This document shows positions 1-64,000 of a stretch of 64,000 nt of DNA, piece after piece. The first letter of the stretch is position 1, and every line of letters starts with the position of its first letter. This DNA comes from a virus. Both the position numbers and the translations under genes were made by a program. Below the pieces are notes generated by a model, which had not been told where the DNA came from, ran no database searches, and worked only from the letters and a program-made list of their open reading frames with translations. The stretch lies in IMG/VR virus record IMGVR_UViG_3300025168_000067, positions 8,633-72,632 of that record; one strand, given 5' to 3'.

Positions 1-2
1 AT

Positions 3-2504
3 GGTCGCGGCCTAGTATTGGGTATGGATAGTGACAACCTATTCACTATTGAATATAGTGGCTCTAACACTTCTTCCCCGAAAAGAGTCAAGTTTAACTT
101 TAATGACAATAGCGATAAATTCATCAGAAAAAGGTTCAACACAAACCCTCAGCTATTAACCACCGCCGGCGCTTTTTATCCCGCAGCCACAGTTGATGAT
201 GTTTGGATTGGAGAAACGTTTGAACAAGAACTAAGAGACCGCGATCTGGACACTGCAGCCCTTCAAGGAGTAATTCTTGGAATTGGGCTAAGTGGCTCAG
301 CCGCGACCGGCCCACAAAACATGAAGAAGCAAGCTTCTCGCGAGGCGGTTGCAGGTTGGTTTATTGGCCAAGACTTAAGTGGAGACCCGACATCCTACAT
401 TCCACAACTACAACAGAAGCTGTTTAAGTTGGTTGGCCGCGGCCACGGAGAGTGGTTGCACAAAAACGTGAAAGTTTCCATCGAAGACATACGACAGTCA
501 AATACCAACGCAACCGAATACGGTTCTTTCTCGGTGGTTCTGAGATCTCTCAGTGACACAGACAACAATGTACAAATTATGGAAAGATTTGATAACTGTA
601 CTCTCGATCCCACAAGCCCCAGCTATGTTGCTCGCAAAATTGGCGATCAATATACAAGCTGGGACTCTGTTAGCCGTAGATTGAAGACATACGGAGATTA
701 TCCAAATAACTCAAGGTTTGTCTATGTAGAGGTTAATCCTGAAGTTGATTCGGCAGCCACAGACCCACTTTATCTTCCATTTGGATTCTTCGGACCCCCC
801 AAATTTACAGATGTTGCGGCTGCTAGTAATGCTGCGGGCTATGACGTCGGCTCTCACAAGAGTTTCGTCATCAACGCACAGGGTTTAAGCCCTAGTTGTA
901 CGCTTCTTTCGGGTGCGTTTGCACTTGCGGAAGGCTTTAAGGCCGCCCCCACACCGACGCAAGCCAACGCCGCCGGCGCAACCAACCAATCACCGTTTCA
1001 GATCATGGTGGCGGGTGATGTAAGAGCGATTCCCGCGATAAGCGAAGACGCAACATTTGCAACACACCTTGGAGTCCGAGCAGTCACAGCATCTCTGATC
1101 TTCCCAGTTAATAGAAGCAGACTATCAGCCAGTGATGGAGGCTTAACAAACACCAAAAACGCATATTGGGGATTTTCAACCACGAGAGTTAGCTCCTCGA
1201 CCAAAAACGACAATAGTGTTGCAGCCCCCAACAGACTACTATATGCAGGATTCCCCGATGATCCAACAGCTGGCACAAACGGCGCTATCGCTGCCTTCCA
1301 TGCCAATGCCGGTATAGATTCATGGTCTTACGTTTTCTCATTGGACGACTTAGTTAGTGGCGACAATGGATTTTATTATCAATCAGGCTCTCGTGCAAAC
1401 CAAGGCCTGGCAACAGCCGGCATTGCAGCCGGATCTGCCACATCAGCTAGCTGGACTCCGATCCTAGACAACGAGCATAACAGATTCACTGCACCTTTCT
1501 GGGGTGGCTTTGATGGCTGGGACATTCAGAAACCCGATCCGCTTTATAATGAAGGTATGGGTTCCTCAGTAACTGAAGACACAAGTTATGCGTATCACAC
1601 CTGGCGCCGAGCATTCGACACAGCTGCAGATCCAGAATATGTTGATATGAATCTTATGGTGGCCCCTGGCCTTACCAACACCTCTTTAACTGAACACATG
1701 ATAAACATGTGCGAGGATAGAGGAGACGCCATGGCGCTTGTAGATCTTCCCAGTGTATACATCCCTCCTCATGAGAAATATTATTCTGATAAATCATCTC
1801 GCCGCGGCACAACTCCACAAACAGCGGTTAATGACTTAAAAGACAGAAGAATTGACTCTTCATATGGAGCCACATTCTACCCATGGGTCCAAACAAGAGA
1901 CGCCGCAACAGGGAGAATGTTGTGGATCCCACCCAGTGTCGCCATGATAGGTGTTCTGGGCAGTTCTGAGGCCAAAACAGCTGTTTGGTTTGCTCCTGCT
2001 GGCTTTAACCGCGGCGGCCTAACAGAAGGCGCTGCAGGTCTCCCAATTACAAGTGTAACCGAACGACTTACATCAAGAGATCGCGATCTATTGTACGAGG
2101 CAAAAATTAATCCAATAGCTTCATTCCCCAACACAGGGATTGTGGTATTCGGACAAAAGACTCTGCAAGACGGCGCCTCTGCGCTAGATAGAATTAACGT
2201 ACGCAGACTGTCCATCTATCTTAAGAAGCAGATTTCAATCATCTCGGCCCAAATATTGTTTGAACAAAATGTTCAAGCAACATGGGATAGGTTCAAAGGA
2301 TTGGTCGAACCATTCTTGGCAAACGTCAAGACAAAGTTCGGCATCACAGATTATAAACTGATTCTTGATGAATCAACTACCACCCCGGACTTAATCGACC
2401 AAAATATTTTGTATGCCAAAATAATGGTCAAACCGGCCCGGGCCATTGAATATATTGCTATTGATTTTGTTATTACATCAACTGGTGCATCATTTGATGA
2501 CTAA
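3..2504 (+). CDS. Contractile tail sheath protein, copy 1 (5'-truncated by window edge)
   Basis: C-terminal sheath motifs WFAPAGFNRG, INPIASFP, VFGQKTLQ, SALDRINVRRL, KPARAIEYIAIDF. The frame is open to the window start and aligns with the middle of copy 2. Confidence 0.95.
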   Translation, partial: GRGLVLGMDSDNLFTIEYSGSNTSSPKRVKFNFNDNSDKFIRKRFNTNPQLLTTAGAFYPAATVDDVWIGETFEQELRDRDLDTAALQGVILGIGLSGSAATGPQNMKKQASREAVAGWFIGQDLSGDPTSYIPQLQQKLFKLVGRGHGEWLHKNVKVSIEDIRQSNTNATEYGSFSVVLRSLSDTDNNVQIMERFDNCTLDPTSPSYVARKIGDQYTSWDSVSRRLKTYGDYPNNSRFVYVEVNPEVDSAATDPLYLPFGFFGPPKFTDVAAASNAAGYDVGSHKSFVINAQGLSPSCTLLSGAFALAEGFKAAPTPTQANAAGATNQSPFQIMVAGDVRAIPAISEDATFATHLGVRAVTASLIFPVNRSRLSASDGGLTNTKNAYWGFSTTRVSSSTKNDNSVAAPNRLLYAGFPDDPTAGTNGAIAAFHANAGIDSWSYVFSLDDLVSGDNGFYYQSGSRANQGLATAGIAAGSATSASWTPILDNEHNRFTAPFWGGFDGWDIQKPDPLYNEGMGSSVTEDTSYAYHTWRRAFDTAADPEYVDMNLMVAPGLTNTSLTEHMINMCEDRGDAMALVDLPSVYIPPHEKYYSDKSSRRGTTPQTAVNDLKDRRIDSSYGATFYPWVQTRDAATGRMLWIPPSVAMIGVLGSSEAKTAVWFAPAGFNRGGLTEGAAGLPITSVTERLTSRDRDLLYEAKINPIASFPNTGIVVFGQKTLQDGASALDRINVRRLSIYLKKQISIISAQILFEQNVQATWDRFKGLVEPFLANVKTKFGITDYKLILDESTTTPDLIDQNILYAKIMVKPARAIEYIAIDFVITSTGASFDD

Positions 2505-2550
2505 TACTTATGAATTGACTAATTAATTTAGATTAAAGGAGAAACTAATA

Positions 2551-3129
2551 ATGCCATTCTGGTCAACAAACTTTGGAGCTGATACGACGCTAAAAGATCC
2601 AAAAAGAAAATTCAGATTTACAGTGTCTTTCACGGGATTAACCCCGTCCGTTCTTTGGTACGCAAAGACGATTTCAAAGCCATCTTTCCAGATAGCTACC
2701 TCGGAGCACAAGTATTTAAACCATACTTTCTACTACCCGGGTTCAGTTACTTGGCAAGATGTCACATTAACGTTGGTTGATCCGGCAGAACCAGACGTGG
2801 CCGCCACACTCTCCGACATTATCACACAGTCAGGCTATTCGCCTCCTACCGATTCTACAAATGAAAGTATGGGCACGATGTCGAAGGCAAAAGCCGCCGG
2901 CGCGCTGGGATCTGTGGTAATCGCTCAGTTAGATTCAGATGGCAAGCCACTTGAAACATGGACCCTATGGAACGCCTTTATCACAGAAGTGAAATATGGC
3001 GATCTTGAGTACGGCGGAGATGACTTGACAGAAATGTCACTTACTCTCAAGTATGATTGGGCTCGTGTTGAAACCAAGGGCAAATCCATCACTGTAAACG
3101 GTGGTGGAGACACATTCTTCAACGCATAA
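2551..3129 (+). CDS. Tail tube protein (T4 gp19-like)
   Basis: Adjacent to sheath; motifs DPKRKFRF, YYPGSVTWQDVTLTLVDP, WTLWNAFITEVKYGDLEY, LTLKYDWA; SD AAGGAG upstream. Confidence 0.9.
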   Translation: MPFWSTNFGADTTLKDPKRKFRFTVSFTGLTPSVLWYAKTISKPSFQIATSEHKYLNHTFYYPGSVTWQDVTLTLVDPAEPDVAATLSDIITQSGYSPPTDSTNESMGTMSKAKAAGALGSVVIAQLDSDGKPLETWTLWNAFITEVKYGDLEYGGDDLTEMSLTLKYDWARVETKGKSITVNGGGDTFFNA

Positions 3130-3152
3130 AAAATAACTAAGGAAACCTTTAC

Positions 3153-6100
3153 ATGTCAGTCAAAAGCTTTAAGTTTATATCGCCGGGCGTTTTTATTCAC
3201 GAAATCGATAACTCCGGAATTCCCAACATAGCGGAAGCCATCGGCCCCACAGTTATGGGCCGTTCATCGCGCGGATTGGCGATGCAACCAGTAAAGGTCA
3301 ATTCATATTCAGAATTTATCGATATGTTCGGTAACGCGGTTCCCGGTGGTTCCAATGACGATGTATATAGGAAAGGAAACTACTCATCTCCGATGTACGG
3401 GACATATGCAGCAAATGCATTCTTGAGGTCCGGAGTCGCCCCCCTTACTTATGTCCGCCTTCTAGGCCAGCAAACGACCGTCGGCTCTGCCGCCGGCGGA
3501 GACGCAGCAGCAGGCTGGAAGACGACGCAGAACGTATCAACCACTCCGACAGCGACCGGAGGAGCTTTTGGCCTCTTTGTGTGCGCTAGCGGTTCCGGCG
3601 TAGATATGACTGGAGATTCTTGGAGCACAAGCGCCCTACACTTAGCTGCAGTATTTTATATGAACAGCGGCTCAATGCACCTCTCAGGCACCGCTAGAGG
3701 CGCCGGCGGTACCGAAGCCCTCGGTACAAATGAGCCGAATCTCGGCGCTGAAGGCATAGGTATGGTAATCGGAATGGCCGATGGACTGTTTAGTCTCGTG
3801 GTGTCAGGATCCAATAAGGGCGCAGATCCCGAACCTGCAAACAAGGCAAGAGTACTTAAGTTTAATTTTGACGACTCTAGTGACAAGTTTATCCGCAAAA
3901 GCGTTAATACGAACCCACAACTCCTCTCGACTGCAGCCGCATTTTTCCCTGCAAGCACAACAGAAGATGTTTGGCTTGGAGAAACGTTCGAGCAAGAATT
4001 AAGAGATCTTGGCCTCGCCACAGCCACAACGCTTCAAGGAACAATTCTTCCGATCGCGAAGAGTGGCTCTGTTGGTGTTGGCCCCCAAAACATGAAAGCA
4101 CAAGCCTCTAGAGAGGCAGTTGCTGGTTGGTTTATTGGCCAAGACTTGAGTGGAAATCCCACCAGTTACGACGCTAAGAATCAGCAAAAACTGTTTAGAC
4201 TCAAAGGCCGCGGCCATGGCGAGTGGCTTCACAAGAACGTGAAGGTTTCGATCGAAAAGATCCGCGCATCCAACTCGACAGTAACCGATTACGGTACTTT
4301 CTCGGTAGTTCTCCGGAATGTCAATGATACCGACAACACCGTACAAGTTCTAGAGAGATTCGACAGCTGCAATCTCGATCCATCAAGTCCGAGCTTCATT
4401 GCGCGCAAGATCGGAGATAAATACAAATCATGGGATACTACAGCAAAGACATTGAAAGAATACGGAGAATATCCAAATCTATCGAAATTTGTATATGTAG
4501 AGATCAACCCAGAAGTTGATTCTGCCGCAACGGATCCGACTTGCTTGCCGTTTGGCTACTTCGGACCTCCCGGTCTTGCTTCCGTGAATTCTGGTTCTTC
4601 AATTGTGCCGAATCGCGATGGAGCTACTGACGCTGCCAGCGCGGTCTATGCTTCAAACAATAACACGTTTATTCTTGGGAATAGTAATGTCAATCAGAAA
4701 ATGGCCACCCTCCAGCGATTTTCCCCCGCCGGCGCCTCAGTCGAAAGCACCGAAAACCTTATTTTAGTTAGAGATAGCATACAAGCCGGCGTAACCAACA
4801 AGACACGCTTTCGGCCAGTAACTGCATCCATCCACTTCCCGAAAGACAGACTTCGCATATCTGCCAGTGCCGGAGGATTATCCGACACAAAAGATGCATA
4901 TTGGGGTTGGTCCACGACACGCAAAGCAGCGAATTCCATTCCTGACGCATCCGTAATCGACTGGCACCGTCTATTGTACGCAGATTTCCCAGTAGATCCA
5001 ACGGCCGGCACCGATGGTGCTGTGGGCAGCGTTGATGCTACAGCCGGCGTTAAAGCCTGGTCATATATCTTCTCCTTAGATGACATTGTATCCGGAGCAA
5101 ATGGATATATCTATCACTCTGGCTCGCGCCGAGCAGAAGCATCAGCAACCTCAGCTAGCTACACTTCAATATTGAACAATGGAGTTGATAGATTTACAGC
5201 CCCGTTCTGGGGTGGCGCCGATGGGTTCGACATCCAGAAGCCCGATCCGCTTTATAATGAGCAGTGGAGAGGCGCATCTCCCACAGAAGACACAAGCTAC
5301 GCATATCACACCTGGAAACGTGCAATCGACACGATCTCGGATCCAGAAGTTACTGACATGAATGTACTGACAGCACCCGGCCTCACACAAGCCACCTTAA
5401 CAGAACATATGATTACAACTTGTGAGGCCCGCGGCGACAGCATGGCGCTGATCGACCTACCAGATATATATTTGCCGACTCACGAAGTCTATAAGTCTTC
5501 GAAGAAAGAAAGAGTGGGAACTACACCGGCCCAATCAGTTAATAACTTTAAAGATAGAAGAATCGACTCATCATACGGCGCGACATTCTACCCGTGGGTT
5601 CAAACAAGAGATGAAAACACCGGCCGCCTCCTGTGGATTCCGCCAAGCGTAGCCGCTTTGGGAGTGCTAGGTAGCTCAGAGAGAAAAACACAAGTTTGGT
5701 TCTCAGCCGCCGGATACAACCGCGGAAGCTTATCAAATGGCGCTGCTGGAATAACTGTAACAGGTGTTTCAGAGAGATTGTCTTCTAAAGAAAGGGACGC
5801 TCTTTATAAGGGTAGAATTAATCCAATTGCCAACTTTGTTGATACAGGAATTGTAATATTCGGACAAAAGACCTTACAAGCTAGAAAATCAGCACTTGAC
5901 AGAATCAATGTCCGGAGACTGGTGATTCATATGAAGAAGCAGATATCTGTAATTTCTTCACAGATACTTTTCGAACAAAATGTTCAAGCAACGTGGGATA
6001 GGTTTAAGGGCTTAGTGGAGCCATTCCTTTCAAATGTCAAAGTCGAGTATGGTATCACAGATTACAGACTAATCTTGGATGAAACAACCACCACTCCTGA

Positions 6101-6215
6101 TTTGATTGACCAAAACATCCTATACGCCAAGATTATGATTAAGCCTGCACGAGCAATCGAGTTTATAGCAATTGACTTTGTTATTGCTTCGACCGGCGCA
6201 TCATTCGACGATTAA
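3153..6215 (+). CDS. Contractile tail sheath protein, copy 2 (full length, 1020 aa)
   Basis: N-terminal SPGVFIHEIDNS sheath start and the same C-terminal motifs as copy 1. Confidence 0.95.
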   Translation: MSVKSFKFISPGVFIHEIDNSGIPNIAEAIGPTVMGRSSRGLAMQPVKVNSYSEFIDMFGNAVPGGSNDDVYRKGNYSSPMYGTYAANAFLRSGVAPLTYVRLLGQQTTVGSAAGGDAAAGWKTTQNVSTTPTATGGAFGLFVCASGSGVDMTGDSWSTSALHLAAVFYMNSGSMHLSGTARGAGGTEALGTNEPNLGAEGIGMVIGMADGLFSLVVSGSNKGADPEPANKARVLKFNFDDSSDKFIRKSVNTNPQLLSTAAAFFPASTTEDVWLGETFEQELRDLGLATATTLQGTILPIAKSGSVGVGPQNMKAQASREAVAGWFIGQDLSGNPTSYDAKNQQKLFRLKGRGHGEWLHKNVKVSIEKIRASNSTVTDYGTFSVVLRNVNDTDNTVQVLERFDSCNLDPSSPSFIARKIGDKYKSWDTTAKTLKEYGEYPNLSKFVYVEINPEVDSAATDPTCLPFGYFGPPGLASVNSGSSIVPNRDGATDAASAVYASNNNTFILGNSNVNQKMATLQRFSPAGASVESTENLILVRDSIQAGVTNKTRFRPVTASIHFPKDRLRISASAGGLSDTKDAYWGWSTTRKAANSIPDASVIDWHRLLYADFPVDPTAGTDGAVGSVDATAGVKAWSYIFSLDDIVSGANGYIYHSGSRRAEASATSASYTSILNNGVDRFTAPFWGGADGFDIQKPDPLYNEQWRGASPTEDTSYAYHTWKRAIDTISDPEVTDMNVLTAPGLTQATLTEHMITTCEARGDSMALIDLPDIYLPTHEVYKSSKKERVGTTPAQSVNNFKDRRIDSSYGATFYPWVQTRDENTGRLLWIPPSVAALGVLGSSERKTQVWFSAAGYNRGSLSNGAAGITVTGVSERLSSKERDALYKGRINPIANFVDTGIVIFGQKTLQARKSALDRINVRRLVIHMKKQISVISSQILFEQNVQATWDRFKGLVEPFLSNVKVEYGITDYRLILDETTTTPDLIDQNILYAKIMIKPARAIEFIAIDFVIASTGASFDD

Positions 6216-6272
6216 AATTAAAAAGTTTAAATAAATTGACTATTCATATATAATACTTAAGAGAGGTGAAAT

Positions 6273-7142
6273 TTGTCAAGAAATAGAGGTCGTACCGACG
6301 GCATGCAACCAGCACGCCCGGAAGACACCAATACTCCAGCCCAGCATCTGGCTAATAATGCTGAAAATGCAACTCCGTTTTCATTTGTGGTTCCAACCGA
6401 ATTTGTGGATTTGCCATCTGGTGGCAAGCACTATGCGCCAGGCCACCCCCTACATGGGGTCGATAGCATTGAGATAAAGCAGATGACCGCAAAAGAAGAA
6501 GATATACTGACATCCAGGACGCTTCTTAAGAAGGGTGTTGCGCTAGACAGAATGATTCAAAGCGTTATACTTAATAAAAGTATTGATCCAAAGTCTTTGC
6601 TTGTTGGTGACAGAAATGCTATCTTGGTATCAATTCGAGTATCTGGATATGGTAATGAATACTCCACTAATATCGCGTGTCCGGATTGTGGTGTAAATCA
6701 GCAATATACATTCGATCTGAACGACACCAACACATATGTTGGAGATGATATCGAGGAATTAAAAGTATTTCAAGTTGCTGAAGGCGTTTTTTCAACGACT
6801 CTTCCGCTAACTGGTATTGAGGTTGCATTTAAACTGTTAGACGGTTATGATGAAAAGAGGCTGGCCGATGGTATTGAGCACGATAGGAAGAAGAGAAACG
6901 ATAAAGTTATTACCAGACAACTAAGAACTATGATAATATCAGTAAAAGAAGACACTTCGAAAGAGGTTATTAATTATTTAGTAGAGAACATTCCATCAAT
7001 GGATTCTCGACACTTAAGAATGGCTTATAAAGCAGCCGCCCCTAACCTAGATTTATCACAAAATTTTGAATGTTCCGAGTGCGAATACGATCAAAAAATT
7101 GAGGTTCCGCTTAATGCGGACTTTTTTTGGCCTGACCGATGA
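6273..7142 (+). CDS. Tail/baseplate hub assembly chaperone (T4 gp26-like)
   Basis: VDLPSGG, MTAKEEDIL, LLVGDRNAILVSIR, two CxxC pairs; lies between sheath and tape measure. Confidence 0.7.
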   Translation: MSRNRGRTDGMQPARPEDTNTPAQHLANNAENATPFSFVVPTEFVDLPSGGKHYAPGHPLHGVDSIEIKQMTAKEEDILTSRTLLKKGVALDRMIQSVILNKSIDPKSLLVGDRNAILVSIRVSGYGNEYSTNIACPDCGVNQQYTFDLNDTNTYVGDDIEELKVFQVAEGVFSTTLPLTGIEVAFKLLDGYDEKRLADGIEHDRKKRNDKVITRQLRTMIISVKEDTSKEVINYLVENIPSMDSRHLRMAYKAAAPNLDLSQNFECSECEYDQKIEVPLNADFFWPDR

Positions 7143-7146
7143 GTAC

Positions 7147-7377
7147 ATGGAGAACGTGTATGAGCAATTTTTCTTTTTAAAATATAGCGGAGGATGGTCA
7201 TTCTCCGAGGCCTATAATCTGCCTCTGGGGCTGCGTAGGTGGTTTGTTGAGAGATTAGCCAGCCAGATTGAGAAAGAAAACGAAGCGATTGAGAGGGCTA
7301 GTGGTGGTGGTAATAATACACAAACACTGAGCAATGCCAATCAGCCAGCACCCCCTCCACAATATAGGGAAGACTAA
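7147..7377 (+). CDS. Small tail assembly protein (possibly the frameshifted C-terminus of the upstream chaperone)
   Basis: GGWSFSEAYNLPLGLRRWF resembles the short motif of tail assembly chaperone second ORFs. Its frame is open upstream through the T7 run at 7122-7128. Confidence 0.65.
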   Translation: MENVYEQFFFLKYSGGWSFSEAYNLPLGLRRWFVERLASQIEKENEAIERASGGGNNTQTLSNANQPAPPPQYRED

Positions 7378-7403
7378 AGCAAAGCTAGCCTTTGCTTTTT
7401 TTT
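7376..7403 (+). terminator. Intrinsic terminator
   Basis: Stem AAAGCAAAG / CTTTGCTTT with a 5-nt loop, followed by a T-run, right after the stop at 7377. Confidence 0.7.
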
Positions 7404-7439
7404 GTATAAACTATTTACGTTTAGAAGGTTCCCGAATAC

Positions 7440-10070
7440 ATGGCAACGTTAGACGACATTAAAGCAGTTTTAGAGAAGATTCTGGCCAGAGATGCGTCTT
7501 CGTCCGCGGCCAAAGGCACTAGTAAGACCGGCAGCGCGCTAACCGACGAAGAGCGCCTCAAAGCGGCAGTAGAAAGACAAAACCTGGCCAGGGAAGAAGT
7601 AAAGAACTATGAGGAGCTTAACAAAAAGAAGATCTTGGGCGTCGAGAACGCCGAGAACGCCAGGATTCTAGCAGAGGCTAACTTAGAGTTAGAAAAATCC
7701 CAGCTTGCTCTTTTGAACGAAAGGATCAAGGGTCAGAGCAAGTTAAGCACCGAAGAAAAGAAACACTGGGAACTTGAAAAAAACAATTTAGAAAAAAGCA
7801 TTAAACAGCGCGCCGCCAAAAAAAAGAACGATGCGCGCAAGGCCAACGAACGTAAAAAGGCGCTGAGCGATGGCAAAGTCTTTGCCTCTCAAGCCGCCAA
7901 TATGGCAAAGAAAACAGCCAGTCTTGGAATGAATCAATCGGCCATCGGCCGGTCCATATCTAAGCAAGCCGGTGGAATGGTTAATATGGTTGGAAGTATG
8001 GGAAGCTTAGTTATGTCTGGGGTCTCCTTCGCCTCATCCTTGGCTGCAGCCGGCGTGGCGGCAGGGACTATTGGTATTATTATCGGTGCAATTGTCCTTG
8101 CGCTGTTGCCCTTGGCGATCGGCGGCGCTATTCTGGGGGGCATGATTGCCATAACAAGCTATATGGTATCCTTGGCAATAGAAGCCAGAGACGCAGCCGC
8201 CGCATTTACGATGCTGACAGGCGCAAGTATGGAGTTCGGAAAAGACGCTGTACAACTTAAAGCAGACCTGGCAGGAATAAATGCTAGTTATGATGAGACC
8301 AATAAATCCATGGCCGGCTTATACAAAGGTACCACAATATTCTCCCAAGCTAATTCCGGCACTCGCAAGGAGCTAGCTGGAATGGCCATTGTAATGGAGA
8401 GATGGGGAGTCTCCACCGCGACATACTCGAAAGGGGTGGAAGCAATGGTGACTTCTATGGGCATCGCTGATTCAGCCGCAGCAGACGAAATGTGGCGATT
8501 GAAAAAACATGCGGAGATAATAGGCCAAGCCCCCGAACAATACGTGAGCCTGTTTTCGGAAATGGGGGATTCCTTGTCATTGTTTGACGACGCAATCGGA
8601 ACATTTAAAGAGTTAGCCCGTGTCCAAAAGCTAACAGGCATGGAGATGCGCACCATCCTCGATCTTACAAGAAAGTTTGATACGTTTGAGGGCGCCGCCA
8701 CCATGGCTGGAAACTTGAACGCAGCCCTTGGTGGAAACTTTGTCAATGCGATGGATATGATGATGGAAACCGATCCAGTCGCGAGATTTGAGATGATCAG
8801 AGATGCGATTAAAGGCACTGGCTTAGAGTTCGACACAATGGGATACCACCAGAAACAGTTTTATATGAAACAACTGGGATTCAGTAAAGTAAGCGATTTA
8901 GCTAAACTTATGAGAGGGGGAGATCTAAAGGGTCTTGCTGGTGATTATTCAAAAACTGCAGATGAATTAGAAGCTGCAGAAAAGGAAACAAAAAGATTTC
9001 AATCAACGATGAATGTGCTAAAGGGTATGTTAAATCAATTGCAGCCCGTTTTTGTTAAGCTTATTGACCCGATTCAGAAATTTGTCGATTCCTTGACAGG
9101 TAAGGACGGCCCCTCAGATCTAATGATAGGGCTGAGAGATTCCATTGATTCGTTGGTAACCAAGTCACTAATACCATTCATAAACGAACTGCCCAAGCTC
9201 ATTGCTAGCTTCCAGACATGGACAACAGATAATAGTGAGCTTATCGATAGCTTTATAGAATTGATCCCTGTTGCCATAGAGGTTACAATGGCCATCACAA
9301 AGTTCTTCGCTCTTTTTGTTGGTGAAAAGGCCACCGCCGCCGGCGGCTGGTTTAGTCTTTTTTCCGGCGATGTCGAAGGCGCCGGCAAGAAGTTTAGGGG
9401 CGCCGCCAAGATAGCGGAAGAAGGTTCCACTATGTGGTCCAAATCCTTCGACTTTGTCACAGATCACGCGCTGTACTCAATCCCGATTTTAGGTCAAATG
9501 ATCATGGTCTTCGACGGCGTAACTGGGGCAGTCAAAATGGCCGCCTCCGCATTCACCACTGAACACAGCTTGTCATTCAATCAATCATTAGAACATCAAA
9601 ACAAAATGTTTGCAGCAATGCCAAACAGTATCGACGGCGCCACTAAAGCTATGGGCTCAATGACAAGTCCATTAGCAAAAAATACAAAAAGTATGAATCT
9701 CTTTGGTGATGCCACCAGCAGTGCCTTTGGTGGCGCAGTTAGTTCTATTGGAGAGCTAAAAGACGCTTTTGTTTCTGATATGGCGACAATGGAAGCTTCA
9801 TCTGAAACCCCTCTAATGATGCGCGCCACAGCAGCAGTAGCCAAGCATGTAGTTGAATCCACCTCCTCGGGCGTACGCAACGCCGGCGCCGCCCTGAACC
9901 GCGCTACAGCTGGTATATCGCAAACACCAACAACTTCACCTGGCTCCGCCGCGCAACAATCACCAATGGTAAAACAGCCGATAGAGGTGGTGTTACGCAC
10001 AGAAGAGGGCGTCCTGGCCAAACAGATAATAAACGTGATCGGTAGAGAGATTCAAGCAGTTGTCTCATAA
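7440..10070 (+). CDS. Tape measure protein
   Basis: 876 aa, Ala/Gly/Met-rich, N-terminal coiled coil, central hydrophobic segments, FDTFEGAA..AGNLNA motif; canonical position after the chaperones. Confidence 0.8.
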   Translation: MATLDDIKAVLEKILARDASSSAAKGTSKTGSALTDEERLKAAVERQNLAREEVKNYEELNKKKILGVENAENARILAEANLELEKSQLALLNERIKGQSKLSTEEKKHWELEKNNLEKSIKQRAAKKKNDARKANERKKALSDGKVFASQAANMAKKTASLGMNQSAIGRSISKQAGGMVNMVGSMGSLVMSGVSFASSLAAAGVAAGTIGIIIGAIVLALLPLAIGGAILGGMIAITSYMVSLAIEARDAAAAFTMLTGASMEFGKDAVQLKADLAGINASYDETNKSMAGLYKGTTIFSQANSGTRKELAGMAIVMERWGVSTATYSKGVEAMVTSMGIADSAAADEMWRLKKHAEIIGQAPEQYVSLFSEMGDSLSLFDDAIGTFKELARVQKLTGMEMRTILDLTRKFDTFEGAATMAGNLNAALGGNFVNAMDMMMETDPVARFEMIRDAIKGTGLEFDTMGYHQKQFYMKQLGFSKVSDLAKLMRGGDLKGLAGDYSKTADELEAAEKETKRFQSTMNVLKGMLNQLQPVFVKLIDPIQKFVDSLTGKDGPSDLMIGLRDSIDSLVTKSLIPFINELPKLIASFQTWTTDNSELIDSFIELIPVAIEVTMAITKFFALFVGEKATAAGGWFSLFSGDVEGAGKKFRGAAKIAEEGSTMWSKSFDFVTDHALYSIPILGQMIMVFDGVTGAVKMAASAFTTEHSLSFNQSLEHQNKMFAAMPNSIDGATKAMGSMTSPLAKNTKSMNLFGDATSSAFGGAVSSIGELKDAFVSDMATMEASSETPLMMRATAAVAKHVVESTSSGVRNAGAALNRATAGISQTPTTSPGSAAQQSPMVKQPIEVVLRTEEGVLAKQIINVIGREIQAVVS

Positions 10071-10090
10071 TTTAAAAGGAAAAACAAGAA

Positions 10091-11218
10091 ATGGCAAGTA
10101 ATTTTGACTCAGAAGACTCTCCAACAAGGAGATTTAATGTTGAGAAATATAGCGAAGAAGCCGCCGGCGGCCAACTGCGCGCCCCTATCGCTCCATATAT
10201 CGACGCTCCTGATTCTCTGGCTAATCAAAGACAAATGGTTGTGTCATTCAGACACGAATCATCTGGAAAAGAGGTGTATTTTAAGGCGTTTATCACCGCA
10301 CTTAACGAAACATATAACTCAGAATGGACCAGAGAAAAGGTTTTCGGCCGCGTTGATCCAATACAATTGTTCAGATCAACTGAAAGACAGATAACGTTAG
10401 CTCTGAAAGTCCCAGCCGCATCGATGAGTGAGGCTTATGAGAACTTAGGGAGGATACAGCTATTAACTCAGTTCTTATATCCGACATATATGGAGGACGG
10501 ATCGGCCGCACAGCTAATAGCACAAGCGCCCTTGGTGAGATTGAAGGTTATGAATTTAATAAAAACAAACAAAGCGGACGAAACGGCATCGGGCGTTGAA
10601 GGCCGAAAGTCGTTTAAAAACTATAAATCAGATTTAACTGCCACAAATGGTCTCTTGGGATCGATTGGGAACCTTCACGTAAATCATAACTTAGAGTCCA
10701 ATGAAGGAATCGTTATTGAGAAAGGTGTTAATACTATACTACCGACATTTATAGATATTAACCTTTCCTTCTCTCCAATTCACGAACACCCGATAGGGTG
10801 GAACGAGAAGGGTGAAGCACTCTCGGCAACATTTCCATACGGAGTTGATCTACATACGGAAGAACACAATATAGATGTTGAAGATGCATATGGCCTCGCG
10901 CACTCAAAAATTGATGGAGAAGACGTTCGCGGAACAGTCGAAAGCCAAGAAGCACTTGAGGAGTTCGTCGCCATGAATGAGCTAATGAAAGAAGAGTTTG
11001 CAGATCGCGACGTTGCACAACAAGCTCTTGATAACTCAGCCGCGCGATATAGTGGATGGTTTAGTGATTCAAGGTTCGATAAAGATTTACAAGCAGTTAA
11101 AGATGGCACTGCTAGCGACTACCAGCGTAGCTCGGTTGCAGGTGAGACAAATCGCCGGCACAGCAGAAAGGGCAAGTACAGTGAGTCGGTCAGATATATT
11201 TACGATCTAGAATACTAA
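10091..11218 (+). CDS. Baseplate/tail tube initiator-like protein
   Basis: FKAFITALNETYNSEW..VFGRVDPIQLF..TERQITL and APLVRL pattern typical of tube-fold baseplate proteins; follows the tape measure gene. Confidence 0.6.
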   Translation: MASNFDSEDSPTRRFNVEKYSEEAAGGQLRAPIAPYIDAPDSLANQRQMVVSFRHESSGKEVYFKAFITALNETYNSEWTREKVFGRVDPIQLFRSTERQITLALKVPAASMSEAYENLGRIQLLTQFLYPTYMEDGSAAQLIAQAPLVRLKVMNLIKTNKADETASGVEGRKSFKNYKSDLTATNGLLGSIGNLHVNHNLESNEGIVIEKGVNTILPTFIDINLSFSPIHEHPIGWNEKGEALSATFPYGVDLHTEEHNIDVEDAYGLAHSKIDGEDVRGTVESQEALEEFVAMNELMKEEFADRDVAQQALDNSAARYSGWFSDSRFDKDLQAVKDGTASDYQRSSVAGETNRRHSRKGKYSESVRYIYDLEY

Positions 11219-11234
11219 AGGAACGAAATCAACA

Positions 11235-11573
11235 ATGCCGAGATATAAAAACACATCTAAATTAGCCAACGACACAGATTATTATGACTTCTTAATGAAG
11301 AAAAGAAACATTAAGAGAGTGATCCAATATGAAACGCCGATCCTTTACAACCCAGATGTTATAGATCGCACTTTACTAAAAACTACACCACATATATGGA
11401 AATACGGCGATAGATACTATAATCTGGCATCACAGTATTATGGAAGTGTGACGTATTGGTGGGTTATAGCGTGGTATAACGGCATGCCAACCGAGGCCCA
11501 TCTGCGCCCAGGCGACGTGATCGAGATTCCAATAAATATAGAGAATGCATTGAAGACGCTAGGGGTAATTTAG
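11235..11573 (+). CDS. LysM-like baseplate wedge protein (gp53-like)
   Basis: HIWKYGDRYYNLASQYYGSVTYWWVIAWYN..GDVIEIP. Confidence 0.8.
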   Translation: MPRYKNTSKLANDTDYYDFLMKKRNIKRVIQYETPILYNPDVIDRTLLKTTPHIWKYGDRYYNLASQYYGSVTYWWVIAWYNGMPTEAHLRPGDVIEIPINIENALKTLGVI

Positions 11574-11574
11574 A

Positions 11575-14500
11575 ATGGGCTCAAGAGAGGTAGACCCCTT
11601 ATGGTCCGACATCGACGAAAAATTCAAACCGGGATCAAATTTTCGAAAGAGTCTTGCCGAGACATGGTGGGACGAAACACTGGCCAAGGTGGCTAGTCAA
11701 GTGTCTAATCCTGAGCCCGGCGGTGGAAAAGCCACCGCCCAGCAAATCAATGATTTGTATATCGGGACCACCGGCGCCGGAGCACAGCGCGGCGCCTACA
11801 CGCATATGTATGGCCGATATCATGCAATCTTAGGCGATGGTGCCGTCAGCAATCTGGATCCAGGTGTTACTTATCAAGTTTGGGATACCGCGACCCTTAA
11901 AGCAAAATTCCCCCCCGGTGGTACGGGGATGGACAACTTAGTTGAGAACAGTTCCGGCAGGCTTATGGCGTTTGTCGCCCTCCAACGCCACACCGCCAGC
12001 CCCGGCGCGGCCGGAACCAGCCCCACCCGCCCCCAGGCCGAGGTGGATGCAGAGGCTGCTAGATTTAAGAAAGCCATGGACATGTTCGCGACGTCTGGGT
12101 CATCAGTCCCCATCGCCGGAGCCTCCGGTACTTCGGTCGCCGACTTCAAAGAACAGTGTTTTATGTTGGCGCATATATTTAAATTTGTAGATTATAAAAT
12201 GAACAATGTTGAGCTTGTAGAGAGAAAAAGATTGCCATATAGCACCGGTGGTGGTTCTTCTTCCGATGGAAAAGTAAAAAATGCCTGCCTGATGATAGAT
12301 AGTGAGCCATATGGGTTCATGAATAAATTGACACAATATAGCTCACAATCGACTCTCTTAAATTTGCAAACGAGTGAAGTTTCCTCGCTTGTTCCACAAA
12401 TCAGATTGTTCAAAGTATATGAAAACGATAAAGGCGAGGAAATAAGTCAAGAATTCCACTTTGACTCTGCCCCAACTAAAAATTCAATTGAGTTTGCACT
12501 AGCAGACAGAAGGAAGCGCGGCGTAGGGGCAGGAATCAGCGATTTCACATTTTCATATGAGGGCACAAATCCATTTGGAGTAAAGAAGAGTATTAAGGCC
12601 AGTTTAACCCTGTTCGCTGCCAGCTTTGACGAATTGTTCCGACCACGGAACAATCTTCAAGATAAACTATATCGGTATGTTGATTTAGCATTGAAAACAG
12701 GAGGTCCAAATTTAGCTAACAAGCTTGATGCCACGAAGGGAACAGTAGAATATGAAAATCTGACAAGATTAAACTTCAGGATAAAAGCAGTCGTGGGATG
12801 GCAAACCCCCAAGGGAAAAACTGGTGCTGCAAGTTCTGATTTAACAAAAGCAGTAAATAACTCATTTGTGACACTAAACTTAACCCCAACGATACATAAG
12901 TTTGATATTGCAGATGATGGTTCGGTTAGATTTAACGTACAATATCTGGCTTATATAGAGAGCCACTTTGACAATAAAATGTTTAGTGTGTTTGGGACTG
13001 AATCATCTTTCAAAAACTCTTTAATTAGAAAGCTTACTGAATCCTCCTTGAGTCAGAACTGCCAGCCAAAAGAAATGGCGGCAATAAAAGACAAATTTCA
13101 AAAAAAGGCTAAAGATGATATTCGCAATATCGCGTCTTCGATTATTACCTCACTAACAAAAAAGAGATTACTCAGATATGTTAATATACCATATTCAAAA
13201 CTGAGATCTCTTAATATGGAAGGTCCATACTCAGATTTTGGTAAAGATTTTAATACGAAGGCAACAGCACCGTCTCCGGCCATTAAGAAAAAAATCGATG
13301 GACTATTGAGCACTGGTAAAGCTCTAAGTACGAGAGACCGTGCCGCGGCCCTAAATAGAGGTGCATTTTCTACCAGACCCTCCAAGGGTGGCCGCGCAGG
13401 TAAGTATTCTTGTGCATTTTTTTATGTTAGTGATCTAATAGATACAATTATAGAGGGAATAGACGATCGCCTCGAATCTGCCGACTCGATTTTGAGCGAG
13501 ATTGAAAAAGATACAGGTTTGATGAAGCTTATAAATGCCGAATTACTTCATGAAGAAAAGTTAGCATATATAAACCAAAAGAACGCATTTAAAAAAATGA
13601 GAGTCCTCTTGGGACCATTAGAGATAGTGAATCAACAAGATCCCACAGTTAGTAAATTTATAAATATGGGAGATATTCCGGTTTCAGTTAAATATTTTAC
13701 GGAATGGCTAGCCAGAAACACTATGAATCGCGCGACAGTGGTGTATCCTCTACCAAGATTTTTAGATCAGTTTTTCAAAAGTTTCGTGGGCACTTTTTTA
13801 AACGACGACACTTGCTTCGAGGGGGCGGTCAAACAAAGAACGTTGCTGACACAGGCCGTTGTAACATCATACAAGAAAAAACCATCAGATGATAGCGATG
13901 TTATAACAACAGCCATCGATAAGATGCGTACAGCACTAGAATCAACGATTTTGTCGCGTCTGCCGGTCAGCAAATGGCCGGCATATACAGGAAACCCAAG
14001 TGATCCGTGGCCGATATTAAATATATCAGGGGTTAGCAATACTCCGATTAGTGATGCCGGCGCAGAAAGTGAAATTAATTATCTTACATATTTTGCAGGC
14101 CGAGCCAACCCAGCCGAAAAACAAAATGGCGACTACGGCGAGGATAAAGAGAATGGCATCCACCACTATGCAATTGGGAAGGATCGGGGGATAGTCAAAA
14201 AAATCAGGATGACCGCAACTAATATACCCTTCTTAAAGGAGGTAAGGTTCGCACAAGAGGGATATAATGGTTTAGAACAACTGAGAGAAGTGTATGATGT
14301 CAATATCGATTCTTATGCAAACGTTGGTGTATTTCCGGGGACGTATATCTATGTTGATCCCCGCGGCTGGTCCCCCACCACAGAAGTTGCGAATGAAAAA
14401 GAACTGAAACAAATGCATAAGGCCGGCCAGATCACCGCCGCGACCCTAACATCAATTCTAGAAAATGATTTAACTAGATTTGGGATAGGAGGGTATTATA

Positions 14501-14781
14501 TGGTGAAACGCTCAGAGCATAGCTTCGGCCCCGGTAAAGCTAATACTGTGATCCAGGCTCAGTGGGTTATGTCGACGAACGACAATAGCGGCGATAGTTC
14601 TAAACCTGCGTCGGTCAGCAAGCCATCAAAAAGCAAGTGCCAAGTCAAAGGATCTAGCAACAATACCGTCGCCTCAGAATCAACGCGCTCAGCCGAAATA
14701 ACAAGTTATGTAGAGTCAGTTGAGTCAGTTGCAACGACCAAGTCATGGGCCGCTGCCGGCGCAATAGACTCGCCGGCGTAG
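11575..14781 (+). CDS. Large baseplate hub-like structural protein
   Basis: 1068 aa in the baseplate cluster; C-terminal FPGTYIYVDP and GIGGYYMV..SEHSF resemble gp27/GpD-type hub ends. Call is largely positional. Confidence 0.5.
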   Translation: MGSREVDPLWSDIDEKFKPGSNFRKSLAETWWDETLAKVASQVSNPEPGGGKATAQQINDLYIGTTGAGAQRGAYTHMYGRYHAILGDGAVSNLDPGVTYQVWDTATLKAKFPPGGTGMDNLVENSSGRLMAFVALQRHTASPGAAGTSPTRPQAEVDAEAARFKKAMDMFATSGSSVPIAGASGTSVADFKEQCFMLAHIFKFVDYKMNNVELVERKRLPYSTGGGSSSDGKVKNACLMIDSEPYGFMNKLTQYSSQSTLLNLQTSEVSSLVPQIRLFKVYENDKGEEISQEFHFDSAPTKNSIEFALADRRKRGVGAGISDFTFSYEGTNPFGVKKSIKASLTLFAASFDELFRPRNNLQDKLYRYVDLALKTGGPNLANKLDATKGTVEYENLTRLNFRIKAVVGWQTPKGKTGAASSDLTKAVNNSFVTLNLTPTIHKFDIADDGSVRFNVQYLAYIESHFDNKMFSVFGTESSFKNSLIRKLTESSLSQNCQPKEMAAIKDKFQKKAKDDIRNIASSIITSLTKKRLLRYVNIPYSKLRSLNMEGPYSDFGKDFNTKATAPSPAIKKKIDGLLSTGKALSTRDRAAALNRGAFSTRPSKGGRAGKYSCAFFYVSDLIDTIIEGIDDRLESADSILSEIEKDTGLMKLINAELLHEEKLAYINQKNAFKKMRVLLGPLEIVNQQDPTVSKFINMGDIPVSVKYFTEWLARNTMNRATVVYPLPRFLDQFFKSFVGTFLNDDTCFEGAVKQRTLLTQAVVTSYKKKPSDDSDVITTAIDKMRTALESTILSRLPVSKWPAYTGNPSDPWPILNISGVSNTPISDAGAESEINYLTYFAGRANPAEKQNGDYGEDKENGIHHYAIGKDRGIVKKIRMTATNIPFLKEVRFAQEGYNGLEQLREVYDVNIDSYANVGVFPGTYIYVDPRGWSPTTEVANEKELKQMHKAGQITAATLTSILENDLTRFGIGGYYMVKRSEHSFGPGKANTVIQAQWVMSTNDNSGDSSKPASVSKPSKSKCQVKGSSNNTVASESTRSAEITSYVESVESVATTKSWAAAGAIDSPA

Positions 14782-14827
14782 AGCGATATAGATTTATAAG
14801 CGATAGCCAACGCTTAAAAGGAAAAAT

Positions 14828-16018
14828 ATGTCAATAGGTTTTATAGAAAGCAACGAAGAAACAAGCAGAAAATTGTTTTATAAAAAGATGGTATATTTAT
14901 CTACCTTAGATTCTTTTAAATACACAAATTTAATGGATTTCGAATTTGCAGAAAAGAGAATGTACGGCAGAGTTAATCGACACTTTGAACCAATAATCAT
15001 ATCTGGAGATGTGGAACTAAGAAGTCTTGCATCAGCTGCAGATTCCCGGTCGCCTTTATCGGCACTAAACTTTGTGGTGGATGCATTTGAAAAACTATCC
15101 CAACAATTCGATAAATGTGCCCTATCGGGCAAAATAAACACATCGGACACACACTTATCCAAACTAAAAGCCCATAAAGCATATCAGAGCCCCAGAAAAC
15201 TGTATAAAGACCATATCTTGGAGATCAACAGGAGCTTGTCTGAGAATATCAAACATGCATCGCCGCCGGCTATGAATTTTGATGAATTTATTTTGAAGCT
15301 GCTACCCATGCTGGAGACTATATGTAAAGTTGAACCCTTCACTTTCCCCGGCTTTGTTAAAAGTCGTGTTTGCCCGATTAATGCATCCGGCTTGGCTATC
15401 GAGATTGCTGACTTAAAGCCAGATAACGATCTAGAAAAAATAAAACAATTTGTGGCTAGCCCAAACTGGGAGTTTTATCTAAATGCGTGTAATTCATATG
15501 GGTTCATGGTTGATATGCACATGCCATGGCGAATTGTAGCAGATCTTGCCGGCCCATCAACGTTAGAATATTCTTCTGTGTATGGCCTGCCCACAACCGA
15601 CCACATTTTAAATGTTGCATATAAGAAGGCTCATAAAAACTATCTTAGTGTGTTTAAAGATTTGATGTTTCGGGTTTATAGTGAGTCTATGGAAGATAGG
15701 GCATATATAGCCCACCACTGTAGCGAAGGGAAAGTGTCGCCAACAACAATATTTCCTGTTAAATATACACTGGATAAATTTCTTAGAAAATATGATGATT
15801 TATATTTTTTGGAGTTATACTGCAATATTAGATTTTATGAAGAAGAATCAAGATTTACCGATGGTGAGAAGCTCCGTCTGATCAACGAGTGTCTCGATAT
15901 CGCACGGCTTGATTTGAACATGGCTTTAGACTCTTTCGAAAGAATTATCAACAAAACACTTGACTATCGAGGCGCAATCAACTATATTATTAGAAGACGA
16001 GAAATCCTGGCGGACTAA
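14828..16018 (+). CDS. Hypothetical protein
   Basis: 396-aa ORF with SD (AAGGA), co-oriented; no recognised motif. Confidence 0.6.
   Translation: MSIGFIESNEETSRKLFYKKMVYLSTLDSFKYTNLMDFEFAEKRMYGRVNRHFEPIIISGDVELRSLASAADSRSPLSALNFVVDAFEKLSQQFDKCALSGKINTSDTHLSKLKAHKAYQSPRKLYKDHILEINRSLSENIKHASPPAMNFDEFILKLLPMLETICKVEPFTFPGFVKSRVCPINASGLAIEIADLKPDNDLEKIKQFVASPNWEFYLNACNSYGFMVDMHMPWRIVADLAGPSTLEYSSVYGLPTTDHILNVAYKKAHKNYLSVFKDLMFRVYSESMEDRAYIAHHCSEGKVSPTTIFPVKYTLDKFLRKYDDLYFLELYCNIRFYEEESRFTDGEKLRLINECLDIARLDLNMALDSFERIINKTLDYRGAINYIIRRREILAD
15960..15988 (+). promoter_or_regulatory. sigma70-type promoter for the replication genes
   Basis: TTGACT-N17-TATATT, about 30 nt before the family A polymerase start. 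Confidence 0.6.
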
Positions 16019-17202
16019 TGTATTTTCAAACACTTGACGACAAGCAAGAATGCGTTGGCGTATATGCCGACGGAAACCTACACTTTGACGACATTCCCAC
16101 CAATCTAACCCGAACGTGGCGACCCTCTGCCGACTACGGCGCCGATGTAGAATATGCGTGGATCTATGCCCAAGGCGAGACTATCGCGGAGGCATGCCCA
16201 GAATCTATAAAAGAGGAATGGTCGAAAATATCAAGGAGGCTGCAGGCGTATAAGAAGTCATTTGAGATTGGAAAGATAGATTTACGGGAACACTGCTTTT
16301 TCGACTTGGTACCACGCGATGCTCTGTCTCGCCTATGCGACGTCAAAAACAGAATCACAGAACATATTTTTGAGAACACCGAGAAACCCAAAAACTATGA
16401 TTATCTGGTTGGGGCAGAAAAGCTGCTGTACAAGATAAGGTACCAGGATCTAAAATTAGACAGTTCAGACTGTCGCAGCCTATTCACAAGCACAAATTTA
16501 CGCAATGCCTCAAAGAAGATAATGTCCGGTGCTCGCTATATTAATTATAACCTCTTTGGTACCGTTACAGGACGCCTTACGACACAATGTGGGTCTTTCC
16601 CTATCTTAACTATGAAAAAGGAACTGAGACGCCTTATAAAGCCACATAATGACTGGTTTATATCCATGGACTATAACGGTGCGGAGGCCCGCACCGTGCT
16701 GGCGCTTTCTGAACAACATCAGCCCGAAGACGACATTCATAATTGGAATATCGTTAATGTTTTTAAAAACCCAGACATGCACAGGGAAGAGGCAAAAACT
16801 ATGTTTTTCGCGTGGCTATATAACCCAGATTCACCAGATCTAAAAACTAATCACTATGATCGCAAAAAAGTACTTGACAGATACTATGACGGTGAATATA
16901 TTACTACTGTATTCGGACGCAATATCAAAGTCAGCGATTGGAAGGCGCTGAATTACCTAATTCAAAGCACCACCGCAGACCTTGTGATCGAGAGAGCAAT
17001 AGAAATCGACAAAATGTTGGAGGGCAAAAAAACGTTTATCTCACATATTGTACATGATGAGATAGTCATTGATTTTGCTGATGAAGATAGAGATATGATT
17101 AAAGAAATTAAAGAAGCGTTCGCTATAAATCGACTCGGAAGGTTCGAGGTGAATCTAAAGGCCGGCCAGAATTATTACGATTTGGATAATTTGGTTCTAT
17201 GA
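16018..17202 (+). CDS. Family A DNA polymerase, polymerase domain only
   Basis: TVTGRL, motif A SMDYNGAEAR, motif B EAKTMFFAWLY, ALNYLIQSTTADL, motif C IVHDEIV; 394 aa with no recognisable exonuclease domain. Confidence 0.85.
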   Translation: MYFQTLDDKQECVGVYADGNLHFDDIPTNLTRTWRPSADYGADVEYAWIYAQGETIAEACPESIKEEWSKISRRLQAYKKSFEIGKIDLREHCFFDLVPRDALSRLCDVKNRITEHIFENTEKPKNYDYLVGAEKLLYKIRYQDLKLDSSDCRSLFTSTNLRNASKKIMSGARYINYNLFGTVTGRLTTQCGSFPILTMKKELRRLIKPHNDWFISMDYNGAEARTVLALSEQHQPEDDIHNWNIVNVFKNPDMHREEAKTMFFAWLYNPDSPDLKTNHYDRKKVLDRYYDGEYITTVFGRNIKVSDWKALNYLIQSTTADLVIERAIEIDKMLEGKKTFISHIVHDEIVIDFADEDRDMIKEIKEAFAINRLGRFEVNLKAGQNYYDLDNLVL

Positions 17203-18059
17203 TCTCAATTGTAGGAATAGGTACGGGCGCCTCTGCTATTGCTCGCAAGTTTAGCGATATCACTCAATACGATGTATATGAGTTGAGTAACACGGTTAAG
17301 AAGAATAGTAAAAGAAAGCAGAAACTAAAGAAGTTTGAAACCCCAGAAGAATACGAAAAGAGTGTCCCAGATCTGAAGACCTTCTTTAAGGAACTCAAAG
17401 ATACAGTTCAGGTGTTTATTGTTGGTACAACATATAGTTCCAACTATTCTCTTGGGATCCTAGAGCAAATGAGTCACAAGAAGCTTGAGGTGTTTTATGT
17501 GAAGCCTGATATCGAACTTGTAAGTGGCGAAAGGAGCCTCATTGAAAATACAACATTTGGCGTTCTCCAAGAATATGCGCGTTCGGGACTTTTTGACTCC
17601 TTTACAGTGTTTTCTAATTTAGAGATCGAGAGAACCCTGGGTGATGTCCCAATCAAATCATATTATGATACCATCAACACCGCCATTTTCTCGGCAGTTC
17701 ATTATCTCAACTATTTTACTCACTCAGAGCCGGAAATCGGCCAAGTCGCCAAGCCCTCAGAAATAAACAGAATTCGCAGCATGGCCGTGCTTAATCCAAA
17801 GAATCTTCAAGAAAACTGGCTTTTTCAGCTTGACACCGAGCGTGAATTGTGTTATTATATATGTGTAAATGAGGAAAGGTTGGCGACAGAAGGGTCGCTA
17901 CATAGGAAATTAGTGAGCATTTTAAAAGAGAAGCCAACAAACGCATTTCGTAAGATCTCATACGCGATCTATGAAACTCCACACGATGATTTTGGGTACG
18001 TCGTGGCCCACACAAACACGATACAAAAACAACAAAAAACTCTTGACATAGTAGATTAA
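17199..18059 (+). CDS. Divergent tubulin/FtsZ-like protein
   Basis: N-terminal ISIVGIGTGASAIA, YVKPD..E, VFSN and YYDTINTAI follow the tubulin GTPase domain layout, but the GGGTGSG signature is absent. Confidence 0.5.
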   Translation: MISIVGIGTGASAIARKFSDITQYDVYELSNTVKKNSKRKQKLKKFETPEEYEKSVPDLKTFFKELKDTVQVFIVGTTYSSNYSLGILEQMSHKKLEVFYVKPDIELVSGERSLIENTTFGVLQEYARSGLFDSFTVFSNLEIERTLGDVPIKSYYDTINTAIFSAVHYLNYFTHSEPEIGQVAKPSEINRIRSMAVLNPKNLQENWLFQLDTERELCYYICVNEERLATEGSLHRKLVSILKEKPTNAFRKISYAIYETPHDDFGYVVAHTNTIQKQQKTLDIVD

Positions 18060-18071
18060 GAGTGTTACATT
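18043..18071 (+). promoter_or_regulatory. sigma70-type promoter upstream of ssb
   Basis: TTGACA-N17-TACATT with extended -10 TG. Confidence 0.6.
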
Positions 18072-18126
18072 AGGTGCTGAGGAGCCGCTCAGCACACTAT
18101 ACCATAAACAACAAAGGAGACAATAA

Positions 18127-18894
18127 ATGTCAATTAACATGGAACTAATGAGAAAGAAGCTTGCCACACTACGGGGCGAGGGAACAAGGGAACAATCAGT
18201 ATGGTTTAAGCCCGACGAAGGAGACCAGGATATCCGGATCGTGCCATCACCAGATGGAGATCCTCTTAAGGAGATGTATTTCCACTATAATGTGGGAAAC
18301 CACCGCGGCGGCATTGTATGCCCCAAGCGCAACTTTGGCGATGACTGCCCGATTTGCGAGTTTGCCTCGGCACTATGGCGCGAGGGAACAGAGACCAACG
18401 ATGAAGAGAGCAAGAAGCTTGCTAAGTCACTCTTTGTTCGCAATCGGTTCTTTTCACCAGTGGTGGTACGAGGCCGAGAAGATGAAGGAATCAAGATCTA
18501 TGGTTACGGTAAACGCGCCTATGAAAACCTTCTGGGATATATTCTAGATCCCGATTATGGTGATATCACCGATACTCTTGAGGGAACTGACATCTCTCTC
18601 ACATACACCAAGCCAACACAGGCTGGTGCATACCCCCAAACAAACCTAAAGATGCGTCGTAATACTTCCTCGCTCTTGGAGGATACGGATGCTATCGCTG
18701 CCCTCCTTGATAGTATGCCAGACATTGACTCTCTATTCGAGCGTCAAACTCCGGAGCAAATCAATGCAATCTTAGATGAGCAATTAGCCGGCGATGGAAG
18801 CGCTGAGTCCCGTTCGACGGAAACAACACGTTACAGCAGTGGCAAGAAGAATGACGTGGACCGAGCGTTTGACGAACTAATGGCCAACAAATAA
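18127..18894 (+). CDS. Single-stranded DNA-binding protein (T4 gp32-like)
   Basis: WFKPDEG..IRIVP, Zn site H..C..CPICE, YGDITD..GTDI, acidic C-terminal tail DVDRAFDELM. Confidence 0.8.
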   Translation: MSINMELMRKKLATLRGEGTREQSVWFKPDEGDQDIRIVPSPDGDPLKEMYFHYNVGNHRGGIVCPKRNFGDDCPICEFASALWREGTETNDEESKKLAKSLFVRNRFFSPVVVRGREDEGIKIYGYGKRAYENLLGYILDPDYGDITDTLEGTDISLTYTKPTQAGAYPQTNLKMRRNTSSLLEDTDAIAALLDSMPDIDSLFERQTPEQINAILDEQLAGDGSAESRSTETTRYSSGKKNDVDRAFDELMANK

Positions 18895-18915
18895 CACTAT
18901 AATTAGGTTCGTTTG

Positions 18916-18952
18916 ATGCCGCTGGCACCCCGGCATAAAATGGGTGCCGCAT
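18916..18952 (+). ncRNA. Putative H-type pseudoknot RNA element, copy 1
   Basis: S1 ATGCCG(18916-21)/CGGCAT(18931-36); S2 GGCACCC(18924-30)/GGGTGCC(18942-48); loops CT and AAAAT; intergenic. Confidence 0.6.
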
Positions 18953-18976
18953 TATTCTATACGAAAAGGAGATGTT

Positions 18977-19225
18977 ATGGAATTGTTAAAATCGTTATGG
19001 GCCAAATGGAAGGTCCATGTTAGTGTGGTGGGTGGTGTATTAGTCATCGCGACCGCATACGGGACTTGTTCAGTTGATCCGGAGGCCGTTTCGACAAGTA
19101 CAACCGGCCCGACAGATACTGTTGAAGTTTCTGCAACGACAACCACAACACCAGTTGAGACGGTGGCCTCACCAGAGACCACAGCCACAGCCGGCGCCAC
19201 GACCGCTACAACTACGACAGAGTAG
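18977..19225 (+). CDS. Small membrane-anchored protein with Thr-rich tail
   Basis: SD AAGGAG, hydrophobic VSVVGGVLVIATAYG segment, Thr/Ala-rich low-complexity C-terminus. Confidence 0.7.
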   Translation: MELLKSLWAKWKVHVSVVGGVLVIATAYGTCSVDPEAVSTSTTGPTDTVEVSATTTTTPVETVASPETTATAGATTATTTTE

Positions 19226-19231
19226 TGCAAA

Positions 19232-19265
19232 AGCCGCTGGCAGACCGGTTAAAAGTCTGCCGCAT
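19232..19265 (+). ncRNA. Putative H-type pseudoknot RNA element, copy 2
   Basis: S1 AGCCG(19232-36)/CGGTT(19246-50); S2 GGCAGAC(19239-45)/GTCTGCC(19255-61); loops CT and AAAA; compensatory changes relative to copy 1. Confidence 0.6.
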
Positions 19266-19295
19266 TTTTTAAACACAAACATGGAGAATAACAAA

Positions 19296-19484
19296 ATGGC
19301 TGATGGAATTAATATTTTAGAAGAGATGATTAACCGACTTGAGTGTATTCGTACGGATTACGCTAAGTTCTATGAGGATGGCAACAACGCTGCCGGCACA
19401 CGTGTCCGTAAGGTTATGCAAGAGATCAAAGTAGATGCTCAAGATTTGCGACTTCATATCCAAGAAACAAAGAATAGCGGCTGA
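19296..19484 (+). CDS. Histone H1-like (Hc1 family) small DNA-binding protein
   Basis: KFYEDGNNAAGTRVRKVMQEIK matches the Hc1-like GNxAAGxRxRK motif; SD GGAG at 19283. Confidence 0.7.
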   Translation: MADGINILEEMINRLECIRTDYAKFYEDGNNAAGTRVRKVMQEIKVDAQDLRLHIQETKNSG

Positions 19485-20611
19485 TGGCTAAAAAAGCAAA
19501 AGAAACCAAAGCCGGCCGCGTATCAATGCAAGACTTAATGAGTCTTGTTAATAAGAAGGCCGGCAGACATGTCGCACACGACTTAACCGGCGAGAACCCA
19601 ACAGAGGTCAAAGAGTGGATCTCCACAGGATCTCGTTGGCTTGACAGTATCATCTGTAAAGGACAAGTAGCCGGCATTCCCGTCGGTAAAGTGTCCGAAC
19701 TTGCCGGCCTCACGTCGACAGGCAAGTCATATATGGCAGCTCAGATCGCCGCAAATGCCCAGAAACAGGGCAAGATAGTTGTTTATTTTGATTCAGAGTC
19801 TGCCATCGACCCCGACTTCTTAGAGCGCGCAGGATGCGACCTAAGCCGCTTAATGTATATCCAGGCAACCTCTGTGGAGTTTGTACTGGAGACTGTGGAA
19901 GAATTGTTGGGAGCATCGGATGATCAGCTTTTGTTTATCTGGGACTCTCTCGCATTCACACCGTCAGTATCCGACGTTGAAGGAGACTTCAACCCTCAGT
20001 CATCGATGGCAGTGAAAGCACGTATTCTTGCGAAGGGCATGTCTAAGTTGGTGATCCCTATTGCAGATAAACAGGCAACATTACTGGTTCTCAATCAATT
20101 GAAAACTAATATACCGTCAGGCCCGAATGCACGCATTATTGCGATGACAACACCCTATATGACCCCGGGCGGCAAAGCCCTCCACTATTCATATTCACTA
20201 CGCATCTGGCTGACAGGGCGAAAAGCAAAGTCAGCGTTTGTTGAAGATGATAAGGGTTTTCGCATCGGATCAGAGGTCAAGGCAAAGATCGAGAAGTCGC
20301 GCTTTGGCACCCAAGGACGAAACTGTGCCTTCCGTATTTTGTGGGGTACAGAGGATGTGGGCATCAATGATGAAGAGTCGTGGCTGGATGCAGTCAAAAG
20401 TTCTGAGTTCTTAAAATGTGCCGGTTCGTGGTATACATTAGAAATGCCGGATGGCTATACAAAGAAATTCCAGCCATCTAGATGGGCCGAGATCATCAAG
20501 GCCGATGAAGAATTCCGGAATAAGATTGTCCAATTAATGGATGAAGAAGTTGTTCAAAAATTTGACAAGCGCGAAGGCAAAGCGGAAGATTTCTATAACG
20601 ATCCCGAGTAA
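19484..20611 (+). CDS. recA: RecA/UvsX recombinase
   Basis: ISTGS..LD, Walker A GLTSTGKS, YFDSESA, WDSLA, NQLK, TPGGKALHY. Confidence 0.93.
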   Translation: MAKKAKETKAGRVSMQDLMSLVNKKAGRHVAHDLTGENPTEVKEWISTGSRWLDSIICKGQVAGIPVGKVSELAGLTSTGKSYMAAQIAANAQKQGKIVVYFDSESAIDPDFLERAGCDLSRLMYIQATSVEFVLETVEELLGASDDQLLFIWDSLAFTPSVSDVEGDFNPQSSMAVKARILAKGMSKLVIPIADKQATLLVLNQLKTNIPSGPNARIIAMTTPYMTPGGKALHYSYSLRIWLTGRKAKSAFVEDDKGFRIGSEVKAKIEKSRFGTQGRNCAFRILWGTEDVGINDEESWLDAVKSSEFLKCAGSWYTLEMPDGYTKKFQPSRWAEIIKADEEFRNKIVQLMDEEVVQKFDKREGKAEDFYNDPE

Positions 20612-20615
20612 ACAC

Positions 20616-20644
20616 TTGACAGCAAGCCATGGCTGTGATATATT
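20616..20644 (+). promoter_or_regulatory. sigma70-type promoter
   Basis: TTGACA-N17-TATATT with TG extension, between recA and the deaminase. Confidence 0.7.
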
Positions 20645-20671
20645 AGATATATAAGCTTGTAGGAGGGCTTC

Positions 20672-21115
20672 GTGTCGACAGTAGCAAAAGAATATGAGTC
20701 GCCATATAGCGCTACTAAGTTTCATGCGTACAGCGGGAAAGTTAAGAGGTACATGAACCTCGCACGTCAAGCAGCAGAGCAGAGCGCCCTACCAGACTAC
20801 CGCCATGGCGCGGTACTTATAAAGGGTAGCGTGCGAAATGTATCGACAAATAAGAACGGCTACTGTGCCTTTGGCTCTCGCTTTCAACACGAGCACGATG
20901 GTGTCAGCACACTCCATGCAGAACTCGGTGCAATACTGGGTGTCGATAGAAGTATCACAGAGGGAGCCACGGTCTATATCGCAAGAATAGGCAAGGCAGG
21001 AAAATACAAAATATCAAAGCCGTGCCCAATGTGCCACGCGGCTATGAAGCACGTCGGAATAAAAAAAGTCGTCTATACTATTGACAATAAGGTCGCAGGG
21101 AGTTATAAACTATAA
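20672..21115 (+). CDS. Zinc-dependent cytidine/dCMP deaminase-fold protein
   Basis: HGAVL, LHAE, SKPCPMC, GIKKVVY. Confidence 0.8.
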   Translation: MSTVAKEYESPYSATKFHAYSGKVKRYMNLARQAAEQSALPDYRHGAVLIKGSVRNVSTNKNGYCAFGSRFQHEHDGVSTLHAELGAILGVDRSITEGATVYIARIGKAGKYKISKPCPMCHAAMKHVGIKKVVYTIDNKVAGSYKL

Positions 21116-21118
21116 ACT

Positions 21119-21583
21119 ATGAATATATTTGTACTACACAAGGAACCACAAAAGGCAGCTATTATGGCATGCGACAAGCATGTTGTAAAAATGATCTTAG
21201 AAACCGCCCAAATGATGTGCACGGTTGTTGCCTCATACGGCCACCACCCCCCATACCGACCCACTCACGCCAAGCACCCGTGTACTGTTTGGGCCGGCCA
21301 ATCTAGAGCTAACTGGGATTGGCTGATCGAATATGGAATGGAGTTGTGTGCTGAATATACCAAGAGGTATGGCAAGATCCACAAGAGCCAGAGCGTTATC
21401 GAGCGCTGTGCGATGACTCACATCGATCTTCCAAATATTCCGCGTACGCCATTTGCACAAGCGATGCCACCACAGTATCGAAATGAGTGTGTCGTTACCG
21501 CCTATCGTGCATATTATCATGGCGAGAAAGCAAGTTTCGCCACATGGAAAACGAAAGCCCCTACCTGGTGGAAACCCCAATGA
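21119..21583 (+). CDS. Pyrimidine dimer DNA glycosylase-family protein
   Basis: MNIFVL..CDKHVVKMILETAQM, HAKHPCTVW, EYTKRYGKIHKS, AYRAYY. Confidence 0.8.
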   Translation: MNIFVLHKEPQKAAIMACDKHVVKMILETAQMMCTVVASYGHHPPYRPTHAKHPCTVWAGQSRANWDWLIEYGMELCAEYTKRYGKIHKSQSVIERCAMTHIDLPNIPRTPFAQAMPPQYRNECVVTAYRAYYHGEKASFATWKTKAPTWWKPQ

Positions 21584-21610
21584 GGAATACCAGAATAAGA
21601 GAGATAGCTT

Positions 21611-21829
21611 ATGAAAACGGGTGATCTAGTTAAAATGATTTGTGAGATAAACGATACGGATGAGGACTACAATTCGATCCTATCAACAGAAACCCGTGTT
21701 GGCTTATACAACAAGATGATCGACATGGACAGCAGCTTTTATGGCGATAAACATCAGGTTTATGTCGAGGGCGAATTAAGAGAGTATAGCGAAAAGCTAT
21801 GGAAAGTAGAGGTATTGAATGAGCGATAA
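21611..21829 (+). CDS. Small MKxGDLV-type SH3-like protein
   Basis: Starts MKTGDLVK and ends KVEVLNER; same family as the 59-64 kb array. Confidence 0.65.
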   Translation: MKTGDLVKMICEINDTDEDYNSILSTETRVGLYNKMIDMDSSFYGDKHQVYVEGELREYSEKLWKVEVLNER

Positions 21830-22787
21830 AAAGAAGAGAGTCTTATTAATAGACAGTCTGAATATGTTTATTAGAGCATATATTATGGACCCGAGCCTAA
21901 CAATGGGCGGCAATCCGTGTGGGGGCATTAAGGGGACACTAAAAATCCTTCAAAAGCTAGTGAGAGAGACAAAGCCCGATGAGATTGTGTTCATCTGGGA
22001 TGGTCCTGGTGGCTCAAACAAGCGCAAGGCTATTAATAAGAACTACAAAGCCGGCCGCAAGCCAATCCGCCTCAATCGGAGTGTAAAAAACCTCACAGAA
22101 GATGAGGAAATGAAAAACAAGGTATGGCAGCAAATGCGCCTGATGGAATATTTGAATGAGATGCCTATCATTCAAATAATTCTCCCAGAGGTAGAGGCAG
22201 ATGACGTGATTGCACACCTTACTCATCTATCGCATTATGACGGCTGGCAGAAGGTGATCATATCGAACGACCAAGACTTCTATCAACTATGCGATGACGA
22301 AACTGTTGTGTTTCGTCCTGTTAAAAAGGCAGTATATAATAAGAAGAAGATCATTGAGGAACTTGGTGTTCATCCACGAAATATGGCACTTGCAAGAGCC
22401 CTGATCGGCGACTCGTCCGACAACTTGCCGGGCATTAAGGGCGTAGGTTTTAAAACAATCGAGAAGCGACTGAGTTTCTTGGGTTCGGACAAAGACTATA
22501 CGATTGATGATGTGATCGAATATTGTGAGAACACAGGCTCAAAATTAAAGTTTCATACGAACATCGTCGAGGGCAAAGAAATTATAGCTCACAATTATAA
22601 GATGATGCAACTTTATTCTCCGATGCTTTCGATTCAATCAAAAGACTTCGTTCAGAACGCAGTTGAAAATTTTGAGTGTGTTTTCAACAAGATAGAGATA
22701 ATGAAAAATATGAGAGACGATGGGTTCGGAGAATTAAACTGGAAAGACCTCGAACTTCACCTGAATAAGATCAATTCAGTCACCTAA
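21819..22787 (+). CDS. 5'-3' exonuclease / flap endonuclease (PolA N-terminal / T4 RNase H family)
   Basis: LLIDSLN, WDG, YKAGR, EADDVIA, SNDQDFYQL, GDSSDNLPGIKGVG. Confidence 0.92.
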   Translation: MSDKKKRVLLIDSLNMFIRAYIMDPSLTMGGNPCGGIKGTLKILQKLVRETKPDEIVFIWDGPGGSNKRKAINKNYKAGRKPIRLNRSVKNLTEDEEMKNKVWQQMRLMEYLNEMPIIQIILPEVEADDVIAHLTHLSHYDGWQKVIISNDQDFYQLCDDETVVFRPVKKAVYNKKKIIEELGVHPRNMALARALIGDSSDNLPGIKGVGFKTIEKRLSFLGSDKDYTIDDVIEYCENTGSKLKFHTNIVEGKEIIAHNYKMMQLYSPMLSIQSKDFVQNAVENFECVFNKIEIMKNMRDDGFGELNWKDLELHLNKINSVT

Positions 22788-22792
22788 ATTAC

Positions 22793-22820
22793 TTGACTTT
22801 ACAGTGAGAACTGTTATACT
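22793..22820 (+). promoter_or_regulatory. sigma70-type promoter upstream of the helicase
   Basis: TTGACT-N16-TATACT with TG extension. Confidence 0.55.
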
Positions 22821-22846
22821 TATAGATACAAAACGTGAGGTGATAC

Positions 22847-24223
22847 TTGTCTGAAAAAGCAAGCTTTTCGCGCTACGGTAAATCGTTCCAAGAGGGGCTC
22901 GTCCAACTCATTTATGAGGACCGTCCCTTTGCCGATCAAATTACTGAAGTGCTCGATATTCAATTTCTGGAACTCGAATACCTTCGTGTATTCGTCGATA
23001 AAATTATAAAATACAGAGATAGATACAGCAAGCACCCGTCTGCCGAAGCAATTATCACCACCCTTCGCACTGATCTCGACAACGAAGACGAAGTCGTGCG
23101 GCAACAGGTGAGAGAATACTACGCGAGAATATTAAAGAAAGAACTCACAGACAGAGAATATATTAAAGAACAATCGCTCGACTTTTGCCGAAAGCAGAAC
23201 CTCAAAGAAGCGATGTTAAAATCAGTTGGGTTGCTTCAAACTTGCTCATTTGATGAAATCTCAAATGTCATCAACAACTCACTTAAACTCGGCTCAGACA
23301 ACAATTTTGGTTATGATTACCTAGCAGACTTCGAAGAGCGCTTCGTGCCCAAGTTCAGACACCCCGTTAGCACCGGCTGGAAGGATATGGATAGCATTTG
23401 CGGTGGAGGCCTAGGCAAGAGCGAGTTGGGAGTCGTAATTGCCCCCACGGGCGCCGGAAAGAGCATGGTTTTGGTCCATCTTGGATCAGAGGGGCTCAAA
23501 GAAAACAAGGTGGTAGTTCATTACACAATGGAACTACAATCAACAGTAATTGCTGGGCGTTATGATAGTTGTCTGACCGGCTACCCACTCAACGACCTAC
23601 CAAACTTTAAGGACGAGATCTATGAGATGGTTAAAAATATTGGTGGAAAACTTATCATCAAAGAGTACCCAACTAAATCAGCTTCTACCGCAACTATCAA
23701 AACTCATTTAACAAAGTTGTTAAAGAGAGGGATAAAACCTGATATGATAATTGTGGATTACGCAGACTTATTAAGACCGGTCGTGATTCGCAAGGAGAAG
23801 AGAACCGAGTTGGAATCTATTTATGAAGAGTTGCGTGGGATCTCAACAGAATATGGGTGCCCTGTGTGGACAGCTTCGCAAACAAACAGAAGCGGCCTTA
23901 ATGCGGAAGTTATCACAATGGAGCAGATCTCGGAAGCATTCAATAAATGTTTTGTAGCCGATTTCATCTTCTCGGTGTCTCGCAGCATCGAAGATAAACA
24001 AAACAATCTAGGCAAAATATTCATAGCAAAAAATAGAAATGGGCCAGACGGCATGATATACGATATATTCATGGACACCTCGTGCGTGAATATTAAGATA
24101 ATGCCAAAACTGACACCATCCGGACCAGCCGGCTTAATCCCGCTAAACCCAGTTACCCTGACCCCCAAAGCGCAAAGGGGCTTACTACATAATAAATACG
24201 AAAAGTTTAGAAAAAGGAAATAA
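22847..24223 (+). CDS. dnaB: Replicative DnaB-family helicase
   Basis: STGW..D..GGL, APTGAGKS, YTMEL, IVDYADL, WTASQTNR, AKNRNGP. Confidence 0.9.
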   Translation: MSEKASFSRYGKSFQEGLVQLIYEDRPFADQITEVLDIQFLELEYLRVFVDKIIKYRDRYSKHPSAEAIITTLRTDLDNEDEVVRQQVREYYARILKKELTDREYIKEQSLDFCRKQNLKEAMLKSVGLLQTCSFDEISNVINNSLKLGSDNNFGYDYLADFEERFVPKFRHPVSTGWKDMDSICGGGLGKSELGVVIAPTGAGKSMVLVHLGSEGLKENKVVVHYTMELQSTVIAGRYDSCLTGYPLNDLPNFKDEIYEMVKNIGGKLIIKEYPTKSASTATIKTHLTKLLKRGIKPDMIIVDYADLLRPVVIRKEKRTELESIYEELRGISTEYGCPVWTASQTNRSGLNAEVITMEQISEAFNKCFVADFIFSVSRSIEDKQNNLGKIFIAKNRNGPDGMIYDIFMDTSCVNIKIMPKLTPSGPAGLIPLNPVTLTPKAQRGLLHNKYEKFRKRK

Positions 24224-24228
24224 ACACA

Positions 24229-26196
24229 ATGAGAACTATTGAAAACATACGCAGATTCAGATTATCCGACACATTTATCGAGCCGTACAAAAAAGCAGAG
24301 GTGCCCTGGGGGCCGATCGGTTACATCACATACAAACGCACATATTCAAGGCGCTTGAGTGAATTTGATCCACAAGCAACTGGCACCGAAGAGTGGCACC
24401 AGACTTGCCGCCGTGTGATTGAGGGAATGTTTAATGTTCAGAAACAGCACGTTGTTATGTTGGGGCTAGGGTGGAATGATCAGAAAGCACAGGCGACTGC
24501 CAAGGATGCATATGATCGGCTATTCAACCTGAAATGGACTCCCCCTGGCCGCGGCCTATGGATGATGGGGACAAAGTTTGTAGAAGAGAAAACTGGGGCC
24601 GCATTGTTTAACTGCGCTTTTCGCTCAACCAAAGAGTTAGCCACCAAGGGCGGCTACTTATTCGCTTGGATGATGGACGCATTAATGCTCGGTGTCGGCG
24701 TTGGTTTTGACACTCTTGGGGCAAACACATTTACGATCAAAGAGCCAGAATACACAGGTGACGTACTTGTGATCGATGACAGTCGCGAAGGCTGGGTCAA
24801 TTCGGTGCACACCCTTCTTGATGGCTTCTTTTTAGGCGCCAAGGTTCCAAAGTATGATTATACTGCCATCCGGCCCCCGGGTTCCAAGATCAATGGGTTT
24901 GGGGGTACTGCATCCGGTCATGGCCCACTATTGGAATTACATGAAAACCTGATGGAGTTATTCGCCTCTAAAATTGGAGAGCCCATCTCATCAGTCGATA
25001 TTGTTGATACAGAAAACCTCATCGGTCGGTGTGTGGTCGCTGGAAATGTTCGCCGCTCCGCTGCTCTTGCGATGGGGAATTACGACGACAAACGTTATCT
25101 TGAGATGAAAAACGATCAAGAGAAACTATATCATCATCGATGGGGTTCCAACAATTCCTTCAATGCTGTGGTTGGGATGGACTATACCTGGCACGCAAAA
25201 CAGAGCAAAATGAATGGCGAACCCGGATATATCTGGTTGCGAAATGCACAAACCAGGGGCCGGTTCAAAGATGACGAACGATTAGACGATGTTAATGTGG
25301 CAGGGTTCAACCCCTGCTCGGAACAGCAACTTCACGATGGTGAGTGCTGCTGTTTAGTGGAGACATTTCCCGCAAAGCACGAGACATACGATGATTATCT
25401 AAAAACTCTTAAGTGCGCGTATCTATATGGTAAGACAGTTACACTGGTCAATACCCATTGGCCCGAGACTAACGCTATGATGCTGAAGAACCGCCGCATT
25501 GGTCTCTCACAGTCTGGTATTGTACAGGCGTTTAACAAACATGGCCGACGCAATATGTTAAAGTGGTGTGATGACGCTTATGAGCATGTTCAATTGCTTG
25601 ATAAAGAATACTCAGACTGGCTCTGTGTTCCCAAGTCGATCAGAACAACTTCTATTAAGCCATCGGGAACAGTATCCTTGTTGAATGGCTCTACACCCGG
25701 AATCCATTTTCCAGAGGATGAATACTATATTAGACGTATTAGGTTCTCAAAAGATTCAAAATTACTTGACAGTATCAGAGAAGCAGGTTATACTATGGAG
25801 GATGATGAATATTCTCCGAATACTACTTGTGTCGAATTTCCTGTTAAAGAGCCGTATTTTCACAAAGGAAAACGGGATGTATCGATGTGGGAACAACTTG
25901 AAATTGCTGCCCAGTATCAACATTATTGGGCCGATAACGCCGTGTCTGTTACTATCACGTTCAAAGATGATGAGGCAGACCAAATTAAAAGTGCTCTTGA
26001 ATTATATGAGACAAGACTAAAGGCAGTATCGTTCCTTAGATACAAAGAAACCGGATACAAACAAGCACCATACGAACCAATAACGAAAGAAGAATACGAA
26101 GAGAGAATAAAGAAAGTAGTTCAAATCCAGCGTATTGATACTGAAGAAGCCGGCGAAGGAACTAAATTCTGTACAAACGATACTTGCACAATTTAA
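24229..26196 (+). CDS. nrdJ: Class II (B12-dependent) ribonucleotide reductase, monomeric RTPR type
   Basis: PPGRGLW, FNCAF, VAGNVRRSA, FNPCSEQ, TSIKPSGTVS, C-terminal CTNDTC redox pair; no beta subunit gene nearby. Confidence 0.9.
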   Translation: MRTIENIRRFRLSDTFIEPYKKAEVPWGPIGYITYKRTYSRRLSEFDPQATGTEEWHQTCRRVIEGMFNVQKQHVVMLGLGWNDQKAQATAKDAYDRLFNLKWTPPGRGLWMMGTKFVEEKTGAALFNCAFRSTKELATKGGYLFAWMMDALMLGVGVGFDTLGANTFTIKEPEYTGDVLVIDDSREGWVNSVHTLLDGFFLGAKVPKYDYTAIRPPGSKINGFGGTASGHGPLLELHENLMELFASKIGEPISSVDIVDTENLIGRCVVAGNVRRSAALAMGNYDDKRYLEMKNDQEKLYHHRWGSNNSFNAVVGMDYTWHAKQSKMNGEPGYIWLRNAQTRGRFKDDERLDDVNVAGFNPCSEQQLHDGECCCLVETFPAKHETYDDYLKTLKCAYLYGKTVTLVNTHWPETNAMMLKNRRIGLSQSGIVQAFNKHGRRNMLKWCDDAYEHVQLLDKEYSDWLCVPKSIRTTSIKPSGTVSLLNGSTPGIHFPEDEYYIRRIRFSKDSKLLDSIREAGYTMEDDEYSPNTTCVEFPVKEPYFHKGKRDVSMWEQLEIAAQYQHYWADNAVSVTITFKDDEADQIKSALELYETRLKAVSFLRYKETGYKQAPYEPITKEEYEERIKKVVQIQRIDTEEAGEGTKFCTNDTCTI

Positions 26197-26206
26197 TGAG
26201 ATATAG

Positions 26207-26437
26207 ATGAATTTTAACCACTTAATAGAAAGAAGCGACCTAAAAAGAAAGTGCGGCACCCTCGGACATATAGAGTGTTACTATCAACCCGTTGGTGACG
26301 GACAAACTACGGCTGGGAACAACTACCATGTTACAATGAACTGTAAGAATTGTGGCCGTAGAACCGAAGTATTCATGTCCGAGAGACAGTATAAACTACA
26401 CAGCAATGTTTTAGAAAGAGAGATAAGCAGTGTTTAA
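26207..26437 (+). CDS. Hypothetical Zn-ribbon protein
   Basis: C..GH and CKNC motifs; coupled to groES. Confidence 0.55.
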   Translation: MNFNHLIERSDLKRKCGTLGHIECYYQPVGDGQTTAGNNYHVTMNCKNCGRRTEVFMSERQYKLHSNVLEREISSV

Positions 26438-26699
26438 CCCAGTTAATAGATATATTCTGATTGATATCCCGGCAAAGGAAGCAGAGACAGAATCTCTGAT
26501 TGTGTTACCAGAAGATTACAAACCGGAAGAAGAAAGATATTTGAAAGTTACGGTCCTACAAGCCGCTGAAGATGTTAGGTTTAAGCTGCCTCGTCTCGCA
26601 ACGCTGGTTGTCGACCGGTCAATGATCGAGGAGATAAAAGTTGGTGGATCTATTTATAGTGTCATCTTGGACAATTATGTCGTGGGAAAGATTGAGTAA
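26430..26699 (+). CDS. groES: Co-chaperonin GroES-like
   Basis: FNPVNRYILID, mobile-loop-like LIVLPE, 89 aa, ends VVGKIE; GroEL is present in the window. Confidence 0.65.
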   Translation: MFNPVNRYILIDIPAKEAETESLIVLPEDYKPEEERYLKVTVLQAAEDVRFKLPRLATLVVDRSMIEEIKVGGSIYSVILDNYVVGKIE

Positions 26700-26715
26700 A
26701 TGGGGCACTTATTAA

Positions 26716-27648
26716 ATGGACAAGCACTTTTACAACGAGGCGTCGGCCAAAAAACTAGGCTGGGAACCATCGTGGTTTGGTGAAAGATACTTTGACGACA
26801 AGTTAGTCCGCGCTATTAAAAAGTGGCAAAAAAGCCATGACATAGTAGGGGATGGCCTCTGCGGGCCCATGACATTTAGGCGCCTGTGGTCTGAGCGCCA
26901 AGCTAATATTGATGATCACAAACCATCGGATGCACACTATTCTAACTATATTATATATAACGGGGAGTTCCACCCGATAGAATGGGATAAGTTTGTTCTA
27001 TGGAGTGAAAAAGGCGGGCTAGAGACAAGAAGGGGAAACTATTACGACTACTCTGGCCGGCCCAAACGTAAGATCAGATATTTTGTCAATCACTGGGACG
27101 CATGCTTATCATCTAAATCAACTCAAAACATCTTAGATAGACGCGGCATTTCAGTTCATTTCCTTATTGATAACGATGGAACAATATACCAAACTCTTGA
27201 TCTCCAGCACGCCGCGTGGCATGCTGGTTCTTCTAGAACAAACCGTCCTTCTGTTGGTGTTGAGATCACAAACGCATACTATCCAAAATACCAAGACTGG
27301 TATATAGACCACGGCTTCGGCGAGAGGCCTATTATAGAAGGGGCTTGGGTCCATGGTAATCGGCTTGATCCATTCCTGGGGTTTTATCCCAAACAAATAG
27401 AAGCTGCTAAGGCTCTATGGAAAGCAATCAATGGCGCAACGGGTATTCCCTATGAAACCCCAATGGGCCAGTTCGGGAAGACCTCGACAAAATACGAACA
27501 AGATGTGGCATATGGAGACTTCACCGGGTTTGTAAGCCACTACCACATTAATAAAGGCAAAATAGACTGTGCTGGTCTTGATCTTCGAACGCTTCTGGAT
27601 GAAGTTAAATATGACATTGATATTTTTGATACCATAAAGAACAAATAA
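26716..27648 (+). CDS. N-acetylmuramoyl-L-alanine amidase with peptidoglycan-binding domain (endolysin candidate)
   Basis: AIKKWQKSH..DGLCGPMT (PG-binding); VNHWD, SVHFLIDNDGTIYQ, AWHAG, SVGVEI, VSH..KIDC (Amidase_2). Confidence 0.88.
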   Translation: MDKHFYNEASAKKLGWEPSWFGERYFDDKLVRAIKKWQKSHDIVGDGLCGPMTFRRLWSERQANIDDHKPSDAHYSNYIIYNGEFHPIEWDKFVLWSEKGGLETRRGNYYDYSGRPKRKIRYFVNHWDACLSSKSTQNILDRRGISVHFLIDNDGTIYQTLDLQHAAWHAGSSRTNRPSVGVEITNAYYPKYQDWYIDHGFGERPIIEGAWVHGNRLDPFLGFYPKQIEAAKALWKAINGATGIPYETPMGQFGKTSTKYEQDVAYGDFTGFVSHYHINKGKIDCAGLDLRTLLDEVKYDIDIFDTIKNK

Positions 27649-27657
27649 GGAAGTAGG

Positions 27658-28596
27658 TTGTTCGAGTATGACAAGATAGTAGTTGGCAGTTCTTTGGAAG
27701 CAATGCTGTTTGCTTTTAATAACGAATACCCTATCATCTTTGCGGAAGAGAGAAGGCCGTTCAGGTTTGACCACTTTGAGCCCGAGTTAGATTTGTCGTG
27801 CTTTGGCATAAGAAGAGAAAACATCACACTCACCTCACGTGAGGGAAATAAAGTTGTCGGAACAAAGAAAGAGACATTGTGGGAACACATGATGTTTCTT
27901 ATGTCTCTCAACGGCCAGGTACCTATATCAAATATGGCACACTCTATAAGACACACTGGGGATACCATCACCTGCGCCAACGAGTATAGCAAGATCGCAG
28001 AGATAACCTTTAACGAGTGTTTTTACTTTGGGGATAATAAGAGCACAGGGTTCGTCCACCAGAAAACTATTGACAACAAGAGATATATATGTTATGATAA
28101 TATCGCGTTTCACATAGGAGGGAAGCATGAACTTGACTACATTGAGACAAAGGATAGTTTTGTTGGGGAGGTATGGTTTTATAGTTCCGATCGTATTGAT
28201 GGAAATACTCCTATTAAAGATGCTGTTGCTATCTCATTATTAGATAGCAAACAGTTATTAGACTTTGAATACTCAGAGACAATGGCCCGCTTCAAGTTAA
28301 TTTACGAGATGGAACAGCGAGGTCTAAGAGGAAAGAAAGCTAGTGAACAAACAACGGCAGGAAATGATAAATATTACAAACATAGAACATCTAGCATACA
28401 CCGCCAAACGCGAGAGTGTCCGATTCGACAAGAACCACAAGCCAGCAATATCACGCTTCCGGAAATTAGCGAGGAAGATCTGCTTGAAGATCTATCATCG
28501 GGTTGTTTGGGATACAATAGATTTTTAAAATATTTGGTGGATCCAGATGCGCCCAAGAATACATGTAGCGGGGATAATTCCCGTAGCCAATCTTAA
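27658..28596 (+). CDS. Hypothetical protein with degenerate Rossmann-like N-terminus
   Basis: YDKIVVGSSLEAMLFA resembles the YDxxVxGxGxxG start of FAD oxidoreductases but lacks the glycines. Confidence 0.4.
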   Translation: MFEYDKIVVGSSLEAMLFAFNNEYPIIFAEERRPFRFDHFEPELDLSCFGIRRENITLTSREGNKVVGTKKETLWEHMMFLMSLNGQVPISNMAHSIRHTGDTITCANEYSKIAEITFNECFYFGDNKSTGFVHQKTIDNKRYICYDNIAFHIGGKHELDYIETKDSFVGEVWFYSSDRIDGNTPIKDAVAISLLDSKQLLDFEYSETMARFKLIYEMEQRGLRGKKASEQTTAGNDKYYKHRTSSIHRQTRECPIRQEPQASNITLPEISEEDLLEDLSSGCLGYNRFLKYLVDPDAPKNTCSGDNSRSQS

Positions 28597-29434
28597 AACA
28601 GATTTTGGCCTGAATACTCCTGAGATATTGTCTCCTGTTAATAAGGGTTTTACCGCCATTCAGAAGTCTGTGTTTGAGTGTGCTATGGCTGGTTGTTCTA
28701 CTATTTGGATAGTAGCAAACGATGACTTGGCGCCAATAGTACGAAAGATTATTGGAGAATGGACGTATGACCCGGTTTATTTTCGCCGCCCAGTACGTTT
28801 TAATACGGAAAAACGAGTAGAAATACCTATTTATTACGTGCCTATTCATCCGAAGGACCGCGACCGCCGCGATTCTTATGGGTGGTCTGTTTTATACGGG
28901 GCACACACGGCATGGAAATGCGCACATAATATTTCTAAGTGGATTGTCCCTGACAAGTACTATGTATCATTTCCAATGTCGGCTTACGACATCTACAGTG
29001 TGCGAGAACACCGAAAACTAATAAAACACAAAACCAACAACCTATTTTTATGCTATGACGGCGATACAGTCAAAAATAACATACCAATAGCATTTACTTT
29101 TACAGGAGAAGACTTTAAACAATGCAGACGTTCGGTAAACAAACAAACAACCCGGGAGTATTTACCCCCTTTACTCGGAGACCACTACCCTTCGAAGAAG
29201 CTACCACTGAAAGAGAGGTGGAGCGCGCGCCACTTCAACCTTCAGAAGATATTCGAGAAGATAAGCGAAGTAAGCGCAACATCGATCGAACTTGAATGGT
29301 ATTATGATCTTTCTACATTTGATGGATACTGTTCCTATCTTGGATCAGATAATTTAATAGAAGTCCCCGAAAGCGACTTGACAGCGCCACACAAACATGC
29401 TATGATACCATATAGTGAGGGCGAAGAAGAATGA
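28547..29434 (+). CDS. Degenerate sugar-nucleotidyltransferase-fold protein
   Basis: VAGIIPVA..PEILSPV..AGCSTIWIV and late WYYDLSTFDGY follow the NTP-transferase layout; the canonical GxGTR motif is missing. Confidence 0.5.
   Translation: MRPRIHVAGIIPVANLKTDFGLNTPEILSPVNKGFTAIQKSVFECAMAGCSTIWIVANDDLAPIVRKIIGEWTYDPVYFRRPVRFNTEKRVEIPIYYVPIHPKDRDRRDSYGWSVLYGAHTAWKCAHNISKWIVPDKYYVSFPMSAYDIYSVREHRKLIKHKTNNLFLCYDGDTVKNNIPIAFTFTGEDFKQCRRSVNKQTTREYLPPLLGDHYPSKKLPLKERWSARHFNLQKIFEKISEVSATSIELEWYYDLSTFDGYCSYLGSDNLIEVPESDLTAPHKHAMIPYSEGEEE
29378..29406 (+). promoter_or_regulatory. sigma70-type promoter upstream of the dnaE operon
   Basis: TTGACA-N17-TATGAT with TG extension, inside the 3' end of the upstream gene. 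Confidence 0.6.
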
Positions 29435-29721
29435 GAAACGCACTGCGGTGGGTATGGCACCGCGTTAAGCACAAGTTAGAGCATTTTCGGCCATCAAAAC
29501 TGCTGGATACGCTCAAAGAACACGGCCTGGCACTTGTTGTCATCATCGTTGCTTGGGAAATTATAGAAGATATATTGTTCCCGTTGCTATTCATTTGGCT
29601 GGGTCACAATGTGAACCCATGGTTTATTACTGGCGCACCAATAAGTTGGTTGTTGTGCCTACACCCGATCGCAGTGCCTATTATTTGGGGCATCTGGATC
29701 AAAGTTAGGAGAGAAGAATGA
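29431..29721 (+). CDS. Small membrane protein
   Basis: Two hydrophobic segments; ATGA overlaps with neighbours. Confidence 0.6.
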   Translation: MRNALRWVWHRVKHKLEHFRPSKLLDTLKEHGLALVVIIVAWEIIEDILFPLLFIWLGHNVNPWFITGAPISWLLCLHPIAVPIIWGIWIKVRREE

Positions 29722-32700
29722 TTAAATTTGTTGGACTACACGCACACAGTGTGGCAGGGTCTATTTTTGATGCCATTGGGTATCCTCAAGAACACATGGA
29801 GTTCTGTTATTCGAATGGCGGTGACGCACTGGCATTAACAGACCACGGCAACATGAATGGGCTATCGTGGCAGGTACTCCACGCGAAGAAGATGAAAGCA
29901 GAAGGCAAAGACTTCAAGCCCATCTTTGGGGTTGAAGCATATTTCACTACGTCTGTTAAGGACTGGCGTGTGGCTTATGATGAAGCAATGGCAGATAAAA
30001 AGAAGTCACGCTCAGCCAAGAAAGATAAACAATCAGGAGCAACAGCAGAAGATGAGGGGGACACAAAAGCCGCACAACCTATCCTTAAACGCCGCCGCCA
30101 CCTAATCCTCCTGGCACAGAACCAGACGGGACTAAATAATCTATACAAGCTAATATCCAAGAGCTATACAGACGAGTACTTTTATCGGTACCCGCGTATG
30201 GACTATGATCTATTGAGAGAACACTCAGAGGGGGTTATAGCAGCTTCTGCATGTCTAGGTGGGGTGTATGCTGGAAACTACTGGGAGAACCGTGACACGG
30301 GCCAAGGAGCCGTTTTAGATGCTATGCGGGAGACAACCATAGAAATGCAATCGATCTTTGGAGATCGCTGGTATGCAGAACTCCAGTGGAATAACATTCC
30401 TGAGCAACATGAACTAAATAAGTACATTATTCAAATTGCAAAAGAGTTTGATCTTAAAATGATCTCAACCGCAGACAGCCACTATCCTAGTCCTGAAGCT
30501 TGGAAGGATCGTGAGATGTATAAGCAACTTGGTTGGCTTGGCAAAGGAAAACCCAAGTGGAAGACCGACGCCGAGGACGAAGAGGAGAAGAGTGTTATTC
30601 CAGAGAACACAGACGTTATTGGATATGAACTCTATCCGAAGAATGGCGACCAGATGTGGGAGAGTTATAAGCACTACTCCGAGACACAGGGCGTTGAGTA
30701 TGACGATGACCTTGTTTTGCAGAGCATCGAAGAGACATATCGTATCGCTCACGAACGCATCGAAAGTTTTATGCCGGACACAACCGTTCGTCTGCCAGAC
30801 TTTGTCGTGCCAGAGGGTGCCACCGCCACGCAAGCACTCGTTCGCTACGCTATCGATGGTCTGCGAGAACTAAAGCTTCACACGAACGACGAATATGTTC
30901 AGCGACTGAAGCATGAGCTTGACGTTATTGACAGCCGCGGCTTCAGCAAGTATTTCCTCACGATGAAAGCCATTGTAGATGAGGCTGCAGAGGTAATGCT
31001 CGTTGGCCCTGGTCGCGGTAGTGCTTGCGGATCACTGGTGGCATATGCGCTGAAGATCACACAGATAGATCCCATCAAATATGCTTTGCCCTTCGAGCGC
31101 TTTCTACGCTCAGATGCGACAGACTATCCTGATATCGATACAGATGTGTCTGCACCAATGGAACTGAAGGAGCGCCTGATCGAGAAGTGGGGAGAAGACA
31201 GAGTAGCACCTATTTCTAACTGGAATACGCTCCAATTAAAGTCGCTTATTAAAGACATTTCAAAGTTGTATGACATTCCATTTTCGGAAGTTAATAACGT
31301 GACAAGTGCGATGATGAACGAGGCCATCGGCCCCGCTAAGCAGCGCCATGGTATTAGCGCTGGTGTATATGTTCCAACCTGGGAAGAGGTGTTGGAGTTT
31401 TCTACATCGCTGAGATCATTCTTGGCTCAACATCCCGAGGTTCAGGAGCGGGTTCAAGGGCTTGTAGGACAGGTGAGAAGCTGCAGCCGTCACGCCGGCG
31501 GTCTGTTAGTATCGGAGAACCTGAACGAGAACATGCCTCTCATCAACAGTGGCGGTGTGCGCCAGTCGCCATGGGCTGAGGGCCAGAACGTACGTCACCT
31601 TGAGCCGATGGGCTTCATTAAGTTTGATCTGCTTGGGCTTTCAACATTGAAGATGATCGAAGGTTGCATCGAACACATCCTCCGACGCCACCATGGGGTA
31701 GAAGAATGTACGTTTGAACAGGTTCGAAACTATTATAACGAGAAACTGCACCCAGATGTGTTAGACTTAAATGATCAATCGGTTTATAAGCACGTGTTTC
31801 ATAGGGGCAACTTTGCCGGCACGTTCCAATTCACCAACGACGGAGCACAGGACTTCTGCAAGAACGTAAAGCCGACGAATATCGCAGAGATTTCAGCGGT
31901 GACCTCTATCTTTCGTCCTGGTCCGTTGTCAGCCAAGGTGCATGACCAATATATTGCAGCCAAGGACGGCCACACTGCCATTGAATGGTACCACCCTATC
32001 TTCAAGGAGATCACAGAGGAGAGTTACGGACATGTTATCTATCAGGAGCAGATCAGTGAGATCACACACAGGATAGGAAAGGATATTTCCCGAGATGATG
32101 GTAACACGATCCGCAAGCTGCTCACAAAGAAGGGCACTGGAAAGGAACATCTTCTACTAAAGTTTCGAGAGCAGTTCATCGAGGGTGCTAGTGAGAAGGG
32201 CATGTCAATTCGCACAGCAGAAGAGATTTGGGACTTGATGGCAGGGTTCGCTAAGTATGGTTTTTCTAAGAACCACGCGACAGCATACAGTATCATCTCT
32301 TACCAGTGTGCTTGGTTATGGAAGAAGTATCCCAGCGAGTGGGCCGCAGCATTCCTTGATAAAGAGCCTGAGAAGAGAAAGGAAAAGGCTATCAATGCAG
32401 CTAAGAGCCATGGCTTTAGGATCGAACCACTCGATATTAATAAGTCAGGTATTGTGTGGGAGATCAGCGAAGACGGTAAGACTCTTATCCAACCGCTGAC
32501 ATCTATCAAGGGTCTTGGTATGTCAGCCATCGAACAGATATTAGAGAACCGTCCGTTTATGAATGCAGAGGATTTATTGTTCCGAGAAGGAGTGTCATAT
32601 AGCAAGTTCAATAAGAAGGCACTGGATGCTCTGTGTAGGGGCGGCGCCCTAGATAATTTGGTGGATAACCGCTTCACTGGCCGAAAGCATTTTTGGAGTG

Positions 32701-33152
32701 CCTGTGTTGTAGAGCGCCCAAAAAATCTCAAGAAGTTTTTGGAGAATTTGGAAATATACGAACCAGAGGGCGACTTTACAGAAGAAGAAGTTATTCAGTT
32801 CAAAACAGACTTAACCGGAATCTTTCCGATGAACCTTGTGATGAGCGCCGAAATGATCGAGAAACTAAAAGAGAAATTTATTCCACCTATTTCTGAATTT
32901 GATCCAGAATTGCAAGTATGCTGGTTTATACCTCGAAAAATTGTGCCTCGCAAGACAAAAAATGGAAAGACTTATTGGATACTTGAGGTGATAGACTCTA
33001 ACAACGAACTAACTAAGATAAGGTGCTGGGGAGTAAAACCTGAAAAAGATCGTATTCATATCAACAGGCCGTATATGAGCCGGCTGGATTATAACGAACA
33101 ATGGGGGTTCTCAACTAGATCTATTAAATATAACTTTCGATTAATGGGATAA
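29718..33152 (+). CDS. dnaE: DNA polymerase III alpha subunit (family C)
   Basis: PHP LHAHS/ALTDHG/GVEAY, GPGRGSACGSLV, FERFL, YPDIDTD, HAGG, KFDLLGL, YGFSKNHA. Confidence 0.96.
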   Translation: MIKFVGLHAHSVAGSIFDAIGYPQEHMEFCYSNGGDALALTDHGNMNGLSWQVLHAKKMKAEGKDFKPIFGVEAYFTTSVKDWRVAYDEAMADKKKSRSAKKDKQSGATAEDEGDTKAAQPILKRRRHLILLAQNQTGLNNLYKLISKSYTDEYFYRYPRMDYDLLREHSEGVIAASACLGGVYAGNYWENRDTGQGAVLDAMRETTIEMQSIFGDRWYAELQWNNIPEQHELNKYIIQIAKEFDLKMISTADSHYPSPEAWKDREMYKQLGWLGKGKPKWKTDAEDEEEKSVIPENTDVIGYELYPKNGDQMWESYKHYSETQGVEYDDDLVLQSIEETYRIAHERIESFMPDTTVRLPDFVVPEGATATQALVRYAIDGLRELKLHTNDEYVQRLKHELDVIDSRGFSKYFLTMKAIVDEAAEVMLVGPGRGSACGSLVAYALKITQIDPIKYALPFERFLRSDATDYPDIDTDVSAPMELKERLIEKWGEDRVAPISNWNTLQLKSLIKDISKLYDIPFSEVNNVTSAMMNEAIGPAKQRHGISAGVYVPTWEEVLEFSTSLRSFLAQHPEVQERVQGLVGQVRSCSRHAGGLLVSENLNENMPLINSGGVRQSPWAEGQNVRHLEPMGFIKFDLLGLSTLKMIEGCIEHILRRHHGVEECTFEQVRNYYNEKLHPDVLDLNDQSVYKHVFHRGNFAGTFQFTNDGAQDFCKNVKPTNIAEISAVTSIFRPGPLSAKVHDQYIAAKDGHTAIEWYHPIFKEITEESYGHVIYQEQISEITHRIGKDISRDDGNTIRKLLTKKGTGKEHLLLKFREQFIEGASEKGMSIRTAEEIWDLMAGFAKYGFSKNHATAYSIISYQCAWLWKKYPSEWAAAFLDKEPEKRKEKAINAAKSHGFRIEPLDINKSGIVWEISEDGKTLIQPLTSIKGLGMSAIEQILENRPFMNAEDLLFREGVSYSKFNKKALDALCRGGALDNLVDNRFTGRKHFWSACVVERPKNLKKFLENLEIYEPEGDFTEEEVIQFKTDLTGIFPMNLVMSAEMIEKLKEKFIPPISEFDPELQVCWFIPRKIVPRKTKNGKTYWILEVIDSNNELTKIRCWGVKPEKDRIHINRPYMSRLDYNEQWGFSTRSIKYNFRLMG

Positions 33153-33158
33153 ACAACA

Positions 33159-33764
33159 ATGAACATCATCAAATATTTTTCACCACTCTTAAAAGAGCCA
33201 GAACTTAAAACAGACCTACCGGTTGTATTACGGGTGAGGAAGTTTGATGATGCCGCGGCAAAGGAGTTCTCAAGTCTAATATCGAGAGCCCAGAACACGG
33301 GACAACCAGTTATCCCAATAATAATAGATAGTTACGGTGGCCAGGTGTATAGTTTGATGTCTATGATCTCAGATATTAAGCATTCGAAGGTTTCTGTTGC
33401 CACTATCGTTCAGGGTAAAGCCATGTCTTGTGGGGCAATATTGGCGAGTTTTGGAGAGGAAGGCATGCGATATATGGATCCGGATGCGACTTTCATGATT
33501 CATGATGTGAGTTCGATGGCATGGGGAAAGGTAGAAGAGGTTAAAGTGAGCGCCGATGAAACTGACCGCCTTAACACAAAGATATACACGATGATGGCAG
33601 AAAACTGTGGTCATCACAAGGAGTATTTCCTTGACATAGTTCATGAGAAGGGCCACGCTGACTGGTTTCTAGAAGCTGACGAATGTAAAAAACATAACCT
33701 AGCCAACCATCTATTTATACCAGAACTAAAGATTAAGACAAAGGTTGAATTTGACTTTGGATAG
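33159..33764 (+). CDS. clpP: ClpP-like protease 1
   Basis: IDSYGG, GKAMSCG (Ser), FMIHD (His), ADWFLEA (Asp). Confidence 0.85.
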   Translation: MNIIKYFSPLLKEPELKTDLPVVLRVRKFDDAAAKEFSSLISRAQNTGQPVIPIIIDSYGGQVYSLMSMISDIKHSKVSVATIVQGKAMSCGAILASFGEEGMRYMDPDATFMIHDVSSMAWGKVEEVKVSADETDRLNTKIYTMMAENCGHHKEYFLDIVHEKGHADWFLEADECKKHNLANHLFIPELKIKTKVEFDFG

Positions 33765-33775
33765 GGGGACTCAGT

Positions 33776-34522
33776 GTGGCGGTTTCAGCAAAACTTAGAT
33801 GGAAGCGCTATATTAACGAACTTCGGTTTATCAATGAAGAACTCGACTTCGTAAAGGAGATTAACAGAGCAGCTTCCCGAGAGTTTCAAGCCCATTATGA
33901 AGATTATTGTATTAAAAATGAGATTGATCTTGCTGAGTTAAATAAAAAGAACAGCGAGAAAATTAAAAAGTCATACCAAGGAGAGGGCACACCCCAGGAC
34001 GACCAGCAGTATGCCCAACTTGACGCCGGTATAGATGGATCTCTCGTAATTCACAGTGCTCCCTCCGAGCAACAAATAAGTAGCGAGAACCAAGAGGAAT
34101 ACCCGCAACAACTTGGTGACTATCAAATGTCCAAGGACGAGCAAGAAATTCATGATGTATTCAATAGAGTGTTTAGAAAGATAGCACTTTTGATTCACCC
34201 AGATAAATTGGATGAAAACTTGACAGCTGAGGAAAGAGACGTTAAATTAAACATGTTCAAAGAAGCAAAGACCGCGTTGGAAGAACGCAAGTATTTTATT
34301 ATTCTTGACATCGCAGAAAAGTTTAATATCACAACCCCTAAAAACTATAAACAGCAAATTCGCTGGATGAAGAAAGAGACCAGTACATTGAACCAAGAAC
34401 TTTCAAAAGAGAAGAACACATACAATTACATCTTCTCCGAATGCGACAGTGATCGTGAGAGAGACCATGTTGTAAAAAGGTTTATGTCTCAGCTGTTTGG
34501 TCCTCAAGTTTTTGACAAATAG
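33776..34522 (+). CDS. J-domain (DnaJ-like) protein
   Basis: FRKIALLIHPDKL with the HPD motif, flanked by coiled-coil regions. Confidence 0.75.
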   Translation: MAVSAKLRWKRYINELRFINEELDFVKEINRAASREFQAHYEDYCIKNEIDLAELNKKNSEKIKKSYQGEGTPQDDQQYAQLDAGIDGSLVIHSAPSEQQISSENQEEYPQQLGDYQMSKDEQEIHDVFNRVFRKIALLIHPDKLDENLTAEERDVKLNMFKEAKTALEERKYFIILDIAEKFNITTPKNYKQQIRWMKKETSTLNQELSKEKNTYNYIFSECDSDRERDHVVKRFMSQLFGPQVFDK

Positions 34523-34525
34523 TAC

Positions 34526-34554
34526 TTGACAGCACCCCCGTGTGTTGTTATAAT
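34526..34554 (+). promoter_or_regulatory. Consensus sigma70 promoter
   Basis: TTGACA-N17-TATAAT with TG extension; strong SD AAGGAGG downstream. Confidence 0.85.
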
Positions 34555-34592
34555 ATAAGAGTAAGAAAGACCTAAACCCGTAAGGAGGGAAA

Positions 34593-34844
34593 ATGGCATC
34601 ATCACACGACGAGAAGAAGCAATACGTTAAGGAGTACATTCGTTCGCTATCAGCGATTGAAGAGTGCATCGAGCCTTACCAAGAACAAAAGCGCGAGCTA
34701 CGTTCAGAATTCCGCCAGAACGGCTGGCTAAATACAGATGAGATTCGAGCAGCAGTGAAAGCATATCGTTTGTTCCGTGGTAACTTCAACATTGACGAGG
34801 TAGTCGATAATTTTAAGACTATTTCTGGAGGAGACAGCTCTTGA
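34593..34844 (+). CDS. Small dsDNA-binding protein (GapR/T4 DsbA-like)
   Basis: Helical pattern KEYIRSL..IEE..EQKREL..E...G.....IRAAVK resembles that family. Confidence 0.45.
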   Translation: MASSHDEKKQYVKEYIRSLSAIEECIEPYQEQKRELRSEFRQNGWLNTDEIRAAVKAYRLFRGNFNIDEVVDNFKTISGGDSS

Positions 34845-35299
34845 TCATCCAATACGCCAAGACACACCCATCGGCGCAGACACCTGTACGGGCAAACCCT
34901 TCTGACGCCGGCCTCGATGTATTTTACTCACCAGTAGATGAGCACTTAAAGGTACTCATCGCCCCCAGCACCAGTCGTGTCATTCCAACAGGGCTTAAGT
35001 TCGAGGTACCCCATGGTTTTATGCTTGAAGTGAAAAACCGCTCAAGTGTCGCGGCCAAGAGAAGTTTGCTGGTGGGGGCGTGTGTCGTAGATAGTGGATA
35101 TAGCGGTGAAGTATTTGTAAATCTTCACAATGTTGGCGTTGAGAGTCAGTCTATCAAAGCCGGTGATAAGATAGCACAACTGGTAATGGTGCCGGTTCTG
35201 CATCCGCGACCGGTAGAAACGTATGAACGTGAGCTATATGCATCAGCTGTCACTATTAGCGATAGGGGTGACGGAGCTTTGGGAAGTACAGATGAATAA
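34841..35299 (+). CDS. dut: Trimeric dUTPase
   Basis: DAGLD, NRSS, CVVDSGYSGE, GDKIAQLV, RGDGALGST. Confidence 0.93.
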   Translation: MIIQYAKTHPSAQTPVRANPSDAGLDVFYSPVDEHLKVLIAPSTSRVIPTGLKFEVPHGFMLEVKNRSSVAAKRSLLVGACVVDSGYSGEVFVNLHNVGVESQSIKAGDKIAQLVMVPVLHPRPVETYERELYASAVTISDRGDGALGSTDE

Positions 35300-35945
35300 T
35301 AAGCAAAAAAGAACTTATGAAATTTTAAATGAACTAAAAGAAAGTATTATTAATAGTTCGCTGATGTTGTCTGATGCTCATCGTGATGGAAGGATCAACT
35401 CTGCCCATGATGAAGACATAATTGTTGATTGGCTGCGCAACGCTGGATTTGGGAAGAAGGTCTTTTTAACAAGTGACGATTTGAATATATCGAACCGATG
35501 TTGGTGGGATATCTGGATAGTTGAAACAGACACACCAGTCAATATCAAGAGCGCTACCCACAAAACTGCAGACAACGCATGTAATTTCCTATCGTTATTG
35601 TGGGCTTTGACTGATGTAGAGGTCCAGCGCGCCCGATGTCCAAACGCCGGAAAAGATACAATGCAGTATATTGATATGATGAACTCCATAGTCGATGAAA
35701 ATAGCAGCCGAGATTATTGGTTTTTTTCTGTCAATAAAAATGATACATCCGATGTGATTATAACGTCGATTAGAAATCTAAATCATGCTACAACAAACTG
35801 TAACAACCTACCATTTCAGATTAACTGGAAAAAGAATCAAGAACTAAAGTTACGTACCGTTCCTGAAGCACGCACCTTTTATAATGATATTCTCAGAGAA
35901 ACTTTTGAAAAAGATTGGAGAATGAACCTTTATGAAGCCTTATAG
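35292..35945 (+). CDS. Putative type II restriction endonuclease
   Basis: E..WDIWI..PVNIKS PD-(D/E)xK-like pattern; coupled to a methyltransferase gene. Confidence 0.5.
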   Translation: MNNKQKRTYEILNELKESIINSSLMLSDAHRDGRINSAHDEDIIVDWLRNAGFGKKVFLTSDDLNISNRCWWDIWIVETDTPVNIKSATHKTADNACNFLSLLWALTDVEVQRARCPNAGKDTMQYIDMMNSIVDENSSRDYWFFSVNKNDTSDVIITSIRNLNHATTNCNNLPFQINWKKNQELKLRTVPEARTFYNDILRETFEKDWRMNLYEAL

Positions 35946-37098
35946 AGTTGAGTCATTGGGACAAGTATTCACAACTGATGAGGTTGTTGATAGAATGTTG
36001 TCTTTACGTACAAATTCTGGTTCCATTCTGGAGCCTTCTTGTGGTCAAGGTGCCTTTTGGGGGAAACTGTCAGCCAAAGAGGATTCTTATGCGATAGAGA
36101 TAGACCCAACTGTGTGTCCCGCGGGAGCAATCACTGGTGACTTTTTTGAACACAAGTTTGAAAGAAAATTTGACACTATTATAGGCAACCCCCCATACGT
36201 TAAATTTAAGAATATATTACCAACGACTTTAGAATTTTTGGATATCGATAGCTATGATAAGAGAACGAATTTATATGTGTTCTTTATTGATAAATGTATA
36301 GATATGCTAGGAGACAATGGAGAGATCATTTTTGTGACTCCCCGAGGGTTCATAAATGCAACTTCGTGCGCACACCTTAATGAAAAGATATATAAGCATG
36401 GCACAATAACCCATTTTTATGACTATGGAGATGAGATGTTGTTTAAAGGGTTTTCCCCTAACTGTGCTATTTGGAGGTTTCAGAAAAATTGCTTCACACA
36501 TAAAACAGAAACGAATGATGGCGCCAAAAACATGAACCTGCACCACGGACAGCTAATTTTTTCAGATGAAACGTTTAAGCACAAGTTGGGCGATTTCTTT
36601 TATGTTAAAGTAGGTGCTGTAAGTGGTTTAGATTCTATTTTCTGTGATCCCAGCGGAGACTCAGACTTTGTGGGCTCTTTCACGCGCAAGACATCGAAAC
36701 TAAAACGGTACCACTATGAAAAACCTAAACAAAACCTGTTATCCCAGAAAGATAAGCTTTTAAATCGAAAAATTAAAACATTCACAGAGGAAAACTGGTG
36801 GCACTGGGGTCGCGACTATCACAAATCCGAATCGGAAAGAATATATGTTAATTGTAAAACCAGACAAGAGGAGCCCTTTTTCACAAATAGTTGTAAAAAG
36901 TATGATGGTTCAGTCTTGGCAATATTTCCAAGAAATAAGGATGTTGATTTGTTGAACACAACAAGAGCACTAAACTCAATTGACTGGAATGAGTTCGGAT
37001 TTATGGTCGGCAACCGATATATGTTTTCCCAGAAATCACTAGAAAATCTCCCCATCACCGAAAGTTTTATAAACAATATAAGGATAACAAATGAATAA
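35932..37098 (+). CDS. N6-adenine DNA methyltransferase (gamma class)
   Basis: LGQVFT, ILEPSCGQGAF (motif I), IIGNPPY (motif IV), NLYVFFI, C-terminal TRD. Confidence 0.9.
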   Translation: MKPYRVESLGQVFTTDEVVDRMLSLRTNSGSILEPSCGQGAFWGKLSAKEDSYAIEIDPTVCPAGAITGDFFEHKFERKFDTIIGNPPYVKFKNILPTTLEFLDIDSYDKRTNLYVFFIDKCIDMLGDNGEIIFVTPRGFINATSCAHLNEKIYKHGTITHFYDYGDEMLFKGFSPNCAIWRFQKNCFTHKTETNDGAKNMNLHHGQLIFSDETFKHKLGDFFYVKVGAVSGLDSIFCDPSGDSDFVGSFTRKTSKLKRYHYEKPKQNLLSQKDKLLNRKIKTFTEENWWHWGRDYHKSESERIYVNCKTRQEEPFFTNSCKKYDGSVLAIFPRNKDVDLLNTTRALNSIDWNEFGFMVGNRYMFSQKSLENLPITESFINNIRITNE

Positions 37099-37564
37099 AT
37101 CAACACAAAAGACAATGTTTAGCTCCGCCACCGGCGACTGGGCAACCCCACAAGACTTTTATGATAAGCTTAACTGGCGGTTTGGAACATTCGATCTCGA
37201 TCCCTGTGCCAGCCCATATAATACAAAGTGCCCTAACTTCTTCACAGAAGTAGAAGATGGTTTGTCAAAGGATTGGGAAGGGCACACAGTGTTTGTCAAT
37301 CCCCCCTATGGAAGAGGCATTGACAGGTGGATTGAAAAGGGATATCGCGAGTCGCTGAAACCACACACAAAGGTGGTTATGCTCATTCCGGCAAGAACAG
37401 ACACCAAGTATTGGCATAAATATGTTATGCTAGCATCAGAATTGTACTTCGTCAAGGGCCGCTTAAAGTTTGGAGATAGTACAAACAGCGCCCCATTTCC
37501 ATCAGCAGTGGTGGTGTTTGATGGTGAAAGCAAGCAACAAGTCTTCGGCGCAATGAACCGATAA
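37091..37564 (+). CDS. Phage Dam-type DNA N6-adenine methyltransferase
   Basis: WATPQ, FDLDPCA, DGL..DW, FVNPPY, LIPARTDT, GRLKF, APFPS. Confidence 0.9.
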   Translation: MNKSTQKTMFSSATGDWATPQDFYDKLNWRFGTFDLDPCASPYNTKCPNFFTEVEDGLSKDWEGHTVFVNPPYGRGIDRWIEKGYRESLKPHTKVVMLIPARTDTKYWHKYVMLASELYFVKGRLKFGDSTNSAPFPSAVVVFDGESKQQVFGAMNR

Positions 37565-37594
37565 ATAACCCAACAATAAAAAAGGAAAACAATA

Positions 37595-37930
37595 GTGGCT
37601 AAAGAAACATCAGATGCAGCAATTTTACAATTGCGCGCCAAAGCCCTTGAGGCATTTGGTATTATTAAGGATATTTATGCGAGACCAGCAGAAGAAGGCG
37701 ATGTAGATAAGATCGCCAATCAAGCACTCAAGCTGGCACAGTATGAAGGTGCGATGCTAACACTTCAACAGTATTTTGGCCAGGCCGAACAGCCTCCGGG
37801 CCCACCACCCGAACCTGAACAACCTCCGATGGTTGTAACAGAAGAGATGTCGTCGACCCTTCGTAGAACAAATTCTGTAAAGAAGAAGCGGCCCCCCCGC
37901 AAGAAGAAGATAGAAGAAGGCGAAGAATGA
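37595..37930 (+). CDS. Hypothetical protein
   Basis: SD plus GTG start, co-oriented; Pro-rich and basic tail. Confidence 0.55.
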   Translation: MAKETSDAAILQLRAKALEAFGIIKDIYARPAEEGDVDKIANQALKLAQYEGAMLTLQQYFGQAEQPPGPPPEPEQPPMVVTEEMSSTLRRTNSVKKKRPPRKKKIEEGEE

Positions 37931-38208
37931 ACCGCAAGACCCGGAGAGCAATGGAAAGGGAAGTGGGACAAGATTCCACAGAAAATCTTACCCAAAAAAT
38001 TTCCCAATTTGGTAAGCTACCATCGCAATGTTCCGCATGCAAAGAACCATTTGACAAGCAAAACCGTGAAATGTTAGCATCATGGAGCGTTGTAGTGAAA
38101 CAAGAAACAGTGCGATTATTCTGTCCGCACTGCATTAAGAGAACACAGGAGGCAATTGATAATGTCAGTGAAAAGATTAACAACACCGTCGCTTCAGAAA
38201 CTGATTAG
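37927..38208 (+). CDS. Hypothetical Zn-ribbon protein
   Basis: CSAC...CPHC. Confidence 0.6.
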   Translation: MNRKTRRAMEREVGQDSTENLTQKISQFGKLPSQCSACKEPFDKQNREMLASWSVVVKQETVRLFCPHCIKRTQEAIDNVSEKINNTVASETD

Positions 38209-38527
38209 TGGCAAGATAGAAGAGAGCGCCACGTGCGTCATAAAGTTTTATTCGAGTGGGTGCAATTATTGCCACAACTTGAAAGAATATTATGAGGATA
38301 TATCAAACAATGAAAATTATTCCGGCATGCACTTTTTCGCATTTAATGTGGATGACTATCCGCAAATAGAGCAGCAACTAAAGTTTACCGGTGTCCCAAC
38401 CATTTCATTAATCAGGACCGGTCACAAGAATCAAAAGATTCGAATAATGCCAGAGCCAGAAAACCCAAATGAAAAGACGTGGTATGCGTCGAATGACATT
38501 AAAAAGTTTATCGAGAGAAACGAATGA
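38162..38527 (+). CDS. Thioredoxin-like protein
   Basis: KFYSSGCNYC, FNVDD, GVPT. Confidence 0.8.
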   Translation: MSVKRLTTPSLQKLISGKIEESATCVIKFYSSGCNYCHNLKEYYEDISNNENYSGMHFFAFNVDDYPQIEQQLKFTGVPTISLIRTGHKNQKIRIMPEPENPNEKTWYASNDIKKFIERNE

Positions 38528-39555
38528 ATAATTGCTTATCATATGATGACGTACTGCTTGTCCCAAAATACTCCGACATTCGATCACGCAGCGAGATCAA
38601 TATTTCGACCGATCTGGGAAAAAATCTTGTATTAGAGTTACCCATCATTGCCTCACCAATGGACACTATCTCGGAGTCCCCAATGGCAATCGTTATGTCA
38701 AAACATGGCGGTGCAGCTGTACTCCATCGATATAACAGCATCACCGAACAAGCAAGGATGAATTCTTATGCGCGAGACGCGTCAAAAGAAGACAATCCGA
38801 TCGTCGGCGCCGCTATCGGAACTACCGGCGATTACATCGAGCGCGCTGCAGCCCTAGTTGCAACTGGTGTTACGTTCTTGTGTGTCGACGTGGCCCATGG
38901 TCACCATATTTTGATGCGGGAAGCACTCGGTGCCTTACGAGTCGCATTCGGTGATGACATCCACATCATGGCCGGCAACGTCGCCACTCTCGAAGGGGTT
39001 AATGACCTCGCGGACTGGGGAGCAGATAGCGTACGCTGCAACATTGGTGGTGGGTCTATCTGTTCCACTCGCATTCAAACAGGGCATGGCATGCCGGGTC
39101 TTCAGACTGTGATTGAGTGCGCTAAAACTGACCGCAACGTTAAAATTATTGCCGACGGCGGGATCCGTAACTCCGGAGACATCGTAAAGGCCTTGGCCGC
39201 TGGTGCTGACGCTGTAATGTGTGGCTCTCTGTTGGCCGGCACTAACGAGACACCTGGCAAAGTTATCGACGATGGCTCTGGCAATAGGTGGAAGGTATAC
39301 CGTGGTATGGCTTCGAAGGAAGCCCAGGTCGAGTGGCGAGGCAAATTCTCATCGTTTGAGGGTGTCTCCTCCACCGTACCATATCGAGGTGGTGTTAAAC
39401 ATATACTAGCAGACCTTGAGCGAGGTATCCGTTCTGGCTTATCATACAGTGGCGCTAGAACTATCTCAGAATTCCACAGCGTAGCAGAGTTCGTTCAACA
39501 AACATCTTCTGGATTATCTGAGAGCCACACTCATATTGTTGGGCGGAAGTGGTGA
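38524..39555 (+). CDS. IMP dehydrogenase / GMP reductase family (no CBS domains)
   Basis: [53 protein letters not shown]. Confidence 0.92.
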
Positions 39556-39908
39556 CCGTTAAAAAAAGAAATGATGATGGTTTAGAACATGGTGAGTATG
39601 GGGGTCTCTCTAAGAGAGTTGCTTTCGACATAACCGACCACAAGCAGGCAAAACTCATTATTAAACTAAAGAATGAAAGAATGACGCAAGCCGGCTTCTT
39701 TCGGCACATTGTAAATGGATATATTGGTGGCGATGAAAGGATTTTGGACTACATCGATGAAGTTAAGAAAAAGAAAAGCGTACCAAGAACAGAGAAATCA
39801 AAGAAACTAAGAGGGATGGGGAAAAAAATAATGAATGACCTGGCTTTAAACGATGGAGAAATAGAAAATATATTTGATCTACTATCGCGCGAGCACCCTG
39901 ACTTATGA
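39549..39908 (+). CDS. Hypothetical basic protein
   Basis: Co-oriented and translationally coupled ORF. Confidence 0.5.
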   Translation: MVTVKKRNDDGLEHGEYGGLSKRVAFDITDHKQAKLIIKLKNERMTQAGFFRHIVNGYIGGDERILDYIDEVKKKKSVPRTEKSKKLRGMGKKIMNDLALNDGEIENIFDLLSREHPDL

Positions 39909-40168
39909 GATCAAAAGATGGCTTACGGCCGTGTGCTAGGGTGTGCCGCGAGAAGAATAAGAACTGCACAAAGACGGAATGTAGAATGTGGATAGAGCAT
40001 TCCGCTGACTATAACTGCACACTTGTCGCAGTGTATGAGCATGGGAGGATGACGCTGAGAGAAGTGGCTGAACGAACTGGGGTTTCATTTGCGAGAATAA
40101 AACAAATAGAGTCCGCCGCCCTCAAGAAGCTAAAAAAACGTCTAGACATATCATCTTTGCTCTTTTGA
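39905..40168 (+). CDS. Stand-alone sigma70 region-4-like HTH protein with Cys-rich N-terminus
   Basis: MTLREVAERTGVSFARIKQIESAALKKLK parallels RpoD TLEEVG...VTRERIRQIEAKALRKLR. Confidence 0.75.
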   Translation: MRSKDGLRPCARVCREKNKNCTKTECRMWIEHSADYNCTLVAVYEHGRMTLREVAERTGVSFARIKQIESAALKKLKKRLDISSLLF

Positions 40169-40239
40169 AGGGATTTAACAAAGTTAGATACTATTTACAG
40201 TTGAGTTTAGATTTAAACAACGTCTTAGGAGAAAATAAA

Positions 40240-40890
40240 ATGGCTCGAAAAACACTTTTAACAGAGGGCGAAGTTCGCCAATTTATGAAACTGGCAAACC
40301 TTCCCGCTGTGGGCCAAAACAGGATCTCAGAAATGGGCCTTAACTTAGGTATTAATGAGGAGTTCCCCGGAGAGGAAGAGGAAGAGCTTGACTCGCCCCT
40401 TGGAGGACTTGAGGGTGACGAAATGGGCCCACCGACCGAGGACGAAGTACCACTCGATGACGAGCCCGAAGCCGTCGAGCTAGGAGATGCAGAGATGGAT
40501 GTAGAGGGTTCTGAAGGTTCAGAGGCTGAAGAGATCGTGGCCAGAATCGCTCATGATCTTGAGATGTTAGCCGGCCTAGCCAATGTTGAAGTTGATGTAC
40601 AGGATGATGCCGACTCGGATGTCGACGCGTCAGATGATATGGAAATGGATGCCGAGCCTGCCATGGATGATATGGAGATGGGCATGGAAGACCCTGGCCC
40701 TGACCTGGCGCCCGAAGAAGAGGAAGAAGAGTTCCCCCCCGGCAGCCGCGGCATGTATGAGAACCAAGATGCCATCGTCAATGAGGTCGCACGTAGAGTA
40801 GCAGCCCGTCTCGGAAAAACACAAAAGAAGGAGGCACTAGCTGATCAGCTAGCTGAGCGCATCCTTAAGAGACTTACCAAAACAAAATAA
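40240..40890 (+). CDS. Highly acidic protein, possible prohead core/internal protein
   Basis: SD AGGAG, D/E-rich centre, repeated L/I-x-E motifs, preceded by ACTATTTA. Confidence 0.5.
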   Translation: MARKTLLTEGEVRQFMKLANLPAVGQNRISEMGLNLGINEEFPGEEEEELDSPLGGLEGDEMGPPTEDEVPLDDEPEAVELGDAEMDVEGSEGSEAEEIVARIAHDLEMLAGLANVEVDVQDDADSDVDASDDMEMDAEPAMDDMEMGMEDPGPDLAPEEEEEEFPPGSRGMYENQDAIVNEVARRVAARLGKTQKKEALADQLAERILKRLTKTK

Positions 40891-40891
40891 C

Positions 40892-40920
40892 TTGACACTG
40901 ACACAGAGTTAGGTTATAAT
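40892..40920 (+). promoter_or_regulatory. Consensus sigma70 promoter
   Basis: TTGACA-N17-TATAAT. Confidence 0.8.
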
Positions 40921-40922
40921 AT

Positions 40923-40956
40923 AAGAGCCGCTGGACTACCGGCGGCTCTTCTTTTT
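40923..40956 (+). terminator. Intrinsic terminator-like hairpin
   Basis: AAGAGCCGCTGG-ACTA-CCGGCGGCTCTT followed by CTTTTT. Confidence 0.7.
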
Positions 40957-40966
40957 GGGGCTTTTT

Positions 40967-41368
40967 ATGACATATTGGTGGATGTACATACTAATGTTTG
41001 TGTTTGGGTACATGACCCACAAGACATTCTATTTTATGCGATCAACTCGACTTTCTATTATGTTAGTTAAGATGGCGCACGTGATTTATCTAACTTCGCT
41101 TATAAAATCGATAGAGCATATGACTTATGCCCGCGAATTAGTGTTGGAGAGCCTAATTAAAACTGAGAGGAATGCTACACAAATAAGCATCTTCGAGAAA
41201 AGGTATGGCGAGGACGTTAAACATTTTAAAACAAAGGCGATCAAAACTCTCATCCATGCTCACCCACCATTCTACCTCAACATGCTTGAGTTTGATGACT
41301 GGGCCAGCGCGATGACATACCTGCAGAATAATAAAAAAACAGCACTAGCATTTTGGGAGAGAATTTAA
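40967..41368 (+). CDS. Hypothetical protein with N-terminal hydrophobic segment
   Basis: MTYWWMYILMFVFGY start; co-oriented. Confidence 0.55.
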   Translation: MTYWWMYILMFVFGYMTHKTFYFMRSTRLSIMLVKMAHVIYLTSLIKSIEHMTYARELVLESLIKTERNATQISIFEKRYGEDVKHFKTKAIKTLIHAHPPFYLNMLEFDDWASAMTYLQNNKKTALAFWERI

Positions 41369-41370
41369 TA

Positions 41371-42063
41371 GTGATAAATAAAATCAAAAAGATTATCAAA
41401 ACAATTTTAGCAGAAGAAGAACAACAGAAGCCGCCGGCCCAACCTCCCTCACCAGACGAAGAGGCCGCAGCTGTAGAAGAGCTATTAGGGCAGATGCTTG
41501 TAGTAGGAGGTGGCGCCCCAGCAAAGGCCGAGCCGGACCTACGGCTCATTGGGTTGTTCTGTGAAGTAACTGATGAGAAGATTGCAGAGCTGGTTCATGC
41601 TTTGCTATATCTAAACGAGCAAAACAAATTATTGGAAGAGAAAGAAAGAAAGCCGGTTGAGTTTTATATCTCAACATATGGCGGCAGTGCGGACGATATG
41701 TTCGCCCTATATGATGTGATGAAGATGGTAGAACAGGAGATGGAAATCCACACCATTGGCATGGGTAAAGTAATGTCAGCAGGTGTGCCACTTTTAGCGG
41801 CGGGAACTAAGGGCAAGCGTAAGATAGGAAAGAACTGCCGAGTGATGATCCACTCTGTTATCGCAGGCCAACATGGCGCGCTTCATAACTTGCTGAATGA
41901 GATGGAAGCAATCGAGCAAATACAAAAAATGTACATCAACTGCCTGGTCGAAAACACCAGCATGACTAAAAAGGACGTTAAAAATATGCTAGAACGCAAT
42001 GTTAATGTCTATTTATCAGCAGAAGAAGCTGTAGAATTAGGTATAGCTGACATAATTATCTGA
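41371..42063 (+). CDS. clpP: ClpP-like protease 2
   Basis: YISTYGGS, GKVMSAG, GTKGKR, VMIHS, YLSAEEAVELGIADII. Confidence 0.88.
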   Translation: MINKIKKIIKTILAEEEQQKPPAQPPSPDEEAAAVEELLGQMLVVGGGAPAKAEPDLRLIGLFCEVTDEKIAELVHALLYLNEQNKLLEEKERKPVEFYISTYGGSADDMFALYDVMKMVEQEMEIHTIGMGKVMSAGVPLLAAGTKGKRKIGKNCRVMIHSVIAGQHGALHNLLNEMEAIEQIQKMYINCLVENTSMTKKDVKNMLERNVNVYLSAEEAVELGIADIII

Positions 42064-42073
42064 GGTTTTTAAC

Positions 42074-43774
42074 ATGGACGATTTGAGAAATATATTAAAA
42101 GAAGAGTACAACAAGAAGGCAAATATTGTCGATGTTAAAACATTGATGGAGATGGTGGAAGAGGTGATGGCGCTTCCATTCGCAGTCGCAGGGATGCAGA
42201 TCCACGAAGAACAGGGATCCGCAAAGCCAAAAGTACGCACCTATCATATCTCAGAAATCCCCATGATTCCGATTTCAGAACTGGGGTGGGCAAATGCGGA
42301 TGACGACGCAGAATCTGACGATCCCAACGCTCCACCATCCCAGCGCCAAGGTTTGGAACAATATCTCGCTAAGATTCCTGGTACCGGATTCGAAGACAAA
42401 CTTAATGCTGTCTCAGGCATCATGGAAAAAGGTATCAATTCCATCCCGAGAGACAACCCCAAAGAGTTTATTCAGCAAGCCATGGCATACTTGGTATTTT
42501 ATAAGACACTAACGATGGCAATTACAAACTTTAACGCATCTGCTGCCGGCTTCAACTTTGAAGCATTTCTTGCGGCATTGATGCAAGGAAGGCAAATCCC
42601 CGCCGGCGGCGCCAAGACTATCGCTGATATCACTGCCAACGTAGATGGGGAAAGAATCCCAGTCAGTCTTAAGTTATATACTGACAAGGGGCTTGAAGTC
42701 GGAGGCAGCTTCTTTGACTTGTGTAACGATATGCTCGAACCTAACGCTGAGTGGGCTGCATGGACAGGTACAAACCCCGAATTTGAAGGCGGGGCCATGA
42801 GGTACATAGCATGCACCAAGACTTTAAATGGCGACGGTGTTGAACAAGAGGGCCATATCGATTTTTATCAGTTCGACATCACACGCAAAAATCTATTTGA
42901 ATTGTTGTCCGTAACAGACGCCGGCCGTAAAGCAATATTGTCGAATACGAATTTTATGGCAGCTTTGACTGAATACATGAAAACTGGAGAACAAACCGAC
43001 TCACTTAATTGGGCAGACAATATGCCTGCTCGTAGTGACACCAGTGATTCCGCAGAGATTTCTAGTTTGTGGTCTGATTATCTTTCTAAGACCGATTTGT
43101 CCTCTATGCGAAAAGCAGGAGTCAGCGAGGAGCAAGAGAAAACGATCCTTAACACACTGGTTAAGATGTATATGGACAACATAGAAGCGACCCAAAGCGC
43201 CAATACACTTGCTGCGGACGGCGCCCTCGCCGCGCAGATTGCGTTAGCTCTCAATAGCGATCCTTCTCAGGAGGATAAAATCATGGCTAGAGACATTAGA
43301 AATAAAATTGTTAAACCTCTTTTCGCACAATTTAAGAAAGATGTTATAAGAAGTCGCGATGCTCGCGGTCAGTTTCTCGACAAGTCGGGAGAGTGGGTCA
43401 CGGGCACTCCAGTGGTGGAGTGGTACAATTCTTTAACGCCCGAACTTAAGGCTATGGCAATTAAAAATACCAAAGGATATTTAACTCACTCTCACTGGGT
43501 TTTATCAAGAGGCGCAACAATCAGGCTTGGAGGAGGCTCACCTTTCGCTAAATTAGATATTGGGGCCGCGGCCGTTATGAGGGTGCTAGAATCAGCCCGC
43601 GGCGAACTTATGGATGAAGTATTTGGCATTTTTGATCAGGTATCAGCTATGTCTGATAGTCTTAATGCGTTTTTCGCCAATGGGCTACAGGAACCGCAAC
43701 AAGCTAGCCAAGCTGCTCATTCTGCCGATGCGGTTGGCACCGACACTAGAAAAATTGCCGGCATTGATAAATAA
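42074..43774 (+). CDS. Hypothetical protein with possible PD-(D/E)xK-like core
   Basis: GFNFEAFLA..IADI..PVSLK; N-terminal LxE motifs. Confidence 0.4.
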   Translation: MDDLRNILKEEYNKKANIVDVKTLMEMVEEVMALPFAVAGMQIHEEQGSAKPKVRTYHISEIPMIPISELGWANADDDAESDDPNAPPSQRQGLEQYLAKIPGTGFEDKLNAVSGIMEKGINSIPRDNPKEFIQQAMAYLVFYKTLTMAITNFNASAAGFNFEAFLAALMQGRQIPAGGAKTIADITANVDGERIPVSLKLYTDKGLEVGGSFFDLCNDMLEPNAEWAAWTGTNPEFEGGAMRYIACTKTLNGDGVEQEGHIDFYQFDITRKNLFELLSVTDAGRKAILSNTNFMAALTEYMKTGEQTDSLNWADNMPARSDTSDSAEISSLWSDYLSKTDLSSMRKAGVSEEQEKTILNTLVKMYMDNIEATQSANTLAADGALAAQIALALNSDPSQEDKIMARDIRNKIVKPLFAQFKKDVIRSRDARGQFLDKSGEWVTGTPVVEWYNSLTPELKAMAIKNTKGYLTHSHWVLSRGATIRLGGGSPFAKLDIGAAAVMRVLESARGELMDEVFGIFDQVSAMSDSLNAFFANGLQEPQQASQAAHSADAVGTDTRKIAGIDK

Positions 43775-43777
43775 CAT

Positions 43778-43806
43778 TTGACATTCTCCATACAATCGAT
43801 TATAAT
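43778..43806 (+). promoter_or_regulatory. Consensus sigma70 promoter for groEL
   Basis: TTGACA-N17-TATAAT. Confidence 0.8.
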
Positions 43807-43829
43807 ACTAACATAACTTAGAGGCATTA

Positions 43830-45413
43830 ATGAGTCGAGCATACGACGACAATCAAACATTGCAACAGAAAATTATTACTGGTGCCAACAAACTAGCAGA
43901 CAATGTAGCATCAACGCTGGGGCCGCGCGGAAGAAACGTTCTTTTGCAAGAGAAGGGACAGCAACCTTTTATTACAAAGGACGGCGTTACCGTTGCGGCT
44001 TTCGTCGCTTGCGAGGATCCTTTCGAGAATGCTGCCGTCCAGATAATCAAACAAGCAGCAGTCGAGACAAATAACAGCGCTGGTGATGGAACTACGACCG
44101 CGACTGTGTTAGCCCGGGCAATCTTGCGAGAGTCTCAAAGATTTATCGCATCAGGGGTCTCACCGACTGAACTACAGCGTGGTATTAATTTGGCCGCGAA
44201 AGAGGTGTCACACAACTTGAGAGACGTTGCTACCCCAATCACAAGCCTGGATGACATTGAACACGTGGCAACCATCTCTGCCAACAATGATCGTTCTATT
44301 GGCAAACTAATATCGATAGCGGTAGATCGCGTTGGGCAGGACGGCTCTATTACCATCGAGGAGTCGCGATCCCTTGAAACATCACTTGATGTAACAGAAG
44401 GGTTTAAGTTAAGGGCCGGCTACTGTGCTAACGCATTCATCACAGATGAGCGCCGGTCAATTATGCATCATGATGAACCGTTGATATTAGTGACCGACTA
44501 CAAGATCTCAGCAGTTGAGCAGGTTCTTCCAGTGTTGGAAATGTGTGCTCGCGAAGGTCGCCCATTGGTCATCGTGGCGGAGGATATCGAGGGACAAGCG
44601 TTAGCAGCACTCATCATGAACGCAATGCGCGGCACTCTAAAGATCGCTGGTATTAAAGCGCCCCACTACGGTGAGGAACGAAGGGACACCCTCGATGATT
44701 TGTCAGCCTCGACAGGGGCCACATTCATTACACGAGAATCAGGTATTAAGCTTTCCGATGTGGAAATGAAACACCTGGGTTCCGCGAAGTTCATCGAAAG
44801 CGCCAAGCACCAGACAACTATTGTTGGTGGAAATAGTGATGTTGAAGCAGTCGATATGCGTATTGAAACATTGAAAGCCGCGATAGAACAAACTGAGTCT
44901 TTACAAGAAGCCGACCACATCCAAAACCGCATTGTTCGGTTGGCATCTGGTGTTGCGGTCATTCGCGTCGGAGGTTCGACAGAAGTTGAAATGACCGAGC
45001 GCAAACATCGGGTTGAGGATGCTCTTGAAGCAGTCAAATCAGCCCAAGAAGAAGGTATTGTACCTGGCGGTGGCACTGCTTTGCTGCGAGCGTCAAGAAG
45101 CATTGCAATCGTTACTGGCGATGGCACAAGCGATCAGGGTTTGGGCGCCATAGTGGTGCAGAAAGCATGTGAGGAGCCCATTAGACAAATGGCTCTCAAT
45201 GCCGGTGAGTCTCCGGATCTTATAGTGTCCGAGGTCATGGCCAGCGATCAAGGTTTTGGCTGGAACTTCCGAACAAACGAACTTGTGTGTTTAACGACTG
45301 CCGGCATTATCGACCCAGTGAAAGTTACACGAGTTGCTTTACAAAACGCCGCCAGTTGTGCCGGCACCCTTATCACAACTAATTTTGGTATTATCCAAAC
45401 GGAAGATAAATGA
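43830..45413 (+). CDS. groEL: Chaperonin GroEL
   Basis: TLGPRGRNV, ITKDGVTVA, AGDGTTTATVLA, VEDALEA, EEGIVPGGG, GIIDP; lacks the GGM tail. Confidence 0.97.
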   Translation: MSRAYDDNQTLQQKIITGANKLADNVASTLGPRGRNVLLQEKGQQPFITKDGVTVAAFVACEDPFENAAVQIIKQAAVETNNSAGDGTTTATVLARAILRESQRFIASGVSPTELQRGINLAAKEVSHNLRDVATPITSLDDIEHVATISANNDRSIGKLISIAVDRVGQDGSITIEESRSLETSLDVTEGFKLRAGYCANAFITDERRSIMHHDEPLILVTDYKISAVEQVLPVLEMCAREGRPLVIVAEDIEGQALAALIMNAMRGTLKIAGIKAPHYGEERRDTLDDLSASTGATFITRESGIKLSDVEMKHLGSAKFIESAKHQTTIVGGNSDVEAVDMRIETLKAAIEQTESLQEADHIQNRIVRLASGVAVIRVGGSTEVEMTERKHRVEDALEAVKSAQEEGIVPGGGTALLRASRSIAIVTGDGTSDQGLGAIVVQKACEEPIRQMALNAGESPDLIVSEVMASDQGFGWNFRTNELVCLTTAGIIDPVKVTRVALQNAASCAGTLITTNFGIIQTEDK

Positions 45414-45637
45414 TGCGAGGAGATTTAGTACACATCCCACAAGGGACTCAGCTCTTTGGTTTTGATAGTAAGCTGTTGGATAAAACAGAAAAGCCAATAG
45501 TAGGTGTGTTCATTGAGGATAACACTATCACTGCCGGCTGGCACGGAGGAACGTATACAATTTATGCCCGCGGGCAAGAAACCCTCGTGAAAAAAAGAGA
45601 TGTATATCCAATGGGAGATAATAATGGGGTTAGTTAG
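45410..45637 (+). CDS. Small xRGDLV-type protein
   Basis: MMRGDLVHIP start; SH3-like size. Confidence 0.5.
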   Translation: MMRGDLVHIPQGTQLFGFDSKLLDKTEKPIVGVFIEDNTITAGWHGGTYTIYARGQETLVKKRDVYPMGDNNGVS

Positions 45638-45920
45638 ACTAACAGAAGTATGCTCTAACGGGGCATGTACAACACAACAAGACTATACACTGAAGGAGGT
45701 CTTTATTAATCCTGATCATGTGATTATGATTAGAGAAGAGGCCCGCCTGAAACAATTAAACGAGCAGGGGTTAATTAATACGGCACTAAGTGAGGGTCAC
45801 GAGTTTTCGAAACTTACAATCAATAGGGGCAACACCGGCACAGAAATTGTGGTTGTGGGCGCGCCAAACATAATAGAAACTATGCTAAATAAAAACAACA
45901 AGCAAATACTAAGGGGATAA
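45624..45920 (+). CDS. Hypothetical protein
   Basis: Co-oriented ORF with SD; VFINPDHV motif. Confidence 0.55.
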   Translation: MGLVRLTEVCSNGACTTQQDYTLKEVFINPDHVIMIREEARLKQLNEQGLINTALSEGHEFSKLTINRGNTGTEIVVVGAPNIIETMLNKNNKQILRG

Positions 45921-45921
45921 A

Positions 45922-46353
45922 TTGTTAAAAGAAAGAGTTAATATTCAATATTCAATTGATATGGAAGAGTTACCACATGAAGTTTCTCGACTTCTGAGCA
46001 AGAGCAAGGAGGCAATCAAAAGCGTAATAAACGAACACATGGAAAAATTGTCATTCGCAGATGATTCTGAATTATTATCTATAAAGACTATAGAAATGAT
46101 AGAGGACGCGAGAAGAGCCCTCTCTGCAGCCGACTATATTTTAAATGACACAACAAATATAATCGATGGGTTTGTGAGATACAAGATGGGCGACAAAAAA
46201 GAGCAGCCAACAGTAGAAGAAAAGCTCCCTGATATGCCGCCAGAGTTTCGAAATCCAGAGCTGTTATCAGATGACGTCACGATGGCTGAACTGCGTTCAA
46301 AAATTGAGAACTACAAGGCAACGACGTCGGGCCAGCCACCACCTACCCCATGA
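45922..46353 (+). CDS. Hypothetical protein
   Basis: Co-oriented, tightly packed. Confidence 0.55.
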   Translation: MLKERVNIQYSIDMEELPHEVSRLLSKSKEAIKSVINEHMEKLSFADDSELLSIKTIEMIEDARRALSAADYILNDTTNIIDGFVRYKMGDKKEQPTVEEKLPDMPPEFRNPELLSDDVTMAELRSKIENYKATTSGQPPPTP

Positions 46354-47120
46354 GGTCTCCACTAAGAGACCCTAATAAATTTAAATCTGCGCATGTGGTT
46401 AGGGAGATGACCCCATCCAGTGCAGTGATCTGTAGTTATTTATTTTTTGATGGAGCGATAGAGCTAAGTCTTATAGACAGTGAGAGGTTTGTAGTAGCAC
46501 ACACGAATAATTATACAGTAAGTGAATTTTGGGCATGTGCCAGATTTGATCCACACAGACTATCTCAATTAATAAAACACATCAACAGCAATACAGAAGA
46601 AAAATTAATATATGCAATGCAAGAAAACTGGGCCAAATATAAGGATCCCTTTGTAAGATCTGCAATATTCTATTTATTAAATAGATATTCTGGAACCTCT
46701 CAAATATCAGCCGGCCCTATTGAGTTTGAAAAAGTGAATCCAGTCTCTCTTAATCACATTAAGTCACTTAAAAAAATAAAGAATTTTCATCTAAACAGAA
46801 CAAAAAGTGAAGATTTTTTGTTGGACATCGAACAAAGCTCGTCTGAAATTAATAACGATATGATTCTTATTCCAGTTGGTAATTTTAATTATAACTTGTT
46901 TGATAAGGGAAAATCGACATCGCATGAGGCCACGGCGATTAATCATGGGGATTTGGCGGATGTTTTTCGTTCATTAAAGAAAAAGTCCGTAATGATATAT
47001 AAAAATCATAGGGAATTATACGATCTTTACAAAACCAATAATCTTACCATGGTCGACACACGTGGTAACAAAACCACCGATCATGAACGGTGCGAGGACT
47101 TAATAATTGCCAACTTCTAA
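46350..47120 (+). CDS. Degenerate Dam/D12-family methyltransferase homolog
   Basis: MRSPL.., FFDGAI, SAIFYLLNRYS and terminal EDLIIANF follow the EcoDam layout, but there is no DPPY motif. Confidence 0.5.
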   Translation: MRSPLRDPNKFKSAHVVREMTPSSAVICSYLFFDGAIELSLIDSERFVVAHTNNYTVSEFWACARFDPHRLSQLIKHINSNTEEKLIYAMQENWAKYKDPFVRSAIFYLLNRYSGTSQISAGPIEFEKVNPVSLNHIKSLKKIKNFHLNRTKSEDFLLDIEQSSSEINNDMILIPVGNFNYNLFDKGKSTSHEATAINHGDLADVFRSLKKKSVMIYKNHRELYDLYKTNNLTMVDTRGNKTTDHERCEDLIIANF

Positions 47121-47457
47121 CCTGCTCTTTGCGTGCTCCCTGTTTGCTTTGGGGCAAACAATGGCGTGGTTTCAAATCAACTCACAGTTTGTGTGGGATT
47201 GGTGGCGTGACAAGCCTGTGTTGGCCGTCGCATTGTTTGGTTTTCCGGTTGGGCTATGTTTCTTATATGGTGTAAGAATAGCTTATGAGGAAATGGGACA
47301 GATTTGGGGGCCACGATTTCTCATATTTAGCATGTCCTACCTCACCTTTCCGTTGCTCACTTGGTATTTTATGGATGAATCAATGTTCACAGCCAAAACA
47401 ATGACTTGTGTATTCTTATCATTTATGATTGTGGCAGTTCAATTGTTATGGAAGTGA
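47107..47457 (+). CDS. Small 4-TM membrane protein (SMR/DMT-like)
   Basis: Four hydrophobic helices in 116 aa; WYFMDES..K end. Confidence 0.55.
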   Translation: MPTSNLLFACSLFALGQTMAWFQINSQFVWDWWRDKPVLAVALFGFPVGLCFLYGVRIAYEEMGQIWGPRFLIFSMSYLTFPLLTWYFMDESMFTAKTMTCVFLSFMIVAVQLLWK

Positions 47458-48215
47458 CAACCATATATTTATTTGACGTTGATGGCACGCTAACACCCGC
47501 CAAAACCCGCATCGACTTCAATTTCGCCAATGACTTTCGCGACTGGATCGAAGGTAAAGAAGTTTATATTGTGTCTGGGGGCTCATACGAGCGCATCATT
47601 GACCAGCTTGGCGTTTCTATAGTCGATAAGATGGCAGGGGTGTTCGCTTGTATGGGTAATACGTTCTACCAAAAATATAACAGTGGCAACACTGGCCAAT
47701 ATAGTGAATGGAAACTAATATATGAGAATAAATTTAAGGCGCCCCGGGGCTTTTATAAACAATTAGACAGTATTGTGAAAGAATCTCCCTACGAAAGCAA
47801 GACTCGTCGCCATTACGAAGAGCGCATTGGTATGGTAAATTTCTCTATTGTCGGCAGAGACGCTAGCCCCCCGCAACGGAGAGCATATTCTGACTATGAT
47901 GCGATGGAAAAGGAGCGAGAGCAGATAGTTAAAGCTCTCTCCAAGAAATACAAGAGCTTAGACTTTGTGATCGGAGGGGCTGTAAGCATAGATATCTTTA
48001 ATAAGGGCAATGATAAATCACAGGTTATTGAGAAGTTTTTTAAAGACTCCTTAAAAACCCACAAGATAGCGTTTGTGGGCGATAAGATACCGCGCCCGGG
48101 CAACGACCATGCGATAGCAGAGAAACTCCGCAAGCACCCAAATGGGGGGGCTTATGAGGTAGGTTCCTGGCAAGACACTGCCAAACTACTTAAGACTCCA
48201 CCATTTACTAGTTGA
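47448..48215 (+). CDS. HAD-IIB phosphomannomutase-like protein (eukaryotic PMM type)
   Basis: LFDVDGTLT, VSGG, EERIGMVNFSIVGR, GGAVSIDIF, FVGDK..GNDH. Confidence 0.8.
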   Translation: MEVTTIYLFDVDGTLTPAKTRIDFNFANDFRDWIEGKEVYIVSGGSYERIIDQLGVSIVDKMAGVFACMGNTFYQKYNSGNTGQYSEWKLIYENKFKAPRGFYKQLDSIVKESPYESKTRRHYEERIGMVNFSIVGRDASPPQRRAYSDYDAMEKEREQIVKALSKKYKSLDFVIGGAVSIDIFNKGNDKSQVIEKFFKDSLKTHKIAFVGDKIPRPGNDHAIAEKLRKHPNGGAYEVGSWQDTAKLLKTPPFTS

Positions 48216-48267
48216 TAGTAGAAATAACAACTATTTATAGTGTATTGATACACTAAGAGGAAAAATA

Positions 48268-51200
48268 ATGGACTTTTCTACAGGCAATTGGTTCGGCTAT
48301 CTTCGAGAAGAAGTTTTAACAGAGGGGTTGAGAGACATCGGCTTGTCCGAGGTCATCGTTGATTTCATCGAGGACGGCATGCCAAATGCTCCCGAGAAGT
48401 CAAAGATGTACGCAGGCAATAACTGGAAAGAACACAAGTTGGGCAACCCCGGCTACATCGACAGCACTCAACAGAACTGGCTGAGTTTTATGGAGCGTAA
48501 CTTTGAAGATCAGATACAGCTTCCACGCGCAACCCACAATCCAGTCCAAGCACGCACGATTACTCCCTTCTCCATAAGCGATGCCGGCTCGGACGGCAAC
48601 GTCCGCGTCCGCGATTTCAGCCGGAAGCGCGTAGCATACGACGACGAAACCATCGAGCAAAACAAGAAGATCGCATTCGTCGCAGACAATATAAAGCAAG
48701 CGTGGGCAAAGCCCGCCGGCACTTGGCGCAAGACATTTATGAAAGCAGTGAAGGCACTGAGCAAAGCAGGTGTGCCTTCCGAGAAAGTTGAGGTTGTGAA
48801 AGAATATATCAATGAGCAGATGCTGTCTCAGTGGAAAACATACTGGGGCAGATATAACGAGTTATTCTCTTGGCTCAACGACGAACCAACGAACTACGAA
48901 ATGATCAAGGGTGATGATATTGACAACGCCTACCAAACTGCAGTGGATGACTTGGAGAACCGAGAAGATCCAGACAACATACTCCACACATTTGAGGACG
49001 GCTCGTACTGGTATAACTTGAATGTGTCTAACTGCGCCGTAGAGGGCGAGCGTATGGGACACTGTGGCGGTGACACTCGCGGTGTTCTAGTCTCACTCCG
49101 CAAACGCCAAAGCAAGCGCAAAGCATCCTCATCTTATATTACGATGACCTGGGGTGACGAGACCCTTTATCAGATCAAGGGACGCTCCAACGACGCACCC
49201 CCCGAAGAAATGTGGGATCACATCGACTGGTTTATTAAGAACGTGGGTATTACCTCAGTTCAAGAAAGCGGCGAGCACTCCAGCGATTATGATGGCTTCC
49301 GAGAGATGAATGATTATCTATCCACCCGAAACCGTCACGTCTTCTTTGCCGGTCAGATTGATGAAGCTGCCATCCAAGAAGCAGTAGAAGAGGCTGTCAA
49401 TGACTACGAGGCCGAAAACTCATCGATCTCCGGTGAAGTCCAAGGGCCAGACGAACACGGCGGCGAGGGAGTATATGTCTATATGACGGCCGATTGTGAG
49501 ATACAGATCGACCTAGGCTGGAAAGGGTTTGAACTCAGGAACAACGAATTCACCCCTACGATTGCTCCCAACGACACCACACGAGACACGCGCTTTGAAA
49601 CGATCCCGGATAACAATTGGGGAACCTCAGCGAGAAACTTTACCAGCGAAATAGACTTAGAGGAGCTTGGCTACGATTTACCCGGCGAAGGCGAGGTTGA
49701 ATGGAATATCAGAATGCTGACTGGCGCCCAACCAGAGGGCGAAGACATAGATCCAGACTATCCAGCGACCGCGCACCTTGAAATTTCGATACGTACCATG
49801 GAGCAGGAGTCCGCCGACGATGAAGACGATGCTGCCCGAAACATGCGATACTTTGGCGAGTCGGTTATAGAAAACTTCGAGGATAACTACGAAGAGCTTC
49901 GCGAGAAGGTGCGATCCCAACTAGCAGAAGGCGGCTATGCAGTCAAAACTCCATATGATCGCGAACGAACGGGTATGACCGAGCTGGATCTTGACAACTG
50001 GAAGATCTGGTCAGATGGTCCGAGACTAGAGTTTTGGTTCAGGCGTGGTCAGAGAGATGACAATGCTGTGTTAAACTCTGGCGGAGATATCGGCAGTGTC
50101 TCAAACATGATCAAGATGTGGGGTTTTGATGAAAACAGGGAAGGACACATGGATGGAATATACCGCAAGATGTTTGGGTCACCTTCTGTTGGCCGGCCCT
50201 TGCGTGTAGAGAACGATGATCTGAGCCGCAACATGGCAAGAAACTTAGAGAAACTTTACGCCGCAGCAGAAGGGGAGGCCACAGGACAGCAGCCGCTAGC
50301 CCTCGGCGCCAAATATGAAGCTCCTGCCGCTAGTATTGTATTGGCGAAAGACTCACGCTTTATCATCATGCCAGAGACAACATTAAAGAGGGATCAGTAC
50401 CCCTCCATGTTGCTCAATTGGAAGTATGAGATTGGGGTGGGCAGCAAGTCGTCGCCCGAAGAAGTTGAAGTTGTTAAAGACATTGTGCATTATTTTAACG
50501 CACGTCCCGACATGGTGGAGGAAGCTGCAAAGGAAACAATCCGCACATCCATACAGGGATTAGAAGCGCTTGCAGATGCCACCAAGAACGATGTAATGTC
50601 GGGCAAGTGGCCCCAGAGCGCCATCCAACATATTGACAGCCGGTACGGAGCCGCGGCCATGTCAGGCTCCGACACCAATGCTGAGCGTATTATAATGATC
50701 ACTACGTGGATCAAGGAAAACTTTGATCAGATGGGTGAAGTTGAGAGGTGGGTTGCTTGGTTCAGGTTTTTGAAGCCACTGAAAGAGGGATATTTTAACA
50801 TAGCTCGCGGCGGAGATATCGAGATGGACGACGATGCCAACATTGGCCGGCCCGAGAATTGGAGCAGAAAAGTCAAAGAACAGATGACGCGTTTAGGAAC
50901 CTACGGCGGCACCGTGAGGAACTATGCCGGCGTTTCGATCCAAGAGAATATAGAAGATCAGATTGAGAGAATTGAAAGACTTTTGCAGGAGAAGGATACA
51001 AATTATGATCTCCGCATTTATAGTATAGTGATGGATGTTTCAGTATCAAAAGATGTTGGTGGAGAGGTCCAGGAGACACAGACAGAGATCCGTGGTATCA
51101 ATGGTGTGACTACCGTACGAACGTTGGGTAACTTAACACCAACAGGGGTGACGCACACAGGTAAGTTCGAGATCAAGTTTGAGATCTTGGGAGGTATGAG

Positions 51201-51777
51201 TCGCGTGAAATATAGGGATCGAGTTCTTATCCCCGGAATGGCACGAATCAATGGCTTAAAGATTTTGAGAGTCTCGCCAATACACAGAACTAACAAGCGT
51301 GGCACCATCAGAACAGTGCGCGAGGCGATGGAAAATGCCATTAACGAGGCAGGGTTTGGAGGTATGGCTGGTGCGATGAGTTCGGTGCGCACACAGAATA
51401 CGCGCACGATGCCCACACCCCGCGGGACATTGGATGATATAATGGCTGACTGGCGGGATGGCGGCGTGATGACATATGACGCACCGATGGACACAACAGA
51501 CATGCGGTATCATGTGATGATGCCAGTGGAGGAGATGTGGGAAATCATATGCCGGTCACAAACAAAAGGCTCTGGCCCAATGTTTAGAGCGCCCAAAGAT
51601 GGTTTCGATGGAATGTATCAGAACTTTATTAGAAATGGCGCCACCGCTCCTGTGTATATAGCAATCGGCAAGAACGGCAAAATAAAAGTAACAGGCAACG
51701 AAGACTTGATTTGGTATGCCAAAGAAAGCGGCTTAGAAGAATTACCAGTGTTTCTCTCGTATCAAAGTCAAGTATAA
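48268..51777 (+). CDS. Large multidomain protein (PcfJ-like segment, C-terminal ParB-like segment), probably virion-packaged
   Basis: EGERMGHCGG..VSLR..YQIKGRSN; C-terminal NGATAPVYI..YAKESGLEELPV; LxE motifs; ACTATTTA upstream. Confidence 0.5.
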   Translation: MDFSTGNWFGYLREEVLTEGLRDIGLSEVIVDFIEDGMPNAPEKSKMYAGNNWKEHKLGNPGYIDSTQQNWLSFMERNFEDQIQLPRATHNPVQARTITPFSISDAGSDGNVRVRDFSRKRVAYDDETIEQNKKIAFVADNIKQAWAKPAGTWRKTFMKAVKALSKAGVPSEKVEVVKEYINEQMLSQWKTYWGRYNELFSWLNDEPTNYEMIKGDDIDNAYQTAVDDLENREDPDNILHTFEDGSYWYNLNVSNCAVEGERMGHCGGDTRGVLVSLRKRQSKRKASSSYITMTWGDETLYQIKGRSNDAPPEEMWDHIDWFIKNVGITSVQESGEHSSDYDGFREMNDYLSTRNRHVFFAGQIDEAAIQEAVEEAVNDYEAENSSISGEVQGPDEHGGEGVYVYMTADCEIQIDLGWKGFELRNNEFTPTIAPNDTTRDTRFETIPDNNWGTSARNFTSEIDLEELGYDLPGEGEVEWNIRMLTGAQPEGEDIDPDYPATAHLEISIRTMEQESADDEDDAARNMRYFGESVIENFEDNYEELREKVRSQLAEGGYAVKTPYDRERTGMTELDLDNWKIWSDGPRLEFWFRRGQRDDNAVLNSGGDIGSVSNMIKMWGFDENREGHMDGIYRKMFGSPSVGRPLRVENDDLSRNMARNLEKLYAAAEGEATGQQPLALGAKYEAPAASIVLAKDSRFIIMPETTLKRDQYPSMLLNWKYEIGVGSKSSPEEVEVVKDIVHYFNARPDMVEEAAKETIRTSIQGLEALADATKNDVMSGKWPQSAIQHIDSRYGAAAMSGSDTNAERIIMITTWIKENFDQMGEVERWVAWFRFLKPLKEGYFNIARGGDIEMDDDANIGRPENWSRKVKEQMTRLGTYGGTVRNYAGVSIQENIEDQIERIERLLQEKDTNYDLRIYSIVMDVSVSKDVGGEVQETQTEIRGINGVTTVRTLGNLTPTGVTHTGKFEIKFEILGGMSRVKYRDRVLIPGMARINGLKILRVSPIHRTNKRGTIRTVREAMENAINEAGFGGMAGAMSSVRTQNTRTMPTPRGTLDDIMADWRDGGVMTYDAPMDTTDMRYHVMMPVEEMWEIICRSQTKGSGPMFRAPKDGFDGMYQNFIRNGATAPVYIAIGKNGKIKVTGNEDLIWYAKESGLEELPVFLSYQSQV

Positions 51778-51803
51778 CACAGTATCGTCATACTTATTAT
51801 AGT

Positions 51804-52574
51804 ATGAATAGGTTTTTAAAATGGGTAAAAGTGCTATTTTGGGCCGGCTTAGGTGCCATGGCGACCCTCTCAATAATAACAGCCATCGCCTACGAACAAT
51901 ATCATTTTCCAACACAAACAGAAATACAAGATCCAACAAATATAAGCACAGAATATTCAGGAGATTACCAGAGAACCATACTCAAGTCAAGGATGAGTTC
52001 GGTTTTAATAGTATCGGGAGATTTCTTATCAGGAATGACTGCGACTCAGTCCGCTACTTATTTTGTCGCTAACGACACTCCATATATAATAACGACAGCC
52101 CATGGCATTCTTGGCCCGTGCTTTCTAGTAGCTGTATCCCACGAAGAAGAGACAATAGGATGCACCGACTATATGATAATTGATAGAGAAGCAGATTACG
52201 CGATTATAAAGATAGAAGATAAATTTTTTAATAGGACACCAATAAGAATACCGGAAGACTTACCTTTAGGAAAAGAATGGAAGAAATCGTACTCGATTTT
52301 AAGCAAAATAATATATACAGGATATCCAAATATGGTTGGCCCTTTAACTTTAAAGGGAGATGTGGTAGGATATACTGGTGGAGAATTGGTTTATATCTTC
52401 TCACATGCATACAGTGGCTCATCGGGGTCCGGCGTATTTTCAACAGATGGAAAGTATATAGGAATGATAATGGCGATAGATGTGGGCCAAAATGAGCTTG
52501 GTGTCGATGTTTTAGAGAATATTGTTATTGTAACTCCTTCCTTTAAAATAGACTGGGCCGTAGTTTTAGACTAA
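51804..52574 (+). CDS. Membrane-anchored trypsin-like serine protease
   Basis: N-terminal TM, ITTAHG, DYAII, SGSSGSGVF. Confidence 0.8.
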   Translation: MNRFLKWVKVLFWAGLGAMATLSIITAIAYEQYHFPTQTEIQDPTNISTEYSGDYQRTILKSRMSSVLIVSGDFLSGMTATQSATYFVANDTPYIITTAHGILGPCFLVAVSHEEETIGCTDYMIIDREADYAIIKIEDKFFNRTPIRIPEDLPLGKEWKKSYSILSKIIYTGYPNMVGPLTLKGDVVGYTGGELVYIFSHAYSGSSGSGVFSTDGKYIGMIMAIDVGQNELGVDVLENIVIVTPSFKIDWAVVLD

Positions 52575-52596
52575 TTACAGGAACGAGGAACAATCA

Positions 52597-52800
52597 ATGG
52601 AAGAAAAGAAAAGCAAGCAGTGTCTCACTGCGATGCTAAAAAAGTTTAGCTCACTCGACAATCAGATTTCACGTATTAAAGATCAGTTAGACGAACTTAG
52701 AAAACTTATGATCGATGGAGAACCCATCGGTGAAACCAAAGAGGATATATGTTTAGTAACAGAAGCAACATTATTAACACCAACCAAGGAAGACACGTAA
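52597..52800 (+). CDS. Hypothetical coiled-coil protein
   Basis: SD GAGG; co-oriented. Confidence 0.45.
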   Translation: MEEKKSKQCLTAMLKKFSSLDNQISRIKDQLDELRKLMIDGEPIGETKEDICLVTEATLLTPTKEDT

Positions 52801-53159
52801 TGTCAGATGATAATGTAATAGGGTTAGAGATTTCTCCCATAGAGGGGCCAATGTCGATCGAGCCAGAAGACCTGAAGCCTAAGAAGCCCAGCAACAGAGC
52901 ACCAGAGGGCATTAGAACTTTCACTGTATGTCGTCAAAGTGACGAGACTGGCATCTCAGGCGAGGGCGTAGTCATTGAGGGTGCTACCTTCGCAACAGGA
53001 CACACAGTAATACACTGGCTTACACCAGCCCCCCGCGGCAGTATTGCGTTCTTTGATGCGTTTGACGACTTCTTAAAAATTCATATTAAGCCTCATCCAA
53101 CAAATAGAACTATTATTACATTTGAAGATGGCGAACAAGCCACTTACGACGGAGGATAA
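52800..53159 (+). CDS. Phage hypothetical protein
   Basis: RTFTVCRQSDETGISGEGVVIEG..F..G..VIHW pattern; TAATG coupling. Confidence 0.6.
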   Translation: MSDDNVIGLEISPIEGPMSIEPEDLKPKKPSNRAPEGIRTFTVCRQSDETGISGEGVVIEGATFATGHTVIHWLTPAPRGSIAFFDAFDDFLKIHIKPHPTNRTIITFEDGEQATYDGG

Positions 53160-53217
53160 TGGCAGAGTATATTGCACCTCCGTGATTCGTATAAAGATTT
53201 AGGAACTATTTACTATT

Positions 53218-54135
53218 ATGAATGGAATGAGTTGGAAAGATTTTGTTGATAGCCTTCACGAAGTTGAAGCATATCAACAGAAGGTGAAGAGGGCACCCCG
53301 TGATAAGCTCACCAAACGAGGCCCACAACGCAAAGGGGGCGCCCCGTTTGATGAGGAGCCCAATCCTATCAATAAGTCGGCAGCGCCGGCCCAGGGTAAC
53401 GTGGGCCTTGAAGAAGAAGTTGAACCGGAGTCATTCGATTCACACGACACTCTTGCAACAGGTATTTGGATAGATGGCGACCGAGTTGCACCCAAGGTGG
53501 TGGCCCGCCTAAATAAAATAGCACAAGATTTCATAGACAGTCTTCCGGTTGAAATAGATATAGAAGACATTAGACTGACGGGCTCTCTCGCAAACTATAA
53601 TTGGTCGAACTACTCCGATGTAGATCTTCACATCATTGTCGATTTTCTTGGTATTGACGAGAACAAAGTACTTGTTAAAGCGTTCTTTGATAATGCGAGA
53701 ATGCGATGGAACAACAGACACCAGATCAGAATGAAGGGCTATGATGTTGAAATATATGTGGAAGATTCAAGAGAACAACACGTATCGTCAGGTGTGTATT
53801 CTTTGATGAACGGTGAGTGGGTAACAAAACCACGCAAATATCGCAAGAGCATTGATTTTCCTGCCGCGCGCCGCAAAGCAGCCGACTTGGAATTCCAAAT
53901 AAACATTATCGACAACCTCATCACTGCAAAAAAATTAAAGAGCGCCCTGAAGAATGTTGAACGAGTTAAAAGAAAGATAAAGAACATGCGTCATGCTGGC
54001 TTGGAGAGTACACACAAAGAGTTTTCAATTGAAAATATTGCCTTTAAAATCTTGCGAAGAAATGGTATGTTAGGTGTGCTCGATGAATTTAAACATAAAA
54101 TATATGATGACATGATGACGGTCAAAGAGGAATAG
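53218..54135 (+). CDS. Pol-beta superfamily nucleotidyltransferase
   Basis: LTGSLANYNW..SDVDLH (GS..DxD), YDVEIYVED, EFSIENIAFKILRRNG. Confidence 0.8.
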   Translation: MNGMSWKDFVDSLHEVEAYQQKVKRAPRDKLTKRGPQRKGGAPFDEEPNPINKSAAPAQGNVGLEEEVEPESFDSHDTLATGIWIDGDRVAPKVVARLNKIAQDFIDSLPVEIDIEDIRLTGSLANYNWSNYSDVDLHIIVDFLGIDENKVLVKAFFDNARMRWNNRHQIRMKGYDVEIYVEDSREQHVSSGVYSLMNGEWVTKPRKYRKSIDFPAARRKAADLEFQINIIDNLITAKKLKSALKNVERVKRKIKNMRHAGLESTHKEFSIENIAFKILRRNGMLGVLDEFKHKIYDDMMTVKEE

Positions 54136-54381
54136 ATGAAGTTCTGTGACATTGATAAAGATGCAAAGGTATTCCCTGGTGAATATATCTTATATGAACC
54201 GAAGAACCAGATTGTTTTATGCGGCGCATTTAATAGAAAAGAAAACTTTATTCGTGTTCTCCACAATGGGCGCCTTTTGCAAGATAAAATAGAAAACTTT
54301 AAAAAAATAGAGCTTTCCAAGAAGGAGAGAAAACAAAAAACGGGCGGCTGTAAGAAGTGTGGCAAAAGCAATGTCCTATAA
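54136..54381 (+). CDS. Hypothetical protein
   Basis: Co-oriented; terminal CKKC. Confidence 0.5.
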   Translation: MKFCDIDKDAKVFPGEYILYEPKNQIVLCGAFNRKENFIRVLHNGRLLQDKIENFKKIELSKKERKQKTGGCKKCGKSNVL

Positions 54382-54649
54382 ATCGAAGTTGAATAGTGGA
54401 TATGTTAGCGTCGGGCCGTTTTTAGAAGCTGAAAAAGCAGTATCGGAGTTTATAGAAAACATGTACTTTACAGTTCTTATGAATGAATCAATGAAAGAGC
54501 GAAAACAGATTCAGAAAATCTATGATGCGGCCATCAGAGAAAATGATCACGAAGCAGAGAGTGTCGCCAAAAAACAATTACAGGCCGCCGATAATATGCT
54601 GGCCTTGGCCTTGACCAGCATAGAGTACGATGAAGCTTCAGAAGTATGA
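54359..54649 (+). CDS. Hypothetical protein
   Basis: Co-oriented, coupled to neighbours. Confidence 0.5.
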   Translation: MAKAMSYKSKLNSGYVSVGPFLEAEKAVSEFIENMYFTVLMNESMKERKQIQKIYDAAIRENDHEAESVAKKQLQAADNMLALALTSIEYDEASEV

Positions 54650-54909
54650 CAAACATTTATGCGTACTGTCTGTTCGGTCAAAACGAGATGTTTTGTGGTG
54701 TCTATTCATCACTTAGGGCCGCACATCGTGATGCTTTGAAGCTGTGCAATAAAGGAAGCTCGGAGGTTTTTCTAAAATCGGATGAAGAGTATCTAAAGCC
54801 TTCATTGAAAACAATTAAAAAAATGTTTAAAGGTGAATTCGATACAAAAGTACAATACATTTCGTCATCGACCTCAGCCACCATTATAAAGACTAGGTTA
54901 AAAGAATGA
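54646..54909 (+). CDS. Hypothetical protein
   Basis: GVYSS..AA motif; ATGA overlaps. Confidence 0.5.
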   Translation: MTNIYAYCLFGQNEMFCGVYSSLRAAHRDALKLCNKGSSEVFLKSDEEYLKPSLKTIKKMFKGEFDTKVQYISSSTSATIIKTRLKE

Positions 54910-55166
54910 AAGAAGTTTATATTGTATATGGCATCACAGATTGTCCTGCATGCCTCCGTGCATGCGCACTGCTTATGGAAAACGATCACGAGTACACGTT
55001 TGTGAATACCGATTTCTCTACTTCTTACCGCGCTCACGTAAAAAAGACGTTCCGTTGGAAAACGATGCCGGTGATTGTTGTATGGAGCGGCATAGATCAA
55101 CAACTGGTTGGGGGTTATGATGACCTTGTGTATGCCTTGGAAAAAGAGCCCAAGGCCGGCTCCTGA
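54906..55166 (+). CDS. Glutaredoxin
   Basis: CPAC, KTMPVI, VGGYDDL. Confidence 0.85.
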   Translation: MKEVYIVYGITDCPACLRACALLMENDHEYTFVNTDFSTSYRAHVKKTFRWKTMPVIVVWSGIDQQLVGGYDDLVYALEKEPKAGS

Positions 55167-55221
55167 GCGCCGTAAAAGACACAGTTTGTGTTAAATAAAA
55201 ACCACAACAATAGTTAGTTAT

Positions 55222-55470
55222 GTGGAACTTAAACGCGGCGATTTGATACGGTGGGTGGTGGATCATGAGATCTATGAGGCATCGGGCGACGTTTTGGTTG
55301 GTATTTGTCCTAATTATAGACATGGAATCATCATGGAGGTTTCACATAAAGATCCAAATGCAATAATGGTTTACTGCTATGATTGTAAAACAAGAAAGGA
55401 GAACAATTGGATGATACTCAACCGAGAATATGATAAACTTGAAGTCTTGAGTGGTGAATCCAGTGGGTAA
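55222..55470 (+). CDS. Small xRGDL-type SH3-like protein
   Basis: LKRGDLIRW..GIIMEV..LEVLS. Confidence 0.6.
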   Translation: MELKRGDLIRWVVDHEIYEASGDVLVGICPNYRHGIIMEVSHKDPNAIMVYCYDCKTRKENNWMILNREYDKLEVLSGESSG

Positions 55471-55759
55471 ATTTTCTTTAGGCGGCAAGATGCCAAAGCA
55501 GGATGCTATTAACTCCCTGATTTTAAAGGTATCAGAATATTATGATGGGCGCTACGATGTATTCTTTACAAGCGATGATGGCGGAAGTGTGTTAGAAGTG
55601 ATGGTGGAGGTGCCAGAACCCAGCGAGCCTTTCGATGAACAGGTACCTAACTTCCCTCCTATTTTTGACATCATACCTAAGTGGGGTGGCTGGAGAACTG
55701 TGATAACCAAGGTTCCTCCTGAATATATCGACTATGTGCATCTTAGAAAAGATGACTAA
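55451..55759 (+). CDS. Hypothetical protein
   Basis: Co-oriented ORF. Confidence 0.5.
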   Translation: MVNPVGKFSLGGKMPKQDAINSLILKVSEYYDGRYDVFFTSDDGGSVLEVMVEVPEPSEPFDEQVPNFPPIFDIIPKWGGWRTVITKVPPEYIDYVHLRKDD

Positions 55760-55792
55760 AGGACCAAATGTGGTTTTTAGAGCAGATATTCC

Positions 55793-55821
55793 TTGACTTT
55801 TATCTTAAAATGCCCTATATT
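55793..55821 (+). promoter_or_regulatory. sigma70-type promoter
   Basis: TTGACT-N17-TATATT, then SD AAGGAG and ATG at 55846. Confidence 0.65.
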
Positions 55822-55845
55822 ATAGAGGACGCAAAGGAGAGCGTT

Positions 55846-56487
55846 ATGAACACAGCCAAGAAAATCGAGTCTGCCCTATCACTCGCAGTTTGCGGTGGGT
55901 GGGACCGCAAGTTCTTGGAGTCTGTTCTTTCGCAAATAGAAAAGGGCCGTGACTTGTCTGTGAAGCAGCGTCAGGCGCTTGGTAAGGTGTTGGCCCGCAA
56001 TACACCTGAAGCGGACACACAACACGCCTCGTGGGCTGTTATATATGATAGGGAACATAAAGCGGCTGCCAAGATCCTAGCGATGTATCATATACACCAA
56101 CCATACTATCGTCCAATGTCCAAAGATATTCTCAAAGGTATCGTGCCCGGCCGCAACAAGTATTTGCGAATGGCAGACAACAAATACTCTAAAAAGGTTT
56201 TACATGAAGCTGAAAGAGCGCCACGGTTTGATACTAATACCTACGTCGTTCCTCGCGCGATGTTTGACTCGCACAAAAACATTGAGTTTCAGACAGATAT
56301 GATCTGGACCCACCAAAATAAGATCATTCGCAATTTCAAAAAGCGCGGCGGCTTTGTTGTTGCTGTGCTACCTGACATTCGTTCTGCTGCGAAGGGTGCA
56401 AAAAGATATAAGTTACTTCCCATAGGTGAAACAACTCCCATTATTGTTGAGGAGCGCTTTTTAAAGGCCGCCAAGAAAAAGAAATAG
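55846..56487 (+). CDS. Hypothetical protein
   Basis: Start reassigned from promoter and SD; WDRKFLESV..LSVKQ motif. Confidence 0.6.
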   Translation: MNTAKKIESALSLAVCGGWDRKFLESVLSQIEKGRDLSVKQRQALGKVLARNTPEADTQHASWAVIYDREHKAAAKILAMYHIHQPYYRPMSKDILKGIVPGRNKYLRMADNKYSKKVLHEAERAPRFDTNTYVVPRAMFDSHKNIEFQTDMIWTHQNKIIRNFKKRGGFVVAVLPDIRSAAKGAKRYKLLPIGETTPIIVEERFLKAAKKKK

Positions 56488-56512
56488 TTGATAGGCGCCC
56501 CTACTTAATAGT

Positions 56513-56758
56513 ATGACGGATCAACACACGGAAGCGCGCTATAAGATCGGTGATTTTGTTAGATGTGCTTATGACTTTTATCACTTCTTTTCATATTGGT
56601 ACGATGAAGAAATAAGCGTCATGCCGTTTCATGGAGTTATTGTAGATATTTCATACGACGAAGGGTGGTACATGGAGTCAGTATATCAAATATATTGTTT
56701 GGATGGTCAATATCGCTTCTTTTTAGAAGATGAACTCGAATTAGTCTATGTCCCCTGA
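56513..56758 (+). CDS. Small YKIGDFV-type SH3-like protein
   Basis: YKIGDFVR..GVIVDI..EDELELV. Confidence 0.6.
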   Translation: MTDQHTEARYKIGDFVRCAYDFYHFFSYWYDEEISVMPFHGVIVDISYDEGWYMESVYQIYCLDGQYRFFLEDELELVYVP

Positions 56759-56778
56759 TGCCTTCCTGACAAAAAAGC

Positions 56779-56807
56779 TTGACACCACCATTGTAGTCGG
56801 TTATACT
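56779..56807 (+). promoter_or_regulatory. sigma70-type promoter for tRNA-Leu
   Basis: TTGACA-N17-TATACT, preceded by CTGATG/CTGACA 11 nt apart. Confidence 0.7.
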
Positions 56808-56832
56808 CTAAGAGTGAGAGACTGCACGACAT

Positions 56833-56918
56833 GGCCGAGTGGTGAAATGGTAAACACAGGAGACTTAAAATCTCCCGCCCGTTTGGGCTTGCGGGTTCGA
56901 TTCCCGCTTCGGCTACCA
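56833..56918 (+). tRNA. tRNA-Leu(TAA)
   Basis: Cloverleaf with long variable arm, anticodon arm GGAGA-CTTAAAA-TCTCC, GTTCGA, encoded CCA. Confidence 0.93.
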
Positions 56919-56937
56919 AACTAAACAAGAGAGCAAG

Positions 56938-57135
56938 ATGAAATATACTATTATTTACACAGATGCAGAAGGAAACTGGAAGACGACAACTTGCGTTTCT
57001 TCCCATGATAAACATGTAGCTTGGACAGATGTTCAGCAATATCTTAGTGAAGGAGATACAATTCATTTACTTTCGCCAGGAGATCAGATTATTTATTCGG
57101 AGAATGATATAAAAGTGGCAGATACGCCGATGTAG
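56938..57135 (+). CDS. Hypothetical protein between tRNAs
   Basis: 65-aa ORF whose stop lies inside tRNA-Thr. Confidence 0.45.
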   Translation: MKYTIIYTDAEGNWKTTTCVSSHDKHVAWTDVQQYLSEGDTIHLLSPGDQIIYSENDIKVADTPM

Positions 57136-57201
57136 CTCAATTGGTAGAGCAACGGTTTTGTAAACCGTAGGTTGCGGGTTCGAGTCCCATCATCGGCACC
57201 A
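57126..57201 (+). tRNA. tRNA-Thr(TGT)
   Basis: GCCGATG/CATCGGC acceptor, ACGGT-TTTGTAA-ACCGT, CCA. Confidence 0.93.
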
Positions 57202-57202
57202 C

Positions 57203-57257
57203 TTTACACTTCTCTAACAATTTTCTACTTGACAACAGGCGCCCTCAATGCTATATT
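57203..57257 (+). promoter_or_regulatory. Early promoter module (degenerate triple-TGACA type)
   Basis: TTTACA(57203), CTAACA(57214), TTGACA(57229)-N17-TATATT. Confidence 0.65.
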
Positions 57258-57280
57258 TATAGTATAGAAAGGAGAATTAT

Positions 57281-57357
57281 ACATCCTTAGCTCAGTTGGA
57301 TAGAGCATCGGCCTTCTAAGCCGAGGGTCGTTGGTTCGAGCCCAACAGGATGTACCA
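57281..57357 (+). tRNA. tRNA-Arg(TCT)
   Basis: ACATCCT/AGGATGT acceptor, TCGGC-CTTCTAA-GCCGA, CCA. Confidence 0.94.
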
Positions 57358-57365
57358 TATAACAT

Positions 57366-57443
57366 GCGGGCGTAGCATATGACGGTGAATGCACTGTTCT
57401 TATAAAGCAGAGAGTGTGGGTTCAAGTCCCACCGCCCGTACCA
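57366..57443 (+). tRNA. tRNA-Ile(TAT)
   Basis: GCGGGCG/CGCCCGT acceptor, CTGTT-CTTATAA-AGCAG, GTTCAA, CCA. Confidence 0.88.
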
Positions 57444-57450
57444 TTTTTTT

Positions 57451-57527
57451 AGGCTCTTAGCTCAGTTGGTCAGAGCATCCGGCTCATAACCGGTCGGTCG
57501 TGGGTTCAAGTCCCACAGAGCCTACCA
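57451..57527 (+). tRNA. tRNA(CAT), likely Ile2 (lysidine type), otherwise elongator Met
   Basis: AGGCTCT/AGAGCCT acceptor, CCGG-CTCATAA-CCGG, CCA; lacks initiator features. Confidence 0.88.
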
Positions 57528-57555
57528 TTTTTTAACAACAACGATAAGGAAAACA

Positions 57556-58053
57556 ATGGGCTGCGATATTCACGGTTTTTGGGAAGTACAGACGCCATCA
57601 GGTAAATGGTTCGCCATACGTGAAATAAACAGCGATAGATCATATGTGTGGTTCGGCGCTGTGGCGGGCGTGAGATCACAGGACATTAGCTCTATCGTGC
57701 CTGTTCGCGGCAGTCCCGCAGATGCCTCTATTGCATGGGCTGACTATTGCACCGATGAAATAGAGTCAGGTTTTCTACATCACTCAACCTGGCTAACACC
57801 GAGTGAAATATCTGCCGCAAACGCAGCATATCGTGAAGCTACAAAAGACTGGAGAGAGCCACACCACCCAAACGATCACGAATCCATACCGCGACTAACA
57901 GATGAGGTTTGCGAACTTATTACAGGATATAACTATGTTAGTGGCCATGGCAATACACAAATTATTAAATGGGCTGGCACGATTGAGGATCTTATTGGAA
58001 AGGATGCTATTTATGAACAGAGTATCAGATTCGTTTGTGCATTTGATAACTGA
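57556..58053 (+). CDS. Phage hypothetical protein (MGCDIH type)
   Basis: MGCDIH..RSY..F..AGVR..RG.P..HSTWLT..RFVCAFDN. Confidence 0.65.
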   Translation: MGCDIHGFWEVQTPSGKWFAIREINSDRSYVWFGAVAGVRSQDISSIVPVRGSPADASIAWADYCTDEIESGFLHHSTWLTPSEISAANAAYREATKDWREPHHPNDHESIPRLTDEVCELITGYNYVSGHGNTQIIKWAGTIEDLIGKDAIYEQSIRFVCAFDN

Positions 58054-58072
58054 GGAATATGAGTTATATCTA

Positions 58073-58309
58073 ATGTCCGATCCAAACATCCAAATAGGCT
58101 CACACGTCGAACATGTGCATGAGGAAAAGTGGCATGGTGAGGTTCTTGGGCTTGTGTTCGACGAAGAAGGACAAGTTGAATCTATTTCGGTTTGGCTCGA
58201 CGATGGTAACGTGGTTGATGACTACATAGAATATTGGGATCATATTGAGGTTGATGCACTACCAGACAATGTTATTGACGCCGCAGATAGGTTTGGAAAA
58301 GAAGAATGA
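58073..58309 (+). CDS. Small SH3-like hypothetical protein
   Basis: IQIGSHVEH..GEVLG..VWLDDG. Confidence 0.55.
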   Translation: MSDPNIQIGSHVEHVHEEKWHGEVLGLVFDEEGQVESISVWLDDGNVVDDYIEYWDHIEVDALPDNVIDAADRFGKEE

Positions 58310-58500
58310 AGTTATTTAAGATCACAGGCCGACACACACAAGTCAAAACACCTGATGGCGTGGTATTAACATGTTGGCTTGGAGCAGAAACTAAAGAAGA
58401 TGCCTTGACATTGTGCGCGGAAAAGGGTATAGTAGATATAGAATGTATTATTGACGATACGAACACGAACCCGTTTCTTGAGGGAAAGAAAGACAGATGA
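58306..58500 (+). CDS. Hypothetical protein
   Basis: ATGA-coupled ORF; contains an internal TTGACA-N17-TATAGT at 58405-58433. Confidence 0.5.
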   Translation: MKLFKITGRHTQVKTPDGVVLTCWLGAETKEDALTLCAEKGIVDIECIIDDTNTNPFLEGKKDR

Positions 58501-58679
58501 GTTATCACGATGGCTACCACTCATATCCAGACACGGGCATTTCTGTTGTAAATCCGCTGATTCAAAACGAAAAGAAGATCATGGAGATCAAGAGACTCCT
58601 GGCCGAATCGGTGGTAAAAGAGATAACAGCCACAGAACTGCGAGAGCAGATTGCAAAAGTATTAAACGAATATGAATGA
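58497..58679 (+). CDS. Hypothetical protein
   Basis: ATGA-coupled ORF. Confidence 0.45.
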   Translation: MSYHDGYHSYPDTGISVVNPLIQNEKKIMEIKRLLAESVVKEITATELREQIAKVLNEYE

Positions 58680-59025
58680 TTTTCACTACGCTAAAGCCGG
58701 CCTACCACGCGATGTTCGCAATGCACCCGACCTAAGAAATGCGTTAAGAATGTATATTGATAAGCGGTTGCTTCACGTTTCGGATATTTGTCTCCAACAC
58801 AACGAAGACCCATTTAGAAAGGAATACGGTTTGATTCATAAGCGTTATGCGAATACATTAACGCTGGTTGCAGAGGCAACACAAGACGTCAACTATTTAA
58901 CGAAGTCAGTTATTGAGTGGATAAGTGAGGACTTTAAGAACGCACTGACGGGGGCACAGAGAGGCGCCGCCGGCATTTGTGGGGCAGAACTATTGAAGAT
59001 CGTTGAAAGCTATGAAGGTCGGTGA
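58672..59025 (+). CDS. Hypothetical protein
   Basis: Coupled ORF; ends YEGR* overlapping the first array gene by 14 nt. Confidence 0.55.
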   Translation: MNDFHYAKAGLPRDVRNAPDLRNALRMYIDKRLLHVSDICLQHNEDPFRKEYGLIHKRYANTLTLVAEATQDVNYLTKSVIEWISEDFKNALTGAQRGAAGICGAELLKIVESYEGR

Positions 59026-59233
59026 CTTAGTTATATATGTTCCCAGATCACGTATGTCTGATAAATATAAGTGGAAAAAGAAAAGTACCACAAAGCTAAC
59101 TGCACCGGGTATCCTCATTGAAGAAATAGTGAATAAAGGTACAACCTCTCGCATGTTTTCAGTACGTTGGCATAGTGGGATAGTAACTGATGAGTGGTCG
59201 GCGTTTCTTATTCCGTATGGAGAAGAAAAATGA
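59012..59233 (+). CDS. MKVGDLV-family SH3-like microprotein
   Basis: MKVGDLVIY..PGILIE..VRWHSG. Confidence 0.7.
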   Translation: MKVGDLVIYVPRSRMSDKYKWKKKSTTKLTAPGILIEEIVNKGTTSRMFSVRWHSGIVTDEWSAFLIPYGEEK

Positions 59234-59424
59234 ATGTAGGTGATCTGGTCAGAGTATCATACAACAAACGCCCGAAACCCGGTGAAGGGTTTGTCAGCAT
59301 TGTGTTGGAGGTCAACAGGAGTGAGAACCACCCAAACGGCTTGGGGTTAGTTAAAGTTTTGGAGGATGGACAAGAGCAATGGTATCCGATTGGGTACATC
59401 GAGGTGATCAGTGAAAGTAGGTAA
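59230..59424 (+). CDS. MKVGDLV-family SH3-like microprotein
   Basis: MNVGDLVRV..IEVISESR*. Confidence 0.7.
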   Translation: MNVGDLVRVSYNKRPKPGEGFVSIVLEVNRSENHPNGLGLVKVLEDGQEQWYPIGYIEVISESR

Positions 59425-59593
59425 CTTAGTTAAAAGAAGGGATGACCACAGACACCACGGTATTGTGATAGAGGTGGCACCCATAGAAACGCGCATCGAT
59501 CATGGAGATAATGTGTGCCGTGTGGAGTGGTCTGACGGCGAGGTTTCTTTTGAGTTTATAAAGATGCTTGAGGTATTGAGTGAAGGTCGGTGA
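59411..59593 (+). CDS. MKVGDLV-family SH3-like microprotein
   Basis: MKVGNLVK..GIVIEV..VEWSDG..LEVLSEGR*. Confidence 0.7.
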   Translation: MKVGNLVKRRDDHRHHGIVIEVAPIETRIDHGDNVCRVEWSDGEVSFEFIKMLEVLSEGR

Positions 59594-59753
59594 TCTGGTC
59601 GAGATTGAAAAGTGGTGCAAGAATAAGGGGCGCAGAGGTATTGTAGTTGAAGCCATTGAATATATGGGGTGCGTTAAAATCCGCTACCTGGATACGGGCG
59701 AACCTTCAAGCGCGCTGAGAGATAACCTGAAGGTGCTAAGTGAAAGTAGGTGA
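59580..59753 (+). CDS. MKVGDLV-family SH3-like microprotein (57 aa, not in ORF track)
   Basis: Translated by hand: MKVGDLVEIEKWCKNKGRRGIVVEA..LKVLSESR*. Confidence 0.7.
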   Translation: MKVGDLVEIEKWCKNKGRRGIVVEAIEYMGCVKIRYLDTGEPSSALRDNLKVLSESR

Positions 59754-59946
59754 TCTAATATCGTTCAAACCAAAATCGTTCGGTGATGATGACTGGTCTA
59801 ACCCCGGTATTGTTCTGGATAGCTATGAGGATGATGATCGACAGGCAGGAGGATGGAAAGACTTGATATGGATTGTATGGATCGACGGTGGCAAGTATAT
59901 GATCAACGAAAGAAACGACGATGTGACTTACTTGACAAGCTCTTGA
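59740..59946 (+). CDS. MKVGDLV-family SH3-like microprotein
   Basis: MKVGDLISF..PGIVLD..VWIDGG. Confidence 0.7.
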   Translation: MKVGDLISFKPKSFGDDDWSNPGIVLDSYEDDDRQAGGWKDLIWIVWIDGGKYMINERNDDVTYLTSS

Positions 59947-59986
59947 CAACTTAAACCTTGACGTAGAGCGCCCTCGGTGTTATATT
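59932..59986 (+). promoter_or_regulatory. Triple-TGACA early promoter module
   Basis: TTGACA(59932), TTGACA(59943), TTGACG(59958)-N17-TATATT, then ATAGGTATAGAAAGGAGG. Confidence 0.75.
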
Positions 59987-60010
59987 ATAGGTATAGAAAG
60001 GAGGAAAATA

Positions 60011-60178
60011 ATGAAAGTAGGCGATCTGGTGGTTTCTGCACGTGGCTATTGGCACACTCCGAGACTTGTAGTATCAACTCACGAAACAGCCAAGGCGTTG
60101 CTCGGAATACTTTGGCCCGATGGCGAGATAAAGTATGTTCATTATAAACACCTGGAGGTTTTAAGTGAAAGCCGGTGA
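60011..60178 (+). CDS. MKVGDLV-family SH3-like microprotein (55 aa, not in ORF track)
   Basis: Translated by hand: MKVGDLVVSARG..ILWPDG..LEVLSESR*; strong SD. Confidence 0.7.
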   Translation: MKVGDLVVSARGYWHTPRLVVSTHETAKALLGILWPDGEIKYVHYKHLEVLSESR

Positions 60179-60353
60179 TTTGGTACGGTTTGAGAGCACA
60201 CAGCACGACGACATGGATCGTTATGGTGTGGAATATGGCGTTGTAGTGAGAATGTCCACCACCGGACACACCACAGAGTCAGCAGAAGTATTGTTTAATG
60301 ATGGAGAATTGGCATGGGTTGGCACTCAAAGATTGGTGGTAATAAGTGAGTAA
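60165..60353 (+). CDS. MKVGDLV-family SH3-like microprotein
   Basis: MKAGDLVRF..GVVVR..VLFNDG..LVVISE*. Confidence 0.7.
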   Translation: MKAGDLVRFESTQHDDMDRYGVEYGVVVRMSTTGHTTESAEVLFNDGELAWVGTQRLVVISE

Positions 60354-60558
60354 TATAAGTAGGCGAGTTTGGAAAGCGAAAGGGCACAACTATATTTTGT
60401 TTGGCACGATCGTTGCTGAGAGAACGACAAATGGGTGGTCGATGGTAAAAGTCGAGTGGGCACAACCGCACCCTGAAGCAAACATGGCAGATGAGTGGCA
60501 GAGACTCGTTGATCTTGGCGATGTGGAGGATTTGATAGAGATGACGCAACAGAAATGA
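60346..60558 (+). CDS. Small SH3-like hypothetical protein
   Basis: GTIVAE..VKVEW; coupled. Confidence 0.55.
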   Translation: MSNISRRVWKAKGHNYILFGTIVAERTTNGWSMVKVEWAQPHPEANMADEWQRLVDLGDVEDLIEMTQQK

Positions 60559-60743
60559 AGGATAGCGGCGCGCCCAGCATTGGCGATCTTGTTATCGCAC
60601 TCTACGATGAGCTACGCGACATTTCTTGTGTTGGGTTGGTGATGGAGACTAAGGGAATTGAATGTAAGATTCAGTGGTCATCGGAAAGTAATCCTATCGG
60701 ATGGTGGCCAAGATCAAAGCTAAAAGTTATCAGCGCAGTCTGA
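60555..60743 (+). CDS. MKVGDLV-family SH3-like microprotein
   Basis: SIGDLVI..GLVME..IQWS..LKVIS. Confidence 0.65.
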   Translation: MKDSGAPSIGDLVIALYDELRDISCVGLVMETKGIECKIQWSSESNPIGWWPRSKLKVISAV

Positions 60744-60794
60744 CATTCTCTTGACAAAAAATATATTGACAACCACATAACATCGTGCTATATT
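60740..60794 (+). promoter_or_regulatory. Triple-TGACA early promoter module
   Basis: CTGACA(60740), TTGACA(60751), TTGACA(60766)-N17-TATATT. Confidence 0.75.
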
Positions 60795-60812
60795 ATATTT
60801 AAGAGAGAAGAA

Positions 60813-61145
60813 TTGCTTGTTAAAAACTTAAAAGTTGGGATGTTGTTGGTGCCAAAGGAGGGCGCGATTTTCAAACACTATAAGGCCCAGTCTGCCCATG
60901 ATGAAACAGAACACTTAGAGTGCTACACTTTACGATCGCACCGTGTTTATCAGCGATATGCGGATCACCCGTTAGCGAAACAACACGTTGTTTATCTCGG
61001 AAAGGCAGCAAAAGAGCACACAGACACAGAGTATTATGAATATAGACACAGAGTGTTCGTCCCTGCTCTTGGTCGGGAAATGCGGATCGCCAGTGAGTGT
61101 TGGCGCAGTATAGAACCACTGGACCTTGGGAGGCCACCACAATGA
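60813..61145 (+). CDS. Hypothetical protein (LKVGMLL start)
   Basis: Directly downstream of the promoter module. Confidence 0.55.
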   Translation: MLVKNLKVGMLLVPKEGAIFKHYKAQSAHDETEHLECYTLRSHRVYQRYADHPLAKQHVVYLGKAAKEHTDTEYYEYRHRVFVPALGREMRIASECWRSIEPLDLGRPPQ

Positions 61146-61236
61146 GAACGGCAATATACACATTTAGTTTTATTTTTATTGGGATTCCGATCATCGGGCT
61201 ATTAACAGTTGCGATAGAAGTGCTTAGGGGCATGCT

Positions 61237-61548
61237 ATGAAGGCCGGCGATCTGGTTACGTTGTCAGCATATTCGGAAGGACTTTCGGATCTGTATAAGT
61301 TTGCTGAACACAGGAGAAAGATGGCCGGAAAGCCACCACTCATCGGACTTGTTGTTAAAAAAGAGGTGCTAACACCTGACCAAAAAGCCTATAGATACTG
61401 CAACTCTGAGAATGAAAAAACACGTTATTATATTAACTGGATGAATAAAGACTGTCCCGTAAGTAGGTACGGAAGTGCAAGACACTATATGAAATCGCAT
61501 GCCTACTTCCTTCGCAAAGACCTCAAATATGTCAGAGGAAACAAGTGA
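61237..61548 (+). CDS. MKVGDLV-family protein with insertions
   Basis: MKAGDLVTL..IGLVVK..INWM..DLKYV. Confidence 0.65.
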   Translation: MKAGDLVTLSAYSEGLSDLYKFAEHRRKMAGKPPLIGLVVKKEVLTPDQKAYRYCNSENEKTRYYINWMNKDCPVSRYGSARHYMKSHAYFLRKDLKYVRGNK

Positions 61549-61778
61549 CCCTACTAAAAACATTTGTATTGATCGGAATAGTCGATTCTTTTGATGCTCG
61601 TTTTGCGACGGTCGAACTAAATACTAATCCTGCCACAAATGGTGGGGCATCCCTCGCAGTGATGCCAATCACCGCGTTTCCATGCGAGATATACGAAGGC
61701 AAAAGGTTTTTCGTTGTAAAACTTGACGAAAACCAAGACTCAGTGATCATTTGCGATCGAGAACCAGAAAAGAAATGA
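61545..61778 (+). CDS. Hypothetical protein
   Basis: GTGA-coupled ORF. Confidence 0.5.
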   Translation: MTLLKTFVLIGIVDSFDARFATVELNTNPATNGGASLAVMPITAFPCEIYEGKRFFVVKLDENQDSVIICDREPEKK

Positions 61779-62098
61779 GTGAGATATTAAGTAAAATGAA
61801 TACATACCCAAGACTTGTTTGTGCCGATGGCTTTGAAATGAGTGTTCAGGCAAACCAGAACGCTTACTGCACCCCGCGCCGGAACAACGCAAAAAAATAT
61901 AAAGAAGTGGAAGTGGGCTTCCCGAGTACTGAAGAACCGATGCTGATGGAATATGTGGAAAGTGAAGGAAAGCCCACCGATACGGTTTATCCTTACGTTC
62001 CAGTGGGCGTCGTAACGAATGTTATCGCTAAGCACGGCGGAATGGTTGAGGGGGATGTGCCTCCCGGCGTTATACCATTGAGAGCTAGCAGCCGGTGA
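61775..62098 (+). CDS. Phage hypothetical protein
   Basis: CADGFEMSVQA..YC.PR..VEVGFPS..DTVYPYVP..HGG; ATGA-coupled start. Confidence 0.65.
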   Translation: MSEILSKMNTYPRLVCADGFEMSVQANQNAYCTPRRNNAKKYKEVEVGFPSTEEPMLMEYVESEGKPTDTVYPYVPVGVVTNVIAKHGGMVEGDVPPGVIPLRASSR

Positions 62099-62319
62099 AG
62101 TTTATAGGCAACCACAAAACCAAAAACTTTCACGTTGGCGATCTCGTTTATGATCAGTTTCATGGTGTTGGAGTCGTGATAGATATTTGTGATCAAATGT
62201 GTGATATGGAAATACGGTTCCGTCGCCCTGAAGAAGTTATATTTATAGGCAGTGATGGCCTTGATATGATTACAGTCGTAAGCAAGGCAAAACACAGAAA
62301 GCCTCACAACCTTCGCTGA
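62095..62319 (+). CDS. MKVGDLV-family SH3-like microprotein
   Basis: FHVGDLVYD..GVGVVID..ITVVS. Confidence 0.6.
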   Translation: MKFIGNHKTKNFHVGDLVYDQFHGVGVVIDICDQMCDMEIRFRRPEEVIFIGSDGLDMITVVSKAKHRKPHNLR

Positions 62320-62320
62320 C

Positions 62321-62375
62321 CTGACATTCACTTGACAACTCTGGCATTGACAGCGGTGGCTTTCAGTGCTATATT
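62321..62375 (+). promoter_or_regulatory. Triple-TGACA early promoter module
   Basis: CTGACA(62321), TTGACA(62332), TTGACA(62347)-N17-TATATT, then ATAGGTATAGAAAGGA. Confidence 0.75.
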
Positions 62376-62399
62376 ATAGGTATAGAAAGGAAGAAAGCA

Positions 62400-62555
62400 A
62401 TGCAAGTCGGCAGTTTGGTACGTGAGACTATAGATGGCAACATCGGTGTCATCTTGGCGTGGGAAAATGACGGCTGGCTTGTCAACTTCCCGAAGCATGG
62501 CATGGTGTTCCACATGATGCCGAGACTCTTGGAGGTGATCAGTGCAAGTCGGTGA
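62400..62555 (+). CDS. MKVGDLV-family SH3-like microprotein (51 aa, not in ORF track)
   Basis: Translated by hand: MQVGSLVRETIDGNIGVIL..LEVISASR*. Confidence 0.7.
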   Translation: MQVGSLVRETIDGNIGVILAWENDGWLVNFPKHGMVFHMMPRLLEVISASR

Positions 62556-62736
62556 CTTAGTTAAACATTTTCTCACAGAGCAAGTGGGCATCGTGCTGAC
62601 GGTAGTGGTGGCCAAGCCTCGCCGTAGCATCGGATCGGTGCATGTGATATGGACTACACAGGGTGATTCGCTTTTCGGTCCCGGCAACAAAGAATGGTGC
62701 TGTCCAGAAAGTTTAGAACACTTGACAACTGCTTGA
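62542..62736 (+). CDS. MKVGDLV-family SH3-like microprotein
   Basis: MQVGDLVKH..GIVL..VIW..SLEHL. Confidence 0.7.
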   Translation: MQVGDLVKHFLTEQVGIVLTVVVAKPRRSIGSVHVIWTTQGDSLFGPGNKEWCCPESLEHLTTA

Positions 62737-62775
62737 CACAATATCGCTTGCTAAATGCTGCCAAGCGGTTATATT
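62722..62775 (+). promoter_or_regulatory. Triple-TGACA early promoter module
   Basis: TTGACA(62722), TTGACA(62733), TTGCTA(62748)-N16-TATATT, then ATAGGCATAGAAAGGA. Confidence 0.7.
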
Positions 62776-62798
62776 ATAGGCATAGAAAGGAAAAAACT

Positions 62799-63008
62799 AT
62801 GACCGAGCAACAACACCCAATCCACGCCGTAGGATCTTTGGTGCGGCACAAGAACCTTCCTGACCGCCCCCTTGCACTTGTTATAGACCATGCGCCTTGT
62901 TCAGGTGGTAGCGGGATCATCGTCAGGGTGCTAAAGCCATCAAGGGGCAATCCAAGCGGTGAGTTTGTCACAACATCTATCAGATGGGAACTTGTTTCTT
63001 CGTCTTGA
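62799..63008 (+). CDS. SH3-like microprotein
   Basis: MTEQQHPIHAVGSLVRH..ALVID..WELVSSS; SD upstream. Confidence 0.6.
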   Translation: MTEQQHPIHAVGSLVRHKNLPDRPLALVIDHAPCSGGSGIIVRVLKPSRGNPSGEFVTTSIRWELVSSS

Positions 63009-63058
63009 CATTAGCCTGACAAGAATCGGCTTGCATCCACAGCCAAACATGTTATATT
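63005..63058 (+). promoter_or_regulatory. Triple-TGACA early promoter module
   Basis: TTGACA(63005), CTGACA(63016), TTGCAT(63031)-N16-TATATT. Confidence 0.7.
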
Positions 63059-63079
63059 ATAAGGGTAAGGAGAGAAGAA

Positions 63080-63457
63080 ATGGGTTATCGTTCAGAAGTT
63101 ATATTGGCAATCGGTCCAGAGGTCATGCCTCAGTTTATGGTTACAATGGCAAAGTCGCCTGAAGCGCGAGAAATGTGTTGGGCAGAACACGATGAAATGA
63201 TTAAGGATTATTGCGATATCGAGGGTGCGTTCCTTTTTCGATGGGATCATATTAAGTGGTACTCATCTTATGAGGGTGTTGCAGCCATTGAAGATTTTAT
63301 GGCTTGGTGCGAGCGCGAGGGAATAAAAGACGAAAAGGGAGAGGAACAAGGTGCCGATAGCTATTATCGTTTCGTCCGTATTGGCGAGGAAACAGATGAT
63401 AACGAGGTTCATGGATGGGCATTTGATATTCACATTGAACGCAGCGCAACTTATTGA
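63080..63457 (+). CDS. Phage hypothetical protein (MGYRSEV type)
   Basis: MGYRSEV..IKWY..FVRIGEETDD; SD AAGGAG. Confidence 0.65.
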   Translation: MGYRSEVILAIGPEVMPQFMVTMAKSPEAREMCWAEHDEMIKDYCDIEGAFLFRWDHIKWYSSYEGVAAIEDFMAWCEREGIKDEKGEEQGADSYYRFVRIGEETDDNEVHGWAFDIHIERSATY

Positions 63458-63463
63458 TTTTAG

Positions 63464-63539
63464 GGGCGAATAGCTCAACTGGTAGAGCAAAAGGCTTTTA
63501 ACCTTTAGGTTCCGGGTTCGAGTCCCGGTTCGCCCACCA
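63464..63539 (+). tRNA. tRNA-Lys(TTT)
   Basis: GGGCGAA/TTCGCCC acceptor, AAAGG-CTTTTAA-CCTTT, GTTCGA, CCA. Confidence 0.94.
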
Positions 63540-63560
63540 CCCTTAACACGAGAAAACACA

Positions 63561-63839
63561 ATGAAAATGACAATCGTAATAGACTCCAGCGACCGAGAAG
63601 GCATCCACGATGCACTAAAGATGGTGCGTATCATGCACACAAAGTATTCGGGGAACGCTACCGCACACAAAGAATCGTTCAGCAAGATTGAGTTTATCAA
63701 GATGCTCCGCAAGTTTATGAAGGAATCCATCGAACACCTTGACGATCCCGATTCTGGACAGGTCCGGGATATGACCGACATGCCAAATCTTCGTAATGCC
63801 AAGCGTTTCGCTGACCGCATATTTACGGGGATGCGATGA
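63561..63839 (+). CDS. Hypothetical protein
   Basis: KIEFIKMLR..LRNAKRFAD; co-oriented. Confidence 0.55.
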   Translation: MKMTIVIDSSDREGIHDALKMVRIMHTKYSGNATAHKESFSKIEFIKMLRKFMKESIEHLDDPDSGQVRDMTDMPNLRNAKRFADRIFTGMR

Positions 63840-64000
63840 AGGTTGGTGATCTGGTGAGAATGAAAACCCATAATACGGGACTTGTCGGCATTGTGATGGG
63901 CAGGTATCCTAAATACACCGATACCGGTCCTATACAGATAGGTATAAAATGGTTTAAGGGGTCAGGTAAGACGGACTGGGAACCCGAATCTTGGTTGGAG
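63836..64000 (+). CDS. MKVGDLV-family microprotein (3'-truncated by window edge)
   Basis: MKVGDLVRMKTHNTGLVGIVM..IKWF..ESWLE, open at the window end. Confidence 0.65.
   Translation, partial: MKVGDLVRMKTHNTGLVGIVMGRYPKYTDTGPIQIGIKWFKGSGKTDWEPESWLE

Follow-up and report, generated by a model that had tools for sequence, protein, structure and literature searches.

Trains of small barrel genes with a dual-coding joint in a marine T4-like phage, and apparent whole-gene exchange among its relatives

How does a phage come to carry a row of small genes that resemble one another mainly at their two ends, and do those ends, each of which is read in two frames where neighbours meet, act as points at which whole genes are exchanged? 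The DNA that raises the question is a 64,000-nt stretch (hereafter 'the window'), which forms the final part of a 72.6-kb contig from an uncultured marine T4-like phage; related phages have genomes of approximately 195 kb. The reading favoured here, which we regard as probable on the strength of sequence comparison, is that the window holds trains of barrel genes, old and diverged paralogues of one very large small-barrel family, whose dual-coding joints, together with repeated promoter cassettes, would be crossover points for general recombination within a plastic early-gene region.

The gene family and its predicted fold

A preliminary description of this DNA had reported an array of more than a dozen genes, mostly of 50-80 aa, that share a sequence skeleton and have 'unrelated' interiors. 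The array itself was borne out: a profile built from the 14 genes (17-31% identity to the first sequence), when run against all + strand stop-to-stop ORFs of the 72.6-kb contig, matched 14 ORFs, all of them in 59003-64000, and the 13 complete members encode 51-103 aa. The interiors, however, are not unrelated, as G-I-V, W and D-G positions, as well as one fold, are common to the members; the only cross-paralogue match seen inside the window is between genes f and c (37% aa). Starts of the form M-K/Q-V/A-G-D/S/N-L-V are found in the ORF lists at 59012, 59230, 59411, 59580, 59740, 60011, 60165, 61237, 62400, 62542 and 63836, and N-terminally extended variants begin at 60555, 62095 and 62799. The array reads as follows:

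59012-59233 (+): family gene a, 73 aa; promoter-distal, after a non-family ORF; profile E 8e-13
59230-59424 (+): family gene b, 64 aa; ATGA 4-nt overlap with a; L013 orthologue 89% aa
59411-59593 (+): family gene c, 60 aa; profile match; modelled
59580-59753 (+): family gene d, 57 aa; profile match
59740-59946 (+): family gene e, 68 aa; last of its train; profile match
60011-60178 (+): family gene f, 55 aa; profile match
60165-60353 (+): family gene g, 62 aa; profile match
60346-60558 (+): ORF T, 70 aa; 8-nt overlap with g; no profile match, no family
60555-60743 (+): family gene h, 62 aa; profile match
60813-61145 (+): ORF R, 110 aa; no family
61237-61548 (+): family gene i (putative start), 103 aa, long insertion; profile match
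61545-62098 (+): ORFs P (77 aa) and Q (107 aa), non-family; backbone genes retained by most relatives
62095-62319 (+): family gene j, 74 aa, N-terminal extension; profile match
62400-62555 (+): family gene k, 51 aa; profile match
62542-62736 (+): family gene l, 64 aa; profile match
62799-63008 (+): family gene m, 69 aa, N-terminal extension; profile match
63080-63457 (+): ORF A, 125 aa, non-family
63464-63539 (+): tRNA-Lys (ttt)
63561-63839 (+): ORF S, 92 aa, non-family
63836-64000 (+): family gene n, cut by the contig end; profile match

The family fold is predicted to be a five-strand barrel of approximately 60 residues and of the SH3/Tudor/KOW-like type, in agreement with the barrel that had been proposed. 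An AF2 model of the gene c product (pLDDT 93.7; strands 6-9, 16-22, 35-40, 45-49 and 53-57) was placed by Foldseek among Tudor, PWWP, KOW and designed SH3 barrels. The resemblance to these domains, and to the YorP protein of the Bacillus subtilis phage SPbeta (PDB 2heq), extends to strand number, size and TM scores of 0.62-0.77, whereas the Foldseek E-values are 0.014 or weaker and family databases gave no match: ten members scanned against Pfam matched no family at E<=0.1 (the only four matches, at E 0.2-0.31, are far below cut-offs), PHROGs returned only matches at E 0.06-0.09 to families of unknown function, and the small ORFs of the array had no Pfam match. The modelled likeness thus holds at the level of the fold only and says nothing about ligand. 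At E<=0.001 the family, whose proteins have a median length of 62 aa, is matched by 5760 representatives (50%-identity clusters), and the gene interiors are, to judge from a dN/dS below 0.45 in 32 of the 34 computable orthologue pairs, under purifying selection.

Coupling joints and promoter cassettes

The preliminary description had also named five junctions sharing a 24-nt element. A search with RAGGTNNTNARTGMAAGYNGGTRA, allowing at most one mismatch, recovered exactly those five positions, as compared with no match to the same pattern in 100 dinucleotide-preserving shuffles:

59401-59424 (+): coupling joint b/c; ribosome-binding site in E-V-I codons, GTG start, 14-nt overlap, TAA stop
59570-59593 (+): coupling joint c/d; 24-nt pattern match
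59730-59753 (+): coupling joint d/e; 24-nt pattern match
60155-60178 (+): coupling joint f/g; 24-nt pattern match
62532-62555 (+): coupling joint k/l; 24-nt pattern match

The element is read in two frames, as had been described, giving ...E-V-I/L-S-E-S/G-R-stop upstream and M-K/Q-V/A-G-D/N downstream. The codons for the last strand of the upstream protein (L-E-V-I-S) double as an extended ribosome-binding site, GGAGGTGATC, with the start codon 1 nt later, and the first strand of the downstream protein, M-K-V-G-D-L-V, provides the upstream stop (TGA) through its Gly-Asp codons (GGT GAY). The latter accounts for an incidental ...E-S-R tail and for the 14-nt overlap, whose constancy was confirmed by all five downstream GTG starts, each placed 14 nt ahead of the point where the upstream stop codon ends. 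Translational coupling is the most likely consequence of this arrangement.

The claim that this junction joins the array holds for five of the 14 family genes and fails for the rest, where 4-nt overlaps (ahead of the genes at 59230, 60555, 62095 and 63836) and a repeated promoter cassette (ahead of those at 60011, 62400 and 62799) are found. The joint is nevertheless the prevailing connection between family neighbours: in the window contig and 19 related loci (L001-L019), which carry 283 family genes, 103 consecutive pairs overlap by exactly 14 nt; next in frequency come overlaps of 4 nt, with 14 pairs, and of 11 nt, with 8. In all, 216 related loci, some of them redundant, were fetched with ORF A as the anchor and compared, using a simple ORF-plus-profile caller for family genes; they contain 2080 family genes, none on the opposite strand, with 912 joints of 14 nt versus 93 of 4 nt and a longest train of 14 genes.

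Each train begins at a strong sigma-70-type promoter cassette, which recurs within the window:

59944-60010 (+): promoter cassette 1; TTGACA-like boxes, TATATTATA at 59981, AGGAGG ribosome site
60750-60812 (+): promoter cassette 2; TATATTATA at 60789
62330-62399 (+): promoter cassette 3; TATATTATA at 62370
62721-62798 (+): promoter cassette 4; TATATTATA at 62770
63005-63079 (+): promoter cassette 5; TATATTATA at 63053

The first three match the sigma-70-like consensus at 10-11 of 12 positions, and this promoter is a feature of the cassette that is absent from the coupling joint. Boxes of a cassette can lie inside the preceding gene: the C-terminal codons of gene e hold a TTGACA box of the next cassette, and the C-terminal L-T-T-A codons of gene l hold the first TTGACA box of cassette 4. 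A scan of 58500-64000 found no convincing + strand terminator, only weak + strand hairpins, one of which (62757-62769) sits between the boxes of cassette 4.

It had been asked of the joint whether its conservation exceeds what two reading frames and a ribosome site require. For the most part it does not, as most of it is explained by three stacked constraints: the upstream last strand, the extended ribosome-binding site and the stop-supplying downstream first strand. In a profile of 91 joints, positions -11 to -2 read GGAGGTGATC, A occupies -1 in 98%, and the start onward reads RTG MAA GTN GGT GAT YTG GT, with T at +12 in 100% of overlapped starts; the synonymous positions -5 and -2, outside the ribosome site, vary. 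A GTG start codon is used by 55% of overlapped starts versus 13% of other starts, an excess that fits a choice of Ser (AGT) versus Asn (AAT) in the upstream frame. What may go beyond these requirements is a synonymous bias in family starts that are not overlapped, where (counting one gene per 45%-identity cluster) GGT is used in 41 of 58 as against a 31% baseline (p 6e-10) and GAT (48/52), AAA (37/47) and GTC (17/40) also lie near the joint consensus. No hairpin or other structure was found when 70 nt around each of the five window joints were folded (z -1.08 to +0.97 versus shuffles).

Pairs of joints within a locus share identical in-register runs with a median of 11 nt and a 90th percentile of 19 nt, and 8% reach 20 nt. 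Homology on the scale of 11 nt is short for RecA-type exchange, and a median this low indicates that exchange is probably rare, short-homology recombination. Joints are also barely more alike within a locus (0.724) than between loci (0.712), and thus show little sign of ongoing joint-to-joint conversion.

Gene order and breakpoints among relatives

Orthologues in the relatives are 55-98% identical in amino acid sequence, yet stand in different orders. In the window the order is a b c d e f g T h R i P Q j k l m A S n, in locus L086 it is P g h c b d e Q A S n f l, and in L013 it is P h g c b d e Q A S f l; gene order is therefore not shared, an outcome in favour of the proposal of exchange that had been staked on it. 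Individual events were visible between close relatives. Loci L014 and L015, which are 99.6-99.99% identical over 20 kb, differ by one indel of 176 nt that corresponds precisely to a single family gene; the identical 20-nt repeat that flanks it lies at the starts of two adjacent genes. Between L064 and L095 (96-97% identical), one extra 150-aa gene, ending ...L-E-I-V-N-E-S-R, is inserted at a joint. One of three clean indels (L141/L168; a tRNA and a small ORF) is unrelated to the family.

Replacement breakpoints were located as the unique internal ends of blocks of at least 94% identity. Fifteen of 31 such ends fall no more than 30 nt from a family start and six in a promoter cassette, a second connector that is also a breakpoint (examples of both kinds are L004/L013, L021/L073 and L011/L020). 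Joint and cassette together account for 21 of the 31, versus 10.6% expected (p 5e-14), and inside arrays 15 of 23 ends lie at family starts, versus 22% expected (p 1e-5). Left ends lie at -20 to 0 and right ends mostly at +15 to +29 of the family start, within the shared sequence, and in L073 a 10-codon relic (M-K-V-G-D-L-L-T-T-A) is fused at a short shared stretch. Contigs from four other marine runs leave the window at connectors in 19 of the 24 loose ends listed, of 214 in total. Finally, of the 46 orthologue clusters with at least two members, 34 include genes that follow a 14-nt overlap as well as genes in other contexts. The anticipated placing of gain, loss and replacement at the junction was thereby upheld by the two family indels and the enriched block ends. 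To the extent that metagenome contigs, in which assembly chimeras at repeats are possible, can be compared in this way, the loss, gain, replacement and reordering of whole genes at joints and cassettes is real.

Mechanism, alternatives and known systems

The same ~35 nt at both ends of every gene would allow joints to serve as crossover points, and crossovers at these shared ends would delete, insert, replace or reorder whole genes with reading frames and expression signals intact. In the proposed mechanism, short trains, each running from a promoter cassette and linked internally by the dual-coding joint, would cross over between phage genomes at joints, and likewise at cassettes, through replication slippage or general short-homology recombination. 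What conserves the joint is mainly the stacked coding and ribosome-site constraints, and its proficiency in recombination is probably a side effect from which the family profits. A gp32-like gene is present and so, in the window, is the candidate catalyst that had been suggested:

19484-20611 (+): RecA-family recombinase (PF00154, E 3e-33)

Among 30 large ORFs scanned, no integrase or recombinase family other than RecA was found. On that scan the 'integrase-free' half of the cassette system first envisaged is supported, but nothing seen here shows a dedicated system: the exchange fits general short-homology recombination.

Its closest parallel, and a published precedent for whole-gene shuffling at repeated elements, is the modular shuffling at promoter-early stem-loops (PeSLs) of T4-type phages (Arbiol et al. 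2010, PMC2839356; Comeau et al. 2014, PMC4122927). Both cases concern T4-like phages and a plastic region rich in small orphan genes, have a short repeated expression signal on both sides of each gene, lack a site-specific recombinase (in the present case among the 30 large ORFs scanned), and show close relatives that differ by whole-gene indels or replacements ending in the repeats; with their TTGACA boxes, TATATTATA and a ribosome site, the promoter cassettes here are similar to the promoter half of a PeSL. In contrast, PeSLs are intergenic, ~100 bp long and inclusive of a terminator stem-loop (for which 58500-64000 offers no convincing + strand counterpart), whereas the main connector here is coding, ~35 nt long, read in two frames, located within operons and confined to one paralogue family.

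A bolder and, at present, unlikely extension of the favoured reading holds that the joint is a portable, nucleotide-level 'coding connector' that lets any gene stand behind any other gene or cassette, providing a recombinase-independent, integron-like and continual reassortment of thousands of small binding proteins, probably early host-takeover or counter-defence effectors. If so, the connector would supply a neighbour's stop, ribosome site and start wherever a gene is placed, and the excess of GGT, GAT, AAA and GTC in non-overlapped starts would be the trace of selection for it.

That same bias in the first five codons of non-overlapped genes is an argument for a distinctly unlikely alternative, in which selection would act on the joint as a site of recombination (making it the coding analogue of an integron attC or a PeSL), a RecA/UvsX-type enzyme excises and reinserts circles to an appreciable extent, and the whole is a dedicated effector-diversifying system. 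The occurrence of 34 of the 46 clusters in both contexts, the RecA-family and gp32-like genes and the mini-circles shown for PeSLs (PMC2839356) agree with it. The bias, however, may also reflect selection on translation starts or a recent stay behind an overlap, there is free variation at positions -5 and -2, the identical stretches that joints have in common are short, and the five window joints form no hairpin (z -1.1 to +1.0).

A further alternative, which appears very unlikely, is survivorship only: breaks would be illegitimate and fall anywhere, products with intact genes would survive, and joints would simply be where selection tolerates breaks. Block ends at gene borders are indeed also to be expected from selection for intact genes after random breaks; since neighbouring genes overlap and appear to be under purifying selection, only crossovers within a joint leave both intact, and 10 of the 31 block ends do fall outside connectors. 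Against this, the perfect 20-nt direct repeat bounding the L014/L015 indel is a signature of homology- or slippage-mediated deletion, block ends lie inside shared sequence (left ends at -20 to 0, right ends mostly at +15 to +29), and the L073 relic is a non-functional product that intact-gene selection does not favour. Finally, it is scarcely credible that the joint is a programmed recoding site, where a +1 shift or stop bypass would yield 'beads-on-a-string' multi-barrel polyproteins: the downstream gene lies in the +1 frame of the upstream one, natural two-barrel proteins read the start codon internally (for example P0124, ...L-E-V-V-K-Q-V-K-V-G-D-L-V...) and two matched stretches occur in 6 of the best 150 representatives, but fused forms are rare, ordinary in-frame fusions, no slippery motif or stimulatory structure was found at the joints, and a canonical ribosome site lies 6 nt ahead of the start codon at every joint.

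Trains with joints and cassettes as crossover points for general recombination, the reading preferred here, share with integron arrays the rows of small, mostly promoterless cassettes served by an upstream promoter, and their gain, loss and reordering as units. They differ in that no IntI-type integrase was found among the 30 large ORFs scanned, an attC-like hairpin is absent at the five window joints, the joints are coding and the cassettes all belong to one protein family. In tandem paralogue arrays such as the gene 'accordions' of poxviruses, unequal crossing-over between repeated units changes copy number and order, and recombination between repeats would do likewise here. The units in the window, however, are old paralogues (one pair at 37% aa, other window pairs with no match), and as only their two ends are alike, exchange would be confined to the joints, moving different genes rather than amplifying one.

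The phage and its array of small genes

The window represents the final 64 kb of a single 72,632-base contig, and the + strand holds every large open reading frame (ORF) within it. These large ORFs include a DnaE-type polymerase, GroEL, a class II ribonucleotide reductase, GMP reductase, a gp32-like protein, a flap nuclease, ClpP and a RecA-family protein; dUTPase, Dam and other enzymes are encoded as well. A T4-type capsid protein is encoded upstream of the window, and its nearest cultured counterparts belong to Microcystis phage Mel-JY01 (50% amino acid identity), Flavobacterium phage immuto (47%) and Rhodothermus phage RM378 (43%). DnaE, GroEL and the capsid protein reach no more than 51% amino acid identity among deposited phage records and 50% among cultured phages, so that a cultured model is lacking; both a near-DNA search of the array region and a tblastn search with gene e returned no match among cultured phages. 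Given the T4-type capsid, the lack of DNA shared with cultured phages, the marine or seawater metagenomes in which stretches of the window were found, and IMG/VR relatives with contigs of up to 195-203 kb, this is an uncultured marine T4-like phage, in which the array is located within an orphan-gene region that adjoins tRNA genes.

Features of the window
16018-17202, family A polymerase-like domain protein, 394 aa (profile match restricted to the C-terminal part)
19484-20611, + strand, RecA-family protein (among the large ORFs scanned)
29718-33152, full DnaE-type Pol III alpha
55793-55830, further promoter cassette
56833-57527 and 63464-63539, six tRNA genes (Leu, Thr, Arg, Ile, Met, Lys)
59944-60010, promoter cassette, with TATATTATA at 59981
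60750-60812, promoter cassette, with TATATTATA at 60789
62330-62399, promoter cassette, with TATATTATA at 62370
62721-62798, promoter cassette, with TATATTATA at 62770
63005-63079, promoter cassette, with TATATTATA at 63053

For a phage whose capsid is of the T4 type, it is unusual to encode a family A polymerase-like protein beside a full DnaE-type polymerase. The tRNA genes lie on either side of the orphan-gene region, and their order and placement relative to the array vary between relatives.

Fourteen genes of the region (here termed a to n) align as one family, and a profile constructed from them matches just those 14 among the + strand ORFs of the whole contig. The preliminary description had reported an array of SH3-like genes joined by a conserved 24-nt dual-coding junction (the ‘coupling joint’), and that observation is confirmed: a degenerate pattern matches only the five elements originally described (at b/c, c/d, d/e, f/g and k/l) and has no match in 100 shuffles, and at all five a GTG start codon is found 14 nt ahead of the end of the upstream stop codon, as expected from the fixed overlap that had been proposed. 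Other family genes of the window are entered via 4-nt overlaps or a repeated promoter cassette, which comprises two or three TTGACA-like boxes, TATATTATA and an AGGA-type ribosome site, and which heads each gene train; sigma-70-type promoters and strong ribosome sites were noted. The contig terminates inside gene n, where assembly may have stopped at the repeat-rich array. In two other marine sequencing runs (X2 and X20), position 64000 is linked to 59737, such that gene n is followed through a joint by an e-like gene, which suggests that this order exists in other populations.

The barrel family and its coupling joint

Searches of Pfam and PHROGs provided no usable family for 10 members of the array, nor for 10 neighbouring ORFs. 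A word-seeded search yielded 449 proteins at E<=0.001 among 794 candidates, and the 120 matches listed carry no Pfam domain and no name except ‘hypothetical protein’. An exhaustive profile search identified 5760 representatives (clustered at 50% identity) at E<=0.001, with 78 of them at 1e-10 or better, and a search of a protein atlas returned unnamed viral clusters only. The family is thus very large, with thousands of copies in marine viromes, and constitutes a sizeable piece of viral dark matter with an organisation that is clear and testable.

The SH3/KOW-like barrel originally proposed for these proteins agrees with an AlphaFold2 model of gene c (96-sequence alignment; pLDDT 93.7), in which five strands and a short helix are predicted. 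The Foldseek neighbours of that model are Tudor, PWWP, KOW and designed SH3 barrels and B. subtilis YorP (TM 0.62-0.77, with E values of 0.014 or weaker), while its neighbours among viral models (BFVD) are unnamed or uncharacterised small proteins (best TM 0.82, 33% identity). The first and last strands of the model correspond to the conserved sequence ends of the family. Interior codons displayed dN/dS below 0.45 in 32 of the 34 computable orthologue pairs (38 were listed) and 0.57 in the other two; the family members are real genes under purifying selection.

For comparison, 216 usable loci were gathered from a 125-aa ORF used as an anchor (63080-63457) and a pattern scan, some of them representing the same contig from two collections, and family genes were called by a combination of ORF and profile criteria. 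The resulting 2080 genes occupy a single strand at each locus, with none on the opposite strand; their median length is 62 aa (50-80 aa in 92.5%), and the longest unbroken train contains 14 genes. Consecutive genes overlap by exactly 14 nt in 912 cases, by 4 nt in 93 and by 11 nt in 22.

A profile of 91 joints consists of T at -12, GGAGGTGATC at -11 to -2 (presumably complementary over its whole length to the conserved 3' end of 16S rRNA) and A at -1 in 98%, followed by RTG MAA GTN GGT GAT YTG GT. The upstream frame reads L-E-V-I-[S/N]-E-S-R-stop, and the stop is a T-G-A that straddles the downstream Gly and Asp codons (T at +12 in 100%), so that M-K-V-G downstream dictates the E-S-R tail; D-E-S-R is likewise the end of a non-family gene located ahead of a family gene in locus L064. 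GTG accounts for 55% of overlapped starts versus 13% of others, and the upstream Ser (AGT, which requires GTG) and Asn (AAT, which allows ATG) occur 498 and 350 times, respectively, in keeping with start codon usage. The Glu of L-E-V is present in 79% of genes with a 14-nt overlap downstream versus 44% of the rest (many of which are unaligned), which argues that selection on the ribosome site adds to a preference at the protein level. The first TTGACA box of the next promoter falls within the last codons of 113 of 1068 uncoupled genes and in none of 907 coupled ones; genes e and l of the window carry such a box, which is encoded as L-T-T/S in some train-ending genes.

Whether conservation of the joint exceeds what two reading frames and a ribosome site require, as the preliminary description had asked, receives a divided answer. 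At two synonymous positions outside the ribosome site the 91 joints vary (-5: G 56, A 23, T 14, C 7%; -2: C 46, A 31, T 18, G 5%), and there is thus no excess conservation there. However, the codon choices of the joint are retained in family starts that are not overlapped, and this excess is real.

Codon choice at non-overlapped family starts (each 45%-identity cluster represented by a single gene; baseline frequencies taken from long genes and from the interiors of family genes)
Codon; observed; baseline; p
GGT; 41/58; 31%; 6e-10
GAT; 48/52; 65%; 5e-6
AAA; 37/47; 53%; 2e-4
GTC; 17/40; 19%; 5e-4

Movement of genes between overlapped and non-overlapped positions would be expected to produce such an excess, and of the 46 clusters that have two or more members, 34 are found in both contexts; selection on the translation start region could be another source.

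Exchange of whole genes among relatives

Within the window, BLAST identified a sole match between paralogues (f versus c, 37% amino acid identity), whereas orthologues in other phages are 55-98% identical, which indicates that the array is old rather than a product of recent duplication. Gene order is not common to the relatives: most of them retain a backbone of non-family ORFs (P, Q, A and S) followed by gene n, while the family genes shift position.

Gene order in the window and in five related loci (a to n, family genes; A, P, Q, R, S and T, non-family ORFs)
Window: a b c d e f g T h R i P Q j k l m A S n
L086: P g h c b d e Q A S n f l
L013: P h g c b d e Q A S f l
L014: P g h b e Q m A n l
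L001: P e g h c Q A S n
L069: P g c Q A S n k l

Where relatives match the window at the DNA level, they do so in gene-sized blocks that both begin and end within approximately 10-20 nt of gene starts (for example 59228-59430, 59402-59599 and 60163-60349). A count of 31 internal block ends (at least 94% identity, de-duplicated) places 15 no more than 30 nt from a family start and 6 in promoter cassettes, with the other 10 outside these connectors. Joint and cassette together account for 21 of the 31, versus 10.6% expected (p 5e-14), and inside the arrays 15 of 23 ends are at family starts, versus 22% expected (p 1e-5), as the proposal of breakpoints within the junction had anticipated. Left block ends fall at -20 to 0 of the family start, and right ends mostly at +15 to +29. 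A wider count at 90% identity or more gave 250 ends (categories A 65, B 83 and C 102), but these lack independence and in part reflect the conserved anchor gene, and the count was therefore discounted. When contigs of four other marine runs were compared with 58000-64000, 19 of 24 loose ends listed (of 214) were read as falling at joints or cassettes, a result used only as evidence that contigs of other populations diverge at connectors because in many of these junctions the sides are short (21-29 nt) or are separated by unknown letters; one X20 contig, 95.5% identical, diverges from the window precisely where gene b begins, at its start codon.

Selection for intact genes would by itself leave the surviving breakpoints at gene borders. 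Against this explanation, two cases argue that exchange takes place within the shared sequence. The first is among the clean recent events identified in all pairs with two colinear blocks at 95% identity or more: L014 and L015 (= L103, L105) are 99.6-99.99% identical over 20 kb, and the 176 nt by which they differ correspond exactly to a single family gene, counted between two start codons, with an identical 20-nt stretch at each end. In the second, L073 contains a 10-codon relic ORF (M-K-V-G-D-L-L-T-T-A; about 7190-7240; L021 4256-4291), where a family start is fused directly to a promoter cassette; this looks like an ‘empty cassette’ created by deletion of an entire gene interior at a short shared stretch. 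A further pair among the clean events, L064 and L095 (96-97% identical), differs by about 440 nt containing one 150-aa gene that ends in L-E-I-V-N-E-S-R and sits at a joint, with the tail of the upstream gene altered accordingly. Mosaic borders are found in the joint (L011/L021, on both sides; L020/L021; L046/L048) and in the cassette (L004/L013, on the right side; L021/L073; L011/L020), the latter thus also serving as a recombination breakpoint in relatives.

The comparison of related loci therefore shows exchange of whole genes at the joint, and this part of the original cassette reading is upheld; a dedicated system is not supported. Between joints of the same locus the identical run has a median of 11 nt and a 90th percentile of 19 nt, and reaches 20 nt or more in 8%, so that exchange at the joint is likely rare and of a short-homology or slippage kind. 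All of these comparisons rest on assembled metagenome contigs; the final word sizes that assemblers usually employ exceed repeats of 20 nt or less, which would argue against chimeras. Concerted evolution among the joints of one genome was considered and is not relied upon, as likeness within a locus (0.724) exceeds that between loci (0.712) by a tiny amount, albeit one reached in none of 1000 permutations.

A third clean event, of a different kind, distinguishes L141 (7253-7469) from L168, which are 99.6-99.95% identical: a 223-nt segment bounded by an 8-nt overlap contains a tRNA and a small ORF, and was rejected as a family event because the family is not involved. It represents plasticity of the tRNA region.

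Relation to known connectors

It has long been asked how phages retain and reshuffle so many small orphan early genes. An integron is rejected as the answer here: no integrase was found among the large ORFs scanned, in agreement with the ‘integrase-free’ label given earlier, and the five window joints display no attC-like hairpin, nor any other RNA or DNA secondary structure that was looked for.

For T4 relatives of the coliphage type, one answer is provided by PeSLs, which two reports (PMC2839356; PMC4122927) describe as repeated intergenic cassettes of about 100 bp, containing a promoter and a stem-loop, in T4-type phages; they border the orphan genes of hyperplastic regions, coincide with the ends of indels when close relatives are compared, and give rise to mini-circles. 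PeSL-mediated modular shuffling is the closest described mechanism. The promoter cassettes of the window fill the role of a PeSL, although without a clear terminator. In contrast to the intergenic PeSL, the coupling joint is coding, is read in two frames, belongs to one family and is internal to an operon. Within the literature searched, the PeSL papers were recovered and no description of the coupling joint or of the barrel family. The joint is accordingly regarded as a new form of an already known connector-mediated modular shuffling, in which whole genes are gained, lost and reordered in this lineage without a dedicated recombinase, via a connector that is embedded in the genes it links. 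The two ends of the small barrel fold serve also as stop codon, ribosome site and start codon, and the joint offers an example of how a short sequence can be frozen by coding constraints in three layers and go on to influence the evolution of the genome.

Two-barrel proteins also occur naturally, but rarely (P0124, P0143, P0165, P0148, P0206 and P0267); in these the joint acts as an in-frame linker, and an internal Val or Met is encoded by what was once the start codon. Two matched stretches are present in 6 of the best 150 family representatives.
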